DNA of 64,000 nucleotides from a plasmid. A program made the translations under genes and the position numbers. Where the stretch lies: sequence record NZ_AP019754.1; one strand, written 5' to 3'. Numbering within the stretch: the stretch's first letter is position 1; each line of letters begins with the position of its first letter. Below, piece after piece: positions 1 to 64,000 of the stretch. A model generated the notes under the pieces. The model was not told where the DNA came from, made no database searches, and worked only from the letters and a program-made list of their open reading frames with translations.

Positions 1-1001
1 GTGGATTGATCGGCGACTTTTATCATATTGATACCATGCGGTAACTGGCTGGCGATAATTGCCATCCGCTGATTGAGTGCCTGGCCAAATCTGAGCATGT
101 TGCCAGAAGGGGCCATGGAAACCGCCAGCCCAATGGCGGGCTCACCATTGACACGAAAGGTGGAAGAGGGTGGCTGTGAGGGCTGAAGCGAGATCGTCGC
201 AATATCCGACAGCGGGATAAAGCGCTGACCAATGCGCAGTGTAACCGCCTCCAGGTTTGCCACCGTCGTCAGCGCACCGCTGACACGAAGCGCAATATTC
301 TCTTTATCGGTGCGTATTTCCCCCGCGGGCGCCACGGCATTCTGCGCCGTTAATGCATCGCTGACTTGCTGAAGCGTAAGGCCCATACCATCCAGCTTCC
401 TGGGTGAGAAGGCGATAACAATCTGCTCCTCCTGTTCACCCAACAGGGTAATTTTGCCCGTATCAGGCACATCCATCAGGTCACGACGAATATTATCGAC
501 CTTATCGCGCAGTTCGCGTGGGCTGAAGCCATCGGCGGTAAAACCATAAATGGTGCCAAACGTATCACCAAACTCATCATTGACGCCTGGGCCCTGAACG
601 CCTTGCGGCAGGCTTGGGGCGATATCCTGCATTTTTTTCCGGATCTGGTACCAGATGGTTGGAACCTGTGCCGGGGGCGTATCATCGCGCAGATTAACAA
701 ATATCACCGTCTTGCCAGCCCGCGTTTCACTTTCAATAAAATCCAGCGAAGGCGTTTCCTGAAGCTTTTTTTCCAACGTATCGGTGACCAACTGCATGGT
801 GTCTTCGACCGTGGCGCCAGGCCACTGTGCCGACACCACCGCCGTTTTAATCGTAAAGGCGGGATCTTCATTACGCGGCAGATCGATGTAGCTGAGAACA
901 CCCGTCGTCATCACTAACAGCATAAAGAAGATCACCAGCTGCTGGTGCGCTAGCGCCCAGGCGGACAGGTTAACGCCGTGCAGAGTGCTGTCCGGTTTCA
1001 T
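1..1001 (-). CDS. RND (HAE1-family) efflux transporter permease subunit, N-terminal part; gene runs off the window start
   Basis: Manual translation of the minus strand from the ATG at 999-1001 gives MKPDSTLHGVNLSAWALAHQQLVIFFMLLVMTTGVLSYIDLPRNEDPAFTIKTAVVSAQWPGATVEDTMQLVTDTLEKKLQETPSL... with no stop down to position 1. This is a typical AcrB/MdtB-like N-terminus (TM1 then periplasmic porter domain). The ATG overlaps the upstream MFP stop (ATGA). It is absent from the ORF track only because it has no in-window stop. Confidence 0.75.
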   Translation of the reverse strand, partial: MKPDSTLHGVNLSAWALAHQQLVIFFMLLVMTTGVLSYIDLPRNEDPAFTIKTAVVSAQWPGATVEDTMQLVTDTLEKKLQETPSLDFIESETRAGKTVIFVNLRDDTPPAQVPTIWYQIRKKMQDIAPSLPQGVQGPGVNDEFGDTFGTIYGFTADGFSPRELRDKVDNIRRDLMDVPDTGKITLLGEQEEQIVIAFSPRKLDGMGLTLQQVSDALTAQNAVAPAGEIRTDKENIALRVSGALTTVANLEAVTLRIGQRFIPLSDIATISLQPSQPPSSTFRVNGEPAIGLAVSMAPSGNMLRFGQALNQRMAIIASQLPHGINMIKVADQS

Positions 1002-2128
1002 TTGTCGTTCTCCTCAAGCCTGACGCGCTCGCCTGGCAGCAATGTTTTTACGCCTGCGGTGACCACGCGCTCGCCCGGCTGCACGCCAGCGCTGAGATAG
1101 ATCTGCTGTGCATCAAACCGCGTCAGTTGGATGGGCCTGACCTGAATCTGCTGGGTTTTGCTGTTAACGACGAAGACGGCAGGCCGCTCCCCGGCTCGCG
1201 TGAGTGCACTGGCTGGCAGCGCAATGACCTGGTCCACTTTTCCGGGAAAAGTGCCCAGTACCGTTGAACCCAGTGCCATATCGGCTGGCGGATTGGTCAG
1301 CGTCACGCGAAGCCGCCAGGTGCGGGTTTGTGAATCGGCCTGCGGGCTGATATCACGAAACTGCCCGTCCGCCTTCAGCGCAGGATTGGATAACAGCGCG
1401 ATCCGGATCGGCGTGGTTGTCGCCTTTTCTGTGAGTGTAGGTTCGGCGAGGTCAAACACGGCATCGCGCTTGCCGTCGGCTGCCAGCGTCATGACCGTCT
1501 GCGCCGCACTCACCACCTGCCCGGGCTGAACGTTTATCGAGGTGATCACGCCGTCACGCGGTGCGGTGAGCTGTGTCCAGGCCATATTATCGCGCGCATT
1601 TTTAAGCGCAGCCTCACTGCTTTGACGGCGGGAAACGGCGACCTGCCAGTCACCTTGCGCGCTATCTAACTGCGCGCGGGAGATGGCACCGCCCGGCATG
1701 AGCAGCTTCATACGGTGAAGCGTGAGAGCGGCAACGCGCTCCGATGCCCGTGCACTGTTGAGATCGGCCGTCGCGCTGCTGAGCTGATTTTGGGCAGCGT
1801 TACTCTCTAATGTCGCAAGCACCTGACCTGCGGTAACGTGCTGACCCATATCGGTCGTTCGGGCGGTTACCCGACCCTCCAGTCTGAACGCTAACGCTAT
1901 TTCTTCGTGCGCCCGGATCTCACCCGTTTGCGTCATAAGACCGCCACTGGAAAAGGGCGGTACCGTCAGGGTACGGACGGGACGTAGCGTGTCCCGCTGG
2001 GCAGGCTTTTCATCTCTACACCCTGCAAGTATCAAGATGCCCACCACGAACAGTGGCGGTACAGCAGCGTTGAAGAGGGTGAGGTGGCGCAGCGCCTGGC
2101 GAGCAAAACAAGGAATAAAATCTGTCAT
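998..2128 (-). CDS. RND efflux membrane fusion protein (HlyD/AcrA family, predicted lipoprotein)
   Basis: 386-aa ORF. The internal ATG at 2128 is preceded by AAGGAA and gives MTDFIPCF...LAGC (lipobox) followed by coiled-coil/beta-barrel MFP-like sequence. Its stop overlaps the RND permease start. Confidence 0.8.
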   Translation of the reverse strand: MTDFIPCFARQALRHLTLFNAAVPPLFVVGILILAGCRDEKPAQRDTLRPVRTLTVPPFSSGGLMTQTGEIRAHEEIALAFRLEGRVTARTTDMGQHVTAGQVLATLESNAAQNQLSSATADLNSARASERVAALTLHRMKLLMPGGAISRAQLDSAQGDWQVAVSRRQSSEAALKNARDNMAWTQLTAPRDGVITSINVQPGQVVSAAQTVMTLAADGKRDAVFDLAEPTLTEKATTTPIRIALLSNPALKADGQFRDISPQADSQTRTWRLRVTLTNPPADMALGSTVLGTFPGKVDQVIALPASALTRAGERPAVFVVNSKTQQIQVRPIQLTRFDAQQIYLSAGVQPGERVVTAGVKTLLPGERVRLEENDK

Positions 2129-2261
2129 AGCCGGATTCCTTAAATGAGACAGCCTCATTTAACGTGGCTTATGTCCAGAATCCTTTTATGAATCATCAAG
2201 AAATGGTCAAGGTCAGCAAAAATGCCTGGCGCAGGGCGCGCAGGCTTCACTTTTGCCGGTC

Positions 2262-3449
2262 CTACTCTGCTGGCAGGCTTTCTATTATGGGCAGCGTAAT
2301 CATGATGTGTAATCCTCCTTCAGGCGGCAGGCTGGCACGGATAGCACCGCCGTGAGCCTCAACGATGGCTTTCGCAATAGACAATCCCAAACCGCTCCCG
2401 CCAGAATGACGGGCCCGGGAGGAGTCTGCCCGGGTGAAACGGTCAAAGATAATGCTTAAGAACTGAGGATCGACACCCGGACCATAATCACGAAACTGCA
2501 GGGTGATGGCGGAGTCTGAGGCGTGCGCATCAATGGAAATTCGCTTGCCTTCGGCCGCATAGCGCAATGCATTCTCCATTAAAATCGTGATCACCTGACC
2601 GAAGCGGAAAGCATCGCCCGTATAAGGCAGCGATGTTGGTGACTGAACATCTATTTCCACCTGCTCAGCCTCCGCCTGTAGCGCCAGCCAGGAAGCCCTT
2701 TCCCGCATCAGGTCAGCAAGATTAAACCGGGACAGATTCAGGCTCAGCTGACCGGCATCGGCTAGCGACAGCAGATGGAGCTCGTCTGTCAGCCGGCTCA
2801 GTTGCGTCAGCTGCTTCATAATCATGGAAAACTGCCGAGGTTCGGGTTCAAACACGCCGTCCACAATGCCCTGTAGTCGCCCCATGGCCGCGGTTAAGGG
2901 CGAGCGGAGTTCATGAGCAATCGCAACATGTGAGGCTTTGAGTTCACGCTCATAGCGCGCCAGCTGCTGGGTCATCAGGTTAAAGTCATCGGTGAACCGC
3001 ACTAACTCCTGCGGCGCGCCTTTTACCTGACCGACCGAGGTGCTGAATTTTCCCCGTGCGACATCACGCGCCGCGTGCGCCAACTGGCTGAATTGTTTTG
3101 CCAGCGGTAAGGCAAAGCGCAATCCCATCACCACAAAAAAGGGAATAATGAAAGCGACCAGCACGGCTACGGTAATCCAGTCCGAAGACGCAATAGAAGG
3201 GTCGGAAAAGCCAACGCCCCACCATTGATCGACGATCTGATGAAAGCGAGCCGGATCCTGCTCCGGATGCAGGCGCAGTTGGGAAAACTCTGCCCAGAGT
3301 GCGGCGGGCATACGGTAGTAAACCCAGAGTATTTGCAGGGCAAATCTCAGCCACATGCAAAAGGCGATAAGAATCACGCCGCCTAAGCCGAGAATCAGTA
3401 TGCGGATACAGATCCAGCGCCACATTGAATCGTTGCTGTCTGGCTTCAT
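2262..3449 (-). CDS. two-component sensor histidine kinase (TM-HAMP-HisKA-HATPase_c)
   Basis: 395-aa ORF with two N-terminal TM segments, an H-box (HELRSPLTA) and G-boxes (GGSGLGLSIA). It overlaps the upstream response regulator stop by 4 bp. Confidence 0.8.
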   Translation of the reverse strand: MKPDSNDSMWRWICIRILILGLGGVILIAFCMWLRFALQILWVYYRMPAALWAEFSQLRLHPEQDPARFHQIVDQWWGVGFSDPSIASSDWITVAVLVAFIIPFFVVMGLRFALPLAKQFSQLAHAARDVARGKFSTSVGQVKGAPQELVRFTDDFNLMTQQLARYERELKASHVAIAHELRSPLTAAMGRLQGIVDGVFEPEPRQFSMIMKQLTQLSRLTDELHLLSLADAGQLSLNLSRFNLADLMRERASWLALQAEAEQVEIDVQSPTSLPYTGDAFRFGQVITILMENALRYAAEGKRISIDAHASDSAITLQFRDYGPGVDPQFLSIIFDRFTRADSSRARHSGGSGLGLSIAKAIVEAHGGAIRASLPPEGGLHIMITLPIIESLPAE

Positions 3450-4138
3450 GGTTGTCTGAACCTGTAACCCACGCTGCGCACTGCGGGTAAAATATTCGTC
3501 ATCCCTGCGGCCTCAAGCTTGCGGCGGAGATTGTAGACGTGCGTATCAACGACGCGTTCAAGCGCATCACTCTCTGGCAGACAGTTCTCGAGCAAAAACA
3601 GTCGGCTGAACGGGCGAGTGGGTGCGCGCATTAAGGTCACCAGAATGGAAAATTCCGTTGGCGTCAGATCGAGTCGGTGAGTGCCTTGTGCATTGTTAAC
3701 CACCGCGGTCAGGGAGTCAGGATCGACCTCCAGCCCTGCCCAGCAGAGCTTATCATCCGCCACTTTCGCTTGCCGCGCGCGGCGCAGTACGGCCTGAACA
3801 CGCGCGACCACCTCGCCGGGATGGTAGGGTTTAACGACATAGTCATCTGCGCCATAGCGCAACGCGCCGATTCTGTCTGGCGCGTCTCCCATCGCGGTTA
3901 CCATAATAACGGGCGTGTCACCGCTGCGTCTGATCGCGGCCAGCACTTCGGTGCCATTCATCACCGGCAGCATGACGTCCAGCAATATCAGGTCAGGTTG
4001 CCAACGCCCGACCTGTTCCAGCCCCGTCATGCCGTTACTGGCGACCATCACGTCATAGCCATCACGTTTCAGATAGGCTTCCAGTACGCTGGCGGCATCA
4101 GCGTCATCTTCAATAATCAATACGCGTTTTGTTTTCAT
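3446..4138 (-). CDS. OmpR/PhoB-family response regulator (receiver + winged-helix)
   Basis: Receiver motifs (VLIIEDD, LILLDVMLP, KPY) and a C-terminal winged-helix output domain (VYNLRRKL...GYRF). The ATG at 4138 is preceded by AAGGTGG, and a GTG 9 nt upstream is also possible. Confidence 0.85.
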   Translation of the reverse strand: MKTKRVLIIEDDADAASVLEAYLKRDGYDVMVASNGMTGLEQVGRWQPDLILLDVMLPVMNGTEVLAAIRRSGDTPVIMVTAMGDAPDRIGALRYGADDYVVKPYHPGEVVARVQAVLRRARQAKVADDKLCWAGLEVDPDSLTAVVNNAQGTHRLDLTPTEFSILVTLMRAPTRPFSRLFLLENCLPESDALERVVDTHVYNLRRKLEAAGMTNILPAVRSVGYRFRQP

Positions 4139-4288
4139 TTGGGCCACCTTGACCGTTTCTCCATCGTTTCCTGGGCTTTTGTTGACACGCTGTTTTTATA
4201 CTCCAGCCTGGTCGCGACAATGTCGCCTTCATGACACCACCTGATGAGATCAAGCAAAGTGATAATAACCGGAAAACATGCGCTTCAC

Positions 4289-5050
4289 ATGGTCAGTTTA
4301 ATGCTGACGCTAAGTGCCCTGAATGCCAGGGCAGATGACAGTTCTGCGCCAGAAAACAGCCTGACAGTGGGTTTGGCGGCAAACAATGCACCACGTTACA
4401 GCGGGGCGAAACAGCATCACTGGCAAGCCGTTCCGGTTATTCAGTGGCGCGAGGGGCCGATATTTTTTGATTCTCAGAAAGGGATAGGTTACGACTTACA
4501 GGCTGAAAACGGCCTTTACCTGGAGCATACACTGGGATTGAGTCTGGGTCGCTCAGACCGTGATTCGTCGTGGCGAGCAGGGGACGACAGCCTGAAAGGC
4601 ATGGGGAATATCGATCCGGTTGTCAATACCGCCCTGGCTCTCGGCTGGTCGGTAACGCCCTGGTTTATCGTGGAAGGAAAAGCGACGCTTCCGCTAAGCG
4701 ACAGCCAGGGTGTTCAGTATCAGACATCGGTCACCCTCATTCCATGGCAGACGAAAAGTGACACTGTAGCATTGCAGATAGCAGGACTGTTTGGGGATGC
4801 GCGCTATATCAACACGTTTTACGGGGTAAGCAGGGAGCAGCATGTCCGAAGCGGGTACGCCGATTACACCACCCATGGCGGCTTCTATGGGACGGATGCC
4901 AGTGTGACATGGAGCCATCAGTTTGCTTCAGGATGGGGAACCAGTTTAATCGGCGATTACAACTGGCTGGATAAAAACGCGGCGGACAGTCCAATTGTCT
5001 TCCGCCGCGGGGGGGCCTCCGTGACGGCGGCAATCACCTACTCATTCTGA
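4289..5050 (+). CDS. mipA: MipA/OmpV-family outer membrane protein
   Basis: Signal peptide (MVSLMLTLSALNARA), alternating beta-strand pattern and a C-terminal ...AAITYSF ending in Phe, typical of the MltA-interacting protein family. The start could be at 4244 or 4289. Confidence 0.7.
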   Translation: MVSLMLTLSALNARADDSSAPENSLTVGLAANNAPRYSGAKQHHWQAVPVIQWREGPIFFDSQKGIGYDLQAENGLYLEHTLGLSLGRSDRDSSWRAGDDSLKGMGNIDPVVNTALALGWSVTPWFIVEGKATLPLSDSQGVQYQTSVTLIPWQTKSDTVALQIAGLFGDARYINTFYGVSREQHVRSGYADYTTHGGFYGTDASVTWSHQFASGWGTSLIGDYNWLDKNAADSPIVFRRGGASVTAAITYSF

Positions 5051-5138
5051 CAGGCCAGACCAACAGGATTGTCTGGCGGCTACGGGCGCTGAGTTCCTGT
5101 GAGGGTTAAGCCAACCCCCAAAACAGGTCTGTCAGCGC

Positions 5139-5423
5139 TTAGCCTTTATGGCATGCAATCCGGTCATAGCCTGTTGGCGATTTCTTTGCGGCTGCTTTGC
5201 GCTTTTTGCTGTTGATCTTAGGCAGCCAAATCCTGAACTGCTCAGCCAGCAGTCTCGCCTGTTGTTCATCAACCGTCCGGCAAATAAACAGCTTACTCTT
5301 GGTCTGATGCGTCACATCAGTGGCATAAATTTCGTAGCTGCTGCCGCGCTGATCGTATTCGATGTCGGTGAAATGCATGTGTGGCCACAGGCCAGTTCTG
5401 ACCTCAAATTTGCTCAATTCCAT
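5139..5423 (-). CDS. hypothetical protein with basic C-terminal tail (KKRKAAAKK)
   Basis: 95-aa ORF from the ATG at 5423. The longer 133-aa version would need a TTG start. No recognisable domain and a weak RBS. Confidence 0.3.
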   Translation of the reverse strand: MELSKFEVRTGLWPHMHFTDIEYDQRGSSYEIYATDVTHQTKSKLFICRTVDEQQARLLAEQFRIWLPKINSKKRKAAAKKSPTGYDRIACHKG

Positions 5424-5599
5424 GTTTGTTACCGTTAAGTTATTGCTGTGATTAATGTCGTTATCCCTGGTCGGGCCAGTAAATGTAGAACAAATTAGGA
5501 TTTGTGCCAGTGCGAGGCAAAATTTTTCCGTATTTTTCAAGAGTGATGTGTAAAATCAAGGTATTACCCTCTAATGCAGACTGGTCTTAAGGAGAAAAA

Positions 5600-5911
5600 A
5601 TGATTGTCAGGACATGGCACGGATGCGTTCCGCGAGAACATGCCGAAGGGTTTGCCCGCCATCTACAAAAGACGGGTGTTGAGCACGCCCTGGCGACGCC
5701 AGGGAATAAAGCCGCTTTCGTGCATCAGGAAACGCAGGGAGAGTGGCAGCATTTTTTTCTGGCGACGTACTGGGAGGATTTAACTGCAGTGAAAAAGTTT
5801 GCGGGTGAAAATTACCACGTCGCCGTGACCTGGCCGGATGATAAGGCCTTTGCCTTAGTCTCTGACCCCTATGTTTTCCAGCATCAGGTGAGCGAAATCG
5901 TGCCGCTGTAA
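5600..5911 (+). CDS. small cytoplasmic protein, possibly an ABM/Dabb-like fold (hypothetical)
   Basis: 103-aa ORF with a strong RBS (AAGGAGAAAAAATG). It is divergent from the preceding hypothetical gene. Confidence 0.45.
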   Translation: MIVRTWHGCVPREHAEGFARHLQKTGVEHALATPGNKAAFVHQETQGEWQHFFLATYWEDLTAVKKFAGENYHVAVTWPDDKAFALVSDPYVFQHQVSEIVPL

Positions 5912-5946
5912 ATGCTCAATATCGGTGCGCCTGCCGGTTGATGAAA

Positions 5947-6375
5947 TCAGCCGACAGGCTGACAAAAGCGGAGAAGATAGCCGTCGGGGTCCTGAACCAG
6001 GAACTCTTTTTGACATTCGACGCGTTCCCCCGTGTCGTAACAATTTTCGCGTAGCGGCCGAAAGAGGGGCGTACTCAATCTGAGCAGACGACTGTAGAGC
6101 GTCTCGATGTCCGGAACGTCAATCTGTAAGTTTATTCCTCGTCCCAGAGGATAGGCCATTTCAGCGGTGAGCCAACCGCCTTCGTGTACCTGTTCAATCA
6201 TTAGCTGTACTTGACCATAACAGAGATAGGCAAAGTCAGGATTCTCGCGCCTGATTCTCACCTTAAAACCGATCGCCTCCACGTAAAAAGCCCAGGATGC
6301 CGCAAAATCCGTCACGGCAAGTTCAGGCACCATCGGGTTCCAGTATTGAGTGGCTGAGGTTTCATTGGGACGCAT
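5947..6375 (-). CDS. VOC (glyoxalase/bleomycin-resistance/dioxygenase) family protein
   Basis: Sequence from the ATG at 6375 (MRPNETSATQYWNPMVPELAVTDFAASWAFYVEAIGFKV...) fits the paired beta-alpha-beta-beta-beta VOC fold pattern. The upstream part of the 205-aa ORF is probably not translated. Confidence 0.55.
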   Translation of the reverse strand: MRPNETSATQYWNPMVPELAVTDFAASWAFYVEAIGFKVRIRRENPDFAYLCYGQVQLMIEQVHEGGWLTAEMAYPLGRGINLQIDVPDIETLYSRLLRLSTPLFRPLRENCYDTGERVECQKEFLVQDPDGYLLRFCQPVG

Positions 6376-6647
6376 GGTTACGGGTAACACCCTGAATTTC
6401 AATAAAATTGTGGTTAAGCGAAATTTTCTGTCGAATAAAGCGGGCCAGACGACTAATAAATAACGCGATTCACCTCTGTGACTTTCCCCGATCGTAGCGA
6501 TTCTGTCAATTTTGTCCTCAGCCTTTTTTGAACGCCAAACTGTCTTTTTAGTACCTTCACGCAACTGTCAAACATATCTGTTTATTTAATGTGATTAGTC
6601 TGGTAAAAGTGAGAAATATCATGTCAATTTGTTAATTTCTCAAGGTG

Positions 6648-6664
6648 TTTAATGTTTGGTTAAG
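6648..6664 (+). promoter_or_regulatory. PmrA(BasR)-box-like direct repeat (TTTAAT-N5-GTTAAG) upstream of arnB
   Basis: Matches the YTTAAK-N5-YTTAAK consensus bound by PmrA at arn/pbgP promoters. It lies about 200 bp upstream of the arnB ATG. Confidence 0.4.
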
Positions 6665-6866
6665 GTTCCGGGCGTATGATTTGAGACCGGTGTGAAATAA
6701 ATATTTTTCTAATGTTTTATTTCTCTTGCCAGATTTTTGTGATTTTGCCTGTTTTTTGCCGATTTTGACGACGTTTGATGAACGTTCAATTGCATTTTTC
6801 TCACTTTTGCATTTCAAAATTCATCTCAGTTTTTAGAAAAACGGCAAAACAGTTTAAGGATATTAC

Positions 6867-8006
6867 TTGATGGCGTTTCTTCCGTTTTCCCGCCCATCTC
6901 TGGGTGAAACTGAACTGTCTGCAGTACGTGATGTGTTTGCATCGGGATGGATTACTACTGGGCCAAAATGTGCAGAACTTGAGCGTGCATTCTGCCAGCT
7001 GACCGGAAATCAACACGCTATCGCCGTGACTTCCGCCACCGCCGGTATGCACGTCATGTTGATGGCGCTGGGCATTAAGGCAGGGGATGAGGTTATTACC
7101 CCTTCACTGACCTGGGTTTCCACACTCAACATCATCACTTTACTGGGTGCCACACCGGTCATGATCGATATTGACGTCGATAACCTGATGGTCACGCCTG
7201 AAGCCATTGAAGCGGCAATCACCCCAAATACCAAAGCGATCATCCCTGTCCACTACGCTGGCGCACCCGCCGATATCGATGCCATTTATGCTATTGGCAA
7301 ACGCCATGGCATTCCGGTCATCGAAGATGCGGCACATGCGGCCGGCACGTATTACAAGGGCAAGCATGTTGGCGGGCATGGAAATGCTATTTTTTCATTC
7401 CACGCTATCAAAAATATGACCTGCGCCGAGGGTGGTCTGGTCGTGACCGACGATGCTGCCCTTGCCGATCGCATCCGTAGCCTCAAATTTCATGGCCTTG
7501 GCGTCGATGCCTTTGACAGACAAACCCATGGCCGTCAGCCGCAGGCGGAAGTCATCATGCCCGGCTTTAAATACAACCTGCCTGATATCAGCGCGGCCAT
7601 TGCGCTGGTCCAACTTGAAAAGTTGCCTGAAATCAACCAGCGCCGCGCGGCCATTGCGCAACGCTATCTGGAGGCGCTGAAAGATACGCCCTTCAAGCCG
7701 CTGGTTCCGCCCGCCTGGTCGCACCAGCATGCGTGGCATCTCTTCATCATCCGTGTGGATGAGCAGGCATGTGGTTTCTCTCGCGATGCGCTGATGCAGA
7801 AGCTTAAAGAGCAGGATATCGGAACCGGCCTGCATTTCCGCGCGGCCCACACACACAAATATTACCGCGAGCACTATCCGCAATTATCGTTGCCCGCGAC
7901 TGAGTGGAACAGCGAACGCATTTGTTCGATTCCGCTGTTTCCCGACATGACAGATGATGACGTTGAACGCGTTATCAGCGCACTACGTGAACTGACTGGG
8001 GTTTAA
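6867..8006 (+). CDS. arnB: UDP-4-amino-4-deoxy-L-arabinose--oxoglutarate aminotransferase
   Basis: 379 aa, collinear with E. coli ArnB (FLPFSRP..., TSATAG, PLP-lysine region [13 protein letters not shown]). Confidence 0.95.
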
Positions 8007-8987
8007 ATGTTCGACGATAAAGAGATTGAAAAAGTATCGGTAGTGATCCCGGTCTATAACGAGCAGGAAAGTTTACCGGCATTAATTCAGCGCACGAATG
8101 ATGCCTGTAAAAGTCTTAATCTGGACTATGAGATCCTGTTGGTTGACGACGGGAGCCAGGATGCATCAGCCGTAATGATTGCTGACGCCGCCTCGCTGCC
8201 GGACAGCCATATTGTGGCTGTGCTACTTAACCGTAATTATGGCCAGCACTCCGCGATCATGGCGGGCTTCAGTCACGTCAGTGGAGATTTGATTATCACG
8301 CTGGATGCAGACTTGCAAAATCCACCTGAAGAGATCCCGCGTCTGGTGGCTGCCGCCCAGGAAGGCTATGACGTTGTGGGCACCGTTCGCCAGAATCGCC
8401 AGGACAGCTGGTTCCGCCGTCAGGCATCACGCACCATCAACCAGATGATTCAGCGCGTGACCGGAAAATCGATGGGTGATTATGGTTGCATGCTGCGGGC
8501 TTACCGTCGCCACATCATTGATGCCATGCTGAACTGCCACGAGCGCAGCACGTTTATTCCTATTCTGGCGAATACCTTTGCACGACGCACGATCGAATTG
8601 CCCGTCACTCATGCTGAACGTGAGCACGGCAGTTCAAAATACAGCTTCATGCGCTTAATCAACCTGATGTATGACCTGGTGACCTGCCTTACCACGACCC
8701 CGTTACGCATGCTGAGCGTGCTCGGCAGCCTTATTGCGCTGACTGGTTTTGCCTTCTCCGTGGTGTTGATTCTTCTGCGACTGTGTTTCGGAGCAGCCTG
8801 GGCCGGTGATGGCGTCTTCGTGTTATTTGCCGTGCTGTTTATTTTCATCGGCGCGCAGTTTATTGGTATGGGGCTGCTTGGCGAGTATATCGGCCGTATT
8901 TACAACGATGTTCGTGCCAGACCTCGCTATTTTATTCAACGTGTTATCAATCCTCAGAAAGACCGTTCTGTACAGGAAACCGAGTAA
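8007..8987 (+). CDS. arnC: undecaprenyl-phosphate 4-deoxy-4-formamido-L-arabinose transferase (GT2)
   Basis: 326 aa, GT2 motifs (VIPVYNE, DDGSQD, DADLQN) and C-terminal TM helices. Adjacent to arnB. Confidence 0.95.
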
Positions 8988-10969
8988 TGAAAACTATCGT
9001 CTTCGCTTATCACGACATGGGTTGTGCGGGCATCAATGCGCTGTTAAAAGCGGGCTTTACCATCAGCGCGATCTATACCCATGCCGACACGGCGTCAGAA
9101 AATCACTTTTTTGGCTCAGTGGCGCGAATCGCGGCTGAAAATTCTATCCCGGTTTATGCTCCGGATGAAGTTAACCATCCTCTGTGGATCGATCGCATCA
9201 AATCGGCTGAACCCGATGTGATTTTCTCTTTCTATTACCGTAACCTGCTGTGCGATCAGATTCTGAACAGTGCGAAGCAGGGTGCCTTTAACCTTCACGG
9301 CTCACTGCTGCCAAAATATCGCGGACGCGCACCATTAAACTGGGCGCTGGTCAACGGAGAAACCGAAACCGGTGTCACTTTACACCGCATGGTTAAAAAA
9401 GCGGACGCGGGCGATATCATTGCTCAGCAGCGTGTCGCCATCGCCGATGAAGATAACGCACTGACGCTGCACCGCAAGCTGGTTGACTGCGCCAGCGCGC
9501 TTCTTGAAAGTGCTTTACCTGCCATGAAACAGGGCAACATCGTTGGCACCCCGCAAAATGAAGCGGACGCCACGGTAGTGGGTCGTCGTACGCCAGAAGA
9601 TGGCCGGATTAACTGGGCGCTGCCTGCCAGCCAAATTAATAATCTGGTGCGTGCGGTGACCGATCCGTGGCCGGGCGCGTTTGCCTTTGCCGGCACCACC
9701 AAATTCGTGGTCTGGAAAGCAAAAGTACTCTCCACCCCGCATAACGTCAGGCCCGGCACCGTGCTGTCTGCAGAGCCATTTGTCGTGGCCTGTGGAGAAG
9801 GCGCCCTGGAGATTCAGACCGGCCAGACCGCAAACAGCGTGTACATGAACGGTGTTCAGCTGGCTCAGCATCTGGGCATGGTGAATGGCGCACTGCTTTA
9901 TTCACAGGCCGTTGCAGCCGTAAAACGCCGTACCCGTGTCTTAATCCTGGGTGTGAACGGATTTATCGGTAACCATCTGACCGAACGTTTGCTGCAGGAT
10001 GACAATTTCGAAGTCTTTGGTCTGGATATTGGTTCTGATGCGATTAGCCGGTTTGTCGGACATCCACGCTTCCAGTTTGTTGAAGGCGACATCAGTATTC
10101 ACTCTGAGTGGATTGAGTATCACATCAAAAAATGTGATGTGATCCTGCCCCTGGTGGCCATCGCAACACCGATTGAATATACCCGTAATCCGCTGCGCGT
10201 TTTCGAACTGGATTTTGAAGAAAACCTCAAAATTGTTCGCGACTGCGTTAAATACGGCAAACGCATTATCTTCCCCTCGACGTCTGAAGTGTACGGCATG
10301 TGTACCGATGCGAATTTCGATGAGGATCACTCAAATCTGGTCGTGGGTCCGATTAACAAACAGCGCTGGATTTATTCCGTTTCCAAGCAACTGCTGGATC
10401 GCGTTATCTGGGCTTACGGGGAAAAAGAAGGGCTGCGCTTTACCCTGTTCCGTCCTTTCAACTGGATGGGCCCGCGCTTAGACAACCTGAACGCGGCGCG
10501 TATTGGGAGTTCACGTGCGATCACTCAGCTGATCTTAAACCTGGTGGAAGGATCGCCCATCAAGCTGTTTGATGGTGGTCGCCAGAAGCGTTGTTTTACC
10601 GATATCAGCGACGGTGTCGAAGCGCTGTTTAAAATTATTGAAAACAAAAACAATAATTGCGACGGACAAATCATCAACATCGGTAACCCGGATAACGAAG
10701 CCAGTATCAAAGAGCTGGCTGAGCGTCTGCTGGAAAGCTTTGAACGTCATCCGCTGCGTGCCAGCTTCCCACCGTTTGCCGGCTTCCGCGAAGTGGAGAG
10801 CAGCAGCTACTACGGCAAGGGCTATCAGGATGTTGAACACCGTAAGCCATCAATCCGTAATGCTAAACGTCTGCTCGGCTGGACGCCTACCGTGGAAATG
10901 AACACCACGATTGATAATACGCTCGACTTCTTCCTGCGTACCGTTGAGCTTCAGGACGACAAGGAATGA
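8987..10969 (+). CDS. arnA: bifunctional UDP-glucuronic acid decarboxylase / UDP-Ara4N formyltransferase
   Basis: 660 aa with an N-terminal formyltransferase domain ([17 protein letters not shown]) and a C-terminal SDR decarboxylase domain ([10 protein letters not shown]). Confidence 0.95.
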
Positions 10970-11859
10970 GAAAGGTTGGTCTGCGTGTTGATGTAGATAC
11001 CTGGCGCGGGACAAAACTTGGCGTCCCCGCGCTTCTGGATCTGTTCAATAAACATGATCTCCAGGCGTCGTTTTTCTTTAGTGTCGGACCCGACAACATG
11101 GGACGCCATTTATGGCGTCTGATGAAACCACGCTTTCTGTGGAAAATGCTGCGCTCACGCGCAGCATCCCTTTATGGCTGGGACATTCTGTTAGCCGGAA
11201 CGGCCTGGCCAGGAAAGCGGATCGGGGCAGGGATGAGCGATATCATTCGCTCAACCGCCGATCGCCATGAGGTCGGTCTGCATGCCTGGGATCATTTTGC
11301 CTGGCAAACCTGGGCGGGCGTCTGGAAAGCGCCGCAGCTCATTCAACAGATAGCGTTAGGGCGCGACGCACTGGAAGCCATAACAGGACAACCGGTGACC
11401 TGCTCAGCGGTGGCCGGATGGCGCGCTGATGGTCGCGTAATCCAGGCAAAAGAAACGTTTGGCTTTCAGTACAACAGCGACTGCCGTGGTACCAGGCCGT
11501 TTCGCCCACAGTTAAGAAATGGCGAGCTGGGTACGGTTCAGATCCCTGTCACCTTACCGACATGGGACGAGGTCGTCGGACCCACGCTCAGCGCCGAACG
11601 TTTCAACGACTACATTCTGGAAAAAATTCAGGCTGACCAGGGCACGCCGGTTTATACCATCCATGCCGAAGTGGAAGGTATCAGCCAGCTTAGTGCGTTT
11701 GATACGTTGTTGCAGCGCGCCCGTGAGCAGGGAATACAGTTTTGCCCGCTGAGCGAACTCTTACCTGCAGACCTCGAAACCTTACCGGTGGGTAAAGTGG
11801 TTCGTGGTCATATCGCTGGCCGGGAAGGCTGGTTGGGTTGTGAGAATTTAACAAGGTAA
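10966..11859 (+). CDS. arnD: 4-deoxy-4-formamido-L-arabinose-phosphoundecaprenol deformylase
   Basis: 297 aa, polysaccharide-deacetylase-like, overlapping the arnA stop. Conserved operon position. Confidence 0.9.
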
Positions 11860-11864
11860 GCACC

Positions 11865-13526
11865 ATGACTGCCACCAAAAAGACCCTATTACTGGTTTCA
11901 CTTTTTATCCTCTATTATTTAGTCCCTCTGGAGTTCCGTAATCTCTGGCAACCTGACGAAACACGTTATGCCGAAATCAGCCGGGAAATGCTGCAAAACG
12001 GTAACTGGATTACGCCGCATTTCTTCGGTCTGCGTTATTTTGAAAAACCGATAGCCGGATACTGGTTCAACACCGTAGGTCAGGCCATTTTTGGCCACAA
12101 TAACTTTGCGGTCAGAATTGGTTCGGTCTTTTCAACGTTGATGAGCGCAGTGCTGATTTTCTGGCTGGGCTGCCGTATTTTTTCGCAGCGCAGCGTGGCG
12201 CTAACGGCCAGCGTGATCTTTTTAACCTCGCTGCTGGTTTACGGCGTTGGAAGTTACGCGGTGCTGGACCCGATGCTGACATTGTGGATGGTGGCCGCCA
12301 TGTGCGGCTACTGGTATGCCAGTGAGGCACAAACTAACCCGCAAAGGGTCGTGCGTTATCTGCTGTTAGGGCTGGCCTGCGGTATGGGCTTTATGACCAA
12401 AGGTTTTCTTGCTCTTGCCGTACCGGTGATAGCGATCCTGCCCTGGGCCATCTGGCACCAGCGTTTCCGCGAACTGGTTATTTTTGGCCCGCTTGCCATC
12501 GTCAGCGCGGCATTAATCAGTGCGCCCTGGGCGATCGCGATTCAGCAGCAGCAACCTGACTTCTGGCATTACTTTTTCTGGGTCGAGCATATTCAGCGTT
12601 TTGCAGAAGAGAATGCCCAACACAAAGCGCCTTTCTGGTATTACGTGCCCGTCCTGATCGCCGGTGCGCTTCCCTGGCTGGCGCTGCTGCCTGGCGCATT
12701 GCGGTCGGGCTGGCGCGAACGCAAACAGTCTCCCGGTGCACTTTATCTCCTGAACTGGGTGGTCATTCCGCTGCTGTTTTTCAGTATCGCAAAGGGCAAA
12801 CTGCCAACGTATATCCTGCCCTGCTTTGCGCCGTTGGCCTTGCTGATGGCCAGCTATGCCTGGCAAAAAGCCCGCCAGAACACGCGAGTCTTTACCATCA
12901 ATGCGTGGATAAATATCGTATTCGGTACGGCCTGTATTATTGCGTTATTAGCCGTATTTGCGCCCTGGGGTTTGAGTCATCGACCACTCTATGGACCGCA
13001 TCAGTTGCTGGCGCTGTCTATGGCCGTGTTGTCCTTTGCTGGCTGGGCAATTGCGGGGCTTTTCAGCCTGAAATCGCCACAAAGTCGTTGGCTGGCAGCG
13101 GCACTATGCCCGCTGGCTCTGGCACTCTGTGTGGGTTCGGCCATTCCTGAAGGCGTTGAAAACACGAAGCAACCTCAGGTGTTTATTCGCAGCATTGAAA
13201 GCAGCCTTGCCAATAGCCGCTACATATTAAGCGATAATTCAGGCGTCTCTTCTGCGATTGCCTGGACGTTGCAGCGTAGCGATATCATTGCATACAGTCA
13301 AAAAGGCGAACTGCAATATGGCCTCAGCTTCCCTGATGCGCATTCCTCCTATGTCAGCAGCGAAGATTTCCCGCAGTGGCTTAAGGCACATCGTAAAGCG
13401 GGTAATGTCTCATTGATTTTAATGCTGGATCGTGGAGAAGCGACGCCAACAGACTTACCGCCTGCGGATGCTGTTTACCGTAACGGTCGGATGCTTTTGC
13501 TGCAATATAACCAGGCTGATGAGTGA
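11865..13526 (+). CDS. arnT: undecaprenyl phosphate-alpha-L-Ara4N arabinosyl transferase
   Basis: 553 aa, polytopic membrane protein (GT83) with a conserved N-terminus (YYLVPLEFRNLWQPDETRYAEISREML). Confidence 0.95.
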   Translation: MTATKKTLLLVSLFILYYLVPLEFRNLWQPDETRYAEISREMLQNGNWITPHFFGLRYFEKPIAGYWFNTVGQAIFGHNNFAVRIGSVFSTLMSAVLIFWLGCRIFSQRSVALTASVIFLTSLLVYGVGSYAVLDPMLTLWMVAAMCGYWYASEAQTNPQRVVRYLLLGLACGMGFMTKGFLALAVPVIAILPWAIWHQRFRELVIFGPLAIVSAALISAPWAIAIQQQQPDFWHYFFWVEHIQRFAEENAQHKAPFWYYVPVLIAGALPWLALLPGALRSGWRERKQSPGALYLLNWVVIPLLFFSIAKGKLPTYILPCFAPLALLMASYAWQKARQNTRVFTINAWINIVFGTACIIALLAVFAPWGLSHRPLYGPHQLLALSMAVLSFAGWAIAGLFSLKSPQSRWLAAALCPLALALCVGSAIPEGVENTKQPQVFIRSIESSLANSRYILSDNSGVSSAIAWTLQRSDIIAYSQKGELQYGLSFPDAHSSYVSSEDFPQWLKAHRKAGNVSLILMLDRGEATPTDLPPADAVYRNGRMLLLQYNQADE

Positions 13527-13849
13527 TGAGTTTGTTGTTGGTCCTGCTGACCAGTCTGCTTACCTGTGCCGGTCAGCTCTGCCAAAAGCAGGCGGCGCGT
13601 CAGACCAACCGGGCACGACTTACAGGCTGGCTGGTTGCCAGCCTGGCGCTGCTGGCGCTGGGGATGGTCGTCTGGCTGTTGGTGCTGCAGCGGTTGCCCG
13701 TCAGCCTGGCTTACCCAATGCTGAGTATTAATTTCATCCTGGTCGCGCTGGCCGCGCGCTTTGTCTGGCAGGAAAGAATGACCCGCTGGCAGTGGATGGG
13801 CACCGTACTGATTGTGGTGGGCGTGGCCATCATAGGGAGTTACGCATGA
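13523..13849 (+). CDS. arnE: undecaprenyl-phosphate-Ara4N flippase subunit ArnE
   Basis: 108 aa, four-TM SMR-like protein, overlapping the arnT stop. Confidence 0.85.
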   Translation: MMSLLLVLLTSLLTCAGQLCQKQAARQTNRARLTGWLVASLALLALGMVVWLLVLQRLPVSLAYPMLSINFILVALAARFVWQERMTRWQWMGTVLIVVGVAIIGSYA

Positions 13850-14223
13850 GAGGCTACCTGCTGGCACTGTGCAGCGTCTTACTGGTGACGCTGGCCCAGC
13901 TGATGCTGCGCTGGGCAATGCACCAGTTGCCCGCGCTGCCGATGTTAATAACGCAATACGCGCTTTACTGGCTACCGCTGCTGGTGCTGTGTGGCGGTTT
14001 AACGGCGTATGCCTGCTCGATGGTGAGTTGGTTTTTAGCATTGCGCCACCTGCCGCTGAGCCGGGCTTATCCGCTACTGAGCATCAGCTACGTGCTGGTG
14101 TGGTTGCTGGCGATCAGCCTTCCGCTGTTTGCAGAGCCGTTCCATGCGGGCGCGATGGCGGGGGTATTTCTGATCCTGGTGGGTTTACTTTGTCTGTGCG
14201 TCAAGCCAGGAAAAACGAGCTGA
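13846..14223 (+). CDS. arnF: undecaprenyl-phosphate-Ara4N flippase subunit ArnF
   Basis: Starts at the ATG at 13846 (MRGYLLALCSVLLVTLAQLMLRW...), four-TM SMR-like, overlapping the arnE stop. The 143-aa track ORF has a spurious N-terminal extension. Confidence 0.85.
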   Translation: MRGYLLALCSVLLVTLAQLMLRWAMHQLPALPMLITQYALYWLPLLVLCGGLTAYACSMVSWFLALRHLPLSRAYPLLSISYVLVWLLAISLPLFAEPFHAGAMAGVFLILVGLLCLCVKPGKTS

Positions 14224-14323
14224 AAGCACGGTTTCCCTCTGAGCCATGTCAGGCAGTTAACGTCTGGCTATGCCGAAAGAGCAGGGGCAGGGTTGGCGAA
14301 CCGCGTTGATGCGTATCAAACAC

Positions 14324-14352
14324 AAACGCCGGCATTATGCCGGCGTTTTTTA
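14324..14352. terminator. bidirectional rho-independent terminator between arnF (+) and the chemoreceptor gene (-)
   Basis: 11-bp perfect stem AACGCCGGCAT/ATGCCGGCGTT with a 2-nt loop, followed by TTTTTTAT on the plus strand. It sits between convergent genes. Confidence 0.7.
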
Positions 14353-14361
14353 TCATCACAG

Positions 14362-16290
14362 TCAGAACGTTTCCCAGTTACCCTCAGCTGGACTGGGCTG
14401 ACGAAGAGAGACAGGCGCTTTGGTCACAGATTTTGCTGTGTTGTGGCTAACGGCCATTCCACTCTTGTTCGCGGGCAAACGGAACACGGCGACCGTTTTT
14501 TCCAGCTCTTCTGCCTGAGACTCCAGCGAGCTGGCGGCGGCTGAAGACTCTTCAACCAGTGCGGCGTTTTGTTGTGTTGTGGTATCCATTTCTGTCATTG
14601 CCTGAGCAATTTGTGATATGCCGCGGTTTTGCTCATCGGAAGCCGCCGCGATTTCGCTCATGATGTCCTTCACCTGCGTGACGGACAAGACTATTTCATC
14701 CATCGTCGATCCCGCCTGATCGACCAGCGTGGACCCTTCGTTAACACGATGCAGTGAATCACGGATCAGCGTCTCGATTTCCTTCGCCGCCACAGAACTG
14801 CGCTGCGCAAGATTTCTGACTTCGCCGGCGACAACTGCAAAACCCCGACCTTGCTCGCCCGCCCGTGCCGCTTCAACAGCTGCGTTCAACGCCAGAATAT
14901 TTGTCTGGAAAGATATTCCATTGATTACGCTGATGATTTCGCCAATTTTACCTGAGCTGGTTGTAATACCTTGCATGGTGGTGACTACGTTACGAATGAT
15001 GTCACCGCCCCGTCCGGCATTCGCCGATGCTTCCGTTGCAAGCTGGCTGGCATGGTGCGCGTTTTCAGCATTTTGCTTAACGGTGGAAGTTAACTCTTCC
15101 ATACTGGCAGCGGTTTGCACCACGGCGGCAGACTGCTGCTCAGTGCGCGATGACAAGTCCATATTACCGGCGGCGATCTCAGAAGAGGCACGCGCCACAC
15201 TGTTCACTCCGTCGCGCACGTTGGTGATGATGTTTTGCAGACTTTCGTTCATCACGCTGACCGCCTGCATCAACTGGCCCAGTTCGTCGCGCCGCGTGGT
15301 TGAAAGCGTGGCGGTAAGGTCGCCTTCAGAGATGCGCTGAGCCACGCTCAACGTTTCTTTCAGCGGTACCGTAATGGCGCGCGTAATACGCCAGGCAACC
15401 AACAGGCTGAGCAGGATACACAATGCGGCAACGACGGCGATCTGACGTTCAGCGTTAAGTAGAGCGCTGGTAGATTCAGATGCCTGGTAGTCAAAGAGCT
15501 CAGCCACAGATGTATTTAACTTTTCGGCCACTGCACTGAGTTGTGAAGAGGCAGCGGCCTCTGCACCCACGGCAGTCATATAGTCCGTAAAAGCCTGCTT
15601 TAACTGCGTCAGATCCGTTTTCTGCGTATTAAGGACCGCCTGGATCTCAGGAATGGCGAGCGCCGAAAGCTGAGTTCGGATCTGCTCAATGGACGTAATG
15701 TTACCGTAAATTTCGACTTTACTGGCTTCAGTGGGCTTATCAATAAAGCGCTCGACGTCACCGGCGACCTCCTTCAGTAATGAGGCTAAGCGTAATACCT
15801 GCAGCATTGCCTCTGGCTGAGCGGGAACATTCACCCCATCAAGACTTTGCCCAAGCGTGAGCAGATCGTTACCCTGAATAACCGCAGAAGCCGCAAAGGT
15901 CTTTTTGGAGGCGAGATAGAATGCCTGGCGCAGGGTTTGATAGCTTTGTAACGCGCTCCCCAGAACGTCAAGCTGTTGTTCACCCTGAGCGTTCCAGTCA
16001 AATTTCTTTAACGTGTCAAAATGGGCGCTTAATTCGTTGAGTGCGCGGGCGTTGACCTGAGCATACTGCTCGTCTTTCGTGTACTGATACAGCAAACGGT
16101 TCATGCGCGCTTTACTGAGTGTATTGACCATGTTGACGGTAACGTCTTGTTTTGCTGAATTCTCTTTAATGCTCTGGAAACCTTTAAAGGCCAGAAGCGC
16201 TATCGCGAGGGTCGCAACGATAAGCACGCCAAAACTCAACCCCAGCTTTTTTCCTATTTTCATATCGGAAAACGTACGTGTAATAAACAT
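14362..16290 (-). CDS. methyl-accepting chemotaxis protein (all-helical periplasmic sensor ~265 aa, HAMP, signalling domain, C-terminal NWETF pentapeptide)
   Basis: 642 aa with TM1, a long periplasmic domain, TM2 and HAMP. It carries the highly conserved signalling domain ([29 protein letters not shown]) and the CheR/CheB-tethering NWETF terminus. Confidence 0.9.
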
Positions 16291-16364
16291 AATTTCACCC
16301 TGACAGGAAGGAAAAAGAAAGCGTGTTTTGCAGCCTGTATTAACCCCACACTGCTTAATGAAAC

Positions 16365-16391
16365 TTATCGACTACCACCATGAAAACTTTA
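16365..16391 (-). promoter_or_regulatory. sigma-28 (FliA) class-III promoter for the chemoreceptor gene
   Basis: The minus strand reads TAAAGTTT-N11-GTCGATAA (consensus TAAAGTTT-N11-GCCGATAA). It lies about 75 nt upstream of the start codon. Confidence 0.7.
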
Positions 16392-16859
16392 AAGACAATT
16401 TGAAATATAAATTCACAACTGTGACATCAGTGTGTTTAAGCGCTGTTTTATGACATTTTTATGGTTTAGTATTAACAGTTAAGCCCATAATAGTTAGGGG
16501 GCGAATAATTTAAGCAGGTTTTTTGCTGACTTTTTTTTACATTTGAAACCAGAAAAAATATAAAATTTAAAAATCTTTACTAAGAATAAAGGATTTTAAA
16601 ATCAATAAGTTGGCTGATCTGCCTTCCGGCGGGTATTTATTAACATCTTAAAGATTTGATAATCACCCCTGAAACTTAAATTCGCAGAAAAAATACGTTA
16701 CTTTCTCTTAACATCGCCAGCTTAGTGATTAGCATTCTAGTTATAATTTGTATTAGTTAATTACAGAGATTAAATAATATTTCTATGAAACTCGCTCCCT
16801 GAGAGGTACGTTTAATCTGATTAATCTTTTTCAACTATTTGGAAACAGGCTAACCAAAC

Positions 16860-17399
16860 ATGCAATATATGACCTTTCTTCTTGCTGCATTAATTTTCTG
16901 CGGCTCTGCCGCCGCCGCGCCAGCGTCAGAACCCGTTTCACTACTCTCTCGGGCACTGCATGAGAGAATGCTGTTAATGAAGGATGTTGCAGCCTTCAAA
17001 AAAACGCACAATAAGCCGATTGAAGACCTGGCTCGGGAACAGGATGTGTTAGCCGAAGCCAAAGAGAAATCGGCAAAAGCTGGCCTCGATCCACAGTCTG
17101 TGACCGCTTTTTTTCAGGGACTGATGGATGCAAGTAAAGCGATTCAGTATCGTTATCTGGCAGACTGGTTGAGTGCTCCGCATGCCGTCCCACCCGCGAA
17201 AGATCTGGCAGAGTTGCGCCAGCAGATTAATCTGTTAGACGGACAGATTTTGCAAGCCATCAACCAGCAGCTGTCACAGGGTGGTTTTACCAAAGGCGAT
17301 TTAGCTCAGCTACATCAGCAGCTAAATGTCCAGCATCTGAGCGATAACGACATCAATAACGTTTTGCTGGGGCTGGAGCACATTCGGCTCAAAAAATAA
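16860..17399 (+). CDS. periplasmic (secreted) monofunctional chorismate mutase, AroQ-gamma class
   Basis: 179 aa with a cleavable signal peptide (LAALIFCGSAAAAPASE). Its length and AroQ helical pattern match the periplasmic chorismate mutases of Erwinia herbicola/Pantoea and Salmonella. Confidence 0.75.
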   Translation: MQYMTFLLAALIFCGSAAAAPASEPVSLLSRALHERMLLMKDVAAFKKTHNKPIEDLAREQDVLAEAKEKSAKAGLDPQSVTAFFQGLMDASKAIQYRYLADWLSAPHAVPPAKDLAELRQQINLLDGQILQAINQQLSQGGFTKGDLAQLHQQLNVQHLSDNDINNVLLGLEHIRLKK

Positions 17400-17672
17400 C
17401 GGTCCGCCGCGCGCGGCGGAATGCACGTCCAACATCCTTGAACGTCTTCTCATACGTTTGCAACGTGACAGGTTATCTACCTTAACGGGTACCGCAATTT
17501 TTACTCTAAGAATCCTTAACTCCCCGAAGCGTCAGCAGGAAGTTGACGCTTCGTAACCCGGCAATTGCGCCTTTCGCGGTGAAAGCACGCTCATCCGGGT
17601 TACCTGCGTTTCTTCATTGCTGAAAGCCTGCAGGGCTGTTTAAAGAAAGGTAGGGAATGTCACGATTTATAT

Positions 17673-17706
17673 GGCTGTAGCCGACTACGTCGGGCGTAAG
17701 GGGCCG
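17673..17706. repeat. REP-like palindromic repeat (GGCTGTAGCCGACTACGTCGGGCGTAAGGGGCCG)
   Basis: A near-identical copy (26/34) occurs at 42322-42355. Both are intergenic and share the palindromic core CCGACTACGTCGG. Confidence 0.5.
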
Positions 17707-17827
17707 TTCATCATCTGCGCCATCTTTTACGTCCTCTGGCGCCGTCATGCCGCTTAAGCGCCATTCGAAACACGGCTCTCACTGCAGGGGTTAATTCAGA
17801 TTAAAACGTCCGCTTTGTGCTGTGAGT

Positions 17828-18083
17828 TCAACCGATAGATGCAACACATTTATTGAACCCTTCTGCGGGTGATTCATAGTCTGGCGTTTTTCTCGGTCTT
17901 TCGTTGAGCTGCCTGGCAACACTGTTTAGTCTTTGCTGGCTGTGAACCGATAAGTCAGTTCCCTTTGGAAAATATTGTCTGAGCATCCTGTTCGTATTTC
18001 CATTTGAGCCATGTTGCAAGGGGATTGAGGATCGCAGAAGTAAATCTGGATGTCTGCTGCTACAGTAAACCGGGTGTGGCGGG
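17828..18083 (-). mobile_element. C-terminal remnant (~85 codons) of an IS30-family transposase; no catalytic domain, no inverted repeats seen
   Basis: Minus-strand frame open from 18083 encodes ...PLQHGSNGNTNRMLRQYFPKGTDLSVHSQQRLNSVARQLNERPRKTPDYESPAEGF. This matches the conserved IS30 transposase tail (GTNENTNGLLRQYFPKGTDLS...LNNRPRKTL). It is preceded by an in-frame stop, so only the extreme C-terminus survives. Confidence 0.6.
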
Positions 18084-18392
18084 TCATCAGTTCTTAAAGG
18101 AGCCTCACCCCTGATTGTTTAGAGCGTTGATACTCTCGGAAGCGCTTAAAAACAGGGCATAAATAACCGTCGCAAGCACTTTTTTTTTGACAGTGAGTAA
18201 AAAACTGAGGTTTTTAGCAATAATATTTTTTTAGAAAAAGTATGAAAGTGACGCCTTTTTCCAGGGGCAAAATTAAATGATCCTCCCACTTTATGTCACT
18301 GCTCACTTGCAGGCAGGTAACAACGAAACAAATCGATTGGAAATTAATCAACTGTGATAGTATGAGTTTCATTCCTCTAAAGGGTAACCACC

Positions 18393-18551
18393 ATGTCTCT
18401 TCTCGATTACGCCAGGAAGTTCATGAGTGCTCCGTCCACGGTAGTCTGTCCTGCCTGCGGTTTAAGTTCCTCCCAGCCTGCCTCAAAGATTCGCCTGAAA
18501 CAGGCTATGCTTTGTCCGGGATGTAAATCTCTCTTTGTCTCTCCACGTTAG
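18393..18551 (+). CDS. small (52 aa) four-cysteine zinc-ribbon protein (CPACG...CPGCK), hypothetical
   Basis: Manual translation gives MSLLDYARKFMSAPSTVVCPACGLSSSQPASKIRLKQAMLCPGCKSLFVSPR*. It is below the ORF-track size cut-off and lies immediately upstream of ndvB on the same strand. The overlapping 77-aa track ORF in another frame looks random. Confidence 0.35.
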   Translation: MSLLDYARKFMSAPSTVVCPACGLSSSQPASKIRLKQAMLCPGCKSLFVSPR

Positions 18552-18687
18552 CACCTGACTTTCAGATCCGACGATCTTCCCTGTTATACCGTAAAGACCT
18601 GGACCTGCAGCTGATAAATCCCTGATGCCTTACGCCCATCCTGAGAGAACGTTTCTGAACTGATTTCTCAACTGCTCCTGCGCGTTA

Positions 18688-21600
18688 ATGTCGCATGAGA
18701 GCAAGACTATGAAAATAAATCCTGGGGCATGGTTTCGCCGCGCCCGTATCATGACAAAAGCGCCAGGGCGCGCATCGTTTTCTTCCAATGACCCTATGGG
18801 GGAAAACACTCCGCGCCCGGAGCTGTTCTCAACGCCTCAGCTTGAGCGTTATGGTCAAAAGCTGGCGCATACGCATAAATTGTCGCCGGACAAGATGCCG
18901 TACTACCTGCTAAAACGATTAAGTGATAACGAAGCCGTTATTACACAAAACTGTTACACCCTTAACGCCGGTAAAAAAACCAGCATTATGCCCGCTGGGG
19001 AGTGGTTGCTGGACAACTACTACCTGATTGAGGAGCAAATTCGCAACGTCCGCCAGCACTTGCCGACCAGCTTTGGCAAAGGTCTTCCTTCACTCGCGTC
19101 TCCGCACCCTTGTCCGCGTATCTATGATATTGCTACCGAGGCGGTTGCGCATGGTGACGGACGCTGGGACACCGCCAGTCTGACCAGCTACATCGGCGCC
19201 TACCAGCAGGTCACGCCGCTGACGTTAGGGGAAGTCTGGGCGTTGCCCGGTATGTTGCGACTGGCGCTGATTGAAAATCTGCGTCGGGTCAGTATTGAGG
19301 TGGTTCAGGCTCAGCAGGAACGCAGCCTTGCTGACAGCTGGATAACGCGGATGACCGACTGCGCCGAACATGCGCCAGCTGACCTCATTCTGGTGATCGC
19401 CGACATGGCGCGTTCCCGGCCGCCACTGAGCAGTGCCTTTGTCGCGGAAATGGTTCGTCGTCTGCACGGGCAGGGGAATGCGCTGGCATTACCCTTGGGC
19501 TGGGTAGAACAACGCCTTGCCGAGCAAGGCCTCACAACCGAGTTACTGATCCATCGCTTCAACCAACAGCTTGCGGCCAGTCAACTTTCCGTCAGCAACA
19601 GTATTGCCGGGTTACGCCTGCTCAATGAAACCAACTGGGCTGATTTCGCCGAGAACATTAGTGTGGTTGAGCAGACGTTACGTCGCGATCCGGCGGGCAT
19701 ATATTCCTGTATGCATTTTGATACCCGCGATCATTATCGCCATGTGATTGAGATTCTGGCCCGGGAAAGTCAGCTCAGTGAGCCCGACGTGGCAAGCCGC
19801 ATACTGGCGTTGTCAGCAACAACCCAACCGGGCATGCCCTCTCATCACATTGGATATTATCTGATGGGAGAAGGGCGGCGTCAGTTAGATCACCATTTGT
19901 CGGTGGCGAGCTCTGGCCTCAAACGCTTACGGCACAGTCTCAACAGATATCCTCTGTTATCCTGGCTTGGGAGCATGAGCCTGTTAACCACGGCGGCCAC
20001 CGCCGCAATATTGTATGACACAGCGAGTCTGGGCATGGCCTGGTGGTTGTTACTGCTGGCTTTACCTTTGATTGTGGCGTTGAGTCAGTTGGTCAGCGAT
20101 ATACTCAGTGAAGCGACGACCCGCTTTCGGACTCCCCGACCGCTGCCACGAATGGACTTTTCTGACGGGATTCCGGTGACATCCTCCACGTTGGTGGCGA
20201 TCCCCTGCATGCTGACGAGTCACGCCGGCTTCAGCACGCTCCTCACAAGCCTTGAAGTGTGCTGGCTTGGCAACCAGGACGATAACCTCTGTTTCGCGCT
20301 TCTTACCGATTTTGCTGACGCGGCGACTGAAAGTACGGATGAACAACGCGCACTGTTTAGTCAGGCGATGTCAGAAATGCACCGGCTTAACCTGCGCTAT
20401 CCTTGCCGCCATCAGCGCTTTTATTTGCTCCACCGCTCGCCTGAATGGAATGCATCGCAGGGGATCTGGATGGGTTATGAACGCAAACGGGGCAAGCTGG
20501 CGTTGCTGAACAGCTGGTTACGTCATCCAGACACGCAATTTTCCAGCGTTGCGGGCATGCCCGCGAACCGCTTACCCGGACAGATTAAGTATGTCATCAC
20601 GCTGGACAGCGACACGCTCCTGCCACGTGATACCGCGCATAAGCTAGTCGCAACGATGGCGCATCCGTTGAACAAGCCGGAATACGATCCGCGATGTCAG
20701 CGGGTCGTCAAAGGATACGGTATTTTACAACCGGGGCTGGCAGAAGAGATGCCCCGTAACGGTCAGGGCCGCTATGCCGCGATGCGCAGCAGCGTACCGG
20801 GTAATAACCCTTATTCCATGATGTCTTCAGATATCTATCAGGATCTGTTTGAAGAAGGCTCCTTCGTCGGCAAGGGAATTTACGACGTGGATATTTTTGT
20901 CCAGGCCACGGCCAACACCTGCCCGGAAAATCTGGTGCTCAGTCACGATCTTCTGGAAGGATGCTATGCCCGCGCCGGGCTGCTGAGCGAGGTCTTACTC
21001 TACGAGCAGTACCCGAACAACTATCTGTCCGACGTCGCACGCCGTACGCGCTGGATCCGTGGCGACTGGCAACTGCTTAACTGGCTTAAGCTGCGGGTCC
21101 GAAAAGCGGATGGGACGCGGGATAAAAACCCATTGTCGGCGCTCTCTCGCTGGAAGCTGTTTGATAACCTGCGCCGCAGCCTGGTCGCCCCCGCATTACT
21201 GGTGCTGCAGTTTAGCGCGCTGCTGTGGGTGCCGAATCCGGGATACTGGCTGGGCGTTCTGGCCCTGGTCTGGCTGCTGCCTGCTGCGCTCTGTATCCTT
21301 ATCGATCTTGCCAACAAGCCGCATCGTCGTCCTCTGAGGCAACATCTGGTGCTGGTTACGGCGGGGGCACTGAAGCGACTTTCCCGGATCGGACTCAATT
21401 TTATTTTATTACCCCATGAGGCGGGCTATTCGCTGTATGCGATCGCCGTGACGCTCTGGCGCCTTGGCATCAGCCAGCGCAACCTGACGCAATGGTCCAG
21501 CCACAGTCCGGACAGCCTTCAGTCCCAACTTTCTGCCTTTCGTTTTTATCGGGTAATGTGGCTGAATGTGGCTTGTGGTGCAGCACTCACGCTTCTGACG

Positions 21601-24600
21601 CTGCTACTGGCGCCACAATGGCTGACCCTGGCCCTGATCATCAGCCTGTCATGGTGCCTGGCACCGCTATTATTGAGTGGACTGAGCCGCCCGCCAGCGC
21701 GTAAGGCGTTTCTGCCTGACCCGCAACAGAAACGACTTCTGCGTCAGACCAGCAGAGAAATCTGGGCGTTTTTCGAGACCTTCGCGACGGCGCAGGAAAA
21801 CTGGCTTCCCCCGGACAATTATCAGGAAATCCCTGAGCCAAAAATCGCGCATCGCACGTCACCCACCAATATCGGACTGTCCTTGCTGGCGAACCTTACG
21901 GCCTGGGATTTCGGTTATCTCTCTGGCGCGGATGTTCTGCAGCGCATCACGCAGACGCTAGACACGCTGGATAAGATGGAGCATTACCGGGGACATTTGT
22001 ATAACTGGTATGACACCCGCACGCTTGCGCCACTCAGCCCGCGTTATGTTTCCAGCGTTGACAGCGGCAATATGGCCGGCCACTTACTGACACTGCGCGA
22101 AGGGCTGTCAGCCATGCGTCATCAGCCCGTTTTCAACGACGTACGCCTACTGGAGGGGCTGAATGATACTCTGCATGTGCTGGAAAAATACTGGGGCCAT
22201 AACGCGCCAGCCAGCCTGGGCGTGCTGCGCACGCAGTGCCTTAATGCTGCATCGTTACCTTCAGGGCAGTTGTTAAGCGAACTCAAAAAAATGCAGGTGC
22301 ACGGCAACGAACTGGCCCGGCTGTCTCAGGAGGAAAGCCGCGTGGTGGTGCGCTGGACGGCGCATCTGGTCAGTCAACTGCAGCAGCTCTGTGATGAATG
22401 GACGACGCTGCTTGGCTGGCTACCGGTGACATATCATGCACAGGCCCTGCCTACGCTGAGTGAGCTGGCTGGCGGAATCACCCTTGAAGCGGTTATCGCG
22501 CCGACAGCCGTTATGACCCAGGCCCGGCGGCGACTGGCGATTATCAGCGAACTTGAACAACGTCTCGCTGACCATGCGCGAATGGATTTTACGTTTCTGT
22601 ATAACACGGCTACCAGCATGCTAAGTGTCGGCTACAACTGCGATACCAACACGCTGGATAAAAGCCACTACGATCTTTTGCCTTCAGAAATCCGCCTGAC
22701 CAGTTTTGTCGCTATTGCGACGAATCAGCTGCCGCTTAAAAGCTGGTATGCACTTGGCCGACTGTTTACCACCATCGATCGTGAAACTGCCCTGATGTCC
22801 TGGAGCGGTTCAATGTTTGAATATCTGATGCCGAATCTGGTGATGCCAACCTGGCACGGCAGTCTGCTGGATGAGATGAGTAAATCTGCGGTAATCAGGC
22901 AGATAAACTGGGGCAAAGAGCGTGGCGTGCCGTGGGGCGTCTCTGAGTCTGGCTACCATGCGTTTGATGTTCAACATAATTATCAGTATCAGGCATTTGG
23001 AGTACCCGGCCTTGGTCTCCGGCGCGGACTCGCCGACGATATGGTGGTAGCCCCTTATGCCACGCTGCTGGCGCTGTTGGTTTCACCGCAAAAGGCCTGC
23101 GACAATCTGCTCAGGCTGCAGGAAAACGGCGCGCGCGGCGAATATGGTTTTTATGAAGCGTTGGATTATACGCCATCGCGACTGGCAACCGGGCAGCTTT
23201 TCTTGGTTGTTCAATCCTGGATGGCGCACCATCAGGGCATGGCTTTCCAGGCGCTGGGGCATCTGCTGTTTGATGCCCCTATGGCCGGGCGATTCATGTC
23301 GAGTCCGGCGTTCAGATCGGCCAGCCTGCTGTTACAGGAGCGCGTACCCGATGAGGTTGAACTCTACAGCCCGCGTCGTCATTTTGAGTCCCATGAGGGA
23401 AGAATTAAGCCTGTGCGCTATGAACCGCGAATCTTCACGCATGCGGATACGCCGACCCCCGAGATACAATTATTGTCCAACGGGCATTACCATCTAATGA
23501 TAACGCCAGGCGGTGGGGGATACAGTCGCTGGAACAACATCGCATTGACACGCTGGCGCAGCGACAGCACCCGTGATAACTGGGGAACGTTCTGCTATAT
23601 CCGGGATCCGCTCACTGACGAGGTGTGGAGCAATACCTGTCACCCTCTGGGGGCCAGTGCGGACATCAGCGATGAAATCATCTTTACCGATGCGGGGGCC
23701 GAGTTCAGGCGCGTGCTCGGCTCGCTCAGCGTGAAAACCCGGGTTGTGGTCTCACCGGAAGATGACATCGAACTGCGTCGTGTCACCCTGATGCATCGAG
23801 GCCGAAGCCCACGAACACTCGAGCTGACGACCTATGCTGAAGTGGTGCTTGCCTCGGACATCAGCGATCAGGCGCACCCGGCGTTCAGCAACCTGTTTAT
23901 TCAGACGGAAGCCGATCCCAGGCATGATGCCATTTTGTGCCACCGGCGTGCACGCTCGCCGGATGAACAGAGCCCGTATCTGTTTCATATGATGGTGGTG
24001 CATGGCGATTGTTCAGAGAACGTTTCATTCGACACCGACAGAGCGGGATTCATCGGCAGGGGTAAAAGCCCGGCTGATGCCCAGGCGGTCAGCATGAACG
24101 GGCCGCTCAGTAACACGTCCGGCGCCGTGCTGGATCCGATACTGTCGATACGCCACGCGATTACACTCCAGCCCGGACAGCCGGTGACCATTGATATCGT
24201 TTTTGGCGTCAGCGAAAACCGTCAGCAAAGCCTCGCGCTGATGGAAAAATACCGCGATCATCCTATTGCCGATCGCGTGTTTGAACTGGCCTGGTCCCAC
24301 AGTCTGGTTGTGTTACGGCAGATGAATGCCAGCGAAGATGACGCAACTTTGTTCAACCGCCTCGCCAGCGCGGTACTTTATCCCTGTCAGGAACTGCGCG
24401 GTGACGAACAGGCCATTAGCCGAAACCGACGTGATCAGTCGGGCCTGTGGGGTTGGGGGATCTCAGGTGATTTGCCGATTGTGCTGATCAGCCTGACCAG
24501 CGAGGAAAAAATTGCTTCTGTCACCACGCTGATTCAGGCACATCGCTACTGGCGACTGAAAGGGCTGGAGGTGGATCTGGTGATTCTTAATAACAGCCCT

Positions 24601-27291
24601 GGAGGCTACCAGCAGGCGCTGCAGACGCAGATTATGGATTTAATCTATGCCGGTTCTGAAGCCAGCCTGTTAGATAAACCCGGGGGGATTTTTGTCCGTA
24701 ACGGTGAGCATTTGTCTGCCGAAGACAAGCAGTTGCTGATGAGCGTGGCCTGTCTGAGCCTGGACGATCGCGCTGACGGCATCAATGAACAACTTAACCA
24801 GCGTATTCATGCGACAAAAAAACGCGTCAGGCCTTTTGTGCCCTCGGTGACGTCAGAGAGCAATCATCACGCCGACTGGATACCGGAAACTCACCTGTTG
24901 CGCCATTTCAACGGATACGGTGGCTTTTCTCAGGACGGTCGCGAGTATCAGATCCTGCTGAGAGAAGACCAACCGACGCCAGCGCCCTGGTCAAACGTGC
25001 TGGCAAACGAGAACTTTGGCAGCGTGATTTCTGAAGCAGGCCAGGCCTACAGCTGGTTCGAAAATGCGCACGAATATCGCTTAACGCCGTGGGAAAACGA
25101 TCCGGTAAGCGATCGTAGCGGGGAGGCATTCTATCTGCGTGATGAAGAAAGCGGCGCATGCTGGTCACCCATGACCCTGCCCGTGCGCGGTCAGGGCGAT
25201 TATCTTACCCGCCACGGTTTTGGTTACAGCGTGTTTGCCCACCGTGAAAATGGACTGGACAGCGAACTGACAGTCCTGGTGGACGAGCAGGCGCCGGTTA
25301 AGCTTGCAATACTGAAGCTCAGCAACCATTCGGGCCGTACACGCAAATTGTCTGTCACCGGCTACGTGGAATGGACACTTGGGGCAACGCGCAACCACTC
25401 TGCTGCACATATCATCACGCATTCGCCCGGCCTCGCGGGGGGAAGTGCGGTCATGGCCAATAACTTCTACGGTGCTAATGGCGGGGAACGCACCGCCTTT
25501 TTCGCCGTTAACGATCCTCAGAGTACGGTAACGGGCGACCGCCGCGAGTTTATCGGGCGTAATGGTTCACTGCGCGCCCCGGCCGCCATGACGCTTCGCA
25601 GACTCTCGGGTAAAACGGGAGCCGGGCTTGATCCCTGTGCCGCGTTACAGTCGACAACCTCCCTTATTGACGGTGACCAGAAAACCTATGTTTTTGTCCT
25701 CGGCGTGGCCGATAACCCGGCACAGGCACAGGAAACGCTTGCCCGTTTTCTGCATGAGGATAATGCGCGTCAGGCGCTGAATCAGGTTCACCATTTCTGG
25801 CACAACGTGCTTGATAAGGTCGTTGTGCAGACGCCCGACAGCAGCGTTGATTTGCTGGTAAACGGCTGGCTGCTGTATCAGACATTAGCCTGCCGCATCA
25901 TGGCGCGCAGCGGCTACTATCAGTCCGGTGGGGCATTTGGTTTCCGCGATCAGTTGCAGGATACGCTGGCGCTGAGCCACGTTGCACCGGAGCGACTGCG
26001 CAGCCAGATCCTGCTGTGTGCCTCACGGCAGTTTATTGAGGGGGATGTGCAACACTGGTGGCATCCTCCGCAGGGTAATGGCGTGCGAACCCGCTGTTCG
26101 GATGACTACCTGTGGCTTCCGCTTGCGGTTTGTCACTATGTGGATACAACGGGAGATACTGGCGTGCTGGCGCAGCAGATTCCCTATCTTGAAGGGCGTC
26201 CGCTCAAGCCCGGCGAAGAATCTGTTTATGATACGCCCGTTATCAGCCACCTCGAAGAGACGTTGTGGCAGCACTGCGTAAAAGCGATTGAGCGGGGGCT
26301 AAACTTCGGCCAGCACGGCCTGCCGCTAATGGGGGCAGGTGACTGGAATGACGGGATGAATCTGGTCGGTATTGAAGGCAAAGGTGAAAGCGTCTGGCTC
26401 GGCTTTTTCCTCTACGATATTTTGCAACGCTTTGCGGCGCTGGCTGAACAGCGCCAGGATGAACGCGTGGCAGCATTGTGCTATTCAGAAGCGTTGAGCC
26501 TGCAAAAAAATCTCGAATCTTACGCCTGGGATGGTGCATGGTATCTCCGCGGCTACTTTGACGATGGTACGCCGCTGGGGACAAGAGAATCGCAGGCGTG
26601 CTGGATCGATGCGATTGCACAAAGCTGGTCCGTTTTGTCCGGCGCAGCTGATCCAGTGCGCAGTGCGCAGGCTATGCAGTCACTCGACAGCTATCTGGTG
26701 GATAACGATGCAGGATTGATCAAGTTGCTAACGCCACCGTTTGATGGTCATGGTCCTAATCCCGGTTACATACAGGGTTATCTTCCGGGTGTGAGGGAAA
26801 ACGGCGGGCAATACACGCATGGCGCCATCTGGGCGGTCATGGCGTTTGCCCGGATGGGACAAAAAGCGCGAGCGTGGCAACTATGGTCAATGATCAATCC
26901 GGTAAACCACACGCTGCAGACTGAAGGCGTTAACATCTACAAGGCGGAGCCCTATGTGATGAGTGCAGATGTGTACAGCGTTGCACCTCATACCGGCCGT
27001 GCCGGATGGAGCTGGTACACCGGTTCCGCAGGCTGGGCCTACCGTCTGGTGACTGAAGAGTTACTCGGAATAAAACGGCACGGAGAGACGCTGGTTATTC
27101 GCACTCACTTACCTGATGACTGGCCTTCGATCAGCCTGACCTATCAACACGGGAGCAGTCAGTATTTCATTAGGATTTCTCGTCACGACGGTGAACCTCG
27201 AGTGACTATGGATGGCACGCTCCTGCCGGATGACAGCATTCCTTTGCGGGATGATGGACAAAATCACAATGTCGATATTATTCAGCGCTGA
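18688..27291 (+). CDS. ndvB: cyclic beta-1,2-glucan synthase (NdvB/ChvB/Cgs family; GT84 glycosyltransferase + GH94 phosphorylase-like domains)
   Basis: 2867-aa single ORF. The N-terminus (ELFSTPQLERYGQKL...PAGEWLLDNYYLIEEQIRNV) and overall size and architecture match rhizobial/Brucella cyclic glucan synthases. It has a multi-TM region, a central GT domain and large C-terminal GH94-like domains. Confidence 0.85.
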   Translation: MSHESKTMKINPGAWFRRARIMTKAPGRASFSSNDPMGENTPRPELFSTPQLERYGQKLAHTHKLSPDKMPYYLLKRLSDNEAVITQNCYTLNAGKKTSIMPAGEWLLDNYYLIEEQIRNVRQHLPTSFGKGLPSLASPHPCPRIYDIATEAVAHGDGRWDTASLTSYIGAYQQVTPLTLGEVWALPGMLRLALIENLRRVSIEVVQAQQERSLADSWITRMTDCAEHAPADLILVIADMARSRPPLSSAFVAEMVRRLHGQGNALALPLGWVEQRLAEQGLTTELLIHRFNQQLAASQLSVSNSIAGLRLLNETNWADFAENISVVEQTLRRDPAGIYSCMHFDTRDHYRHVIEILARESQLSEPDVASRILALSATTQPGMPSHHIGYYLMGEGRRQLDHHLSVASSGLKRLRHSLNRYPLLSWLGSMSLLTTAATAAILYDTASLGMAWWLLLLALPLIVALSQLVSDILSEATTRFRTPRPLPRMDFSDGIPVTSSTLVAIPCMLTSHAGFSTLLTSLEVCWLGNQDDNLCFALLTDFADAATESTDEQRALFSQAMSEMHRLNLRYPCRHQRFYLLHRSPEWNASQGIWMGYERKRGKLALLNSWLRHPDTQFSSVAGMPANRLPGQIKYVITLDSDTLLPRDTAHKLVATMAHPLNKPEYDPRCQRVVKGYGILQPGLAEEMPRNGQGRYAAMRSSVPGNNPYSMMSSDIYQDLFEEGSFVGKGIYDVDIFVQATANTCPENLVLSHDLLEGCYARAGLLSEVLLYEQYPNNYLSDVARRTRWIRGDWQLLNWLKLRVRKADGTRDKNPLSALSRWKLFDNLRRSLVAPALLVLQFSALLWVPNPGYWLGVLALVWLLPAALCILIDLANKPHRRPLRQHLVLVTAGALKRLSRIGLNFILLPHEAGYSLYAIAVTLWRLGISQRNLTQWSSHSPDSLQSQLSAFRFYRVMWLNVACGAALTLLTLLLAPQWLTLALIISLSWCLAPLLLSGLSRPPARKAFLPDPQQKRLLRQTSREIWAFFETFATAQENWLPPDNYQEIPEPKIAHRTSPTNIGLSLLANLTAWDFGYLSGADVLQRITQTLDTLDKMEHYRGHLYNWYDTRTLAPLSPRYVSSVDSGNMAGHLLTLREGLSAMRHQPVFNDVRLLEGLNDTLHVLEKYWGHNAPASLGVLRTQCLNAASLPSGQLLSELKKMQVHGNELARLSQEESRVVVRWTAHLVSQLQQLCDEWTTLLGWLPVTYHAQALPTLSELAGGITLEAVIAPTAVMTQARRRLAIISELEQRLADHARMDFTFLYNTATSMLSVGYNCDTNTLDKSHYDLLPSEIRLTSFVAIATNQLPLKSWYALGRLFTTIDRETALMSWSGSMFEYLMPNLVMPTWHGSLLDEMSKSAVIRQINWGKERGVPWGVSESGYHAFDVQHNYQYQAFGVPGLGLRRGLADDMVVAPYATLLALLVSPQKACDNLLRLQENGARGEYGFYEALDYTPSRLATGQLFLVVQSWMAHHQGMAFQALGHLLFDAPMAGRFMSSPAFRSASLLLQERVPDEVELYSPRRHFESHEGRIKPVRYEPRIFTHADTPTPEIQLLSNGHYHLMITPGGGGYSRWNNIALTRWRSDSTRDNWGTFCYIRDPLTDEVWSNTCHPLGASADISDEIIFTDAGAEFRRVLGSLSVKTRVVVSPEDDIELRRVTLMHRGRSPRTLELTTYAEVVLASDISDQAHPAFSNLFIQTEADPRHDAILCHRRARSPDEQSPYLFHMMVVHGDCSENVSFDTDRAGFIGRGKSPADAQAVSMNGPLSNTSGAVLDPILSIRHAITLQPGQPVTIDIVFGVSENRQQSLALMEKYRDHPIADRVFELAWSHSLVVLRQMNASEDDATLFNRLASAVLYPCQELRGDEQAISRNRRDQSGLWGWGISGDLPIVLISLTSEEKIASVTTLIQAHRYWRLKGLEVDLVILNNSPGGYQQALQTQIMDLIYAGSEASLLDKPGGIFVRNGEHLSAEDKQLLMSVACLSLDDRADGINEQLNQRIHATKKRVRPFVPSVTSESNHHADWIPETHLLRHFNGYGGFSQDGREYQILLREDQPTPAPWSNVLANENFGSVISEAGQAYSWFENAHEYRLTPWENDPVSDRSGEAFYLRDEESGACWSPMTLPVRGQGDYLTRHGFGYSVFAHRENGLDSELTVLVDEQAPVKLAILKLSNHSGRTRKLSVTGYVEWTLGATRNHSAAHIITHSPGLAGGSAVMANNFYGANGGERTAFFAVNDPQSTVTGDRREFIGRNGSLRAPAAMTLRRLSGKTGAGLDPCAALQSTTSLIDGDQKTYVFVLGVADNPAQAQETLARFLHEDNARQALNQVHHFWHNVLDKVVVQTPDSSVDLLVNGWLLYQTLACRIMARSGYYQSGGAFGFRDQLQDTLALSHVAPERLRSQILLCASRQFIEGDVQHWWHPPQGNGVRTRCSDDYLWLPLAVCHYVDTTGDTGVLAQQIPYLEGRPLKPGEESVYDTPVISHLEETLWQHCVKAIERGLNFGQHGLPLMGAGDWNDGMNLVGIEGKGESVWLGFFLYDILQRFAALAEQRQDERVAALCYSEALSLQKNLESYAWDGAWYLRGYFDDGTPLGTRESQACWIDAIAQSWSVLSGAADPVRSAQAMQSLDSYLVDNDAGLIKLLTPPFDGHGPNPGYIQGYLPGVRENGGQYTHGAIWAVMAFARMGQKARAWQLWSMINPVNHTLQTEGVNIYKAEPYVMSADVYSVAPHTGRAGWSWYTGSAGWAYRLVTEELLGIKRHGETLVIRTHLPDDWPSISLTYQHGSSQYFIRISRHDGEPRVTMDGTLLPDDSIPLRDDGQNHNVDIIQR

Positions 27292-27293
27292 CC

Positions 27294-27317
27294 GTCCGCT
27301 CTGTGCCAGGAGCGGAC
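27294..27317. repeat. stem-loop GTCCGCT-CTGTGCCAG-GAGCGGAC, 3 nt after the ndvB stop; member of a small repeat family
   Basis: It shares 16+7 identical nucleotides with the element at 34721-34744 and 12-13 nt with 31305-31335. Perfect 7-8 bp stem. Confidence 0.6.
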
Positions 27318-27429
27318 ATGGATTAAATCGGAATGACCTTAGCGGCAGACAGGATACAGGCCATCACGTGCGGTAATAAACTCGCATGAGTTCGGTAAAG
27401 TCATAGGTGTGTTTTGACAGATTTGAATA

Positions 27430-27702
27430 TTATAAGCTGCTGTCAGTTTTACCCTCGTTCAGGCTATTGATGATGTGAAGGTATGGCACAGACTGCCTCT
27501 CAAATCCTGTGCTGGTAAGCTTTTTCAACCACGATATGGCCTCAAAAATTTTACACAGGCGGTTGTCGCTACAGCTGCCTGTCGCCATACTTTTCAGCTG
27601 TTCCATAAGGGAATTGATGTCAATTTCCTTATCAGTCAGCGCAAGATACAGGGCGGCTTCGCCAATTATGATGAGTCCTCTTTCTTCGTCTCGAAGTGAC
27701 AT
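27430..27702 (-). CDS. small helical protein, tentatively YmgB/AriR-family (biofilm/acid-resistance connector-like)
   Basis: 90 aa. The pattern GEAALYLALTDKEIDINSLMEQL resembles the AriR core ([23 protein letters not shown]). The call is weak. Confidence 0.35.
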   Translation of the reverse strand: MSLRDEERGLIIIGEAALYLALTDKEIDINSLMEQLKSMATGSCSDNRLCKIFEAISWLKKLTSTGFERQSVPYLHIINSLNEGKTDSSL

Positions 27703-28938
27703 ATCTCCCTCCGTAAGTTGATTTAGGCACTGGCATAACTGACTGTCCTGTCTCAGAAGATTTCTTCATTCCTGAATAACTCAGCCGTTTATTCCTGTGA
27801 AATATAACCCGCTAAATACCTGTATACTGTTCACTGTTTTCCTGTCGCTTTAGACAGTTAGTGCAGTTATCGGAACGTGAAATTCAACGTAACAATCAAT
27901 TGTGTGTATAAAATAAGCGAGCACTTCCCTTATCAACACTTTATCCGGACTTTCTTTTGGTTATCAGGTTTTCCGGTGGTTGTGCTTCTTTACCAGACTA
28001 TCGTCACAGTCATCTCTTTTCTTTAGCGTCAAATCAATGCTTTTAACTATCACTGCGACAGGCATGCTTCCTTATTCAAGGAAATCCATCCGCGAATGCA
28101 GCAGATGAATGCATCTTTACGGGTGCGGCAGGGGTAAACAGAAATGAATTAAGAAGATGTTAGCGTTCAGTTCGGGCTAAAACGCCGCGCAAGAGCGTTT
28201 TTAAATTTGTTATAATGCTAAAGCGCCCTGGCGAAAAGAAGCTCCCTCAGGTACGGGAGCAAATGTTTCACATTTCATTTTAAAAGGCCCGGGGAGTGCA
28301 CGTAATTATTAACGCCCCGTCGCTGAAAAACTTTAGTTTCAGAGGCACTTTATCAGTAAAGTTCTGGTTACAGAGCGGATTCTGCAGTGCATCCCTGTTT
28401 ATACTGAACAGTACCGTTCGCGGTCTGAGGTAAAAGTGTCTGGTTTCGCTGTTTCCTATATGCACTTTAGCATACAAAAAAAAACCTACTCAAGAGGTGA
28501 GGCGAACCAGTTGTGTGACTCCGGGCTTCTTTAACGGCGGGCTCAGCAGACACCTGCACGTTTAAATTATGCTTAAAATCAATATGCGAGTAAGCGAGGC
28601 GGTAAATAAGAGGCTTAATCTGGCTGACCTGTCTTTAATTTACCCCAAAATCTTCAGAAAATGCATTGCATTCCGGCACGGTAATGCGGAATTACTTTTT
28701 TATTTTGTGAATCCCGCGCTTTACTGATTATACGCTTTAAGTTGATGTGTTCAGTTTCGTTTGGCTTATGGTGTAAATATTATTTAATTTTATTTATCTG
28801 ACCCCGACTCGTTAAGAATAAAAGTTAGATCCCAAACAATAACCTGAAAGACAATTAATCCCCCTTGTCAGTAAAGGGGGGATTAAGTGATTCTGATCAA
28901 TGAAAACGATTATTTTATAAAGTCACGGAAAACAGGTG

Positions 28939-28965
28939 TAAATAATGCACCTTTCTAGCCGATAC
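28939..28965 (+). promoter_or_regulatory. sigma-28 (FliA) promoter for the second chemoreceptor gene
   Basis: TAAATAAT-N11-GCCGATAC versus consensus TAAAGTTT-N11-GCCGATAA. It lies about 60 nt upstream of the ATG at 29026. Confidence 0.55.
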
Positions 28966-29025
28966 CGGATTGAACCCTGAGAGGATATAAATCTCCGGGT
29001 ACTATTCAACTCCGGGGTAATTTAA

Positions 29026-30942
29026 ATGAATATTATAAGAAAAGTTACAGATTTAAAGATAGGCGCCAAACTGGGACTGGGATTCACGCTGGTCATACTG
29101 GCCTCCGTCATCATATCGGCGCTGGCGTTTCGCTGTTTTTTAAGCATTCAGGAAAATTCGGCCAAGCGCGATGTCACCGTTCAGATGCTCGACACGCTGG
29201 CGAAAGCCAGACTTAACCGCACGCTTTTTCAGTACACCCGCGACAAAAAGTTTATTGAGATTAACGGCGAGGCGATGAATCAGCTTTTTGTCTTACGAAC
29301 CAGTCTTAATAAATACTCCTGGTCGGCGGAAGGAGGGGAAAGGCTTTCTGTTCTGAGCGGTATCCTGACGCAGTATCAGGAAAAGCGTCAGGCTTTTCTC
29401 GAGAGCAGTGACAGTGCCGCGCGCGCGCTGAGCGAAATACACACGCTGGGCCTGGCATCACTGGGAGAAAAACTGGCCACCGGCCAGGCTTCGGCTCCTG
29501 CCGACGTTGTTGCGCCCCTACTTTCCCTCAGCTTCAGGACAGAGCAGGCGGCATTTTTTGTCCAGGAGTTCATCAGAAAGCCGGACGCTTCCACGCTGGA
29601 TAAATTCAGTGAAGTCAGGGACGCCATTGCTCCGCAGGTAAACCAGCTCAGAGGCGTTTCCGGCAGCGCACTCGCCGCAGTAGTGGCGGACGTGGAGCAA
29701 AAAATGGCATCGGGCTCCGCACTGCTGAATAATTATCTCCTTTCTGTGCGGACTGAAAAGCAGGCCTCAGATGAAATGACCGCAGCGGCAGGTAAGCTGA
29801 ACCAGTCCATCACGGACCTCGCGTTCTTTCAGTCAGAGATGGCTGAGAAGTATATCCAGACCGCGCTCTGGCAGATCGGTTTTGCAACACTCGCCTGTAT
29901 TGTTCTCAGCCTCCTGATTGCCTGGCGAATGACGCGAAGTATCACCGTTCCGCTGAGAGAGACGCTGTTGTCTGCACAGCGCATTGCTGAAGGTGATCTG
30001 ACCTCAGACATCACTACCTCTCGCACCGATGAGCTTGGCGAGCTGATGACCGCCGTGGGCGCGATGAACCAGAGCCTGCGTGACATTATCTCCCGTGTCA
30101 GGGACGGAGTGAATAACGTCGCCCGCGCCTCCTCCGAGATTGCAGCGGGTAACACCGACCTGTCTTCACGCACGGAACAGCAGTCGGCAGCGGTGGTTGA
30201 AACTGCTGCCAGCATGGAGGAGCTGACCTCCACCGTTAAGCAGAATGCGGAGAATGCCCATCACGCCAGCCAGCTGGCCACCGAGGCGTCACACAATGCC
30301 AGCCGCGGCGGGGAAATCATCAGTGACGTGATCAACACGATGGGAGGGATCAGCCAGAGCTCAGGTAAAATCGGCGAAATCATCTCCGTCATTAACGGTA
30401 TCGCTTTCCAGACGAATATCCTGGCGCTCAACGCCGCCGTCGAGGCTGCAAGAGCGGGAGAACAGGGAAGGGGATTCGCAGTAGTTGCCGGTGAAGTCCG
30501 AAATCTGGCACAGCGTAGTTCACTTGCGGCAAAAGAAATCGAGGCGCTGATAAGTGAGTCACTGAGCCGGGTGAGTAACGGTACCGAACTGGTTAACCGT
30601 GCCGGTGTCACGATGGAGGATATCGTCAAGTCTGTGACCCAGGTCAGGGACATCATGGGCGAAATTGCCGCTGCGTCGGACGAACAGAACCGCGGAATAA
30701 CCCAGATTGCGCAGGCCATGACAGAGATGGACACCACAACTCAGCAGAATGCCGCGCTGGTTGAAGAGTCATCCGCAGCAGCCAGCAGCCTCGAGGATCA
30801 GGCTCATGAGCTTGAAAAAACCGTAGCCGTGTTCCGTGTTCCTGCTTCCGGCCTGTTGATGCCGGAGGTTAAGGTGCCCACGCCGGCGTTAAAACACCCG
30901 TCATCCCTCAGGGCGTCGGAAGCAAACTGGGAAACATTCTGA
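29026..30942 (+). CDS. methyl-accepting chemotaxis protein, paralog of the 14362-16290 gene (helical periplasmic sensor, HAMP, NWETF tail)
   Basis: 638 aa with the same architecture. The signalling domain is about 90 percent identical at protein level to the first MCP, and it ends in ...EANWETF. Confidence 0.9.
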
Positions 30943-30952
30943 CAGCCATACT

Positions 30953-30986
30953 GCAGCCAGAGCCGTCTGTAACGACATCTGGCTGC
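30953..30986 (+). terminator. possible terminator hairpin after the chemoreceptor gene
   Basis: GCAGCCAGA-N16-TCTGGCTGC followed by ATCTTTCAG. The T-tract is weak. Confidence 0.35.
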
Positions 30987-31005
30987 ATCTTTCAGTCATT
31001 TATCG

Positions 31006-31194
31006 GTGAGGTGGTCAGTGTGTGATCTCAGCGTGCAGCATTGTCACATCGGTAAGGCGGTGGAAGCTCTTTTTTATGATGCGGAGTCAGTCACCCGATT
31101 AAAGGTAATAGGCAAACTGAGCATGATGCTCAGGGAAGAGTCTGATCCTGTCCGGAAAAACGAGATAGTAATCGCCATCACTCTTCTCAGTTAA
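31006..31194 (+). CDS. YmgB/AriR-like small protein, C-terminally short (62 codons, GTG start)
   Basis: HIGKAVEALFYDAESVTRLKVIGKLSMMLREESDPVRKNEIVIAITLLS aligns with AriR AITDKALASYF...[29 protein letters not shown]. Confidence 0.35.
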   Translation: MRWSVCDLSVQHCHIGKAVEALFYDAESVTRLKVIGKLSMMLREESDPVRKNEIVIAITLLS

Positions 31195-31304
31195 ATCATG
31201 AGAACCAAAATCAATCTGGAGGTTTAAAAGACAAAAATCATGCAAATTTATCTTAGATAACGTCCTCCTCGGTTAAGGATAGCGTTGCATCGACCCATTG
31301 AACT

Positions 31305-31335
31305 CACAGCCAGGAGCGGACATTGCTAACGATAG
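31305..31335. repeat. partial copy of the GCCAGGAGCGGAC / AGCGGACATTGCTAA repeat family
   Basis: CACAGCCAGGAGCGGACATTGCTAACGATAG. It shares a 13-mer with 27305-27317 and a 15-mer (AGCGGACATTGCTAA) with the minus strand at 34668-34684. Confidence 0.5.
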
Positions 31336-31862
31336 TCTGACTTGAACAATGGGGGCCCACTTTGGCCTAAGCGTAAAGACGCATGGCCAGTGCAACTTGC
31401 GTGACAAATGCACCGGCAGGATTGTCATGATACCTGGGGTGATGTCTCCAACTGACAGCGATTTTTTTCTGGGCCAATATGTGCAGCCACAGCACTATCG
31501 CATTACTGCCAAAAGGTATGGGTATTTGTATTCACCCAACTTTTCTCAAGTATCAATATTGCCCTTTAATTGCTTACGAGAGGCTATGACTGAGTTCGGC
31601 TGAGGCTGCAGAAGCACCGATGAACAATAATCTTTTGGACGCCGGTAACCTGCCACTGATATTTTTATCATGACAAATGCTTCTTTGGTCAGTCATATGT
31701 CCTCTTCATCATCAATCGTGACCATACATTCATCAATGTATATAAGAGTCTTTTTGACTTTCGAACGCTCCCAAAAGCCACCTGTTTAGTTATCTAATCG
31801 GGGATTTAGACCCAATGCTGATGGATATAATGTTTAGGAAAAACTAAAATCCGGGTTTTGTC

Positions 31863-33437
31863 ATGTTGAAAAGAAAAATTCATCTCCGGCTTCTTCTGAC
31901 TTCGCTTACCGCAGGTGGGGTCATTATTACTTGCATGCTGATGATAGGGGCGCTCTTTCTTTTCCAGAAAAAATACATCGAAGAAAGCTTGCTAAGCGAT
32001 AACATCGCTTACGCTCAAAAGCTCGCTGACACAACCGACCGCTACCTCAAAACTGCGCAGCAGGAACTGGCCTGGAGTGCGTCTCAGATAAATACGCTTG
32101 ATGATGTTGTTCAACTGGCCAGTGAAAGCGAGCGGTTAAGGCTACAGTCCGACTTTTTCAATACAGTCGTCGTGGTAAACCGGAACGCGGTAGTTACTGC
32201 CACATCACCTCAAAGCCTGAAGCTTGTCGGTGTCAGACTTAAACCTGTTGCCAGCCTGCAGTCTATTGATATGGAAAAACCATATATCTCCCCCCCTTTC
32301 ATCGCAGAAACTGGTAATTACGTCATTTTTATCTCTCAGCCGCTTTTCACCTCTAAAGGTAATTATCTCGGCTATATCGGAGGAACAATTTATCTCAAAA
32401 AGCAGAGCATGCTTAGCGATATCCTCAGCCGGCATTTTTTTGGAAAGGACTCTGTTGTCAGTATTGTCAGTAATGAAGGGCTGATTATTTACAGTCAAGA
32501 CCCAGGCAAGACCGGTACTAAGATGTTTCTTCCTGTCTCTATCCAGAAACGCCTGGCCGATACGAAAAGTGGACAGAAAAACGGACATAAATTACTGATA
32601 GGATATGCGAACCTTCGTTCCACTGGCTGGAATGTCTTTATGACCGGTACGTCTGAAACGGTAAAAGCTATACTTTTGAACTCTGTGCGAAATACCTTCT
32701 GGTTTATTATCGGAATCCTGGCACTGACCTCAGGTGTCATGGCACTGCTTGCGGGACGCATTGCTTTACCACTCGAGAAGCTTGCAGCAATGGTACGAGA
32801 AGGAGGTAGTAATGCTACTGCGGAGTCGGTCATCGGTACACATGCATGGTATTATGAAGCGGAATGCCTGGCTGATGCCGTTCGCGATCACCGTAGGGCT
32901 GTATCAGGACATATGGCCGCTATCAGTGATGAAGCAATGACAGATCCCCTTACGGGGCTTTACAACCGGCGCGGCTTTACTGTGACGGCTGACGAAGTGG
33001 TTGACAGTGCAGAACACTGCATCATCGCGATTGATATCGATCACTTTAAGTACATTAATGATAAATTTGGTCATGACGCGGGAGATTTTGCTTTGGTCGG
33101 ACTTGCGGAGTTACTCGCAAAGGCGAGCCGCCCGATGGACCTGGTCAGTAGGTTTGGAGGAGAGGAGTTCATTATACTAATGCCAAATACCTCTCTTCTG
33201 GACGGTGCTGCTACGGCAGAGCGCATTCGTCTGGAAGTAAACAAAGCTAACTTTCCTGGCGTAGGCAGAATGGCCGTTTCAGCGGGTGTAGCCGTTTTTA
33301 GTGGTCAGGAAGTCGCTCATGAAGAAGCTCTTCGCCATGCTGATGAAGCCCTATACTTTTCCAAAAGAGCGGGGCGAAACCAGGTATCAGTGAGTATCTC
33401 AGGAAAAATTATTGTTCCTTTCAGTACAGTTGGATAG
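31863..33437 (+). CDS. diguanylate cyclase: periplasmic Cache-like sensor, TM, GGDEF domain (GGEEF active site)
   Basis: 524 aa with an N-terminal TM, a ~250-aa periplasmic domain and a second TM. The GGDEF domain has DPLTGLYNRRGF, an RxxD I-site context and RFGGEEF. Confidence 0.85.
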   Translation: MLKRKIHLRLLLTSLTAGGVIITCMLMIGALFLFQKKYIEESLLSDNIAYAQKLADTTDRYLKTAQQELAWSASQINTLDDVVQLASESERLRLQSDFFNTVVVVNRNAVVTATSPQSLKLVGVRLKPVASLQSIDMEKPYISPPFIAETGNYVIFISQPLFTSKGNYLGYIGGTIYLKKQSMLSDILSRHFFGKDSVVSIVSNEGLIIYSQDPGKTGTKMFLPVSIQKRLADTKSGQKNGHKLLIGYANLRSTGWNVFMTGTSETVKAILLNSVRNTFWFIIGILALTSGVMALLAGRIALPLEKLAAMVREGGSNATAESVIGTHAWYYEAECLADAVRDHRRAVSGHMAAISDEAMTDPLTGLYNRRGFTVTADEVVDSAEHCIIAIDIDHFKYINDKFGHDAGDFALVGLAELLAKASRPMDLVSRFGGEEFIILMPNTSLLDGAATAERIRLEVNKANFPGVGRMAVSAGVAVFSGQEVAHEEALRHADEALYFSKRAGRNQVSVSISGKIIVPFSTVG

Positions 33438-33600
33438 GTTTAGATCTTATGCAGATGGTCACTTATTTTGCAATAAAATACAGCTGCGAAAATCTTAATA
33501 ACATACCGGTTGTAAATCAAACCGTCATGTTACCATCCTGTAGCCTTCCGCCCGGGCGAATTGTTTGCGCAGGCGCAGTCCCCATACTGAGACCTTTATC

Positions 33601-33628
33601 AGAAAAAAACGGGGCCGGACGTGAGCCC
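33601..33628 (-). terminator. rho-independent terminator (minus strand): GGGGC-N9-GCCCC then TTTTTTT
   Basis: Hairpin followed by a 7-T run when read on the minus strand. No annotated gene lies directly upstream. Confidence 0.5.
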
Positions 33629-33952
33629 CAAAGACACCATTACTTGCTTTTGATTATAGAGGTTCGCTTGCCGGCCAGCCGGTTCGCTTAATTATCATCA
33701 CTGTACAACCTGTAAATTACAAGTGCATGATTATGTTGAAATAAAATTCAGAGCGAAAATATTAATGCCTTCAGGAATCAGAATTAATTCTGGATGATTT
33801 GTGATAACAGCCTATAAGCATCGGCTGCCTGCGAGAGCTACCTTTGAAAAGAAGTAAATGATGCCCTTGAGGTATGAGCGTCGATTGTGAGGACTGCAAC
33901 AACAGCTCTGTGCCACTAACGGACATGTGCATAAACCTGATTCCGTTGATAC

Positions 33953-33982
33953 AAAAAAACGCCTGATGCAGGGCTTCAGGCG
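33953..33982 (-). terminator. rho-independent terminator (minus strand) downstream of the chemoreceptor pseudogene
   Basis: CGCCTGA-N9-TCAGGCG followed by TTTTTTT on the minus strand. It lies about 50 nt after the NWEQF stop at 34033. Confidence 0.65.
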
Positions 33983-34032
33983 TTGGGGCATATCTACATT
34001 TCAGTTCGTGATCGGAAATGCTTTTATCAGAA

Positions 34033-34781
34033 CTGTTCCCAGTTCTGATCCTGGCCGCCAGCCGCAATGGCTTGTGTTTTTTTCATGACAGGCACAGAAA
34101 TCACTTCGGGGCGGCTGTGCTTCCGGTCATTAGCGGGTGATATTCCTGACACGCTGACGGTGAATGCGCTCACCAGCCTGCACAAAGCTCATTGAAGACT
34201 CTATCAGCTCCTTGATTTCACGTGCGGAGGCAGATGAACGCTGTGCCAGATTACGGACTTCGCCAGCCACAACCGCAAAGCCGCGACCCTGCTCACCCGC
34301 ACGGGCCGCTTCGACGGCCGCGTTGAGCGCAAGGATGTTGGTCTGGAAGGCAATACCCTCAATCAGCGCAATGATGTCCGTGATTTTGGCTGAGCTTCCA
34401 CGGATATCGCTCATCGTGGTCATCAGGGTGCGCACGCGACCGGCGCTGTCTTCTGAAATATCCCGGGCGTTTCTGGCCAGGTGGCTGGCCAGGCGCGTGT
34501 TTTCTGCAGTCTGGCGGACAGTTTCACTGAGCTCAGACATGCTGGCTGCCGTCTGTTCCAGTGAGGCGGCCTGCTCCTCGGTGCGTGATGACAGATCCTC
34601 GTTACCGGCTGATATCTGTGCCGAAGCGGAACTGACCGACTGGGCAGACGCCTCTACTTTTAACACAGCATTAGCAATGTCCGCTTTTCGCTGATAGCGG
34701 ACCTCCAGCTCAGTCAGCCTGTCCGCTTTGTGCCAGGAGCGGACCTTATAAACACTAAGGTACGATCGTTTAGGGGCAGTC
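34033..34781 (-). pseudogene. chemoreceptor (MCP) pseudogene: signalling-domain fragment lacking sensor/TM/HAMP, with an internal frameshift; NWEQF terminus retained in another frame
   Basis: The 34130-34666 frame encodes [24 protein letters not shown]...[38 protein letters not shown], then diverges and stops. A different frame at 34033-34140 encodes ...MKKTQAIAAGGQDQNWEQF*. The open frame begins directly after a TAG at 34781, and no N-terminal half is present. Confidence 0.8.
34679..34744. repeat. two adjacent stem-loops sharing the stem GTCCGCT/AGCGGAC (34679-34702 and 34721-34744), inside the 5' end of the MCP pseudogene frame
   Basis: GTCCGCTTTTCGCTGATAGCGGAC and GTCCGCTTTGTGCCAGGAGCGGAC. 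The second is near-identical to the hairpin after ndvB. Confidence 0.6.
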
Positions 34782-35135
34782 TATGGAGAGTTATTATAGT
34801 GAGAACTCATCACGACCGAAGAAGATCGTAACAGATTCAGCCCCCTTGAGAGCGCAACATATAAATCAGTTGTGGACAATCCATCCGAGGCGTTCAGGCA
34901 GAGGCCAGCGCATGACTTCGCCGGTCTCTTCCTGAAAGGCAAGCATCAATATCTGTCCAGTAAAGTCTGCGTGTTCTTTGGGACCAGAGGGGCACTCGCC
35001 CAGCAAATTGCTGACATGGGCTGCTACTGAAAATATGTTATTTCTCCAGGAGGATAAAAGTTGCGAGGGTGAACGAACTGAAGGTCAGGGACGTCTGCGA
35101 CTGGACATACGTCCCTAACCAGCAGTGTCGCTTGG

Positions 35136-35608
35136 TTAATACAGAAAATGCTCGGTAAGCCGGTCGCTAAAAAGCATGATGCCGAGCCCGGTCAGCATGA
35201 CCAACACGCCACCCATCTTGATGAGCGAAACCGGCCGTCATATGGCGCCCAGCAGACCAAAATGGTCGATCACCTGTGATGAGCGACAATCGCCAACCCG
35301 AGCGGGGCTGAAAAACCGATTTTTGGTGCAAGTACCACATAGCTGAATAACGCACAGGCACCGATCTGTCGGCCCGCCAGACTCCACAGAGGCTGTGAAG
35401 GGATGGCAGCAAGGGCGGTGAAAACCCCTCCACGTAGCAGCGAGTAAACGCCTAGGCTCAACGCTCCGGCCGTAAAGGAAAACAACGCGGCGGTGACCGG
35501 GTCGCCCTCGAGCCCTTTTGCAAGCTGGCTGTTCAATGTTGTCTGCAGGGTAATACCCAGACCTGCTGCAAAAGCCAGTACGTAATAAATCGCGCTCATG
35601 CTGTTCAT
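35136..35608 (-). pseudogene. DUF606/YdcZ-family inner-membrane protein gene disrupted by a frameshift and an in-frame stop
   Basis: N-terminal 112 codons (MSAIYYVLAFAAGLGITLQTTLNSQLAKGLEGD...APKIGFSAPLGLAIVAHHR*). A different frame continues ...SQVIDHFGLLGAI*, and after the stop the same frame continues ...LIKMGGVLVMLTGLGIMLFSDR..., the expected family C-terminus. Confidence 0.65.
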
Positions 35609-35613
35609 CTCAG

Positions 35614-36077
35614 TTAGTTTGCCTGCACCATCGGCAGGAATTTTTCCGCAAAGATGTCAGGCTCATACCCTGCTGCCGTAAAAAGGTGTTCGCTTGATTC
35701 ATCAATGGCTGCGCGAAGGCGTTCACTGTCCACACCCGCTTTCCCGGCTAACGCGGTCTGAAACGCAGAATGGAGGTCGGAGGTAAAAAACGCCAGATGG
35801 CGGGGTGTAAAGGTATTGATCCCGTCGAACATAAATTCAAACACCTTGCCGGTTTCAGGGCTAAGGAGGCCGCTGAAAGGATAGCGCTGGCGCAGGTCTC
35901 CGACGTTTTCCGGCGCACACCTGGTCTGTCAATGAGCTCGGGAGATGTCATCAGGGCGTGATGAAGCCGGGTGATGAGCCTGACAATGACGTTTGGGTTT
36001 GGCTCCCGCTCAATACGAATCCCCATGTCTGTAAGGGTTTGGCAAGGGGGAACGCATGATGGAGTTATGGCGCGCAT
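35614..36077 (-). pseudogene. disrupted ORF of unknown function (two overlapping frames, 109 aa and ~100 aa)
   Basis: Frame A 35748-36077 and frame C (TGA...ENVGDLRQRYPFSGLLSPETGKVFEFMFDGINTFTPRHLAFF...MVQAN*) overlap by about 100 nt. This fits a frameshifted gene. No family assigned. Confidence 0.3.
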
Positions 36078-36246
36078 AGCGCCCCCGCTTTTTTGCTTCT
36101 GTTGTGTCCATAAGATGCGCGTCTGTGGAGGAGGATGGGGGCATTTTTTTCAGGCGGGCTGAACCAGGATGGTTGCTGCTGCTCCGCCAGAAAAAAGGGT
36201 ATTCGTGATTCAGGAAAATATTTCCCATCGAATCAACGCGTTGAAA

Positions 36247-36942
36247 TCAAGTAATTAAGCTCGGATCGTTCCAGAGACGAAATCCTCCCTCGAATGCCAG
36301 TGTGTTGTCGCCTTTGCGGCACTTTGGCGGGAGTGAGTCGAGTTCATCTACGTTTCCTCCGCCTAAAACCACGTAGTCAGGCTGCAACGCGGTGGTCAGC
36401 ATCTCCACCACGTCAAAAACCCGCGCCTGCCATTTTTTGTTCCCCTTTTTTACCCGGTAGGCTTCACCTACGTAGTGTTCGTAGCTATTGCCTTTGCGAT
36501 AAGGTAAGTGAGCGATCTCCATGGGCTGAGCGACGTTTTCGATGATCATCGCAGCCCCTAGTCCCGTGCCAAGACCGAGGAACAGCATGCGTCCGCCCTG
36601 ATAGGAACCCAGCGCCTGCATCAGGGCGTCGTTGACGATACGAACAGGGCAGCCAAAGGCGCCTGCATAGTCAAACCCCATCCAGCCCTCACCGAGGTTG
36701 GCGGGCTCCCGAATAGGTTTATTGTCCGCGACGGGACCCGGAAACCCCATCGCGATCACATCATAGGACATGCCTTCAGCCAGGGTCTTAACCGCGGCAA
36801 CCATGTCTGCGGCCGACATGTTTTTTCCACTATCTGCCTTCTTTTTTACCCCGCCAGTGCTGGAGAGGATCTTCACATGGCTTCCGCCGATGTCGATGGA
36901 CAAAACAACATGATCTTTCTTTTTTTTAGTTTGCCGCGTCAT
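36247..36942 (-). CDS. ROK-family sugar kinase, polyphosphate/ATP-glucokinase (PPGK)-like
   Basis: 231 aa with LSIDIGGSHVKI (phosphate-1), a GLGTGLGAAMI glycine-rich loop and a short PPGK-like length. It lies directly downstream of zwf. Confidence 0.55.
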   Translation of the reverse strand: MTRQTKKKKDHVVLSIDIGGSHVKILSSTGGVKKKADSGKNMSAADMVAAVKTLAEGMSYDVIAMGFPGPVADNKPIREPANLGEGWMGFDYAGAFGCPVRIVNDALMQALGSYQGGRMLFLGLGTGLGAAMIIENVAQPMEIAHLPYRKGNSYEHYVGEAYRVKKGNKKWQARVFDVVEMLTTALQPDYVVLGGGNVDELDSLPPKCRKGDNTLAFEGGFRLWNDPSLIT

Positions 36943-36960
36943 TGGTAATTCTCCATAGGC

Positions 36961-38331
36961 TCAAACGGGATCGACCCAGCCGCCGGGGGGCATAAAGTCC
37001 GCCATAGCGGCAGGCCCCCAGGTTCCTGGTTTGTAGGCAGGTGGAACAGTTTTATCCTTTAGTATAGGTTCGACGATTTTCCAGGCCAGCTCTGCTGCAT
37101 CCTGCCTGGTGAAAAGCTGACGATCGCCCGCCATGGCATCGCCAATCAGCCGCTCGTAGGGCGCCATATCGCCCAGACCATCGTCCAGCGCGGTGAGTTC
37201 GACCGCTTCACCCCGCATCTTTTCGCCGGACGCCTTGCGTCTCGCGCCAATGCCGATCGTAATATCCGGGCCGAGGCGAAAGCGGATATAGTTGGCGGGC
37301 TCGTCGGTAATTTCATCGAAAAGGGTAACCGGCGGTCGCCTGAAGCGCACAACCACTTCCGTGGCATGCGCGGGTAAATTTTTCCCAGCACGGATATAGA
37401 AGGGAACGCCACTCCAGCGCCACGTTGTAATCTGAAAGCGAACCGCAGCGAAGGTCTCCGTCGGAGAAGACGCGGCGACACCCGGTTCATCGGTATAGCC
37501 TTCAAACTGACCCCGAACAACGTCATCGTCTGACAGAGGCGGCATGGCCTTTAACACCTGGACTTTCTCATCAACCAGATCGTCGGATGCGCCGGAAGAG
37601 GGTGGTTCCATGGCAAGTAACAGAAGCACATTAACCAGGTGATTCTGGATCACATCACGGATGCAGCCAACTTCGTCATAGAATTTGCCGCGTCCCTTGA
37701 TGCCGAAGTCCTCAGCCATGGTGATCTGAACGCTTTCGATATGTTCACGATTCCATATGGGTTCAAGGAAGCTGTTCGCAAAGCGAAAGTAGAGGAGGTT
37801 CTGGATAGCCTCCTTGCCCAGAAAGTGGTCGATGCGGAAAATCGCGTCCTCATCGAAAACCTTGTGCAGCACCTCGTTCAGCTGTTTTGCCGAAGCGAGA
37901 TCGCGGCCAAACGGCTTTTCCACCATAAGTCGGGCGTTTTTCGCGATACCGGCCTCTGCCAGCCCACCCGCAACCGTTTCGAACAGGGAGGGGGGAATGG
38001 CAAGGTAGTAGAGCGGGTTATGATGACCGGCAAGCGCCTCGCGCAGCCCGTCGAATGTTGACTGAGATCGATAATCGCCTGAAACGTAGGAAAGCCTGTC
38101 CGCCAGTGCGGCAAAGACCGCCTGATCGACCACATCGACATGTTTTTCAACCGCCTCTTTTGCACGCGCGATCAACTGGTCACGCGTCCAGTCTTCAAAT
38201 GCAACACCGATAATGGGCGTACTGAGCGTTTTACGCTTCACCATTGCATAGAGAGAAGGGAAGATCATCTTGTAGGCAAGATCGCCGGTGACACCGAACA
38301 CTACCAGCACATCTGATCGTTGCTGCGCCAT
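36961..38331 (-). CDS. zwf: glucose-6-phosphate 1-dehydrogenase (non-enterobacterial type)
   Basis: 456 aa with G6PD motifs ([35 protein letters not shown]). Confidence 0.9.
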
Positions 38332-38348
38332 CGCTGTGTACCTCCGCG

Positions 38349-39353
38349 TTACCTGGTTTTTTCCAAATGGCCGCCGAAGGCGTGCCGCATGGCTGAGAGG
38401 ACTTTTTCGGCAAACAGTGCTTCGCCACGAGAAGAGAAACGCCCGAAAAGAGCAGACGCGAGAACCGGAGCAGGAACGCCCGTGTCGACAGCCGCCTGCA
38501 ATGTCCAGCGCCCTTCACCGGAATCAGACACGCGGCCATCATAATGGTTGAGATTCGGGTCCTGTTTCAACGCTTCGGCTGTCAGATCCAGCAGCCAGGA
38601 GCCGATCACCGAGCCATGTCGCCATACCTCTGTAACGGCGGGAAGATTGATATCAAAACGATAATATTGCGGACTGGAAAGGGGCGCGGTTTCCGCATCA
38701 GCCTCCCGCTCGCCGGTTCCGCTATTGGCGGCCTTTAAAATGTTCAGGCCTTCGGCATAGGCGGCCATGACACCATATTCAATGCCATTATGTACCATCT
38801 TGACGAAGTGTCCGGCGCCTGCTGGCCCGCAATGAAGATAACCTCTCGGCGCCGTGCCCAGGGCCGCATCTTCCGCAATGTTCTGACCGGCACCGGGCGC
38901 AAGCGACGCAAAAATCGGGTCCAGGCGCTTCACGGCCGCCTGCGGGCCGCCAATCATCAGGGAGTAGCCACGCTCGAGGCCCCAAACGCCACCCGATGTG
39001 CCGACGTCGATATAGTCGATTCCGAGAGGTGAAAATTCCCCGGCGATATCGATAGCTTCACGGTAAAAGGAGTTGCCCCCATCGATAATAGCGTCGCCCT
39101 TATTCAGCGCTGCTGCGAACTCCCGCGCAATCTTTGGTGTTATCGCCGCGGGGAGCATGAGCCAGACCGCGCGCGGCGCCTCCAGCTTCGCAATCAGATC
39201 GCCAGGGGATAACGCGCCGGTTGCGCCTTCTTTAACCAGTGCGTCAACGTTATCGGCGTTCACGTCGTAAACGACGCATTCGTGGCCCTGTTTAAGAAGG
39301 CGACGTACCATGTTGGCGCCCATGCGGCCGAGACCTACCATTCCAATCTGCAT
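38349..39353 (-). CDS. gnd: 6-phosphogluconate dehydrogenase (decarboxylating), short NAD-dependent YqeC/GndA-like form
   Basis: About 335 aa from the ATG at 39353 ([19 protein letters not shown]...). It has a 6PGDH NAD-binding Rossmann fold plus a short C-terminal domain. The start overlaps the GH15 stop (ATGGAGAATGATATG). Confidence 0.85.
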
Positions 39354-39354
39354 A

Positions 39355-41856
39355 TCATTCTCCATTGCCAATGCGGGTTTGATCGTTCGGTTCATTTACG
39401 ACGTGAACGGTAAAATCGGTGTTTTCCCAATGTTCAACGTCAGGCCAGTAAAAGGTAAAGACAACACGGGTTCCTGCGGTTTCGTGCTGTACAGGCAGGT
39501 CCACGTAATAGGTTCCAAGCCCCGATGAGCGCGCCGGGGAGTCAGAAACGGTAGCCCAGTCATCCGTACTCCAGTGCACCAGGGCGTTCGCTTCCGTTTC
39601 CAGCCTCAGTTGCTTCCCGACAGGAAGGGAGGACACGCGGTTGTTAAAGCGCCATATGCGCAAATGCGATCCGGTCTGATTCCTGATATAGCGTTCAACG
39701 CCTTGGGGTGGCATATCGAAGACCGCGCCCTCGCGAAGCGATCGCAGCAGTTTAATATGTTCGGAATGTGCCCAGACAAGCGGCATGGCGCTACCGGAAG
39801 GACGCCCGAAGAACATCGCCTTATCAGGAATATCGGAGCCGTCCCATACCTGTTCCGGTAACAGCCCGCCCGAGCCTGCTGATTTTTCCAGCGTGGCCAG
39901 GAGCGCCTCAGCCGCGTCGTGCCTGCCCGCTGCCAGCTCGTAATGCGCGCGTTCGCCCGCCAGCAGAGGCCAGGGACGCCCCTGGCCGATACCGTCGAAC
40001 GGCGCGCCGTCTGCGTGTTCGCCATAGCCATCACCGGTGTACCGATACCACAATGGCCCCTGAGGTAAATCGACCCGAAGACTGTGGTCAATAGCCTTTA
40101 TCGTATCAAGGATGTGCGGGTCGTCCGCTGCACGCAGGCCGAAACGCACCAGTGCCAGGGCATCCGGGCTCAGCACATCAGCGGTCGGCAGAAGCGCCCG
40201 ATCCGGTGTCTGGTTGCGAATCTCGGTATTGCCGGATGCGCTGACCTCATCCGTTGCGCCCGACGGCGCGATGCGGACATAGTGACCGGAAATGCCAATC
40301 GAGGTGCAAAAATGGGGATCCCCGGCAAAGGTCCATTTTTCAATCTGCTCATTCCAGCAGTCTGCGGTTTCTCGCAGGTGGTTTGCCGCCGCTTCATCTC
40401 CGTCTATCGAAAGCAGATCCGCGGCGGCAAGCAGTGCAGCGATCTCGACCGCCAGGGTAAACGGACTGTAGCCTGAGTCTTCCTCCCAGCGGTCCTCCGC
40501 GGTCGCCGGGCCGTTGGTCAAAATGTAGCAGGCCGCGCGGCGTAGCATAGGCATAAAGCGTTTCTGCGCTTTATTGTCGAGATAGCCGAGTCTGCGCAGC
40601 ATATCCATAAGCAGAAGGGGGAATGCACACTCATCCATCTGGATGCCTGGCCAGTAGGGTTTTCCATCCAGCCACAGGTTCTGTGGCCAGCGCCCGGAGG
40701 GCTCCTGAACACGACGGAGATATTCCAGAATGGCGAGTGCCTGGTCGGCGTCGCCTGCGGCCAGGAAACCCCCTGCCGTTTCGACCAGGTCTCGCGGCCA
40801 GACCAGATGATAGCCGCCAAGATCGTCATCGCCCTTCGAAAATCCCCAGGGTATCGTCAGGCTCGCGACAACGGCGCCGGGACAATCAGCGGCTCTGTGC
40901 GAGGCCAGTACCGCCGTTGAAACCCGGTATGTATTGACGCCGTTTCGCGCTTCTTGATCGAGTGGAATGAGCCTGTCCTGCCACGCTTGCCAGTTGCGAA
41001 TATACCCATCGCGCGCTTTATCAAAGCCCGCGTTAAGACTGGCGGTTGCCGCCGCTGCGGCCTCGGATTCCGTTTGGCCGAAACCAATAGCCAGCGTGGC
41101 TTCACTGCAGGCGCTGGTGAACGCCAGCTCTCCGGCAAGCGCGACATTGCCATCGTCTGCCCGCCGGTATTGGTTCACAAGGCGTCCCTGTTCTTTAAGC
41201 TGCTGCCAGCCGTCTGACATACCGACAAACCCGGCGCTCATTGCCGTCCAGGGGATGTCGCAGACGAGCGCCAGATAGCGGGAGCGGCCGGTGGCGAAAA
41301 GCACTGGCTTATCGTCAAATTCGCCGATCCAGGCGGCGTTCATTTGTCCGGCATTCACCAGATGGGGAGCGAGCAGTGCGGTGACGGTGTAATGCTCAAC
41401 GTTCCCCTTCAACGCGGTGAAACGGACCCGCTGCAGCACACAGTCACGGGCCGGATCAGTAATGATGTCCTTCTCAAGCCTGTAGAGGCCGTCACGCGCC
41501 GTGTTGGTGATGGTGAAGGCCGGAATGCCTGGCGAGTGGGGTCGGGTTTCGGTCAGGCAGTCGCGCTTTTCTTCGGAGAAATAACCTTCAGGCCCCGTGA
41601 TAACGAAGACGCAATCGCGGGTACAGGCGCTGTCAACGCGTGGATAATAGATTTCGTTGAGAACGCCGTGGCTCAAGGTGAACCAGACGCGCGAGTCTGA
41701 TGAAAGGGCCGTGCCGATTCCGCTCTTGGCACTCGATGTCCATCGGGCTTCAATTCCTGGCCTTCCCGGGGCGGCGTCAACGCCTGCGCGTAATGGCGGG
41801 TCGTCATGCTTCATGCACGTTTGCAACGGGACGGCGTCGCTGTCAGCGTTTGACAT
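39355..41856 (-). CDS. glycoside hydrolase family 15 protein (bacterial glucoamylase/glucodextranase/trehalase-like) with N-terminal beta-sandwich and C-terminal extra domain
   Basis: 833 aa. N-terminus IEARWTSSAKSGIGTAL and central (alpha/alpha)6 barrel motifs typical of bacterial GH15 enzymes. It forms a four-gene minus-strand cluster with gnd, zwf and the ROK kinase. Confidence 0.8.
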   Translation of the reverse strand: MSNADSDAVPLQTCMKHDDPPLRAGVDAAPGRPGIEARWTSSAKSGIGTALSSDSRVWFTLSHGVLNEIYYPRVDSACTRDCVFVITGPEGYFSEEKRDCLTETRPHSPGIPAFTITNTARDGLYRLEKDIITDPARDCVLQRVRFTALKGNVEHYTVTALLAPHLVNAGQMNAAWIGEFDDKPVLFATGRSRYLALVCDIPWTAMSAGFVGMSDGWQQLKEQGRLVNQYRRADDGNVALAGELAFTSACSEATLAIGFGQTESEAAAAATASLNAGFDKARDGYIRNWQAWQDRLIPLDQEARNGVNTYRVSTAVLASHRAADCPGAVVASLTIPWGFSKGDDDLGGYHLVWPRDLVETAGGFLAAGDADQALAILEYLRRVQEPSGRWPQNLWLDGKPYWPGIQMDECAFPLLLMDMLRRLGYLDNKAQKRFMPMLRRAACYILTNGPATAEDRWEEDSGYSPFTLAVEIAALLAAADLLSIDGDEAAANHLRETADCWNEQIEKWTFAGDPHFCTSIGISGHYVRIAPSGATDEVSASGNTEIRNQTPDRALLPTADVLSPDALALVRFGLRAADDPHILDTIKAIDHSLRVDLPQGPLWYRYTGDGYGEHADGAPFDGIGQGRPWPLLAGERAHYELAAGRHDAAEALLATLEKSAGSGGLLPEQVWDGSDIPDKAMFFGRPSGSAMPLVWAHSEHIKLLRSLREGAVFDMPPQGVERYIRNQTGSHLRIWRFNNRVSSLPVGKQLRLETEANALVHWSTDDWATVSDSPARSSGLGTYYVDLPVQHETAGTRVVFTFYWPDVEHWENTDFTVHVVNEPNDQTRIGNGE

Positions 41857-42321
41857 TTTTAGGATACCTTGGCGGTCTGCGTAAAAAATCTAGACGACGA
41901 CGTTGCGGAGTAAATCCTGGCTTCATGCGGCGGCTTTTCTGTCCCGGGGCAACCCGGTTCACCTTGCGCCTGAGCAATGTAGAACCAAACTCCAAGATTT
42001 ATATAGCGCTGATAGTGTGTTGAATCAACCATCCCTATCAGCGCAGCAACACCGAAAATTATTCACGACAAGACGACTTTTCGCCGCTCACCTTCATCCG
42101 CACATGAACGTCTTTCTCACTGACTCATTAACCGCCGCGACCCGCTCCCCTTCATCGCGCGGACACTAAACCCGCGCCCCATCTCTGGGTAGCCAGGGCG
42201 ACGATGCGCCTTGCTTCAGACGAACCCGACTGATGCCCGGCAGCGCAAGAACGTGCGTCCTGATAGCACCGCTCTCCCGTCTGGATTTTCAGCTAACCGC
42301 ATGAAATCACATCATTTAAAG

Positions 42322-42355
42322 GGCTTTGCCCGACTACGTCGGGCGTACGGCGCTG
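42322..42355. repeat. second copy of the REP-like palindromic repeat (GGCTTTGCCCGACTACGTCGGGCGTACGGCGCTG)
   Basis: See 17673-17706. Confidence 0.5.
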
Positions 42356-42634
42356 AGCCGCATCTTTGCACTTATCGCTGTAGTCCTGGTCAGGCTAAAG
42401 GTCTGGCTCAACGATCGCTTTGTGCCCGTAGCGGACGTGATAGCAGGGTAGGTCAGATATCTAATGTACAAGGCCCGATCGGGCAAGGCAGCGTGAGATA
42501 CCCTGTGGCCAGCTACGTTGAGCCTGGCAGGTAAATCGACAGTGCGCCCCTGCGTAATGTCTTTTTTTGCAATGTCTAAAAGCAGAAAACTTACATCGTG
42601 TTACGACATAAACCCCATCGCTAAAGGTGACTGT

Positions 42635-43018
42635 ATGTCACAGCCGAAAATGACAGATGCTGATTACATCTTGCTGGCCAACTTCCGCACGGAACTACGC
42701 AGATTTATTGCCTTTAGTGATAGTCAGGCACGCAATGTGAGATTGACACCACAGCAACATCAGGCGCCACTGACTATTTGGGTAGCGCGAGAAGCAACGG
42801 CAACGGTGGTTAGGTTGCAGAGCGGCTGATTTTAAAACCGCACGGCGCGTCTGGGCTGATTAGCCGCCTGCAGGACGCCGGGCTCATCACTCGTCAGGCC
42901 GATGAATCGATTGACGCCTCAGGCGGAAGCCTTGCTTGAGGCGCGCGCTGGCGCATATCGACGTGCGCAAAACGCGAAAACCTTTGCAGGTAGATCTGGT
43001 CGATGAGCTTGATGGCTG
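42635..43018 (+). pseudogene. MarR-family transcriptional regulator gene with at least two frameshifts
   Basis: Frame 1: MSQPKMTDADYILLANFRTELRRFIAFSDSQARNVRLTPQQHQAPLTIW..., then a stop. Frame 2 continues ...KPHGASGLISRLQDAGLITRQADESID (the MarR wing/recognition region). A third frame holds the remainder. The RBS is AAAGGTGA. Confidence 0.6.
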
Positions 43019-43043
43019 ACAGCGCTGGAGCTGTCCGCCGCGG

Positions 43044-43835
43044 TTAGCGTAAACAATCGATATATTTTTGCGCCGACTGCTTCACCACACTGCTGGCATC
43101 GGCAATAATATCGCGCCCTTCAAATGCGCTGTAAAGTTTCCTGAAATCATAGGGTTGAAGTCGATTGACGATCGCAGTGATTGTCGCGGCGGGTAAAGGA
43201 AGCATATTGGGATAACTCCACATAAAAGAGACTGCGTTTGACCCTGCGCTAACCTGCACGATATCACCAGACAGCACGATGCCATCCTCCTTTGCCCAGT
43301 GCAGCACGGTTCCACCTTCAAAGTGTCCTCCCAGACGTAACAGTGTCACATCAGGCATGAGGGTTTTTGCCTCACCTTCCCACAACCGCAGATAGGGGCT
43401 GTCACGCATAATCCACTCGCTGTCACTGGCGTGCAGGTAAATCGGGGCATCAAAGACCGCTGCCCAGTCTTGCATGGTGCTGTAGTAATGAGGATGAGAA
43501 ACCGCAATCGCGCTGATGCCGCCCAGGGCACGAACGATGTCAATCGTGGCATCGTCAAGATCAGGAATGCAGTCCCAAAGTACGTTGCCCTGCGCGCCCT
43601 TTACAAGAAAGGCCCGCTGGCCAATAGCAAATTCAGGAACCGTTTGCAGGCTGAATAATCCCTTTTCCAGCTGAGACCATTTATTACTATGGGCCGCATG
43701 CAACGCCTCAGGTGAAATCCACTGTTGTCCTGTTGGCGGGACATACTGACGTTCGTCCTCACAGATTTTACAGCGATCAATGTGAACATCCTGCTGTTGA
43801 TATGACGTGCCGCACGTGAGGCAAATTTTGATCAT
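43044..43835 (-). CDS. MBL-fold metallo-hydrolase with N-terminal Cys4 zinc-ribbon
   Basis: 263 aa. CLTCGTSY...CKICEDE, then the metallo-beta-lactamase motif region (AVSHPHYYSTM). Confidence 0.7.
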   Translation of the reverse strand: MIKICLTCGTSYQQQDVHIDRCKICEDERQYVPPTGQQWISPEALHAAHSNKWSQLEKGLFSLQTVPEFAIGQRAFLVKGAQGNVLWDCIPDLDDATIDIVRALGGISAIAVSHPHYYSTMQDWAAVFDAPIYLHASDSEWIMRDSPYLRLWEGEAKTLMPDVTLLRLGGHFEGGTVLHWAKEDGIVLSGDIVQVSAGSNAVSFMWSYPNMLPLPAATITAIVNRLQPYDFRKLYSAFEGRDIIADASSVVKQSAQKYIDCLR

Positions 43836-43923
43836 CCTGCGCTCTCCCTTAACCCTTTCAGATTAATTTTAGAGCCTGTATCAGGTGCAGGTTTCAATTT
43901 GTGCCATAGGGCGTGAAGGACAA

Positions 43924-44424
43924 TTAATGGCTGTAGACCAAAAAGTGGACGTTGTTGATGTAAAACTGCGCCACCTGGGTCATGCCAAGACGCTCGTGCG
44001 CCTGAATTGATCGACGATTGTCAGCCTGGATAAACAGCACCGGGGCCTTAGTACCGTAGTGACTGCGCAGTTCATCGTACAGACGCAGCAGCAGGCCCTG
44101 ACCGCGGGCCCGGGTGCTGATGCAGGCCGGGCCATAAATCCAGCACTGCTTCCCGGGCGGCCAGGCGCGCAACATGGCGTTCACCACCTCCGGGCCTTGC
44201 CGGAATGATGAGGTGCTAAATAACACGCCGGCAATCCCTGCCGCACACTGCGCGACTGCCACTATGGCGCCAGGGTGATTCAGCATGCCGGCAACTTTTT
44301 CGGCGGGGAAATCGCCATTCAGCGCGCCGCCATTGCCCGCTGCGTTTTCCTGAAGCAGTGCCGTGATGCCTGCCAGGTCATGCGTCGTTGCTTGCCGGAC
44401 GAGATAGTTATCCGGGGTAGGCAT
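43924..44424 (-). CDS. GNAT-family N-acetyltransferase
   Basis: 166 aa with acetyl-CoA binding motif A-like RGQGLLLRLYDEL. Confidence 0.7.
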   Translation of the reverse strand: MPTPDNYLVRQATTHDLAGITALLQENAAGNGGALNGDFPAEKVAGMLNHPGAIVAVAQCAAGIAGVLFSTSSFRQGPEVVNAMLRAWPPGKQCWIYGPACISTRARGQGLLLRLYDELRSHYGTKAPVLFIQADNRRSIQAHERLGMTQVAQFYINNVHFLVYSH

Positions 44425-44463
44425 AATGCGATACTCCCTTAAAGATGATGCCGCCGTCCGGTT

Positions 44464-44697
44464 TTACGGGGTATTGCGGCGGTACAATGCCCACTCATCT
44501 ATGCGCTCTCCCGAAGGCAAGGTACAGTATCCCTCTTCGCCAGCCGCTGTTTTCACGCTGTCAATTTTGCCGCCGACAGCAAGGCAATGTTGGGATGCAG
44601 GATTAGCCAGCTGTGATGTCGATGTTTCACGCGGTGAGGGTGAGGACAGACAGCCAGAGAGCAGCAGAGAGAGTAAAATCGGTAAAAAGGTTCTCAT
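44464..44697 (-). CDS. DUF333-family small lipoprotein
   Basis: 77 aa with a signal peptide and lipobox LLSGC. It carries the conserved NPASQHCLAVGG...GYCTLPSGERIDEWALYR pattern of the DUF333/putative-hemolysin family. Confidence 0.65.
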   Translation of the reverse strand: MRTFLPILLSLLLSGCLSSPSPRETSTSQLANPASQHCLAVGGKIDSVKTAAGEEGYCTLPSGERIDEWALYRRNTP

Positions 44698-44781
44698 ATA
44701 ACCTGCTTGTTGTTGAAGAGCGCATTCACATGCTATCCGGATTTATCGGGTAAATCATTATAGCCACTCAAAAGGAGAAGG

Positions 44782-45357
44782 ATGATGTCTGACAAACCGT
44801 TAAAAATCGTCACGCTGCTGGGAAGCCTGAGGCAAGGCTCGTACAACGCAATGATCGCACGTGCACTCCCACAGCTGGCGCCAGAGGGGATGACCATAGA
44901 TGCACTGCCATCCATTCGGGATATTCCACTGTACGATGCGGATCTTCAGCAAGAAGAGGGATTCCCCGCCACGGTTGACACGCTGGCTGCACGTATTCGC
45001 GAGGCTGATGGCGTCATTATCGTCACACCCGAATATAACTACTCCGTGCCTGGCGGTTTAAAGAATGCCATTGACTGGTTATCTCGCGTACCGAATCAAC
45101 CCTTGGCGGGTAAACCGGTGGCGATTCAAACCAGTTCCATGGGCGCTATTGGTGGAGCACGTTGTCAGTATCACCTGCGTCAGATTCTGGTATTTCTCGA
45201 TGCCATGGTGCTGAACAAGCCGGAATTTATGGGTGGGGCGATCCAGAATAAAGTCGATGAGCAGGCCGGGAAGGTGATTGAGCAGGGCACGCTGGAACAT
45301 CTGGCAAAACAGTTAGCCGCGTTCAGTGATTTTATTCGCAGGGTAAGCGAGGGGTGA
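44782..45357 (+). CDS. NAD(P)H-dependent FMN reductase (ChrR/YieF-like)
   Basis: 191 aa. IVTLLGSLRQGSYN, VIIVTPEYNYSVPGGLKNAIDWLS. Flavodoxin-like fold typical of the ChrR/SsuE family. Confidence 0.8.
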   Translation: MMSDKPLKIVTLLGSLRQGSYNAMIARALPQLAPEGMTIDALPSIRDIPLYDADLQQEEGFPATVDTLAARIREADGVIIVTPEYNYSVPGGLKNAIDWLSRVPNQPLAGKPVAIQTSSMGAIGGARCQYHLRQILVFLDAMVLNKPEFMGGAIQNKVDEQAGKVIEQGTLEHLAKQLAAFSDFIRRVSEG

Positions 45358-45376
45358 TTTAAGTTAATCCTCTGAG

Positions 45377-45408
45377 AAGAACCACGCTCTGCAAAAAGCG
45401 TGGTTCTT
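45377..45408. terminator. hairpin between convergent chrR-like (+) and fliC (-) genes
   Basis: AAGAACCACGCT-N8-AGCGTGGTTCTT, a 12-bp perfect stem. There is no clear T-tract on either side. Confidence 0.45.
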
Positions 45409-45418
45409 AAATTGTCGA

Positions 45419-46354
45419 TTAACGAAGTAAAGACAGCATAGTCTGAGGTACCTGATTGGCCTGGGCCAGTACCGACGATCCCGCCTGTTGCAGAATCTGC
45501 GCGCGTGACATGTTCGACACTTCCGTCGCATAGTCCGCATCCTGGATACGGCTTCGTGCTGCAGTCAGGTTAGTCACGGTGTTATTCAGGTTACTGATTG
45601 TAGACTCAAAGCGGTTCTGAGATGCACCCAGCAGGCTGCGCTGACTGTCGACGGCCTTGATGGCTTTATCGATATCCGCCAGTGGGGTGCTGCCTGATGC
45701 GGTGCCACCACTACCGCCGGTTACGGCACCCTTCAGCACGTCAAAACCAATAGCCGCAGTGCTACGGGCGGTTCCGTTAACTGTCTGGCCAGTGGTCACG
45801 CTGGTATTCTGCACGGTGCCTGACGAGGCGTTACCGGCCGCAGCAAGATCGAAGCTGTCACTGGAACTCAGGGTGATACCGATAGTCTGGCCATCCTGTG
45901 CACCGACCTGGAAATTGTAAGTGCTGCTACCCGATCCCGTGTTGAGGACTTTCAGACCGTTGAAATCTGTCTGCTTGGTATCGCGGTCAATCTCCTGCAT
46001 ACGCTGGTTAACTTCAGCCTGGATTGAGTCAATATCGGATGCTGAGTTGGAGCTGTTCTGAGCCTGAACAGTCAGGTCACGGACGCGCTGCAGGTTGTTG
46101 TTTATTTCATCCAGTGCACCTTCAGCCGTCTGAGACAATGAAATACCGTCGTTGGCGTTACGTGCGGCAACCGTCAGGCCGTCAATATTTGATGTGAAAC
46201 GGTTAGCAATCGCTTCACCGGCCGCGTCATCTTTGGCGCTGTTGATACGCAGGCCTGATGACAGGCGCTCGATAGCCGTACCCAATGATGACTGTGACTT
46301 ATTCAGGTTGTTTTGAGTAATTAACGACAGAACGTTTGTGTTGATCACTGACAT
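45419..46354 (-). CDS. fliC: flagellin (short, 311 aa)
   Basis: Conserved N-terminal D0/D1 ([46 protein letters not shown]) and C-terminal (...[14 protein letters not shown]) segments with a very short variable region. Confidence 0.9.
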
Positions 46355-46397
46355 GGTAAATTCCTTCTTATAGAAACGTATTATTTACGCATTATTA

Positions 46398-46424
46398 TTA
46401 TCGAGCTGACCACGCCAAACTTTA
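46398..46424 (-). promoter_or_regulatory. sigma-28 (FliA) promoter of fliC
   Basis: The minus strand reads TAAAGTTT-N11-CTCGATAA. It lies about 45 nt upstream of the fliC ATG. Confidence 0.65.
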
Positions 46425-47037
46425 ATGAAAAGACGCCAGTTAAGATTAATTAGTGAATGGTTTTTTTTACAGGGCGGTGAAGTTGTAAATACAGAAACAA
46501 CTCAGAAAAAAGTTATTATAAGCACACACAAACCTCAATCAGAAGAATAACTTTTTAAAGGTTAAAAACCTTTTGTTACAGCATTGCTCATCAAAAAGCA
46601 CAGATGATTAAATATTTACATTATTAGCCGCATGGTATGATGAGTCATGTTTTTTTGTAACACAGCCTCTCATTAAGGAAATTACATTAACTCTCCCTAA
46701 TTAAAAAGTAAGATATATCATTATCCGGCATTACGATGATAATAATTATTTTTTTACATTTTCCCACAAGAAAGACAGACGTCCGTAATCAAGAAAATTG
46801 CTGGCAGCGTTAAAACCAGTTTGTCATGAAAAACGACGGGAGTTCAGCCTTGGCTCTCATGTCCAGAGACATCGGTTAGCGGACGGGTAATAATGTTGAA
46901 CGGATTTCTCGTGTTCAGCTTAAGCAGAGAAGGGACGAACGGGGAACCGGTCTGGGAAAGGACAACATCAAACGGCGGCGCGCTGATGGCAAGGTGTACC
47001 ATCAGCGCGGAAGATAAAAATTTCGGCTAAACCAGAA

Positions 47038-48432
47038 TTACATTTTTGCGAACTGTGCAGAGAGGTAATCCCCCGTCTGCGTCATTGAAGACACCAGCGT
47101 ACTCAGATTGGTGAACTCCGTTTTATACTGCGCCATGACCGCGGTGATCTGATCATTAACGTTGTTATATTGATCAGACAACTGTTTTAGCGAGGTATTA
47201 ATCCCTGTCGTCGCGTTTGATACCGTGCCGTTGCTGGCTAACATATCATTGAGTCTGTTGGTCACCTGCGTCGCGAACCCCGTAGTTTTGCCATCACCGG
47301 TCAGAAAACTTAAAACATCTGCAGGCTGATTGGTTAAGGCGGCATTCAGCTTGGTGCTGTCTACCGTCAGGTCACCTTTATCGTCCTGGGTAATGCCGAG
47401 TTGTGAGAGTACCTGAATGCTTCCGCTACCCTGAGGATCGGAAAACTGGCTGCGCAGGCTGGTCTGGATATTCATTAACGTATTATCCCCCAGCAGATCG
47501 CCATTATCGGTACTTGGCGCCTGGCCTTCCTGCACGGGTGTATAATTTGTCTGATCTGCAATGGTTTTTTGCAGGGAATTATAGGCATCAACGTACGTCT
47601 GAATCGCCGTCGCCATAGGCGTGGTATCCGTGGCGATAGATAAGGTTTCAGGGGAACCGCTGTTAACTTTATTCAGATTCAGTGTGACCCCTTCAGGGGC
47701 ATCGGTGACGATGTTGCTGCTGCGCGTGATAGCCAAACCGTTTATCTTCAACTGAGCATCCTGAGCAGCAACCTGCTGTGTCATGCCGTTATTACTGCCG
47801 CCACTGCTGTAACTGATATACTGTGACAGCGTCGAGTCATTGGTGCTGACGGTCATCGCATTCGCGGTACCGCTATCACGTGCGGTCAGGGACAAATAGT
47901 AGGTGTTATCGTTTGCCATAATCACGCTGGCATTAACACTACCTTGCTGCTTGTTAATTGCATCACGGATATCTGTCAGGCTGGTCTGATCCTGGTTTAA
48001 GGTCACGGTCAGCGGCGATTTCTGCCCAGACTGGCTGATGGTAATCGTACGTGATGCCATGCTGCTGTCACCGAGATCGGTACTTTCGCTGCTGGCGGAC
48101 TTAGAAAGCAGAGACTGCGCGGCGGCGAGCTGATCGACCTCAACGGAATAGTTTCCGGCTGCGGCACCGCTGGCAAGCGTGGCAGTAAAGGCGGTATTTG
48201 AGCTGGTGACTTTGGTTGTGGCAATGCTCGAGGCATTTTCCAGCGCAGAGGCGGCCGTTTGCAATTTCGACATTGAACTCTGAACCACGCCCCAGGCCGT
48301 CAGCTGCGCATTATAAGACGCCTGCTGATTAGTAATCGGTGTCAGTTGCGCCTGCTCAGCTGACTGTAAATTATCATATAACGTGTTGAGGTCGAGGTTA
48401 GTACCAGCGCCAAGTGTGCTTATGCTTGCCAT
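47038..48432 (-). CDS. fliD: flagellar filament capping protein (hook-associated protein 2)
   Basis: 464 aa from the ATG at 48432 (MASISTLGAGTNLDLNTLYDNLQSAEQAQLTPI...). FliD N- and C-terminal coiled-coil regions are present. A GTG 8 codons upstream is also possible. Confidence 0.85.
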   Translation of the reverse strand: MASISTLGAGTNLDLNTLYDNLQSAEQAQLTPITNQQASYNAQLTAWGVVQSSMSKLQTAASALENASSIATTKVTSSNTAFTATLASGAAAGNYSVEVDQLAAAQSLLSKSASSESTDLGDSSMASRTITISQSGQKSPLTVTLNQDQTSLTDIRDAINKQQGSVNASVIMANDNTYYLSLTARDSGTANAMTVSTNDSTLSQYISYSSGGSNNGMTQQVAAQDAQLKINGLAITRSSNIVTDAPEGVTLNLNKVNSGSPETLSIATDTTPMATAIQTYVDAYNSLQKTIADQTNYTPVQEGQAPSTDNGDLLGDNTLMNIQTSLRSQFSDPQGSGSIQVLSQLGITQDDKGDLTVDSTKLNAALTNQPADVLSFLTGDGKTTGFATQVTNRLNDMLASNGTVSNATTGINTSLKQLSDQYNNVNDQITAVMAQYKTEFTNLSTLVSSMTQTGDYLSAQFAKM

Positions 48433-49077
48433 ATTCTTGTCCTGATGAAGTGACACCAGAATTAAAAATACAATGCATTAATCAGGGGTTTTTCTGATTT
48501 TAAATGTTGTTGCAAATCGGTTTATTGTCATTACTTAACTATCAATTTTCTGTTAAGGAGGTAAAAAATTGTTAACGCAATAACAATTTGAAATTCTTCC
48601 GGGGCGGTTAATTTGGCTTTTGAATAATATACATCGGTGCCGTCTGCAAACACATCAGCGATTAATCAGTCATTTAGCCAGCATCCTCTACCTTAAGCCA
48701 AATTCATTTTTCCTAATCATCATAGCTCAGTTATTCACTCTGCTTATCCTGTTTTAACGACGATCGACGACAAATTGATGCAAAAAACGGAAAAATACTT
48801 AATGCAAATTATGCAGTGTCCTGAAAATATCCGTCGCTAATCAATGCGTTTACAACCGGGCCAGAAAGGTGGATGACTGCTTTTTATTGCGTATTCTTCC
48901 CTGTTTTCGGTAAAAAATATTTTCGCTGCGCGTTAAGTTTACGATTGTTACATCCATTTACGGCAGCGATCGAAACGTTAACAAAGGTGCACGCTGAAGC
49001 ACATACCGCAGAGCGGAGCCCAACCCGATGTCAGGGGCGCAGGGCTACGTGAAGAGGTGCATGTTGATCCGTCGGCC

Positions 49078-49545
49078 TTATGCCTGTCGGGAAAAGCGTG
49101 CATCAAAAAGGAAGGGGATATTTACCGCCTGTCTGACGATCGCACTGAATTCAGGATGCTCCGGATTGAGAAGATAATTCGATTCCACGGGCGAAAGGGC
49201 ACTGGGCACGCGCAGTGCGACCGATCCCCCGCTTTGTATCCAGGCATCACCAAATAAACGCAGCGCTGCAGGCGCTTCCGGTGCGGCCCAGTCGTCAGGC
49301 AGTTGCTTGATATCAATCCATTCAATCAGCCTGTCGGGAACGTCAATGCTCATGAGGGTAAAAAAGTCCAGTACGCTGGCGCTTTGCAGATGGATAAGCG
49401 TCTCCAGCATGGTGAGGGAAGCAGTTTCAGAAGCGTAGACCATCGATACGCCGACGCTGTTCCAGCGTCCGCCGCCTTCACGGGCACCAAAACCGCTCCA
49501 GGCCGACCCCAGATAGCGCGTTTTGGTCATGCGATAGAGCTTCAA
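49078..49545 (-). CDS. RES-domain toxin (NAD+-targeting RES-Xre/ParST/MbcT-type toxin-antitoxin system)
   Basis: 155 aa. The conserved R..E..S context (GGRWNSVGVSMVYASETASLTMLE) is present. It overlaps the upstream antitoxin gene by 4 bp. Confidence 0.75.
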   Translation of the reverse strand: MKLYRMTKTRYLGSAWSGFGAREGGGRWNSVGVSMVYASETASLTMLETLIHLQSASVLDFFTLMSIDVPDRLIEWIDIKQLPDDWAAPEAPAALRLFGDAWIQSGGSVALRVPSALSPVESNYLLNPEHPEFSAIVRQAVNIPFLFDARFSRQA

Positions 49546-49985
49546 GAATACACACCGTGTTCAAGCCGGGTAATGAGTTTCAGCACTTCATAAGCCCCGG
49601 TTTCTGACGCGACCAGATCAGCCGGTTTTTTATTGCCTAAGGCGCGCGCAGGCTCATTGAGCCACTGCCGTGCCTTTTCTTTATCGCCCTCAAACAGCTC
49701 AACCGCACGATCCATCACGCGAATAAAACGCACCAGCCGTTCGCTCTGCTCCGCAGTAAAGCGGCTTTTAACGCCGCGGGTGAAGGTTGAGCCCGCAATG
49801 CCGGTCATACGGCGCAGTTCTGCCTGAGAGATTTGCGCCCAGGTGACAATGCGACTGGCTACCGTGCCGTCCAGACCATCATCGATTTGATCCATCAGCA
49901 TCACGCCGTCAGCACTGCTCAGGCCAGCAAATTGCCATAGACGATCCGGTTCTGCAGCGGATACGGGTAAAGTGAACTGTTTCAT
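49542..49985 (-). CDS. Xre-like/DUF2384 antitoxin partner of the RES toxin
   Basis: About 147 aa from MKQFTLPV. The C-terminal DUF2384 region (ARQWLNEPARALGNKKPADLVASETGAYEV) is typical of ParS/MbcA antitoxins. Confidence 0.7.
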   Translation of the reverse strand: MKQFTLPVSAAEPDRLWQFAGLSSADGVMLMDQIDDGLDGTVASRIVTWAQISQAELRRMTGIAGSTFTRGVKSRFTAEQSERLVRFIRVMDRAVELFEGDKEKARQWLNEPARALGNKKPADLVASETGAYEVLKLITRLEHGVYS

Positions 49986-50371
49986 CATCACCTCCATTTG
50001 GTTGTTCTATTATAGCCAAATGGTGATATCGTTCAATCAGTTATTGATGCACTGTCATCATAAGAAAATAAAGTCGTTTTATCATTTCTCTGGCTGCAGA
50101 CAGAGAAACGAAGTTATACCGCCTTGACGGTCAGCGCCGGGTCTGACAAGAAAACGTAAAAGCGTGACTGAAAACAAAGGAAAAACGGCTACGAACGACG
50201 CATTTGGCTGGACGTCATTACAGGTACACCATAGCCAGTGTGGCTTCTACAGACAGGGCATCATTTTTTAACATGGCAAGATTTTTACCTAAGGCAACTC
50301 TTATCGATGACTGTGTTATATTGCCGCTCTTAAACGCAGGTACTGGGCTCAACCGATAGGGACTATCCGTT

Positions 50372-50596
50372 ATGAAACGACACGATATTAATTCTTCCTC
50401 TCTTTTCCGCAGTGCGGGATTCGACCCGACGTCAGGCGTACTGGAACTTGAATACCGCAATGGCACCTGCCGTCGCTGGCTTGCCGTGCCTGCTCATACC
50501 TATCAGGGATTCTGTGCTGCCCTCGATCAGGACGCTTTTTTCCGCGAAAGTATCGACAACCGTTTCTTCTCCATGTATCAAAAGAGTGATGCCTAA
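50372..50596 (+). CDS. KTSC-domain protein
   Basis: 74 aa. SSLFRSAGFDPTSGVLELEYRNG...VPAHTYQGFCAALDQDAFFRESIDNRF matches the KTSC (lysyl-tRNA synthetase C-terminal-like) domain pattern. Confidence 0.6.
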   Translation: MKRHDINSSSLFRSAGFDPTSGVLELEYRNGTCRRWLAVPAHTYQGFCAALDQDAFFRESIDNRFFSMYQKSDA

Positions 50597-50749
50597 GCGC
50601 ATTGCTGAAGCCCTGAAAACATTGACCGCCGTCACCTTTTTCAGGGCATTGACGTGGCAGGGATAACCAGACACATTCGGGTCTGCCTGTTGCTGGCTGC
50701 CAGTATTATCCCTGCAGGCTGATCTTTCTGTCTGCGCAGTGAGGTAACG

Positions 50750-51445
50750 ATGAAAAAATCGCTTATCCGCGTTTTTTTAAGTTTAGTCACCCGCATGGCT
50801 GTGGTACTCGTTGCACTGACAGGAATAACGGTTGCCGCCGAAAACATTCCCTCGTCCGCACGCTCCGCTGAGCAACCCTGCTGTGGTCCCGTCACGCCTG
50901 CCGCTCAGGCGATCCTCACCGTGCTTGATCGGTCGGACGTTGAGCATTTATGGCTCAATCATCATCACGTCAACTGGGAAACCGGTCAGCCTGACAAGCC
51001 GGATGACTACTCAGGCCCCGGCAATCATACTCACTGCAGTGCGTTTGCGGCGGCCATGGGGGCCCGGCTGGGTGTGTATATGCTCAGGCCACCACAGCAC
51101 AGCCAGATATTGCTGGCAAGCGCGCAGACACGCTGGTTCGACAGTCAGGAAGGTCGTCAGGCGGGCTGGATTAGGGCGGCCGATGCACTACATGCACAGC
51201 AGTTTGCTAACCAGGGAATGCTGGTCGTGATTTCCTATGAAAGCCCCGATAAGCACAGGCCTGGCCATATCGTTATTGTCCGACCTTCATTAATTACGCT
51301 GGCGAGATTGCGCGCAGAGGGGCCTTACATCACCCAGGCCGGAACCCATAACCTGCTTGTCGGCAATGCAGCCACTGCGTTTGCGGGCCACCCGGGCGCC
51401 TGGCCTGACGGCGTGAAGTTTTTTGCGCACGCATTACGGCAATGA
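50750..51445 (+). CDS. secreted hypothetical protein with candidate Cys/His catalytic dyad (THCSAF ... GHIVIV), possibly papain-like hydrolase
   Basis: 231 aa, a good RBS (GAGGTAACGATG), a signal peptide and no confident family assignment. Confidence 0.45.
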   Translation: MKKSLIRVFLSLVTRMAVVLVALTGITVAAENIPSSARSAEQPCCGPVTPAAQAILTVLDRSDVEHLWLNHHHVNWETGQPDKPDDYSGPGNHTHCSAFAAAMGARLGVYMLRPPQHSQILLASAQTRWFDSQEGRQAGWIRAADALHAQQFANQGMLVVISYESPDKHRPGHIVIVRPSLITLARLRAEGPYITQAGTHNLLVGNAATAFAGHPGAWPDGVKFFAHALRQ

Positions 51446-51519
51446 CGCCGGGAGAGATGCGAGGCCAGTTTAGCCTGTGGTGTAAACGGCCTGGAACAGT
51501 AGCGTTCTGCCCGCCATTT

Positions 51520-52208
51520 TTACGCCCGAATCTGAATCCCTTCGGTGATGATGTGCTGGACACTCTTCACCGTTTGTTCAAAAAACACAGGATCGCTGAG
51601 TGTTTTACCGGTAATCGCCTCAACCTGTACCCCAAAATCTGCGTAATGCTGAGTGGTGGCCCACAGCATAAAAATCAACTGCATCGGATCGATGGGTGCG
51701 ATCAACTCATCTTTAATCCAGCCGCGAATCACGTCCGATTTATCCTCCACCAGCGTTTTCAGGCTGCCGCCAAGCTCCTGTTTCAGCAGCGGTGCGCCCT
51801 GAACCATCTCCAGACAAAATAATCTTGAGGCCTGAGGATGGTCACGGGAGACGCAAAGCTTCAGACGAATATATTCCCGTATTGCTTCCAGAGGATGCTG
51901 ATCGGACTGCAGTGCTTTAAGCGGTGCCAGCCAGATATCCAGCAGCCCTTTGAGCACCGCAATGTATAAATCTTCTTTCGAGGGAAAGTAGTAGAACAGA
52001 TTGGTTTTCGAGACATCCGCGCGTTCAGCAACCTGCTCAAGACGGGTGCCGTGAAAGCCATACAGTGAGAAGAATTCCAGTGCAGCGGCCATGATAGCGC
52101 CACGTTTGGCAGCAACCGCTCGCGAACGTCGCGTCAAAGATTTCGATGGCGTTTTCGCGGCGAGGTTTTCTCCGGCGTCAGAACCCGGGTTTTCGGACAA
52201 TGGCTTCA
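51520..52208 (-). CDS. rutR: TetR-family pyrimidine-utilisation repressor RutR
   Basis: Near-collinear with E. coli RutR (FGFHGTRLEQ...SKTNL.YYFPSKE.LYIAVL...IWLAPLKA...YIRLKL.VSRD.PQASRLFC.EM). A probable GTG start at about 52208. The 267-aa track ORF has a spurious extension. Confidence 0.85.
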
Positions 52209-52387
52209 CAACATTTCCCTGATACACACAACAAGGCCAAAAGCATAACAAATAGGCATTAAGGCGACTATCGTCATACGCGTTATTTATAAACACAACT
52301 TGATAACAACCCAGCACAACCAATATTTAACAAAACTGCACCATTTGCGCTCAACTCTGCCTGATTAACGTGCAGCTATTTTTGAGT

Positions 52388-52412
52388 AAATGGTCTGTTT
52401 TAGACCATTTAC
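52388..52412. promoter_or_regulatory. perfect 9-bp inverted repeat TAAATGGTC-N7-GACCATTTA in the rutR-rutA intergenic region (candidate operator)
   Basis: Its half-sites resemble RutR box halves (TGGTCA/TGACCA) but with different spacing and orientation from the canonical TTGACCAnnTGGTCAA. Confidence 0.35.
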
Positions 52413-52469
52413 TCCATTATAAATCTACACAATCCCATAACATTCTGTTTTAAATGACTTTTTAAAAAC

Positions 52470-52485
52470 TGGCATCCGCTTTGCA
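52470..52485 (+). promoter_or_regulatory. sigma-54 promoter of rutA (TGGCAT-N5-TTGCA)
   Basis: Exact -24 GG / -12 GC elements with canonical spacing, about 120 nt upstream of rutA. This is consistent with the known NtrC/sigma-54 control of rut. Confidence 0.65.
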
Positions 52486-52607
52486 AATGTCCTTACGTCA
52501 GGAGATTTCAGCACGGTGCAACAGGAACCCGCAGGACGCACTTAAGCCGCGCAGAGATTTTCGCAAGCCCTTGTTGTCGTCCCAATTATTTTCAATCGAG
52601 GTGAGCT

Positions 52608-53699
52608 ATGAAAATCGGTGTCTTTATTCCTATCGGTAACAACGGTTGGCTAATTTCAGAAACTGCGCCGCAGTACAAGCCAACCTTCGAACTGAATAAA
52701 ACCATTGTGCAGAAAGCAGAGCACTACCATTTCGACTTCGCGCTCTCGATGATCAAACTGCGCGGCTTCGGCGGTAAAACGGAATTCTGGGAACACAACA
52801 TGGAGTCATTCACGTTGATGGCCGGTCTGGCCGCCGTAACGTCCCGCATTCAGCTCTACGCCACCGCCGCCACCCTGGTCATGCCACCGGCAATCGTTGC
52901 GCGCATGGCTGCCACAATTGACTCCATCTCCAACGGCCGGTTCGGCGTGAACGTGGTAACCGGCTGGCAGAAACCGGAATACGAACAAATGGGCATGTGG
53001 CCTGGCGATGACTATTTTACCCGCCGCTACGATTACCTGACCGAATATGTCAGCGTACTGCGCGATCTGTGGGGAACAGGGCACTGCACGCTTGACGGCG
53101 AATTTTTCAAAATGGATGACTGTCGCGTCAGTCCACGCCCGCAAAGCGAAATGAAAGTCATCTGCGCCGGACAAAGTGACGCTGGCATGGCGTTTTCCGC
53201 CAAACACGCCGATTTTAACTTCTGCTTTGGCAAAGGCGTCAACACGCCAACCGCTTTTGCACCTACCGCAGCCCGCATGAAAACAGCGGCTGACGCTGAA
53301 AACCGTGACGTGTCCTCTTACGTGTTGTTCATGGTGATTGCCGATGAAACCGACGAGGCCGCGCGCGCCAAATGGGAGCTGTACAAAGCCGGTGCTGATG
53401 CGGAGGCCCTGTCATGGCTCACCGACCAGAGCAGTAAAGATACCCGCTCCGGCAGCGATACCAATGTTCGCCAGATGGCCGATCCCACGTCAGCGGTCAA
53501 CATCAACATGGGGACGCTGGTCGGCTCCTGGGCCAGCGTCGCCAGAATGCTTGATGAGATCGATACGGTTCCCGGTGCGGGCGGCGTATTGCTGACCTTT
53601 GACGATTTCGTCGAAGGCATTGAAAACTTTGGTCGTTACATTCAGCCGTTAATGAAAACGCGCCAGCACATCGGCATTCAGCAGAAAGAGGTCGCATGA
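52608..53699 (+). CDS. rutA: pyrimidine monooxygenase (FMN-dependent, luciferase-like)
   Basis: 363 aa, first gene of the rut operon. Confidence 0.9.
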
Positions 53700-54448
53700 T
53701 GAACATTGTTGAAAATCAAACCGTGGTTCGCCGCGCGCCCGATAATGCTGGCGAGGAAAGGGTGCTGGCCGCGCGTCCTGAAGCCATTGGTTTCACCCCG
53801 CAGCAGACGGCGCTTATTGTGGTGGATATGCAAAACGCTTACGCCTCGCAGGGCGGTTATCTTGATCTTGCAGGCTTTGACGTGTCTGCCACCGCGCCGG
53901 TCATTGCCAATATCAAAGTGGCGATTGCCGCTGCTCGCGCGGCAGGCATTAAGGTGATTTTTTTCCAGAACGGCTGGGACAATCAGTATGTCGAAGCCGG
54001 GGGGACGGGCTCGCCCAACTTCCATAAATCCAATGCGCTGAAAACAATGCGCAAACGTCCCGAGCTGATGGGCAAACTGCTGGCGAAAGGGGACTGGGAT
54101 TACGATCTGGTCGATGAACTGCAACCCCAGCCGGGCGATATTGTGCTGCCAAAACCACGCTACAGCGGCTTCTTTAATACCCAGTTGGATAGCCTGCTGC
54201 GCAGCTACGGCATTCATCATCTGGTTTTCACCGGCATCGCCACCAACGTGTGCGTCGAATCCACCCTGCGTGACGGCTTCTTTTTGGAATATTTTGGCGT
54301 CGTACTGGAAGACGCGACACACCAGGCGGGCCCCGAGTTTGCGCAAAAAGCCGCGATTTATAACATCGAAACGTTTTTTGGTTGGGTCTCCAGCGTAAGC
54401 CACTTCTGCGACGCGGTGGGTTACAAAACTGAACAAAACGCGGCCTGA
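53696..54448 (+). CDS. rutB: ureidoacrylate amidohydrolase (isochorismatase family)
   Basis: 250 aa, collinear with E. coli RutB (IVVDMQNAY...[29 protein letters not shown]). Confidence 0.9.
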
Positions 54449-54473
54449 CCGCTTGTGAAAAGGACAATGAACG

Positions 54474-54860
54474 ATGCCTAAACGCGCCATTATTCCAGCC
54501 GGCAGCGGTGTTCCGCTGGCGCCATTTGTTCCCGGTACGCTTGCCGATGGGGTCCTGTACGTTTCCGGTACTTTGCCTTTTGATAAAGACAACAACGTCG
54601 TACATGTGGGCGATGCGGCAGCACAAACCCGCCATGTACTGGAGATCATCAAAAGCGTGATCGAAACCGCAGGCGGCAGCATGGATGACGTCACCATGAA
54701 CTCGATTTTTATCACCGACTGGGCGAATTACGGGGCAGTGAATCAGGTCTATGCGGAGTATTTCCCGGGTGAAAAACCGGCAAGGTTCTGCATTCAGTGT
54801 GGGCTGGTGAAACCGGATGCGTTGATCGAAATCGCATCGATTGCCCACCTTGGCAAATAA
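54474..54860 (+). CDS. rutC: aminoacrylate peracid reductase (YjgF/RidA family)
   Basis: 128 aa. Conserved operon position. Confidence 0.85.
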
Positions 54861-54895
54861 TCTGTTCGGTGATGTATTTCATCTGAGGAAACAGT

Positions 54896-55723
54896 ATGTA
54901 TTACAAGGTATTGGGTCAGCAAAACGCTGATGCAGAAACCGTCGTGCTCTCCTCGGGTCTCGGCGGCTCCGGGGGATTCTGGCAGCCTCAGCTGGCGATG
55001 CTCTCGGCGCATTTTCGGGTGGTGGTCTATGACCAGTACGGCACCGGCGCCAGTCAGGGTAGCGTACCCGCCGGTTACCGGATGGAGGATATGGCCGATG
55101 AGCTGGCAGGCTTACTTAACGCGCTGAATATCAGCCGCTGTCATCTGGTCGGTCACGCACTGGGCGGCATTATGGGTCTGCATCTTGCCCTGCGTTATCC
55201 CGCGCTGCTGCAAAGTCTGGTGGTAATTAATGGCTGGACAGTCCTTAACAGCCAGACGCGCCGCTGCTTCGACGTCCGTCGGAACCTGCTGCTTAACAGC
55301 GGCGTAGATGCCTACGTGCAGGCGCAGCCGCTGTTTCTGTACCCGGGTGACTGGCTTTCTGAACATGAAGCTTTCCTGCAGGAAGAGCGCCAGCATCAGG
55401 TGGCGAACTTTCAGGGGATGGAAAACCTGCTGCATCGCCTGCAGGCGCTGATGGACTCCGATCTGACCACCTCGCTCAAAGGCGTCATCGCGCCGACCCT
55501 GGCGTTGAGCGCTAAAGATGATTTGCTGGTGCCCTGGTCCTGTTCAGCCGATCTCGCCTCGCGCCTTCCCCATGGCGAGCACCTGCAAATGGGCTACGGC
55601 GGACATGCCATGAGCGTAACGGACCCCGATACGTTTAACCCGATTTTACTGGACTGGCTGCAGCGGCAGGCTTCGCATCCATCCGGAACACCGTCTGATT
55701 TCATACCTGTGGAGATGCCATGA
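54896..55723 (+). CDS. rutD: aminoacrylate hydrolase (alpha/beta hydrolase)
   Basis: 275 aa with nucleophile elbow GHALGG. Confidence 0.85.
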
Positions 55724-56310
55724 CCGAAGCATTAACCGCCAGCGCGCTGGCCACGTTGTTCACCGAAGCCCGCACCCATAACGGCTGGCTGAATAAACCG
55801 GTAACAGGCGAACAACTGAAAACGATTTACGAACTGGCGCGCATGGGGCCGACCTCGGCGAACTGCAGCCCGGTGCGCATCGTATTTATTCAGAGCCAGG
55901 AAGCGAAACAACAACTGGCGCCGGCACTTTCCAGTGGCAATCTGAAGAAAACGATGACCGCTCCGGTGACGGCGATTATTGCCTGGGATCCGGAATTCTA
56001 TGAGCTGCTGCCTGAACTGTTTCCGTCCGGCGATGCCCGTTCATGGTTCACCTCCAGCCCACAGCTGGCACAGGATACCGCGTTCCGCAACAGCAGTTTA
56101 CAGGCTGCGTATCTGATTATGGCCTGTCGCGCGATCGGCCTGGATACCGGACCGATGTCCGGTTTCGACAATGCCAAAGTTGATGAAACCTTTCTGGCGC
56201 AGGAAGGCTGGAAATCGAATTTTCTGATTAACATTGGTTACGGCGACAGCAGCAAAGTCTATCCGCGCGCACCGCGCCTGGACTTTGACCGCGCCTGTCG
56301 CGTGCTGTAA
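55720..56310 (+). CDS. rutE: malonic semialdehyde reductase (nitroreductase family)
   Basis: 196 aa, overlapping the rutD stop. Confidence 0.85.
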
Positions 56311-56340
56311 GCATCACCGATCATGACTGAGGACACGAGC

Positions 56341-56895
56341 ATGCAATCAACCCTGAACGCCACACTGCCCGCGACCGACATGCCCCTTGCTGAAAAAGAG
56401 GCTGCCGTTGAGAAACAGGAATACCGCAATGCCATGGCGCGCCTCGGCTCTGCCGTCAACATCATCACCACTGACGGCCCCGGCGGTCGGGCAGGTTTCA
56501 CCGCCTCTGCTGTGTGCAGCGTCACCGATACGCCACCGACACTGCTGGTGTGCCTGAACCGTTCTGCGTCGGTACATCCGGCGTTTATACAAAATCAGGT
56601 GCTGTGCGTAAACACGCTGGCCGACAGCCACGAATCACTTTCTAATTTATTCGGCGGAAAAACGCCGATGGAACAACGCTTCGACGCCGCCGAATGGACA
56701 GATCTCGCCACCGGCTCCCCGATCCTCACTAACGCGCTGGTGTCATTTGACTGCAAGGTCACGCAGATCACCCGGGTCGGTACCCACGATATTATGTTTT
56801 GTGAAGTTGTTGCACTCCGTTGCAACGATGACTGCCACGGACTGGCGTATTTCGACCGACGCTATCATCCGCTGATGCGTCAGATAGCCTGTTAA
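56341..56895 (+). CDS. rutF: FMN reductase (NADH) RutF
   Basis: Aligns with E. coli RutF ([37 protein letters not shown]). ATG at 56341 with GAGGA upstream. The track ORF starts 6 codons earlier. Confidence 0.85.
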
Positions 56896-56928
56896 CTCAA
56901 TCCGCATTCAACTTAGTAAGGATCGTAC

Positions 56929-58275
56929 ATGGCACATTCCTGGTTTCCGCAATGGCGTAAAAGAGAAGGTAATCTGGATGGCGCGGTGATCGCGCCGGAT
57001 GAACGGCTACCGTTTGGCGCGACGGTGATCATGGGACTGCAACACACGGTGGCGATGTTTGGTGCCACGGTACTCATGCCATTGCTGATGGGGTTTGACG
57101 CCAATATGGCGATCCTGATGTCGGGCATCGGCACGCTGCTGTTCTTCCTGGTCGTAGGCGGGCGCGTGCCGAGTTATCTCGGTTCCAGTGCTGCATTTGT
57201 CGGGTTAGTGATTGCCGTGACCGGCTACAGCGGCCACGGCACGAACCCGAATATCGGCGTCGCGCTGGGCGGGATTATCGCCTGTGGCCTGATTTACATG
57301 CTGATCGGTTTTGTCGTCATGGCGGTCGGCACGCGCTGGATTGAGCGCCTGATGCCGCCGGTGGTGACCGGCGCGGTAGTGATGGCGATTGGACTCAATC
57401 TGGCGCCGATTGCCATAAACAGCGTATCCGCTTCATCGTTTGACAGCTGGATGGCGGTGATGACGGTGCTGTGTATCGGATCGGTGGCGGTGTTTACACG
57501 CGGTCTGGTACAGCGACTGTTACTGTTGCTGGGTCTGGTGGCGGCGTACCTGATTTATATGGCGATCACCAACGGCCTCGGGCTGGGCACGCCGGTGAAT
57601 TTCAGCGCCGTGGCGCAGGCGCCCTGGTTCGGCGTGCCCACCGTCACTACGCCGGTATTCAGCACGCACGCTATGCTGATGATTGCGCCGGTGGCGGTGA
57701 TCCTGGTTGCGGAAAACCTTGGCCATATTAAAGCCGTGGCGGGGATGACCGGTAAAAATCTCGATCCCTACATGGGCCGCGCCTTTATCGGGGATGGCCT
57801 GGCGACCTTGCTTTCGGCTTCGGCGGGCGGCACCGGCGTGACAACCTATGCCGAAAATATCGGCGTCATGGCCGTCACTAAAATTTACTCCACGCTGATT
57901 TTTGTCGCCGCCGCAATCATGGCCATTGTGTTGGGTTTTTCGCCTAAATTTGGTGCCTTGATCCACACCATTCCTGGCCCGGTGCTCGGTGGAGCATCCA
58001 TCGTGGTATTTGGCTTGATTGCCGTAGCTGGCGCCCGCATTTGGGTACAAAACCACGTTGATTTGGGCCTGAATGGCAATCTCATCATGGTGGCAGTTAC
58101 GCTGGTACTGGGCGCGGGCAACTTCACCCTGAGCCTGGGCGGCTTCAGCATGGGCGGCATCGGCACCGCGACCTTTGGGGCGATTTTACTCAATGCTTTC
58201 CTGAGCCGCAGCAAAATGGCAAAGACGCCGGCTGAGATTGAGGCAGCCACAGAAGCGGCGCTGAGAGAGCCGTAA
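56929..58275 (+). CDS. rutG: pyrimidine permease (NCS2 family)
   Basis: 448 aa, polytopic membrane protein, last gene of the rut operon. Confidence 0.85.
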   Translation: MAHSWFPQWRKREGNLDGAVIAPDERLPFGATVIMGLQHTVAMFGATVLMPLLMGFDANMAILMSGIGTLLFFLVVGGRVPSYLGSSAAFVGLVIAVTGYSGHGTNPNIGVALGGIIACGLIYMLIGFVVMAVGTRWIERLMPPVVTGAVVMAIGLNLAPIAINSVSASSFDSWMAVMTVLCIGSVAVFTRGLVQRLLLLLGLVAAYLIYMAITNGLGLGTPVNFSAVAQAPWFGVPTVTTPVFSTHAMLMIAPVAVILVAENLGHIKAVAGMTGKNLDPYMGRAFIGDGLATLLSASAGGTGVTTYAENIGVMAVTKIYSTLIFVAAAIMAIVLGFSPKFGALIHTIPGPVLGGASIVVFGLIAVAGARIWVQNHVDLGLNGNLIMVAVTLVLGAGNFTLSLGGFSMGGIGTATFGAILLNAFLSRSKMAKTPAEIEAATEAALREP

Positions 58276-58314
58276 CCTTTTATTGCTTCGTCTGTCGTCA
58301 GTGGGTGTTAAGGG

Positions 58315-58353
58315 TGCCTGGTGATCGTTTCACAACACTAACCAGGCATTTTT
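58315..58353 (+). terminator. rho-independent terminator after rutG
   Basis: TGCCTGGT-N18-ACCAGGCA followed by TTTTT. Confidence 0.6.
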
Positions 58354-58551
58354 CACCGCCTTTTTGCGCCTGACATATTATCTTTTCCTATGCATTCCCC
58401 CGCAAACTGGGCTGATTTTCGCCCTGATCCCTGAATTAACGTGGGTGCCATAACCTTTTCATCTGACTATAGCCTGCGGTTATATCCTCCAACTAAACAA
58501 GCATTCGTCACCTTTTGAAGCGCATGAAATAGTGGGTTCAGAAACTTACCT

Positions 58552-59580
58552 TTGTCTGAAACGAGAAATATCATGCTAATTCCACAACCCTATTTACTTT
58601 TTCTTGGCGATGTCACCGATCCACTCGCGGCGAAAACGGCGCGAGGTATTCATATCTGGCGGCCGGAGCAGTGCGTGGGCGAAATTAAACTCCCGGGCTG
58701 TACTGTCAGCCTGGGTCTGGATGAACTTGACATCATCAGCGCCAAAGCACGCGGCGCGAAAACGCTGGTGCTCGGTACTGCTAACGCAGGGGGCTATCTG
58801 CCAGAACACTGGCTGGATACGGTGAAAAGTGCCATCAAAGCAGGCATGAACGTTGCCAGCGGACTGCATCACCGTCTGGTGGACGAGCCCGAACTGGTGA
58901 CGCTTGCCCAGACGTTTGGTGTTGAGCTTTTTGACTTACGTCATATGCGTCCGACGCTGAGCGTTGGCAGTGGTAAGAAGCGGACAGGCAAACGGATACT
59001 GACTGTTGGCACTGACTGCTCCGTGGGCAAGATGTACACCTCACTGGCGCTGGAAGCGGCGATGCGTGAGCGCGGAATGAAAGCGGATTTTCGCGCTACA
59101 GGTCAGACAGGGATTCTGGTGGCGGGTGAAGGGATTGCCGTGGATGCGGTCATCGCGGATTTTATTGCAGGTGCGGCCGAAGCGCTATCACCCGCGAATG
59201 ATGAGGATCACTGGGACATCGTTGAAGGGCAGGGGTCACTGTTCCACCCCTCTTACGCAGGCGTCAGTATGGGGCTCATGCACGGTGCGCAACCTCACTG
59301 GTTGGTGATGTGCCATGAAATGGGGCGCCCCCATATGCGCCATTTACCTCATCAGCCAATGGTCAGCCTGAAAGACTGCGTTGAAGCCAATCTGCGCGCT
59401 GCCCAGGTGACCAGCGCGTCCGTCCAGCTGGCGGGGTTTGCCATTAACACCTCAAATTACACGGAAGACGAAGCGCGCGCCTATTGCGCCGAAGTCAGCG
59501 CAGAGTTTGGTTTACCGGCTACGGATCCTGTGCGTTTTGGCATCGACGAGATCGCCGCACTGCTTCAGGCGCGGGGGTGA
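58552..59580 (+). CDS. DUF1611-family protein (DgcN-like, putative D-glutamate N-acetyltransferase)
   Basis: 342 aa with a Rossmann-like N-domain and a C-terminal acetyltransferase-like half. It pairs with a YcjG-like epimerase, as in described dgcN-dgcA loci. Confidence 0.6.
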   Translation: MSETRNIMLIPQPYLLFLGDVTDPLAAKTARGIHIWRPEQCVGEIKLPGCTVSLGLDELDIISAKARGAKTLVLGTANAGGYLPEHWLDTVKSAIKAGMNVASGLHHRLVDEPELVTLAQTFGVELFDLRHMRPTLSVGSGKKRTGKRILTVGTDCSVGKMYTSLALEAAMRERGMKADFRATGQTGILVAGEGIAVDAVIADFIAGAAEALSPANDEDHWDIVEGQGSLFHPSYAGVSMGLMHGAQPHWLVMCHEMGRPHMRHLPHQPMVSLKDCVEANLRAAQVTSASVQLAGFAINTSNYTEDEARAYCAEVSAEFGLPATDPVRFGIDEIAALLQARG

Positions 59581-59581
59581 A

Positions 59582-60547
59582 ATGAGACAGTTGCAGATTG
59601 ACGTGGTGGAATTGCCGCTGGCCCGGCCCTTTGCTATTTCGCGCGGTACGCGTACCGCCGTCACGGTTATCCGGGTCACGCTGGAGCAAAACGGTTTCAT
59701 TGGGCGAGGCGAATGTACGCCCACGGCGCGCTACGATGAAACGCCAGACAGCGTTCAGGCCGAGCTTGAGGCAGTGCGCGCTGACGTTGAAGCCGGCCTG
59801 AGCCGTCATGATCTGCAACACCGCTTACCCGCCGGTTCCGCGCGCAACGTGCTGGACTGTGCGCTGTGGCGACTGGATGCCGCCCGCGCCAGTCAAACGC
59901 TATGGCAGAAAAGTGCACGTCCTCAGCCACGCTCGGTGATCACGGCGGAAACCCTCAGCCTCGATACGCTGGAAAATATGGCGCTGGCGGCGGCGGATGC
60001 CGTATCGCGTGGCGCCATCCTGCTCAAAATTAAGCTCAATCGTGATGCAGTTCTGGAAAAGGTGGCGGCCATTCGCGCTGCGGCACCGCGCGCCACGCTG
60101 ATTATCGACGCTAATGAGGCCTGGTCGGGAATGGACCTGGAAAGCCTGCTGGCCGCACTTCAGGGCTATAACATTGCTATGGTCGAGCAACCGCTTCCCG
60201 CCGGTCAGGATCAGGACCTGCAACGTTTTCATCATCCGGTTCCCGTTTGTGCTGATGAGAGTTGCCATACGCGCGAGGATATTGCCGGACTGCGGAACCG
60301 CTACGAGATGATCAACATCAAGCTGGATAAGTGCGGTGGCCTGACGGAAGCGCTGGCGATGGTAGAAGAAGCACAAAAGCAGAATATGCGCATCATGGTC
60401 GGCTGCATGCTGGGCTCATCACTGGCGATGGAAGCCGCATTGCCGGTGGCGGTTAACGCAGAGCACGTCGATTTAGATGGCCCTATCTGGCTTGCTGCCG
60501 ACAGTTCTCCTTTTTTGACCTACTCCGAAGGCCGTATCTGGCTATAA
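59582..60547 (+). CDS. enolase-superfamily dipeptide epimerase (L-Ala-D/L-Glu epimerase YcjG-like / DgcA-like)
   Basis: 321 aa from the ATG at 59582 (MRQLQIDVVELPLARPFAISRGTRT...). MR/MLE signature KIKL, DANEAW, VEQP. The track ORF start at 59438 overlaps the upstream gene and is unlikely. Confidence 0.75.
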   Translation: MRQLQIDVVELPLARPFAISRGTRTAVTVIRVTLEQNGFIGRGECTPTARYDETPDSVQAELEAVRADVEAGLSRHDLQHRLPAGSARNVLDCALWRLDAARASQTLWQKSARPQPRSVITAETLSLDTLENMALAAADAVSRGAILLKIKLNRDAVLEKVAAIRAAAPRATLIIDANEAWSGMDLESLLAALQGYNIAMVEQPLPAGQDQDLQRFHHPVPVCADESCHTREDIAGLRNRYEMINIKLDKCGGLTEALAMVEEAQKQNMRIMVGCMLGSSLAMEAALPVAVNAEHVDLDGPIWLAADSSPFLTYSEGRIWL

Positions 60548-60562
60548 CTCTACGAGGCGACG

Positions 60563-62428
60563 ATGACGGACACACGACTCACTTCTTCTGCCAACAGTGC
60601 CGCCGGTTCATCACCCGTGCTTGATATTCGGGATCTCAGCGTCTCATTTCGTGGGCGCAGCGGCGAGAATCAGGCACTAAAAGGCATCAGTTTTGCCATT
60701 AATCCGGGCGAAATTGTCGCCGTAGTGGGTGAGAGTGGCTCAGGGAAATCAGTCACTTCTTTGGCCGTAATGGGCTTACTGGCGAACAGCGGCCGTATCG
60801 ATCGCGGCAGCATGCAGTTTCGCGATCGTGGCGGAAAAGTACATGCGCTGGAAACACTGGATGAAAATCAGCGCCGCACGTTACGTGGTTGCGAAATGGC
60901 GATGATCTTTCAGGAGCCCATGACCTCGCTGAATCCGGTGCTGCGCGTCGATGACCAGCTCACTGAAGCGTTACGCGATCATCAACAGTGCGACAAGAAA
61001 GAAGCGCATGCGCGCGTGCGTGAATTGCTTCGACAGGTGCGTATTGCCGATGTGGATCGTGTCATGAAAAGCTATCCGCACGCACTCTCAGGCGGTATGC
61101 GCCAGCGGGTGATGATTGCGCAGGCGCTGGCCTGTGATCCGCAACTTCTGATTGCTGACGAACCTACAACGGCGCTGGATGTTACCGTGCAGGCGCGCAT
61201 TCTGCACATTCTGCGTGAGCTGCAACGCGAGAAACAAATGGCGGTGCTGTTTATCACTCACGATATGGGCGTCGTGGCTGAAATCGCCGATCGTGTCGTG
61301 GTCATGCTGCGTGGCGAAGTCGTCGAACAGGGCAGCGTCGCAGCGGTTTTTGCCGCCCCGCAGCACCCGTATACCCAGGCTTTGCTGGCGGCGGTGCCGA
61401 GACTGGGCGACATGCGCGAATATGCGTGGCCGCAACGCTTTCCGCTGCTCGGCACACAGAATACCGTCGAAAATGAACAGCATACCGCGCGCTACGACAC
61501 CGCGCCGTTGCTCGATGTGCGTGGGTTGAAAGTCTACTATCCCATCCGCAGCGGCATCTTTTCGACGCTCACGCATCATGTCCATGCGGTTGAGCAGATT
61601 GATTTCAGTCTGTGGCCAGGTGAAACCCTGGCGATCGTGGGCGAAAGCGGCTGCGGCAAATCGACGACCGGCCGTGCGCTGATGCGCCTGATCAACAGTG
61701 ACGCCGAAAGCATTCACTTCGAAGGGAAAGAAATCTCTCACCTGAAAGAGGCAGCATTCCAGCCGCTCCGCCGTGAAATTCAGATGGTGTTTCAGGATCC
61801 CTACGCCTCACTGAACCCTCGGCTTACCGTGGGTTTCACCATTGCCGAGCCCTTGCTGTTACATGGCATGGTGTCCTCACTGGAACAGGCTTCGCCACAG
61901 ATAGATGCGTTGCTGAAGAGCGTTGGTCTGCTGCCCGAGCACGCGCGTCGGTATCCACATGAATTTTCAGGTGGTCAGCGCCAGCGTATTGCCATTGCCC
62001 GCGCCATGGCCCTGAAGCCCAAAGTGATTATTGCTGATGAAGCGGTATCGGCCCTTGACGTCTCCATTCAGGCGCAGGTGGTGAACCTGATGATGGATCT
62101 GCAGCAGCAAACGGGCGTGGCGTGGATTTTCATCTCTCACGATATGGCGGTCGTCGAGCGCATTGCCAACCGTGTGGCGGTGATGTACCTCGGCCAGATT
62201 GTGGAGCTTGGGCCGCGTCAGTCGGTATTTAATCAGCCGCAACATCCTTATACCCAACGCCTGCTGGCCTCCGTGCCGGTGGCGGATCCCGAGAACCGTC
62301 AGCCCCGTATTATCGATGACAGCGAAATCCCTTCGCCGTTAAGAAAAGTGGGCGAAACGGTCACTAAACCCCGTTATCGACAGGTTGCGCCTCAGCACTG
62401 GGTCGCTGACGGCATTGCATTGCGATAA
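60563..62428 (+). CDS. gsiA: peptide/glutathione ABC transporter ATP-binding protein with two fused ATPase domains (GsiA-like)
   Basis: 621 aa with two Walker A ([16 protein letters not shown]), two signature ([16 protein letters not shown]) and two oligopeptide C-terminal motifs. Collinear with E. coli GsiA. Confidence 0.8.
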
Positions 62429-62449
62429 TTCAACGACCAGGAGATTTTT

Positions 62450-63991
62450 ATGAAAACGCTGTTTCGCCGTACTTCACTCGCCCTCGCATTGACGACGACG
62501 CTGGTCATGACTGCACAGGCACAGGATCTGCGTATTTCAATGTATGCCGATATTACGGGGCTGGATCCGCACGATACCTCAGACAATGTCAGCTATTCGG
62601 TGCAGAGTGGTATCTTTGAACGACTGTTTCAGTTCGATCCACACATGAAGCTCCAGCCCTGGCTGGCCACCGGTTATACCTCAAATGAAAATGCAACGGA
62701 GTTTACGCTGACGTTGCGCAAAGGCGTCACCTTCCAGGATGGCACACCTTTTGATGCGGAAGCCGTCAAAGCCAACCTTGATCGCCTGGCAGACCAGAAA
62801 AAAGGGCTAAAGCGTAACAGCCTGTACAAAATGATCGATAAGGTTACGGTGCTGGCACCCGATCAGGTAAAAATCGATCTTAACCAGTCGTTTGGTGCCT
62901 TTATTAACACGCTGGCACATCCTTCCGCAGTGATGTGGAGCCCGTCCATTCTCAAGCAATATCCAGACGAAGCCCAACTCCGGTTGCATCCTGTGGGTAC
63001 CGGTCCGTTTAAATTTGTTGACTGGACACCGGGCAAAGCGGTCACGCTGGCGAAGTATGACGGTTACTGGCAGCAGGGATGGCCAAAAGTCGATCATGTT
63101 ATCTTCTCACCCAGCCCGGAAGATGCAACACGCGTAGCCGCGTTGAAGTCGGGTCAGGTTGACGCAATCTGGCCATTGCCTTCGGATCTGATTGCTGCCG
63201 TGAAGCAAGACAGCAACCTCTCTGTTCAGCGCGATCCCAGCATTTATCTTTATTACATGGCGATTAATACGCAGCACAAGCCACTGGCAGATGTTCGCGT
63301 GCGTCAGGCAATCAACTATGCGATTGACCGTAATCTGTGGCTGAAGGTGGCCTTTGCTGGTTTAGGTAAACCTGCCACATCCGCCATGCCCGAAGGTGTC
63401 CAGTTTTATCAGAAACAAAACGATCCTGATTATCACTATGCGCCGGATAAAGCCAAAGCGCTGCTGAAAGCGGCGGGCTATCCGAATGGTCTGGATCTCA
63501 AACTCTGGGTTACGAATGCAACGGCCAGCGTGCGCGCCGCTCAGGTACTGAAAGCGCAGCTGGGCACGGTGGGCATTCGTGCCACGGTAACTCCGATGGA
63601 TTCCGGCACGCGCAACGCTAAGTTATGGGGCGTACAGGACCCGAAAAAGGCGGAATTTGACCTGTACTATGGTGGCTGGTCGACGTCCACAGGCGATGCC
63701 GACTGGGCGCTGCGTCCGCTGTTTGCCACTGAATCCTGGGTACCCACCTCCTACAATGTCTCCTATTTCAGCAATCCTGATGTAGACAAAGCCATTGCCG
63801 CCGGGCTGGCAACGGCCGATCCGGCAAAGCGTGGTATCGCCTATGCGCAAGCGCAGAAACTGATATGGCAGGATGCACCGGTGGCATTCCTTGGTACGCC
63901 AGACAATCTCGTTGGCAAACGCCGCACCCTGAATGGTGTTTCCATGCTGCCTGATGGCAATTTGCTCTTCACTCAGGCGTCGTTTAAATAA
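62450..63991 (+). CDS. gsiB: periplasmic substrate-binding protein, family 5 (GsiB-like)
   Basis: 513 aa with a signal peptide and conserved blocks shared with E. coli GsiB (FQDGTPF.AEAVKANLDR, FIN.LAHP, HPVGTGP, GWS.STG.ADWAL.PLFA). Complete in the window. Confidence 0.8.
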   Translation: MKTLFRRTSLALALTTTLVMTAQAQDLRISMYADITGLDPHDTSDNVSYSVQSGIFERLFQFDPHMKLQPWLATGYTSNENATEFTLTLRKGVTFQDGTPFDAEAVKANLDRLADQKKGLKRNSLYKMIDKVTVLAPDQVKIDLNQSFGAFINTLAHPSAVMWSPSILKQYPDEAQLRLHPVGTGPFKFVDWTPGKAVTLAKYDGYWQQGWPKVDHVIFSPSPEDATRVAALKSGQVDAIWPLPSDLIAAVKQDSNLSVQRDPSIYLYYMAINTQHKPLADVRVRQAINYAIDRNLWLKVAFAGLGKPATSAMPEGVQFYQKQNDPDYHYAPDKAKALLKAAGYPNGLDLKLWVTNATASVRAAQVLKAQLGTVGIRATVTPMDSGTRNAKLWGVQDPKKAEFDLYYGGWSTSTGDADWALRPLFATESWVPTSYNVSYFSNPDVDKAIAAGLATADPAKRGIAYAQAQKLIWQDAPVAFLGTPDNLVGKRRTLNGVSMLPDGNLLFTQASFK

Positions 63992-64000
63992 GACGCGGAT

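Follow-up and report, generated by a model that had tools for sequence, protein, structure and literature searches.

A plasmid gene of Pantoea ananatis, cgs (18709-27291, + strand), is supported by its sequence as encoding a cyclic glucan synthase of the Cgs/ChvB/NdvB type, and it is preceded by a ynfU-like gene and a near-invariant 105-nt leader. The window analysed here is the whole stretch of 64 kb, and all positions refer to it. At a probability of roughly 75%, we consider that the enzyme works as its characterised homologues do, that it is expressed from its own promoter under control of the leader, and that export of its product would call for an ABC transporter encoded elsewhere. The gene call itself is already known, and as such little changes: the protein has its name in databases, and several genome papers put it among plant-association candidates. 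The arrangement of ynfU and the leader 5' of cgs is new here and was missed by the earlier sequence-only reading. The ynfU-leader-cgs unit provides a concrete, testable handle on regulation, and its linkage to cgs gives YnfU, an orphan among the small proteins of E. coli, a first genomic context from which to approach its function.

Start codon and modular architecture of the cgs product

In the ORF list of the window, an uninterrupted reading frame of 2867 codons runs from 18688 to 27291 on the + strand. The sequence-only reading took this frame in full, and the frame is indeed intact, but its start is misplaced. Orthologous loci do not share the ATG at 18688: those of Leclercia, Enterobacter, and E. 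coli have AACGTC there, and aligned starts place the conserved initiation site at ATGAAAAT (18709), with GAGAG just 5' of it. The resulting protein of 2860 residues is 100% identical to the NCBI record for P. ananatis, which carries the name "cyclic beta 1-2 glucan synthetase [Pantoea ananatis]". An exact-protein look-up with the 2867-residue version gave no match because the true start is at 18709.

Pfam recognises two GH94 supersandwich domains, a GH94 catalytic domain, and a Glycoamylase domain that corresponds to the cyclase region. In a phmmer search of the PDB, residues 67-2839 matched residues 51-2812 of 8rf0 in one single stretch of 1960 bits, with all modules collinear. This entry and 8rf9 represent A. 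tumefaciens Cgs/ChvB (Sedzicki et al. 2024), and with that enzyme, Sinorhizobium NdvB, and Brucella Cgs the Pantoea protein shares its length (2860 vs ~2830 residues) and the same order of N-terminal domain, membrane segments, GT84, cyclase, and GH94. Identity to the alphaproteobacterial enzymes is about 40% among the matches listed; for the Klebsiella 342 homologue, 37.8% has been reported (PMC2453333).

The catalytic modules were compared in 2860-residue numbering, with A. tumefaciens numbers taken from the alignment to 8rf0. The GT84 catalytic core (20308-21054, +), located by residue-by-residue alignment and motif positions, retains D534, D633/D635 (TLDSDT), D747 (SHDLLEG), and R781-W782. 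The roles described for A. tumefaciens are those of the UDP-coordinating D527, D624/D626 (DxD), the catalytic base D739, and R773 of the RW motif (PMC10901819). Furthermore, Tyr702 in GNNPY aligns with the priming Y694 in GIDPY of A. tumefaciens Cgs, which sits on the IF1-homology loop (PMC10901819). The cyclase or GH189 transglycosylase region (21685-23370, +; Pfam and alignment to 8rf0) keeps S1115 and D1118 (VDSGN), the acid/base E1327, and the nucleophile E1413 (PWGVSE). Of these, D1118 is the counterpart of D1104, and E1327 and E1413 correspond to the acid/base E1300 and the nucleophile E1386 (residue roles in PMC10901819 and PMC11842490). The same region matches the GH189 cyclization domain of T. 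italicus CGS (PDB 8wy1), which is characterised as an isolated domain only, at an E-value of 1e-126, again with nucleophile and acid/base Glu conserved. The GH94 phosphorylase module (24979-27069, +; Pfam and alignment to 8rf0) comprises the second supersandwich and the catalytic domain, the latter scoring 400 bits in Pfam, and retains D2414 (FRDQLQD) and the catalytic acid D2548 (GDWND), the counterparts of D2393 and D2528.

All eleven of the A. tumefaciens residues named D527, D624, D626, Y694, D739, R773, D1104, E1300, E1386, D2393, and D2528 are thus conserved in the Pantoea protein, as are all residues found important by mutagenesis or structure in the A. tumefaciens and T. italicus enzymes. 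Across 115 full-length enterobacterial homologues, these motifs recur in 99-115 sequences. The protein has five to six hydrophobic segments, positioned as the family would lead one to expect. Five clear helices are indicated by Kyte-Doolittle analysis at residues 440-458, 824-842, 847-865, and 949-992 (two helices), and a sixth, weaker one before residue 440 is likely from the same analysis, the model expectation being a six-helix anchor flanking the GT domain. The sequence-only assignment to the Cgs/ChvB/NdvB type is borne out: the protein has not only the GH94 domain but also a GT84 and a cyclase region in which every catalytic residue is present.

By homology with the A. tumefaciens enzyme, the GT84 domain would glucosylate its own Tyr702 from UDP-glucose and extend a beta-1,2 chain in the cytoplasm, and the GH94 domain would trim over-long chains by phosphorolysis. 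The GH189 cyclase, with E1327 and E1413, would then transglycosylate the chain onto itself, releasing a ring of ~17-25 glucoses and regenerating the Tyr-linked primer. The product of cgs is expected, on these comparisons, to be a cyclic beta-1,2-glucan with a degree of polymerisation of ~17-25, and the gene may serve in plant or osmotic adaptation.

A ynfU gene and a near-invariant leader precede cgs

The gene at 18393-18551 (+) encodes a 52-residue protein with two CxxC motifs (CPAC and CPGC). Its match to NF038384 reaches 62.9 bits against a cut-off of 36 and covers profile positions 1-51 of 52 (NF038384/PF23499), which identifies it as a predicted zinc-binding protein of the YnfU family; the R100 plasmid record described below annotates this ynfU gene as well. 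Immediately upstream of cgs, a ynfU homologue is found in all eight enterobacterial loci identified by protein search and in 107 of 113 leader-containing loci.

Alignments of cgs loci further delimited the 105-nt leader (18604-18708, +), which spans from the side of a -10-like TTATACC (18584-18590) to the cgs start codon. Its mean column identity is 0.91, compared with 0.58 at the third codon positions of cgs and ynfU and 0.50 in the spacer. The 21-nt core of the leader (18638-18658) occurs once in the window, and cgs follows it in 106 of 106 loci; among E. coli genomes, the leader is present only in the seven with full-length cgs. Rfam gave no match at E<=1 on either strand between 16000 and 29200, and a search with a covariance model turned up no diverged version in Serratia, Rahnella, Symbiopectobacterium, or non-enterobacterial loci. 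The Pantoea locus is set apart from the non-enterobacterial ones by having ynfU and the leader, both of which the Serratia/Rahnella branch, at about 61% identity, also lacks.

We consider it probable that cgs is transcribed from its own promoter just 5' of the leader. The leader would represent a cis-regulatory element confined to the ynfU-linked enterobacterial clade, acting most likely at the RNA level on translation initiation. A possible stem, P1, joins 18607-18620 with 18662-18675, and UGCUC (18673-18677) has a second possible partner in the Shine-Dalgarno region, GAGAGCA (from 18697). Pairing of P1-P3 is kept in 98% of cells, and pair 15/72 occurs as UG (30), UA (12), AU (6), and CG (4) according to RNAalifold and pair counts. 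For the Shine-Dalgarno-sequestering helix, covariation was no greater than in shuffles. A hairpin at 18683-18700 can form in two registers, each favoured by different variants, and we chose neither.

Possibly, and at odds clearly below even, the 105-nt block is instead kept as DNA, carrying repressor or activator sites (perhaps for YnfU itself) or relieving H-NS-type silencing, rather than as structured RNA. The folding energy of the leader is no better than that of shuffles (z 0.09, -0.85, and 0.49), as this alternative would have it, and positions are mostly invariant whether paired or unpaired; nearly all proposed pairs are invariant, and hence neutral on pairing. The palindromes CAGCTG and AACGTT can be read directly from the leader sequence, and ynfU and the leader occur together, both being absent from the Serratia/Rahnella clade. 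However, 105 nt of near-identity far exceed the usual length of an operator, and the block extends from about the expected start of a transcript driven by the -10-like box as far as the start codon. Pair 15/72, moreover, covaries through four pair types, and variation in the leader is greatest in the hairpin-loop segment 18629-18637, whose stem is fixed. These features favour the RNA-level element. A 12-codon upstream ORF (MPYAHPERTFLN) was rejected as the cause of conservation, as its third codon varies non-synonymously and its frame is shifted in Dickeya, and inspection by eye revealed no conserved antisense ORF on the reverse strand of the leader.

A more elaborate picture can be offered tentatively. 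The leader may be an undescribed cis-regulatory RNA of the riboswitch, thermosensor, or protein-binding type, in which P1 competes with anti-Shine-Dalgarno pairing and which, together with YnfU, a small zinc-ribbon protein, controls a plasmid-disseminated cgs. The glucan might then be an envelope trait conditional on temperature, osmotic state, or host, with export by a route other than a linked Cgt.

The export step

Export to the periplasm would require an ABC exporter encoded elsewhere; since the plasmid lacks one, that gene would necessarily be chromosomal. Neither the 64-kb window nor the 331-kb plasmid of the 99.3%-identical strain R100, searched in full, contains a fused TMD-NBD ABC exporter. 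The earlier remark that no NdvA/ChvA-like exporter lies near cgs holds and extends to that entire plasmid, so that the replicon with cgs does not itself account for the export step. In this the Pantoea system differs from its alphaproteobacterial counterparts, being plasmid-borne with no cgt, chvA, or ndvA linked to it or on the replicon.

The sequence-only reading regarded an unlinked exporter as an oddity, which a wider comparison does not support. Only two of 89 cgs loci from many phyla, scanned with a Walker-A/signature/TM heuristic, have an ABCB-type half-transporter nearby. Both were rejected as Cgt: they are generic ABCB/MsbA-like proteins, and Cgt is not among the best 60 PDB matches of either. 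In Brucella, too, cgs and cgt are unlinked.

It is unlikely, in our estimate, that the enzyme is active with a product that no dedicated Cgt exports, whether a cytoplasmic glucan serving as compatible solute or storage and turned over by its own GH94 domain, or one carried by a non-orthologous transporter. Such a scheme would fit the lack of a fused ABC exporter in the window and on the 331-kb plasmid, and the flanks of 15 enterobacterial cgs loci likewise contain none. In Enterobacteriaceae, furthermore, the cgs module moves between hosts on conjugative plasmids without a transporter gene. Against it, the separation of cgs from cgt is normal, as the survey of 89 loci illustrates, and matching the product to the transporter is the role proposed for the length-control domain GH94 (PMC10901819). 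A dedicated exporter encoded elsewhere is the reading that we prefer.

Plasmid setting, distribution, and maintenance of cgs

The locus had been described as chromosomal, which is incorrect. Positions 14000-31000 match the P. ananatis R100 plasmid NZ_CP014208.1 with 100% coverage and 99.3% identity. On this 331-kb replicon lie RepB/ParAB and, as is typical of LPP-1, the crt carotenoid cluster, and the window thus belongs to the P. ananatis LPP-1 megaplasmid. Two chemoreceptor genes flank the region (14362-16290, -; 29026-30942, +), and domain searches confirmed them as paralogues, both MCPsignal+HAMP and 57.9% identical. An IS30-family remnant at 17831-18087 (-), lying 300 nt upstream of ynfU, was likewise correctly recognised. 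It consists of the C-terminal ~65 residues of the transposase in two frames with no intact ORF, and the two frameshifted pieces match NF033563 at positions 201-230 and 229-267 of 267 with 48 and 20 bits, scores that lie below the full-length cut-off because the pieces are fragments. Composition gives no sign of the recent import that had been suggested for checking, since the GC3 of cgs (0.62) is within the range of neighbouring genes (0.57-0.71). Downstream of cgs, a 90-residue ORF (27430-27702, -) has no family match and no homologue in other cgs loci.

Homologues of cgs occur in over 20 enterobacterial genera and in 223 plasmid records, with 56-88% identity in Pantoea, Erwinia, Klebsiella, Raoultella, Enterobacter, Serratia, Dickeya, Salmonella, Rahnella, and others, and many are already named cyclic beta-1,2-glucan synthetase. 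Among 5426 complete E. coli genomes, 61 hold one. About half of the cgs plasmids in Klebsiella, Enterobacter, E. coli, and Pantoea are predicted to be conjugative, and in Enterobacteriaceae the module travels with cold-shock protein genes (csp) and lpxP. In the searchable literature, production of the cyclic glucan has been demonstrated in no member of Enterobacterales, yet the gene is found on hundreds of plasmids.

In Brucella, Agrobacterium, and rhizobia, cyclic beta-1,2-glucans act in the interaction with the host. Both the Cgs-type and the OpgG/OpgH route use UDP-glucose to make periplasmic glucans with beta-1,2 linkages. OpgH belongs to GT2 and probably translocates its own product as well, and the OPGs of enterobacteria are linear and branched rather than cyclic; the OpgG/OpgH enzymes are unrelated to Cgs. 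The P. ananatis pan-genome (2014) lists cgs in eight of eight strains and OpgD2 as well, so the cyclic and OPG routes would coexist. The gene has also been noted in K. pneumoniae 342 (2008, PMC2453333), Enterobacter sp. 638 (2010), and S. grimesii (2018), in all four cases by annotation only. With these mentions and its spread over so many genera, the earlier view of cgs as unexpected in enterobacteria was overstated. The homologues of Enterobacter sp. 638 (pENT638-1), K. pneumoniae/variicola 342 (KPK_4954), P. vagans (pPag3), and S. proteamaculans 568 are orthologues, 61-86% identical; many lie on plasmids or islands and have been regarded as plant-association candidates.

That cgs is a nonfunctional, decaying passenger of a mobile element is very improbable. 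The nearby IS30 fragment, AT-rich flanks, a variable downstream region, the synteny break right after cgs, and the frameshifted copy in E. coli G3/10 could all be read in this way, but the 8.6-kb ORF is intact with every catalytic motif, all eight P. ananatis strains carry it, and its composition resembles that of its neighbours. Moreover, identity at third codon positions is 0.58 compared with 0.85-0.87 at positions 1 and 2, a divergence that indicates purifying selection on cgs. Least credible of all, and refuted already by the architecture, is that the protein is a GH94/glucoamylase-like phosphorylase with several domains and a catabolic role: NCBIfam offers no model that would name it, and names such as 'cellobiose phosphorylase', 'glucoamylase family protein', and 'GH36-type glycosyl hydrolase domain-containing protein' derive from GH94 and Glycoamylase only, whereas stand-alone GH94 phosphorylases cover just residues ~2064-2865, the other ~2000 being GT84, membrane segments, and cyclase. 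Over this N-terminal part the protein aligns with Cgs, and the alignment takes in the GT84 DxD, the catalytic base, RW, the priming Tyr, and the membrane segments.

The synteny of the P. ananatis plasmids stops exactly at a REP-like hairpin (27294-27317, +), with most matching only to query base 13318, equivalent to window position 27317. This element, GTCCGCTC-tgtgccag-GAGCGGAC, has an 8-bp stem and the loop TGTGCCAG. It lies 3 nt past the cgs stop, as had been noted from the sequence, and a repeat search of the window placed it in a small family with a second copy at 34721-34744 (one mismatch) and a half copy at 31309-31321.

An intact cyclic glucan synthase

The uninterrupted open reading frame at 18688-27291 (+), described in the sequence-only reading as 2867 codons long, stands as such, with its start moved downstream. 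The ATG at 18688 is ACG in the orthologous loci of Leclercia, Enterobacter and E. coli, while ATGAAAAT at 18709 is invariant across orthologous loci, with GAGAG 8-12 nt ahead of the start. The NCBI P. ananatis protein (P0001) is 2860 aa long and 100% identical to the protein encoded here. The cgs coding sequence was therefore assigned to 18709-27291 (+), encoding 2860 aa. Codon positions 1 and 2 are far more conserved than position 3, consistent with purifying selection.

NCBIfam holds no model for the Cgs protein; Pfam identifies two GH94 supersandwich domains, a GH94 catalytic domain and a mid-protein "Glycoamylase" domain. The middle part of the protein strongly matches 8wy1, the isolated cyclization domain of Thermoanaerobacter italicus CGS. 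Stand-alone cellobiose and chitobiose phosphorylases cover just the final ~800 residues, which argues against a phosphorylase lacking the glycosyltransferase part. Hydropathy places membrane-type segments at residues 440-458, 824-842, 847-865 and 949-992, on either side of the GT domain, and membrane segments likewise flank this domain in the solved A. tumefaciens enzyme.

To assess the active sites, we selected residues from the functionally tested set of Sedzicki et al. 2024 (PMC10901819) and a review of cyclizing enzymes (PMC11842490), and took correspondences from residue-level alignments, numbered on the 2860-aa protein. Every functionally tested residue checked is conserved. In GT84, A. 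tumefaciens D527 corresponds to D534, D624/D626 to D633/D635 (TLDSDT), the priming Y694 to Y702 (GNNPY), the catalytic base D739 to D747 (SHDLLEG) and R773-W774 to R781-W782. The cyclase residues S1101/D1104, E1300 and E1386 correspond to S1115/D1118, E1327 and E1413, and GH94 residues D2393 and D2528 to D2414 and D2548 (GDWND). Among 115 full-length enterobacterial homologues, a regular-expression scan found each motif in 99-115, the strictness of the expressions accounting for the lower counts. As a whole, these comparisons show that the original Cgs-type assignment is sound and that the GT84, cyclase and GH94 sites are all intact, in a protein predicted to be anchored in the membrane and to face the cytoplasm. 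By analogy with the characterised homologue, Tyr702 would undergo self-glucosylation, the chain would be elongated with UDP-glucose as donor and controlled in length by phosphorolysis, and intramolecular transglycosylation would release cyclic beta-1,2-glucan.

A plasmid gene widespread in enterobacteria

The region had been read as part of an enterobacterial chromosome. Protein search identified the organism as Pantoea ananatis, and a 17-kb query around cgs matched the R100 plasmid NZ_CP014208.1 (331 kb) over the query's full length at 99.3%. This plasmid carries RepB/ParA/ParB. The chromosomal placement is therefore wrong; arn, rut and the flagellin genes, which had hinted at it, are plasmid cargo here. 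Seven further P. ananatis plasmids (274-339 kb) match most of the query. Besides a T6SS, the R100 plasmid encodes the crtE-Z carotenoid cluster along with numerous chemoreceptor and c-di-GMP genes. We take this plasmid type to be LPP-1, the "large Pantoea plasmid" (De Maayer et al. 2012), and the sequence matches show cgs to be carried on it. A compositional comparison places cgs (GC 0.56, GC3 0.62) inside the range of its neighbouring genes. The two ends of the R100 record, 3830-16280 and 314831-327281 (segments L196 and L195), hold identical accessions (MCP WP_064374295.1, FhuE, H-NS, integrase, ParD, Map), suggesting a terminal overlap of ~12 kb or more left by assembly; the plasmid is thus probably smaller than 331 kb.

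A cyclic glucan synthase had been considered unexpected in enterobacteria, and it turns out to be not unusual. Homologues with 56-88% identity were found in Pantoea, Erwinia, Duffyella, Klebsiella, Raoultella, Enterobacter, Lelliottia, Leclercia, Kluyvera, Salmonella, Serratia, Dickeya, Brenneria, Lonsdalea, Rahnella, Rouxiella, Buttiauxella and others, and one cluster named Klebsiella variicola has 4136 member sequences by itself. Many already bear the name "cyclic beta 1-2 glucan synthetase". A cgs gene is present on 223 plasmid records in PLSDB (Klebsiella 96, Pantoea 56, Escherichia 20, Enterobacter 14, Citrobacter 10), and roughly half of these are predicted to be conjugative. Beyond the order, the matches listed include full-length relatives at 40-51% identity in Beta- and Gammaproteobacteria, Bacteroidota, Planctomycetota, Verrucomicrobiota, Acidobacteriota and more, the alphaproteobacterial ones at ~41%.

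The gene itself is already known. It was noted, each time by annotation alone, in island IE06 of K. pneumoniae 342 (2008), on plasmid pENT638-1 of Enterobacter sp. 638 (2010, which also named S. proteamaculans 568), in the P. ananatis pan-genome (2014; PANGEN_05563, eight of eight strains, best match on P. vagans pPag3) and in S. grimesii (2018). Our literature search found no paper demonstrating a cyclic glucan in any enterobacterium. What remains of interest is the product of this widespread plasmid gene, its export step, and a conserved ynfU-leader-cgs unit.

The ynfU-leader-cgs unit

The sequence-only reading overlooked an upstream unit composed of ynfU and a conserved leader. The ynfU gene (18393-18551, +; 52 codons) encodes a YnfU-family zinc-binding protein (MSLLDYARKF...CPACG...CPGCK...; NF038384, 62.9 bits) and ends 136 nt ahead of the reading frame starting at 18688. 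YnfU is otherwise an orphan small protein of the E. coli Qin prophage, and our literature search found no description of a link to cgs. The enterobacterial loci reached via Cgs (an E. coli plasmid and chromosome, Leclercia, Enterobacter, two Raoultella loci, RIT691 and the cgs locus L003) all have a ynfU homologue in this position, as do Dickeya, Buttiauxella and Erwinia sorbitola; the position is conserved in all enterobacterial loci of the clade with at least 68% identity. Non-enterobacterial cgs loci gave ynfU matches at chance level only (E 0.75 or higher), and the less closely related loci of Serratia, Rahnella, Symbiopectobacterium and P0076 (a distant homologue) lack both ynfU and leader.

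The opening ~50 nt of the ynfU-cgs gap are variable, whereas the 105 nt before the start (18604-18708, +) hardly vary even between genera with only 68-79% identity in Cgs. A scan of metagenome contigs with the 21-nt core (18638-18658) retrieved 104 contigs. Across the leader-containing loci, cgs follows the core in all 106 that have enough downstream sequence, and ynfU precedes it in 107 of 113. Over 89 distinct loci, mean column identity of the leader is 0.91 (0.84-0.95 outside the ascertainment core), compared with 0.58 at third codon positions of ynfU and cgs and 0.50 in the spacer. The leader is thus under strong nucleotide-level constraint. It occurs once in the window, and no Rfam family matches it. 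A 12-codon upstream reading frame within it (18625-18663) is not conserved.

The leader more probably acts through RNA-level control of translation. RNAalifold proposed two hairpins inside a closing stem, P1, that pairs 18607-18620 to 18662-18675. Pairing is retained in 98% of cells, and covariation is above that of shuffled and slid controls. Very few pairs vary at all, the sole informative one being 15/72 (UG 30, UA 12, AU 6, CG 4). Folding energies are unremarkable. UGCUC, overlapped by the 3' strand of P1, could alternatively pair with GAGCA of the ribosome-binding region in a helix that fits all sequences and has no covariation support. A switch between P1 and this anti-SD pairing is a hypothesis only, and leader and YnfU might together regulate cgs.

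Among complete E. coli genomes, 61 of 5426 have a cgs match and seven hold the complete unit. The leader, unannotated in the records, is confined to these seven, which have full-length cgs. Copies without it may have lost their 5' end or diverged there. The three partial matches listed begin at query base 3655, about 2 kb inside the gene, and the chromosomal copy of E. coli G3/10 is frameshifted.

Pantoea carries ynfU1-leader-cgs only, in contrast to a larger module seen within ~3 kb on each side in Enterobacteriaceae (E. coli, Leclercia and Enterobacter loci L001, L002, L003, L005 and L006). There the order is csp(-), cspF(+), ynfU1, leader, cgs, a small hypothetical gene(-), ynfU2, a hypothetical gene and lpxP, often with an H-NS gene nearby. 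LpxP is a cold-induced palmitoleoyltransferase, and the gene content suggests a mobile low-temperature or envelope-adaptation island.

The export step

The reported lack of an NdvA/ChvA-like exporter near cgs extends to the rest of the plasmid. The window contains no fused TMD-NBD ABC exporter, its only large ABC protein being a double-NBD peptide-importer ATPase (60563-62428). In the other 267 kb of the R100 plasmid, reading the annotation and scanning the DNA for Walker-A/signature reading frames revealed importer-type ATPases only, plus one TMD-only "ABC six-TM" gene. This gene (NZ_CP014208.1 155393-156962; 5393-6962 of segment L199, together with the adjacent TetR-family regulator gene) encodes a 296-aa "ABC transporter six-transmembrane domain-containing protein" without an NBD, the sole exporter-type ABC membrane domain on the plasmid. 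None of the enterobacterial cgs loci inspected has an ABCB-like exporter neighbour. A heuristic search of 89 cgs loci with flanks found two such neighbours, with Cgt absent from the best 60 PDB matches of each, so linkage of cgs to an exporter is not to be expected. A chromosomally encoded ABC transporter might export the glucan, and cgs might serve osmotic or plant-associated fitness.

Flanking regions

The IS30 tail noticed upstream of cgs is real, consisting of two frameshifted pieces (17831-18087, -) that match the last 67 positions of NF033563. The flanking chemoreceptor genes are indeed paralogues, divergently oriented and 57.9% identical. The hairpin at 27294-27317, 3 nt past the cgs stop, had been ascribed to a repeat family, correctly so, since 34721-34744 is nearly identical to it and 31309-31321 copies half of it; a related hairpin lies near 34678-34703. 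This small REP-like family (GTCCGCTYTGTGCCAGGAGCGGAC) has its copies after genes. In most P. ananatis plasmids, collinearity with the window stops at base 27317, the final base of the cgs-proximal hairpin, and the sequence beyond it differs, so this hairpin marks a recombination or variable-region boundary. The following 1.7 kb (27318-29025) are AT-rich (~44% GC) and strain-variable, being shared in full with R100 only among the listed P. ananatis plasmids. They include a 90-aa hypothetical reading frame (27430-27702, -) that matches no family and lacks homologues in other cgs loci.

A cluster 9 kb downstream of cgs (36247-41856, -) encodes a ROK-family protein, glucose-6-phosphate dehydrogenase, a 6-phosphogluconate-dehydrogenase-like protein and an 833-aa GH15 glucodextranase-type enzyme. 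Because GH15 enzymes act on alpha-glucans, a tie to beta-1,2-glucan is not expected. Upstream of cgs, long AT-rich intergenic stretches (16291-16859 and 17400-18392; 44-48% GC) surround the IS30 remnant and a periplasmic-type chorismate mutase gene (16860-17399), which is followed by a strong GC hairpin at 17403-17420.

Follow-up and report, generated by a model that had tools for sequence, protein, structure and literature searches.

A stretch of 64,000 nucleotides from a Pantoea ananatis megaplasmid (NZ_AP019754.1), referred to here as the window, contains short palindromic sites that mark off, downstream of an ndvB-like gene, a cargo region that varies between strains. The sites belong to a family of 24-bp elements of two discrete types, hp1 and hp2, which bound units with the order hp2-cargo-hp1 that recur whole in unrelated contexts. 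The best explanation, with a probability of roughly 0.65, is that these units are exchanged through site-specific recombination between like sites. In the proposed mechanism, the hp2-cargo-hp1 units, which stand in co-oriented tandem arrays on enterobacterial plasmids, at the variable Z/fun locus of P2-like prophages and within genomic islands, would swap their cargo by conservative site-specific recombination of hp2 with hp2 and of hp1 with hp1. In effect, two heterospecific core sites would serve for cassette exchange, with a putative recombinase acting in trans as the catalyst.

Copies of the site within the window

Each site is formed of 7-bp arms, GTCCGCT and AGCGGAC, that flank a 10-nt spacer. 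The copy GTCCGCTCTGTGCCAGGAGCGGAC lies at 27294-27317, where two nucleotides separate it from the ndvB stop codon (27289-27291), and it recurs as GTCCGCTTTGTGCCAGGAGCGGAC at 34721-34744. A second hairpin with the same stem and another loop, GTCCGCTTTTCGCTGATAGCGGAC, is found at 34679-34702. All of these had been picked out correctly in the original prediction, as had the partial copy CAGCCAGGAGCGGACATTGCTAA at 31307-31329, within which AGCGGACATTGCTAA (31315-31329) is the reverse complement of 34670-34684. The judgement that such repetition is not due to chance also holds, as GTCCGCT-N10-AGCGGAC with no more than two mismatches is observed four times against 0.24 expected, and none of 100 shuffles reaches four. 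Three further copies had been overlooked, namely the half-site at 17808 and the degenerate copies at 33901 and 42413 (Table 1). The arms are perfect at 27294, 34679 and 34721, in keeping with sites of the P2 Z-region type, and the central hexamer reads GTGCCA at 27294 and 34721 and TCGCTG at 34679. Every copy in the window has the same orientation, and the sites at 34679 and 34721 are spaced 42 nt apart.

Table 1. Sites, insertion sequence remnants and genes of the window
Feature	Position	Strand	Remarks
Left half of split hp2 (GTCCGCTTTGT + GC; half-site GTCCGCTTTGTGC)	17808..17820	+	Abuts IS end
ISCfr4-type right-end remnant	17821..18087	-	Matches ISCfr4 1-268 at 91.8%; terminal inverted repeat and frameshifted 3' end of transposase
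ndvB-like cyclic glucan synthase, 2867 aa	18688..27291	+	Pfam GH94 domains; cargo of IS-bracketed segment; left backbone of strain-variable region
hp2 site	27294..27317	+	Central hexamer GTGCCA; left edge of strain-variable cargo region
MCP2, intact chemoreceptor (cargo)	29026..30942	+	
ISCfr4-type left-end remnant	31256..31308	-	53 bp including terminal inverted repeat; matches ISCfr4 1169-1221 at 92.5%
Right half of same split hp2 (GC + CAGGAGCGGAC)	31309..31321	+	Partial copy of the original prediction
Small ORF	31349-31603		Ahead of dCache-GGDEF gene
dCache-GGDEF diguanylate cyclase (cargo)	31863..33437	+	
Degenerate hp2 (AACAGCTCTGTGCCACTAACGGAC)	33901..33924	+	75%; central GTGCCA intact
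Chemoreceptor fragment	34130..34666	-	Comprises the signalling domain alone; both ends truncated
hp1 site	34679..34702	+	Centre TCGCTG, one mismatch to type hexamer TCGCTC
hp2 site	34721..34744	+	With 34679 forms standard 42-nt hp1-hp2 junction; centre GTGCCA
Degenerate hp2 (GATCGCTTTGTGCCCGTAGCGGAC)	42413..42436	+	79%; same copy in pPANA10

Comparison with the plasmid pPANA10 places a border between backbone and cargo at the first of these sites. The ndvB region up to 27317 is 99.3% identical between the two, and the homology stops at 27317. The sole difference inside the 27294 site is at position 17, which is on the cargo side. The right edge of the variable region, at 34289, lies away from any site, and this counts against the favoured explanation.

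Two site types and their arrangement

The central hexamer divides the family into two types, hp2 with GTGCCA and hp1 with TCGCTC, which account for 85 and 34, respectively, of 151 sites, with almost no hybrids. The arm spacing is invariant, with a scan value of 12 at 97 sites and any other value at no more than one site. Beyond the arms, the flank consensus extends only to AA-n on one side and n-TTg on the other, as the base adjacent to the arm is not conserved. Further types may exist beyond hp1 and hp2, such as that with the centre GGGTCA, which was seen in an alphaproteobacterial MAG.

The arrangement of the sites was surveyed in 567 kb of related loci, where 103 of 106 consecutive sites are co-oriented (p=5e-27). 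The distance from hp1 to the following hp2 is about 42 nt in 25 of 31 cases and that from hp2 to the following hp1 is gene-sized, at 363-7385 nt; the unit is therefore hp2-cargo-hp1. The same rules were found again in 120 loci picked independently via IS ends, with co-orientation in 20/22 and a distance of 35-42 nt in 6/7.

A search of 185,579 species genomes returned the exact 24-mer in 54 stretches, with 1-3 copies per genome, from hosts that include Pantoea, Erwinia, Enterobacter, Klebsiella, Yersinia, Idiomarina, Alphaproteobacteria and a Bacteroidota MAG. Hundreds of genomic copies, which the original prediction had set as the mark of an ordinary REP element, are thus not what is seen. 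The two-hairpin module is present in 361 plasmids and in 201 of 5,426 E. coli genomes, and the sites cluster in the variable regions of plasmids and prophages. Identical sites border ASCH, VapC, DUF6650, LysR, GNAT and phage tail genes across many genera, and the cargo genes occur on either strand. Whole units recur in unrelated surroundings, as with a 595-bp ASCH-gene unit that is 98.7% identical between two genera with unrelated flanks and that at least five further plasmids match exactly from the start of hp2 to the end of hp1.

Breakpoints in P2-like phages

Exchange points map within the central hexamer or to its edge, such that one arm of a site belongs to the backbone and the other to the cargo. 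In six P2-like phages, positions 1-15 of hp2 and 10-24 of hp1 track the backbone and positions 16-24 of hp2 and 1-9 of hp1 track the cargo, with the exchange point always at the central hexamer and never within an arm, although the sites are so conserved that BLAST alignments run through them and each breakpoint is placed from few polymorphic positions. Among the E. coli P2-like prophages sampled, many show homology that begins at hp1, the query being matched in 1,696 genomes; the sites in the P2 prophages of E. coli are decayed. In an all-versus-all comparison, 18 of the 86 homology-block ends inside loci coincide with sites, which represents an enrichment of about 7-fold and not exclusivity. 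These comparative breakpoints point to recombination at the sites themselves. Moreover, the GenBank entries AJ512679 and AJ512685 for the P2 Z-region annotate a 'left inverted repeat' and a 'right inverted repeat' that end or start exactly at these sites, and the Z-region entries also mark promoter signals inside the cargo.

Insertion of ISCfr4-type elements

ISCfr4-type elements of the IS30 family insert specifically at the central GC of the sites, with a 2-bp duplication. Each of four intact ISCfr4 copies sits between two half-sites with the GC duplicated. Amongst 123 unique metagenomic IS flanks, an arm is present at the exact offset in 84, compared to 26 of 24,000 (0.1%) in the background, and GC is at the tip in 85. 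The elements are found in both site types and in both orientations. With a near-palindromic target, a central 2-bp insertion and a 2-bp duplication, the sites have the properties of the IS30 hot spot as its behaviour and definition are described (PMC9333248). An extended IS30-type terminal repeat, to include the ATTGCTAAC flank, was considered and rejected, as this flank is not general and n-TTg alone is conserved.

The two IS remnants in the window share one orientation, and that at 31256 also fits the inverted-repeat pattern; plasmid matches to the 17821 remnant are annotated as IS30-like element ISCfr4 family transposase. The sequence of 17808-17820 joined to 31309-31321, minus one GC, equals GTCCGCTTTGTGCCAGGAGCGGAC. 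An intact ortholog of this split site exists in P. ananatis LMG 2665 (positions 3021-3044 of locus L005), where the homology ends exactly at 17820. The two halves are one hp2, parted by a segment of 13.5 kb (17821-31308) that ISCfr4 ends bracket and that carries ndvB and MCP2. An insertion that brought in these two genes had formed part of the original prediction, and it stands in so far as both ends of an ISCfr4-type element bracket the segment within one hp2; the scattered chemoreceptor fragments to which it had been tied do not.

How the units may be exchanged

It is tentatively proposed that hp1 and hp2 are the cores of a widespread, integron-independent cassette exchange, served by a putative recombinase that acts in trans and is perhaps host-encoded, with a dedicated clade of the IS30 family parasitising the sites; the odds of this fuller scheme are put somewhat below even. 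Throughout the Proteobacteria, such an exchange system would move accessory modules of one or two genes between plasmids, islands and P2-like prophages. Neither Pfam annotation of 406 neighbouring ORFs nor BLAST clustering of 430 ORFs revealed an enriched recombinase or transposase family, and a 200-aa tyrosine recombinase of pPANA10, the sole member of its family observed close to sites, was rejected as the enzyme, as it occurs in few plasmids only and is not linked to the sites. Against exchange of this kind, empty sites, circular junctions and hp2-left/hp1-right hybrids were all lacking among the sites compared. A model in which a transposon enters short palindromes was dismissed in view of the missing hybrids and the lack of other arm spacings.

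The sites form stable small hairpins and lie just past stop codons, as with that 2 nt after ndvB, which would suit passive structural elements of a REP-like kind that travel with accessory genes, for instance insulators or stabilisers of mRNA 3' ends, with swaps occurring via ordinary or short-homology recombination over the conserved 24-66 bp and without a dedicated enzyme. The outcome for the 406 ORFs, where a linked recombinase was not found, favours this explanation too, and REPs are known as IS targets (PMC1525189). It is nevertheless unlikely. The loop is strictly conserved as two discrete hexamers, where an element with a structural role alone ought to permit changes, the copy number is low and the polarity is extreme even though the cargo genes lie on either strand. 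The constant position of the exchange point in the six phages also argues against it, and the sites lack a T-tail. None was called a terminator in a scan of 27000-35000, where ATGGATTAAATC follows 27317 with no T-run. A different possibility is that the IS30-family element itself makes and moves the cassettes, with ISCfr4 copies in two sites giving rise to composite or dimer intermediates and the sites serving as mere hot spots. The proven insertion specificity and the 13.5-kb ndvB-MCP2 segment between ISCfr4 ends within one hp2 both agree with this, as does the ability of IS30 to form dimers and to join distant copies, leading to insertions, deletions and cointegrates (PMC9333248). Yet most units contain neither an IS nor a remnant of one, their ends are unlike the ISCfr4 inverted repeats, and the regeneration of an intact site needs precise IS loss, which is foreign to copy-out-paste-in transposition. 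Moreover, the IS enters both types in both orientations, so it cannot account for the co-orientation or for the fixed order of hp2 on the left and hp1 on the right, and this origin of the cassettes is distinctly improbable.

The 66-nt hp1-spacer-hp2 junction could also be imagined as a single folded, single-stranded site, similar to attC, IS200/IS605 or REPIN structures, that is processed by an HUH enzyme or an integrase of the integron type. In its favour, hp1 looks like hp2 inverted, the conserved flanks complement one another (AA-n and n-TT), and the array layout is integron-like. A long hairpin is indeed the minimum-energy fold in some copies (L060, -19.2 kcal/mol; L059, -17.8 kcal/mol), but in other copies this is two small hairpins; the two folds are isoenergetic, so the attC-like fold is not decisive. 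Very little probability is given to such a site, because units may end with hp1 alone or start with hp2 alone (27294 and the P2 locus), the IntI, RAYT and TnpA families are not enriched among the 406 nearby ORFs, the attC R-box consensus GTTRRRY does not fit, and the cargo, found in either orientation, contains annotated promoter signals in the P2 Z-region entries. The repeats had originally been read as fragments of one ancestral chemoreceptor gene, scattered by rearrangement, with some lying in a frame that corresponds to the HAMP/linker region. The hp1 at 34679 does lie immediately next to the point where the chemoreceptor fragment is broken at its 5' end, and both hairpins are spanned by an open frame. 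However, the MCP homology ends at about 34615-34666, outside the hairpins, and the frame through them has neither MCP nor HAMP homology. With the same 24-mer beside unrelated genes in dozens of genera, the distribution refutes this reading, which is left with almost no credence; the data support the other suggestion made at the time, namely a small structured element that is mobile or serves recombination.

Significance

The swapping of accessory genes at fixed hot spots of plasmids and prophages is largely unexplained, and the P2 locus where anti-phage systems reside is one such case. As to P2's other hot spot, recombination of cos ends has been speculated upon (PMC9122126). A 20-year-old observation at a single phage locus becomes a precise 24-bp two-type site with arrangement rules, found on many plasmids and in many genera. 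Such precision makes the putative recombinase directly searchable through co-occurrence statistics and cassette-exchange assays, and it gives annotators a means to recognise unit boundaries. ISCfr4-type elements are recognised as site-specific insertion sequences, which matters for rearrangements in the resistance plasmids of Klebsiella and Enterobacter. For the window itself, the findings account for where the ndvB-MCP2 segment came from and for the differences in cargo from strain to strain.

Comparison with known systems

At its gathering score, Rfam gave no matches over the whole window, and a literature search for the site sequence strings found no paper containing them. By inspection, the site may resemble the Tn3/gamma-delta resolvase half-site TGTCYRNTA and the 11-6-11 layout of dif-like sites; no claim is drawn from either likeness.

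REP elements offer a close parallel, in that specialised insertion sequences (IS1397/ISKpn1, ISPpu9/10) enter the loop of a short extragenic palindrome (Tobes & Pareja 2006). REPs are high-copy, chromosomal and species-restricted and bear a GTAG or CGTC tag, whereas the hp sites are low-copy, mostly on mobile DNA and shared across classes, with a 10-nt spacer and two fixed cores. Membership of the RAYT-associated REP/BIME group was rejected, since tens to hundreds of chromosomal copies would be expected, and the CGTC-tagged superfamily has stems of 8-9 bp and loops of 4-5 nt in contrast to the 7-bp stem and 10-nt loop found here.

Integron arrays likewise contain co-oriented, gene-sized cassettes and have a composite palindrome of about 66 nt that comes from two simple sites. 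The attC boxes follow the consensus RYYYAAC (R'') ... GTTRRRY (R'). The hp units have no such boxes and no adjacent integrase, with integrase families not enriched nearby, and attC was rejected on these grounds; their cargo can face either way and has annotated promoter signals in the P2 entries and, unlike integron cassettes, the units can end in one simple site. The pdif modules of Acinetobacter plasmids are resistance modules bounded by XerC/D sites, which are inverted sites of one kind. As with the hp units, short recombinase-type cores bound modules that recur across plasmids and encode no recombinase of their own, but the hp sequence is unrelated to dif and each unit has two heterospecific, co-oriented sites.

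With the targeting of IS30 to its hot spot, the ISCfr4-type elements share a nearly palindromic target of about 24 bp, the central 2-bp insertion, the 2-bp direct repeat and a transposase with HTH and rve domains. The target differs in being GTCCGCT-N10-AGCGGAC with a central GC, and it is a dispersed, conserved element that bounds cargo, whereas the lambda hot spot of IS30 is an incidental sequence.

The nearest relative is the P2 Z/fun locus (AJ512679-AJ512685), where the final base of hp2 closes the 'left inverted repeat' and the 'right inverted repeat' opens with the first base of hp1, these being the same sequences as in the window. Nilsson, Karlsson and Haggard-Ljungquist (2004, Mol Biol Evol 21:1) reportedly noticed the P2 repeats and proposed site-specific recombination. 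Within a later review, the passage that summarises Nilsson et al. 2004 describes inverted repeats through which site-specific recombination becomes possible (PMC8987985). The P2 locus and the window thus have in common a bounded, variable cargo and the hypothesis of site-specific recombination. The phage work concerned one locus with repeats annotated at about 100 bp, whereas here the core is narrowed to a 24-bp two-type site. As judged from the GenBank entries and the summary in the review, and with parts that may already be in the 2004 paper, what goes beyond the P2 work is the tandem rule, seen across many genera on plasmids and islands, the placing of the exchange point at the central hexamer and the insertion sequence that targets the site.

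Palindromic sites in the window

The hairpins are 24-bp palindromes of two types, hp1 and hp2, which share the arms GTCCGCT and AGCGGAC and differ in the central hexamer of a 10-nt spacer. The observation behind the original prediction is real, and all four of its sequences lie where it had placed them. The window has four matches to the pattern GTCCGCT-N10-AGCGGAC, with up to two mismatches, where 0.24 would be expected, and 0 of 100 shuffles reach that count, which bears out the view that the repeats are not due to chance. A repeat search added two degenerate copies and an inverted match between 17805-17845 and 31284-31324. All copies in the window share a single orientation. A 61-nt direct repeat (74% identity) contains the small hairpin GCCCGAC-TAC-GTCGGGC; each of its copies precedes an hp2 copy by 100-150 nt, one the half-site at 17808 and the other the degenerate site at 42413.

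Genes and repeats around the hairpins
Feature	Position	Strand	Remarks
Second chemoreceptor	14365-16290	minus	full length; protein 58% identical to MCP2
61-nt direct repeat	17656-17716, 42305-42365		
ndvB-like GH94 glucan synthase	18688-27291		2867 aa
Intact chemoreceptor (MCP2)	29026-30942		HAMP and signalling domains
dCache-GGDEF protein	31863-33437		
Degenerate sites	33901-33924, 42413-42436		
Chemoreceptor fragment	34130-34666	minus	half a signalling domain

The hairpins had been read as fragments of one ancestral chemoreceptor gene, those in the pseudogene being situated within its HAMP/linker frame. This reading is refuted: the homology of the chemoreceptor fragment stops near 34615-34666, just short of hp1, and the open frame that extends from it across both hairpins has no HAMP signal. 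The second chemoreceptor resembles MCP2, which explains the 950-nt inverted repeat I1 of the window. The 1.7 kb between hp2 and MCP2 (27318-29025) is devoid of a long ORF, and a 90-aa ORF within it (27430-27702) gave no Pfam match.

Distribution and site types

A search of 185,579 species genomes for the exact 24-mer, with the first loop base left free, gave 54 stretches; each such genome has 1-3 copies and not the hundreds of sites that the original prediction had associated with an ordinary REP element. The genera include Pantoea, Erwinia, Mixta, Enterobacter, Citrobacter, Klebsiella, Yersinia, Rahnella and Idiomarina, outside which the 24-mer occurs in alphaproteobacterial MAGs and one Bacteroidota MAG. 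The two-hairpin module occurs, always unannotated, in 201 of 5,426 E. coli genomes and on 361 plasmids.

Within a set of 151 sites, 85 are hp2 (GTCCGCT-nT-GTGCCA-rr-AGCGGAC) and 34 are hp1 (GTCCGCT-yy-TCGCTC-An-AGCGGAC); the types are discrete, with almost no hybrids, and the arm spacing is constant throughout. In loci of an alphaproteobacterial MAG (L016, 6845-6868; L048, 1025, 3723 and 6384) hp2 has a partner 46 nt before it with the same arms and the central hexamer GGGTCA/TGACCC, which could be a third, taxon-specific type.

Organisation of units and evidence for exchange at the sites

Arrangement was assessed in 567 kb of hairpin-selected loci and in 120 loci selected by an insertion sequence. 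Neighbouring sites are co-oriented in 103/106 cases in the former (p=5e-27) and 20/22 in the latter. The distance from hp1 to hp2 is short (about 42 nt in 25/31 and 35-42 nt in 6/7, respectively) and that from hp2 to hp1 is long (363-7385 nt and 531-2524 nt). A unit thus reads hp2-cargo-hp1, and the hairpins at 34679 and 34721 together form the junction between two neighbouring units. Ordinary accessory genes, lying on either strand, make up the cargo; examples are LysR, GNAT, MFS, SDR, SMR, AraC, TetR, ASCH and VapC.

The Pseudescherichia and Enterobacter copies of a 595-bp ASCH unit share 98.7% identity within unrelated flanks; they diverge at position 8 of hp2 and from position 13 of hp1 onwards. 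In at least five plasmids from other genera the match is confined to the stretch from hp2 start to hp1 end. The window and pPANA10 of Pantoea ananatis LMG 5342 are 99.3% identical in their shared parts; homology ends at 27317, beyond which different cargo of 7 kb and 15 kb follows, and within the 27294 hp2 the two sequences differ solely at position 17, towards the cargo. Upstream of its tyrosine recombinase gene, pPANA10 has an 80-nt segment (locus L057, 12683-12770) whose counterparts, about 93% identical, occur on over 600 Klebsiella plasmids.

A P2-like prophage of E. coli ST131 has the order tail-fibre assembly gene, hp2, cargo, hp1-hp2, cargo, hp1, sheath gene. In many of the P2-like prophages sampled from E. 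coli, homology upstream of the sheath gene begins at hp1; the query matches 1,696 genomes. Across six P2-like phages with differing cargo, positions 1-15 of hp2 and 10-24 of hp1 stay fixed along with the backbone, whereas positions 16-24 of hp2 and 1-9 of hp1 vary with the cargo, thereby placing the exchange point within the invariant central hexamer or at its edge. Judged from these alignments, the pattern appears to be what conservative site-specific recombination leaves at core-type sites; the two different cores would make cassette exchange possible. The phage backbone just outside the sites forms inverted repeats (L066, 80-91 and 1279-1290; also L067, L068 and L069), with AATCTGACA abutting hp2 and TGTCAGATT abutting hp1.

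Insertion of an IS30-family element

Translated from the minus strand, 17821-18120 gives the C-terminus of an IS30-type transposase, a protein of HTH_38 plus rve architecture. At the DNA level the stretch shares about 92% identity with ISCfr4, an element annotated on many plasmids. Four intact 1222-bp ISCfr4 copies on unrelated plasmids each lie between two hairpin halves with GC duplicated (2 bp) at the exact centre, the rebuilt targets being TCGCTC type once and GTGCCA type three times. The 120 IS-selected loci, which come from metagenomes and were fetched by IS ends alone, gave 123 unique flanks; GTCCGCT (up to one mismatch) stands at the exact offset in 84 of these, against 26/24,000 random positions, GC adjoins the IS tip in 85, and all four half-site types are represented. 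AC replaces GC in ten flanks, with the arm retained, and also at position 237 of locus L062. The hairpins are thus targets of an IS30-family element, and the insertions follow the IS30 hot-spot mode, in which a near-palindromic target is entered at its central 2 bp with 2-bp repeats (PMC9333248).

In the window, ISCfr4 positions 1-268 align with 17821-18087 and positions 1169-1221 with 31256-31308 in the same orientation. The outer flanks of these remnants, GTCCGCTTTGTGC and GCCAGGAGCGGAC, make one perfect site with a duplicated GC. P. ananatis LMG 2665 has this site unbroken and shares the left flank, with homology stopping at 17820. Since the flanks rebuild one site that is intact in LMG 2665, the partial copy noted originally and a previously unreported half-site are a single site, which an IS-bracketed segment of 13.5 kb with ndvB and MCP2 has split. 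The 5' end of ndvB adjoins, in Buttiauxella, a homologue of the gene at 43044-43835, consistent with, and suggesting, relocation of ndvB in Pantoea. In Buttiauxella izardii (locus L027, 20-1590) the 5' end of ndvB and an MBL-fold hydrolase gene lie side by side in divergent orientation; their window counterparts (18606-19303 and 43171-43772) are 25 kb apart.

Alternative explanations

A passive REP-like or terminator role is conceivable, as no enzyme was found for the sites, but the sites are too few per genome, too conserved in their type-specific cores and too polar to favour it, and they have no T-tail. Formation of the cassettes by IS activity accounts for the ndvB segment, but for neither the IS-free units nor the fixed site order. 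It is possible, though not favoured, that the hairpin pair adopts an attC-like single-strand fold. The second alternative of the original prediction, a small structured mobile or recombination element, is judged to be right.

Relationship to known systems

Sites of this kind are already known, if obscure; no report of the enzyme turned up. In the GenBank 'proviral Z-region' entries for P2-EC45 and P2-EC67, presumably from Nilsson, Karlsson and Haggard-Ljungquist 2004, the last base of hp2 is the end of an annotated left inverted repeat, and in the P2-EC67 entry the first base of hp1 is also the start of a right one. A review (PMC8987985) sums up the 2004 work as inverted repeats that allow site-specific recombination. 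To this known, under-studied family of cargo-boundary sites the window contributes new members and a clear example of IS insertion.
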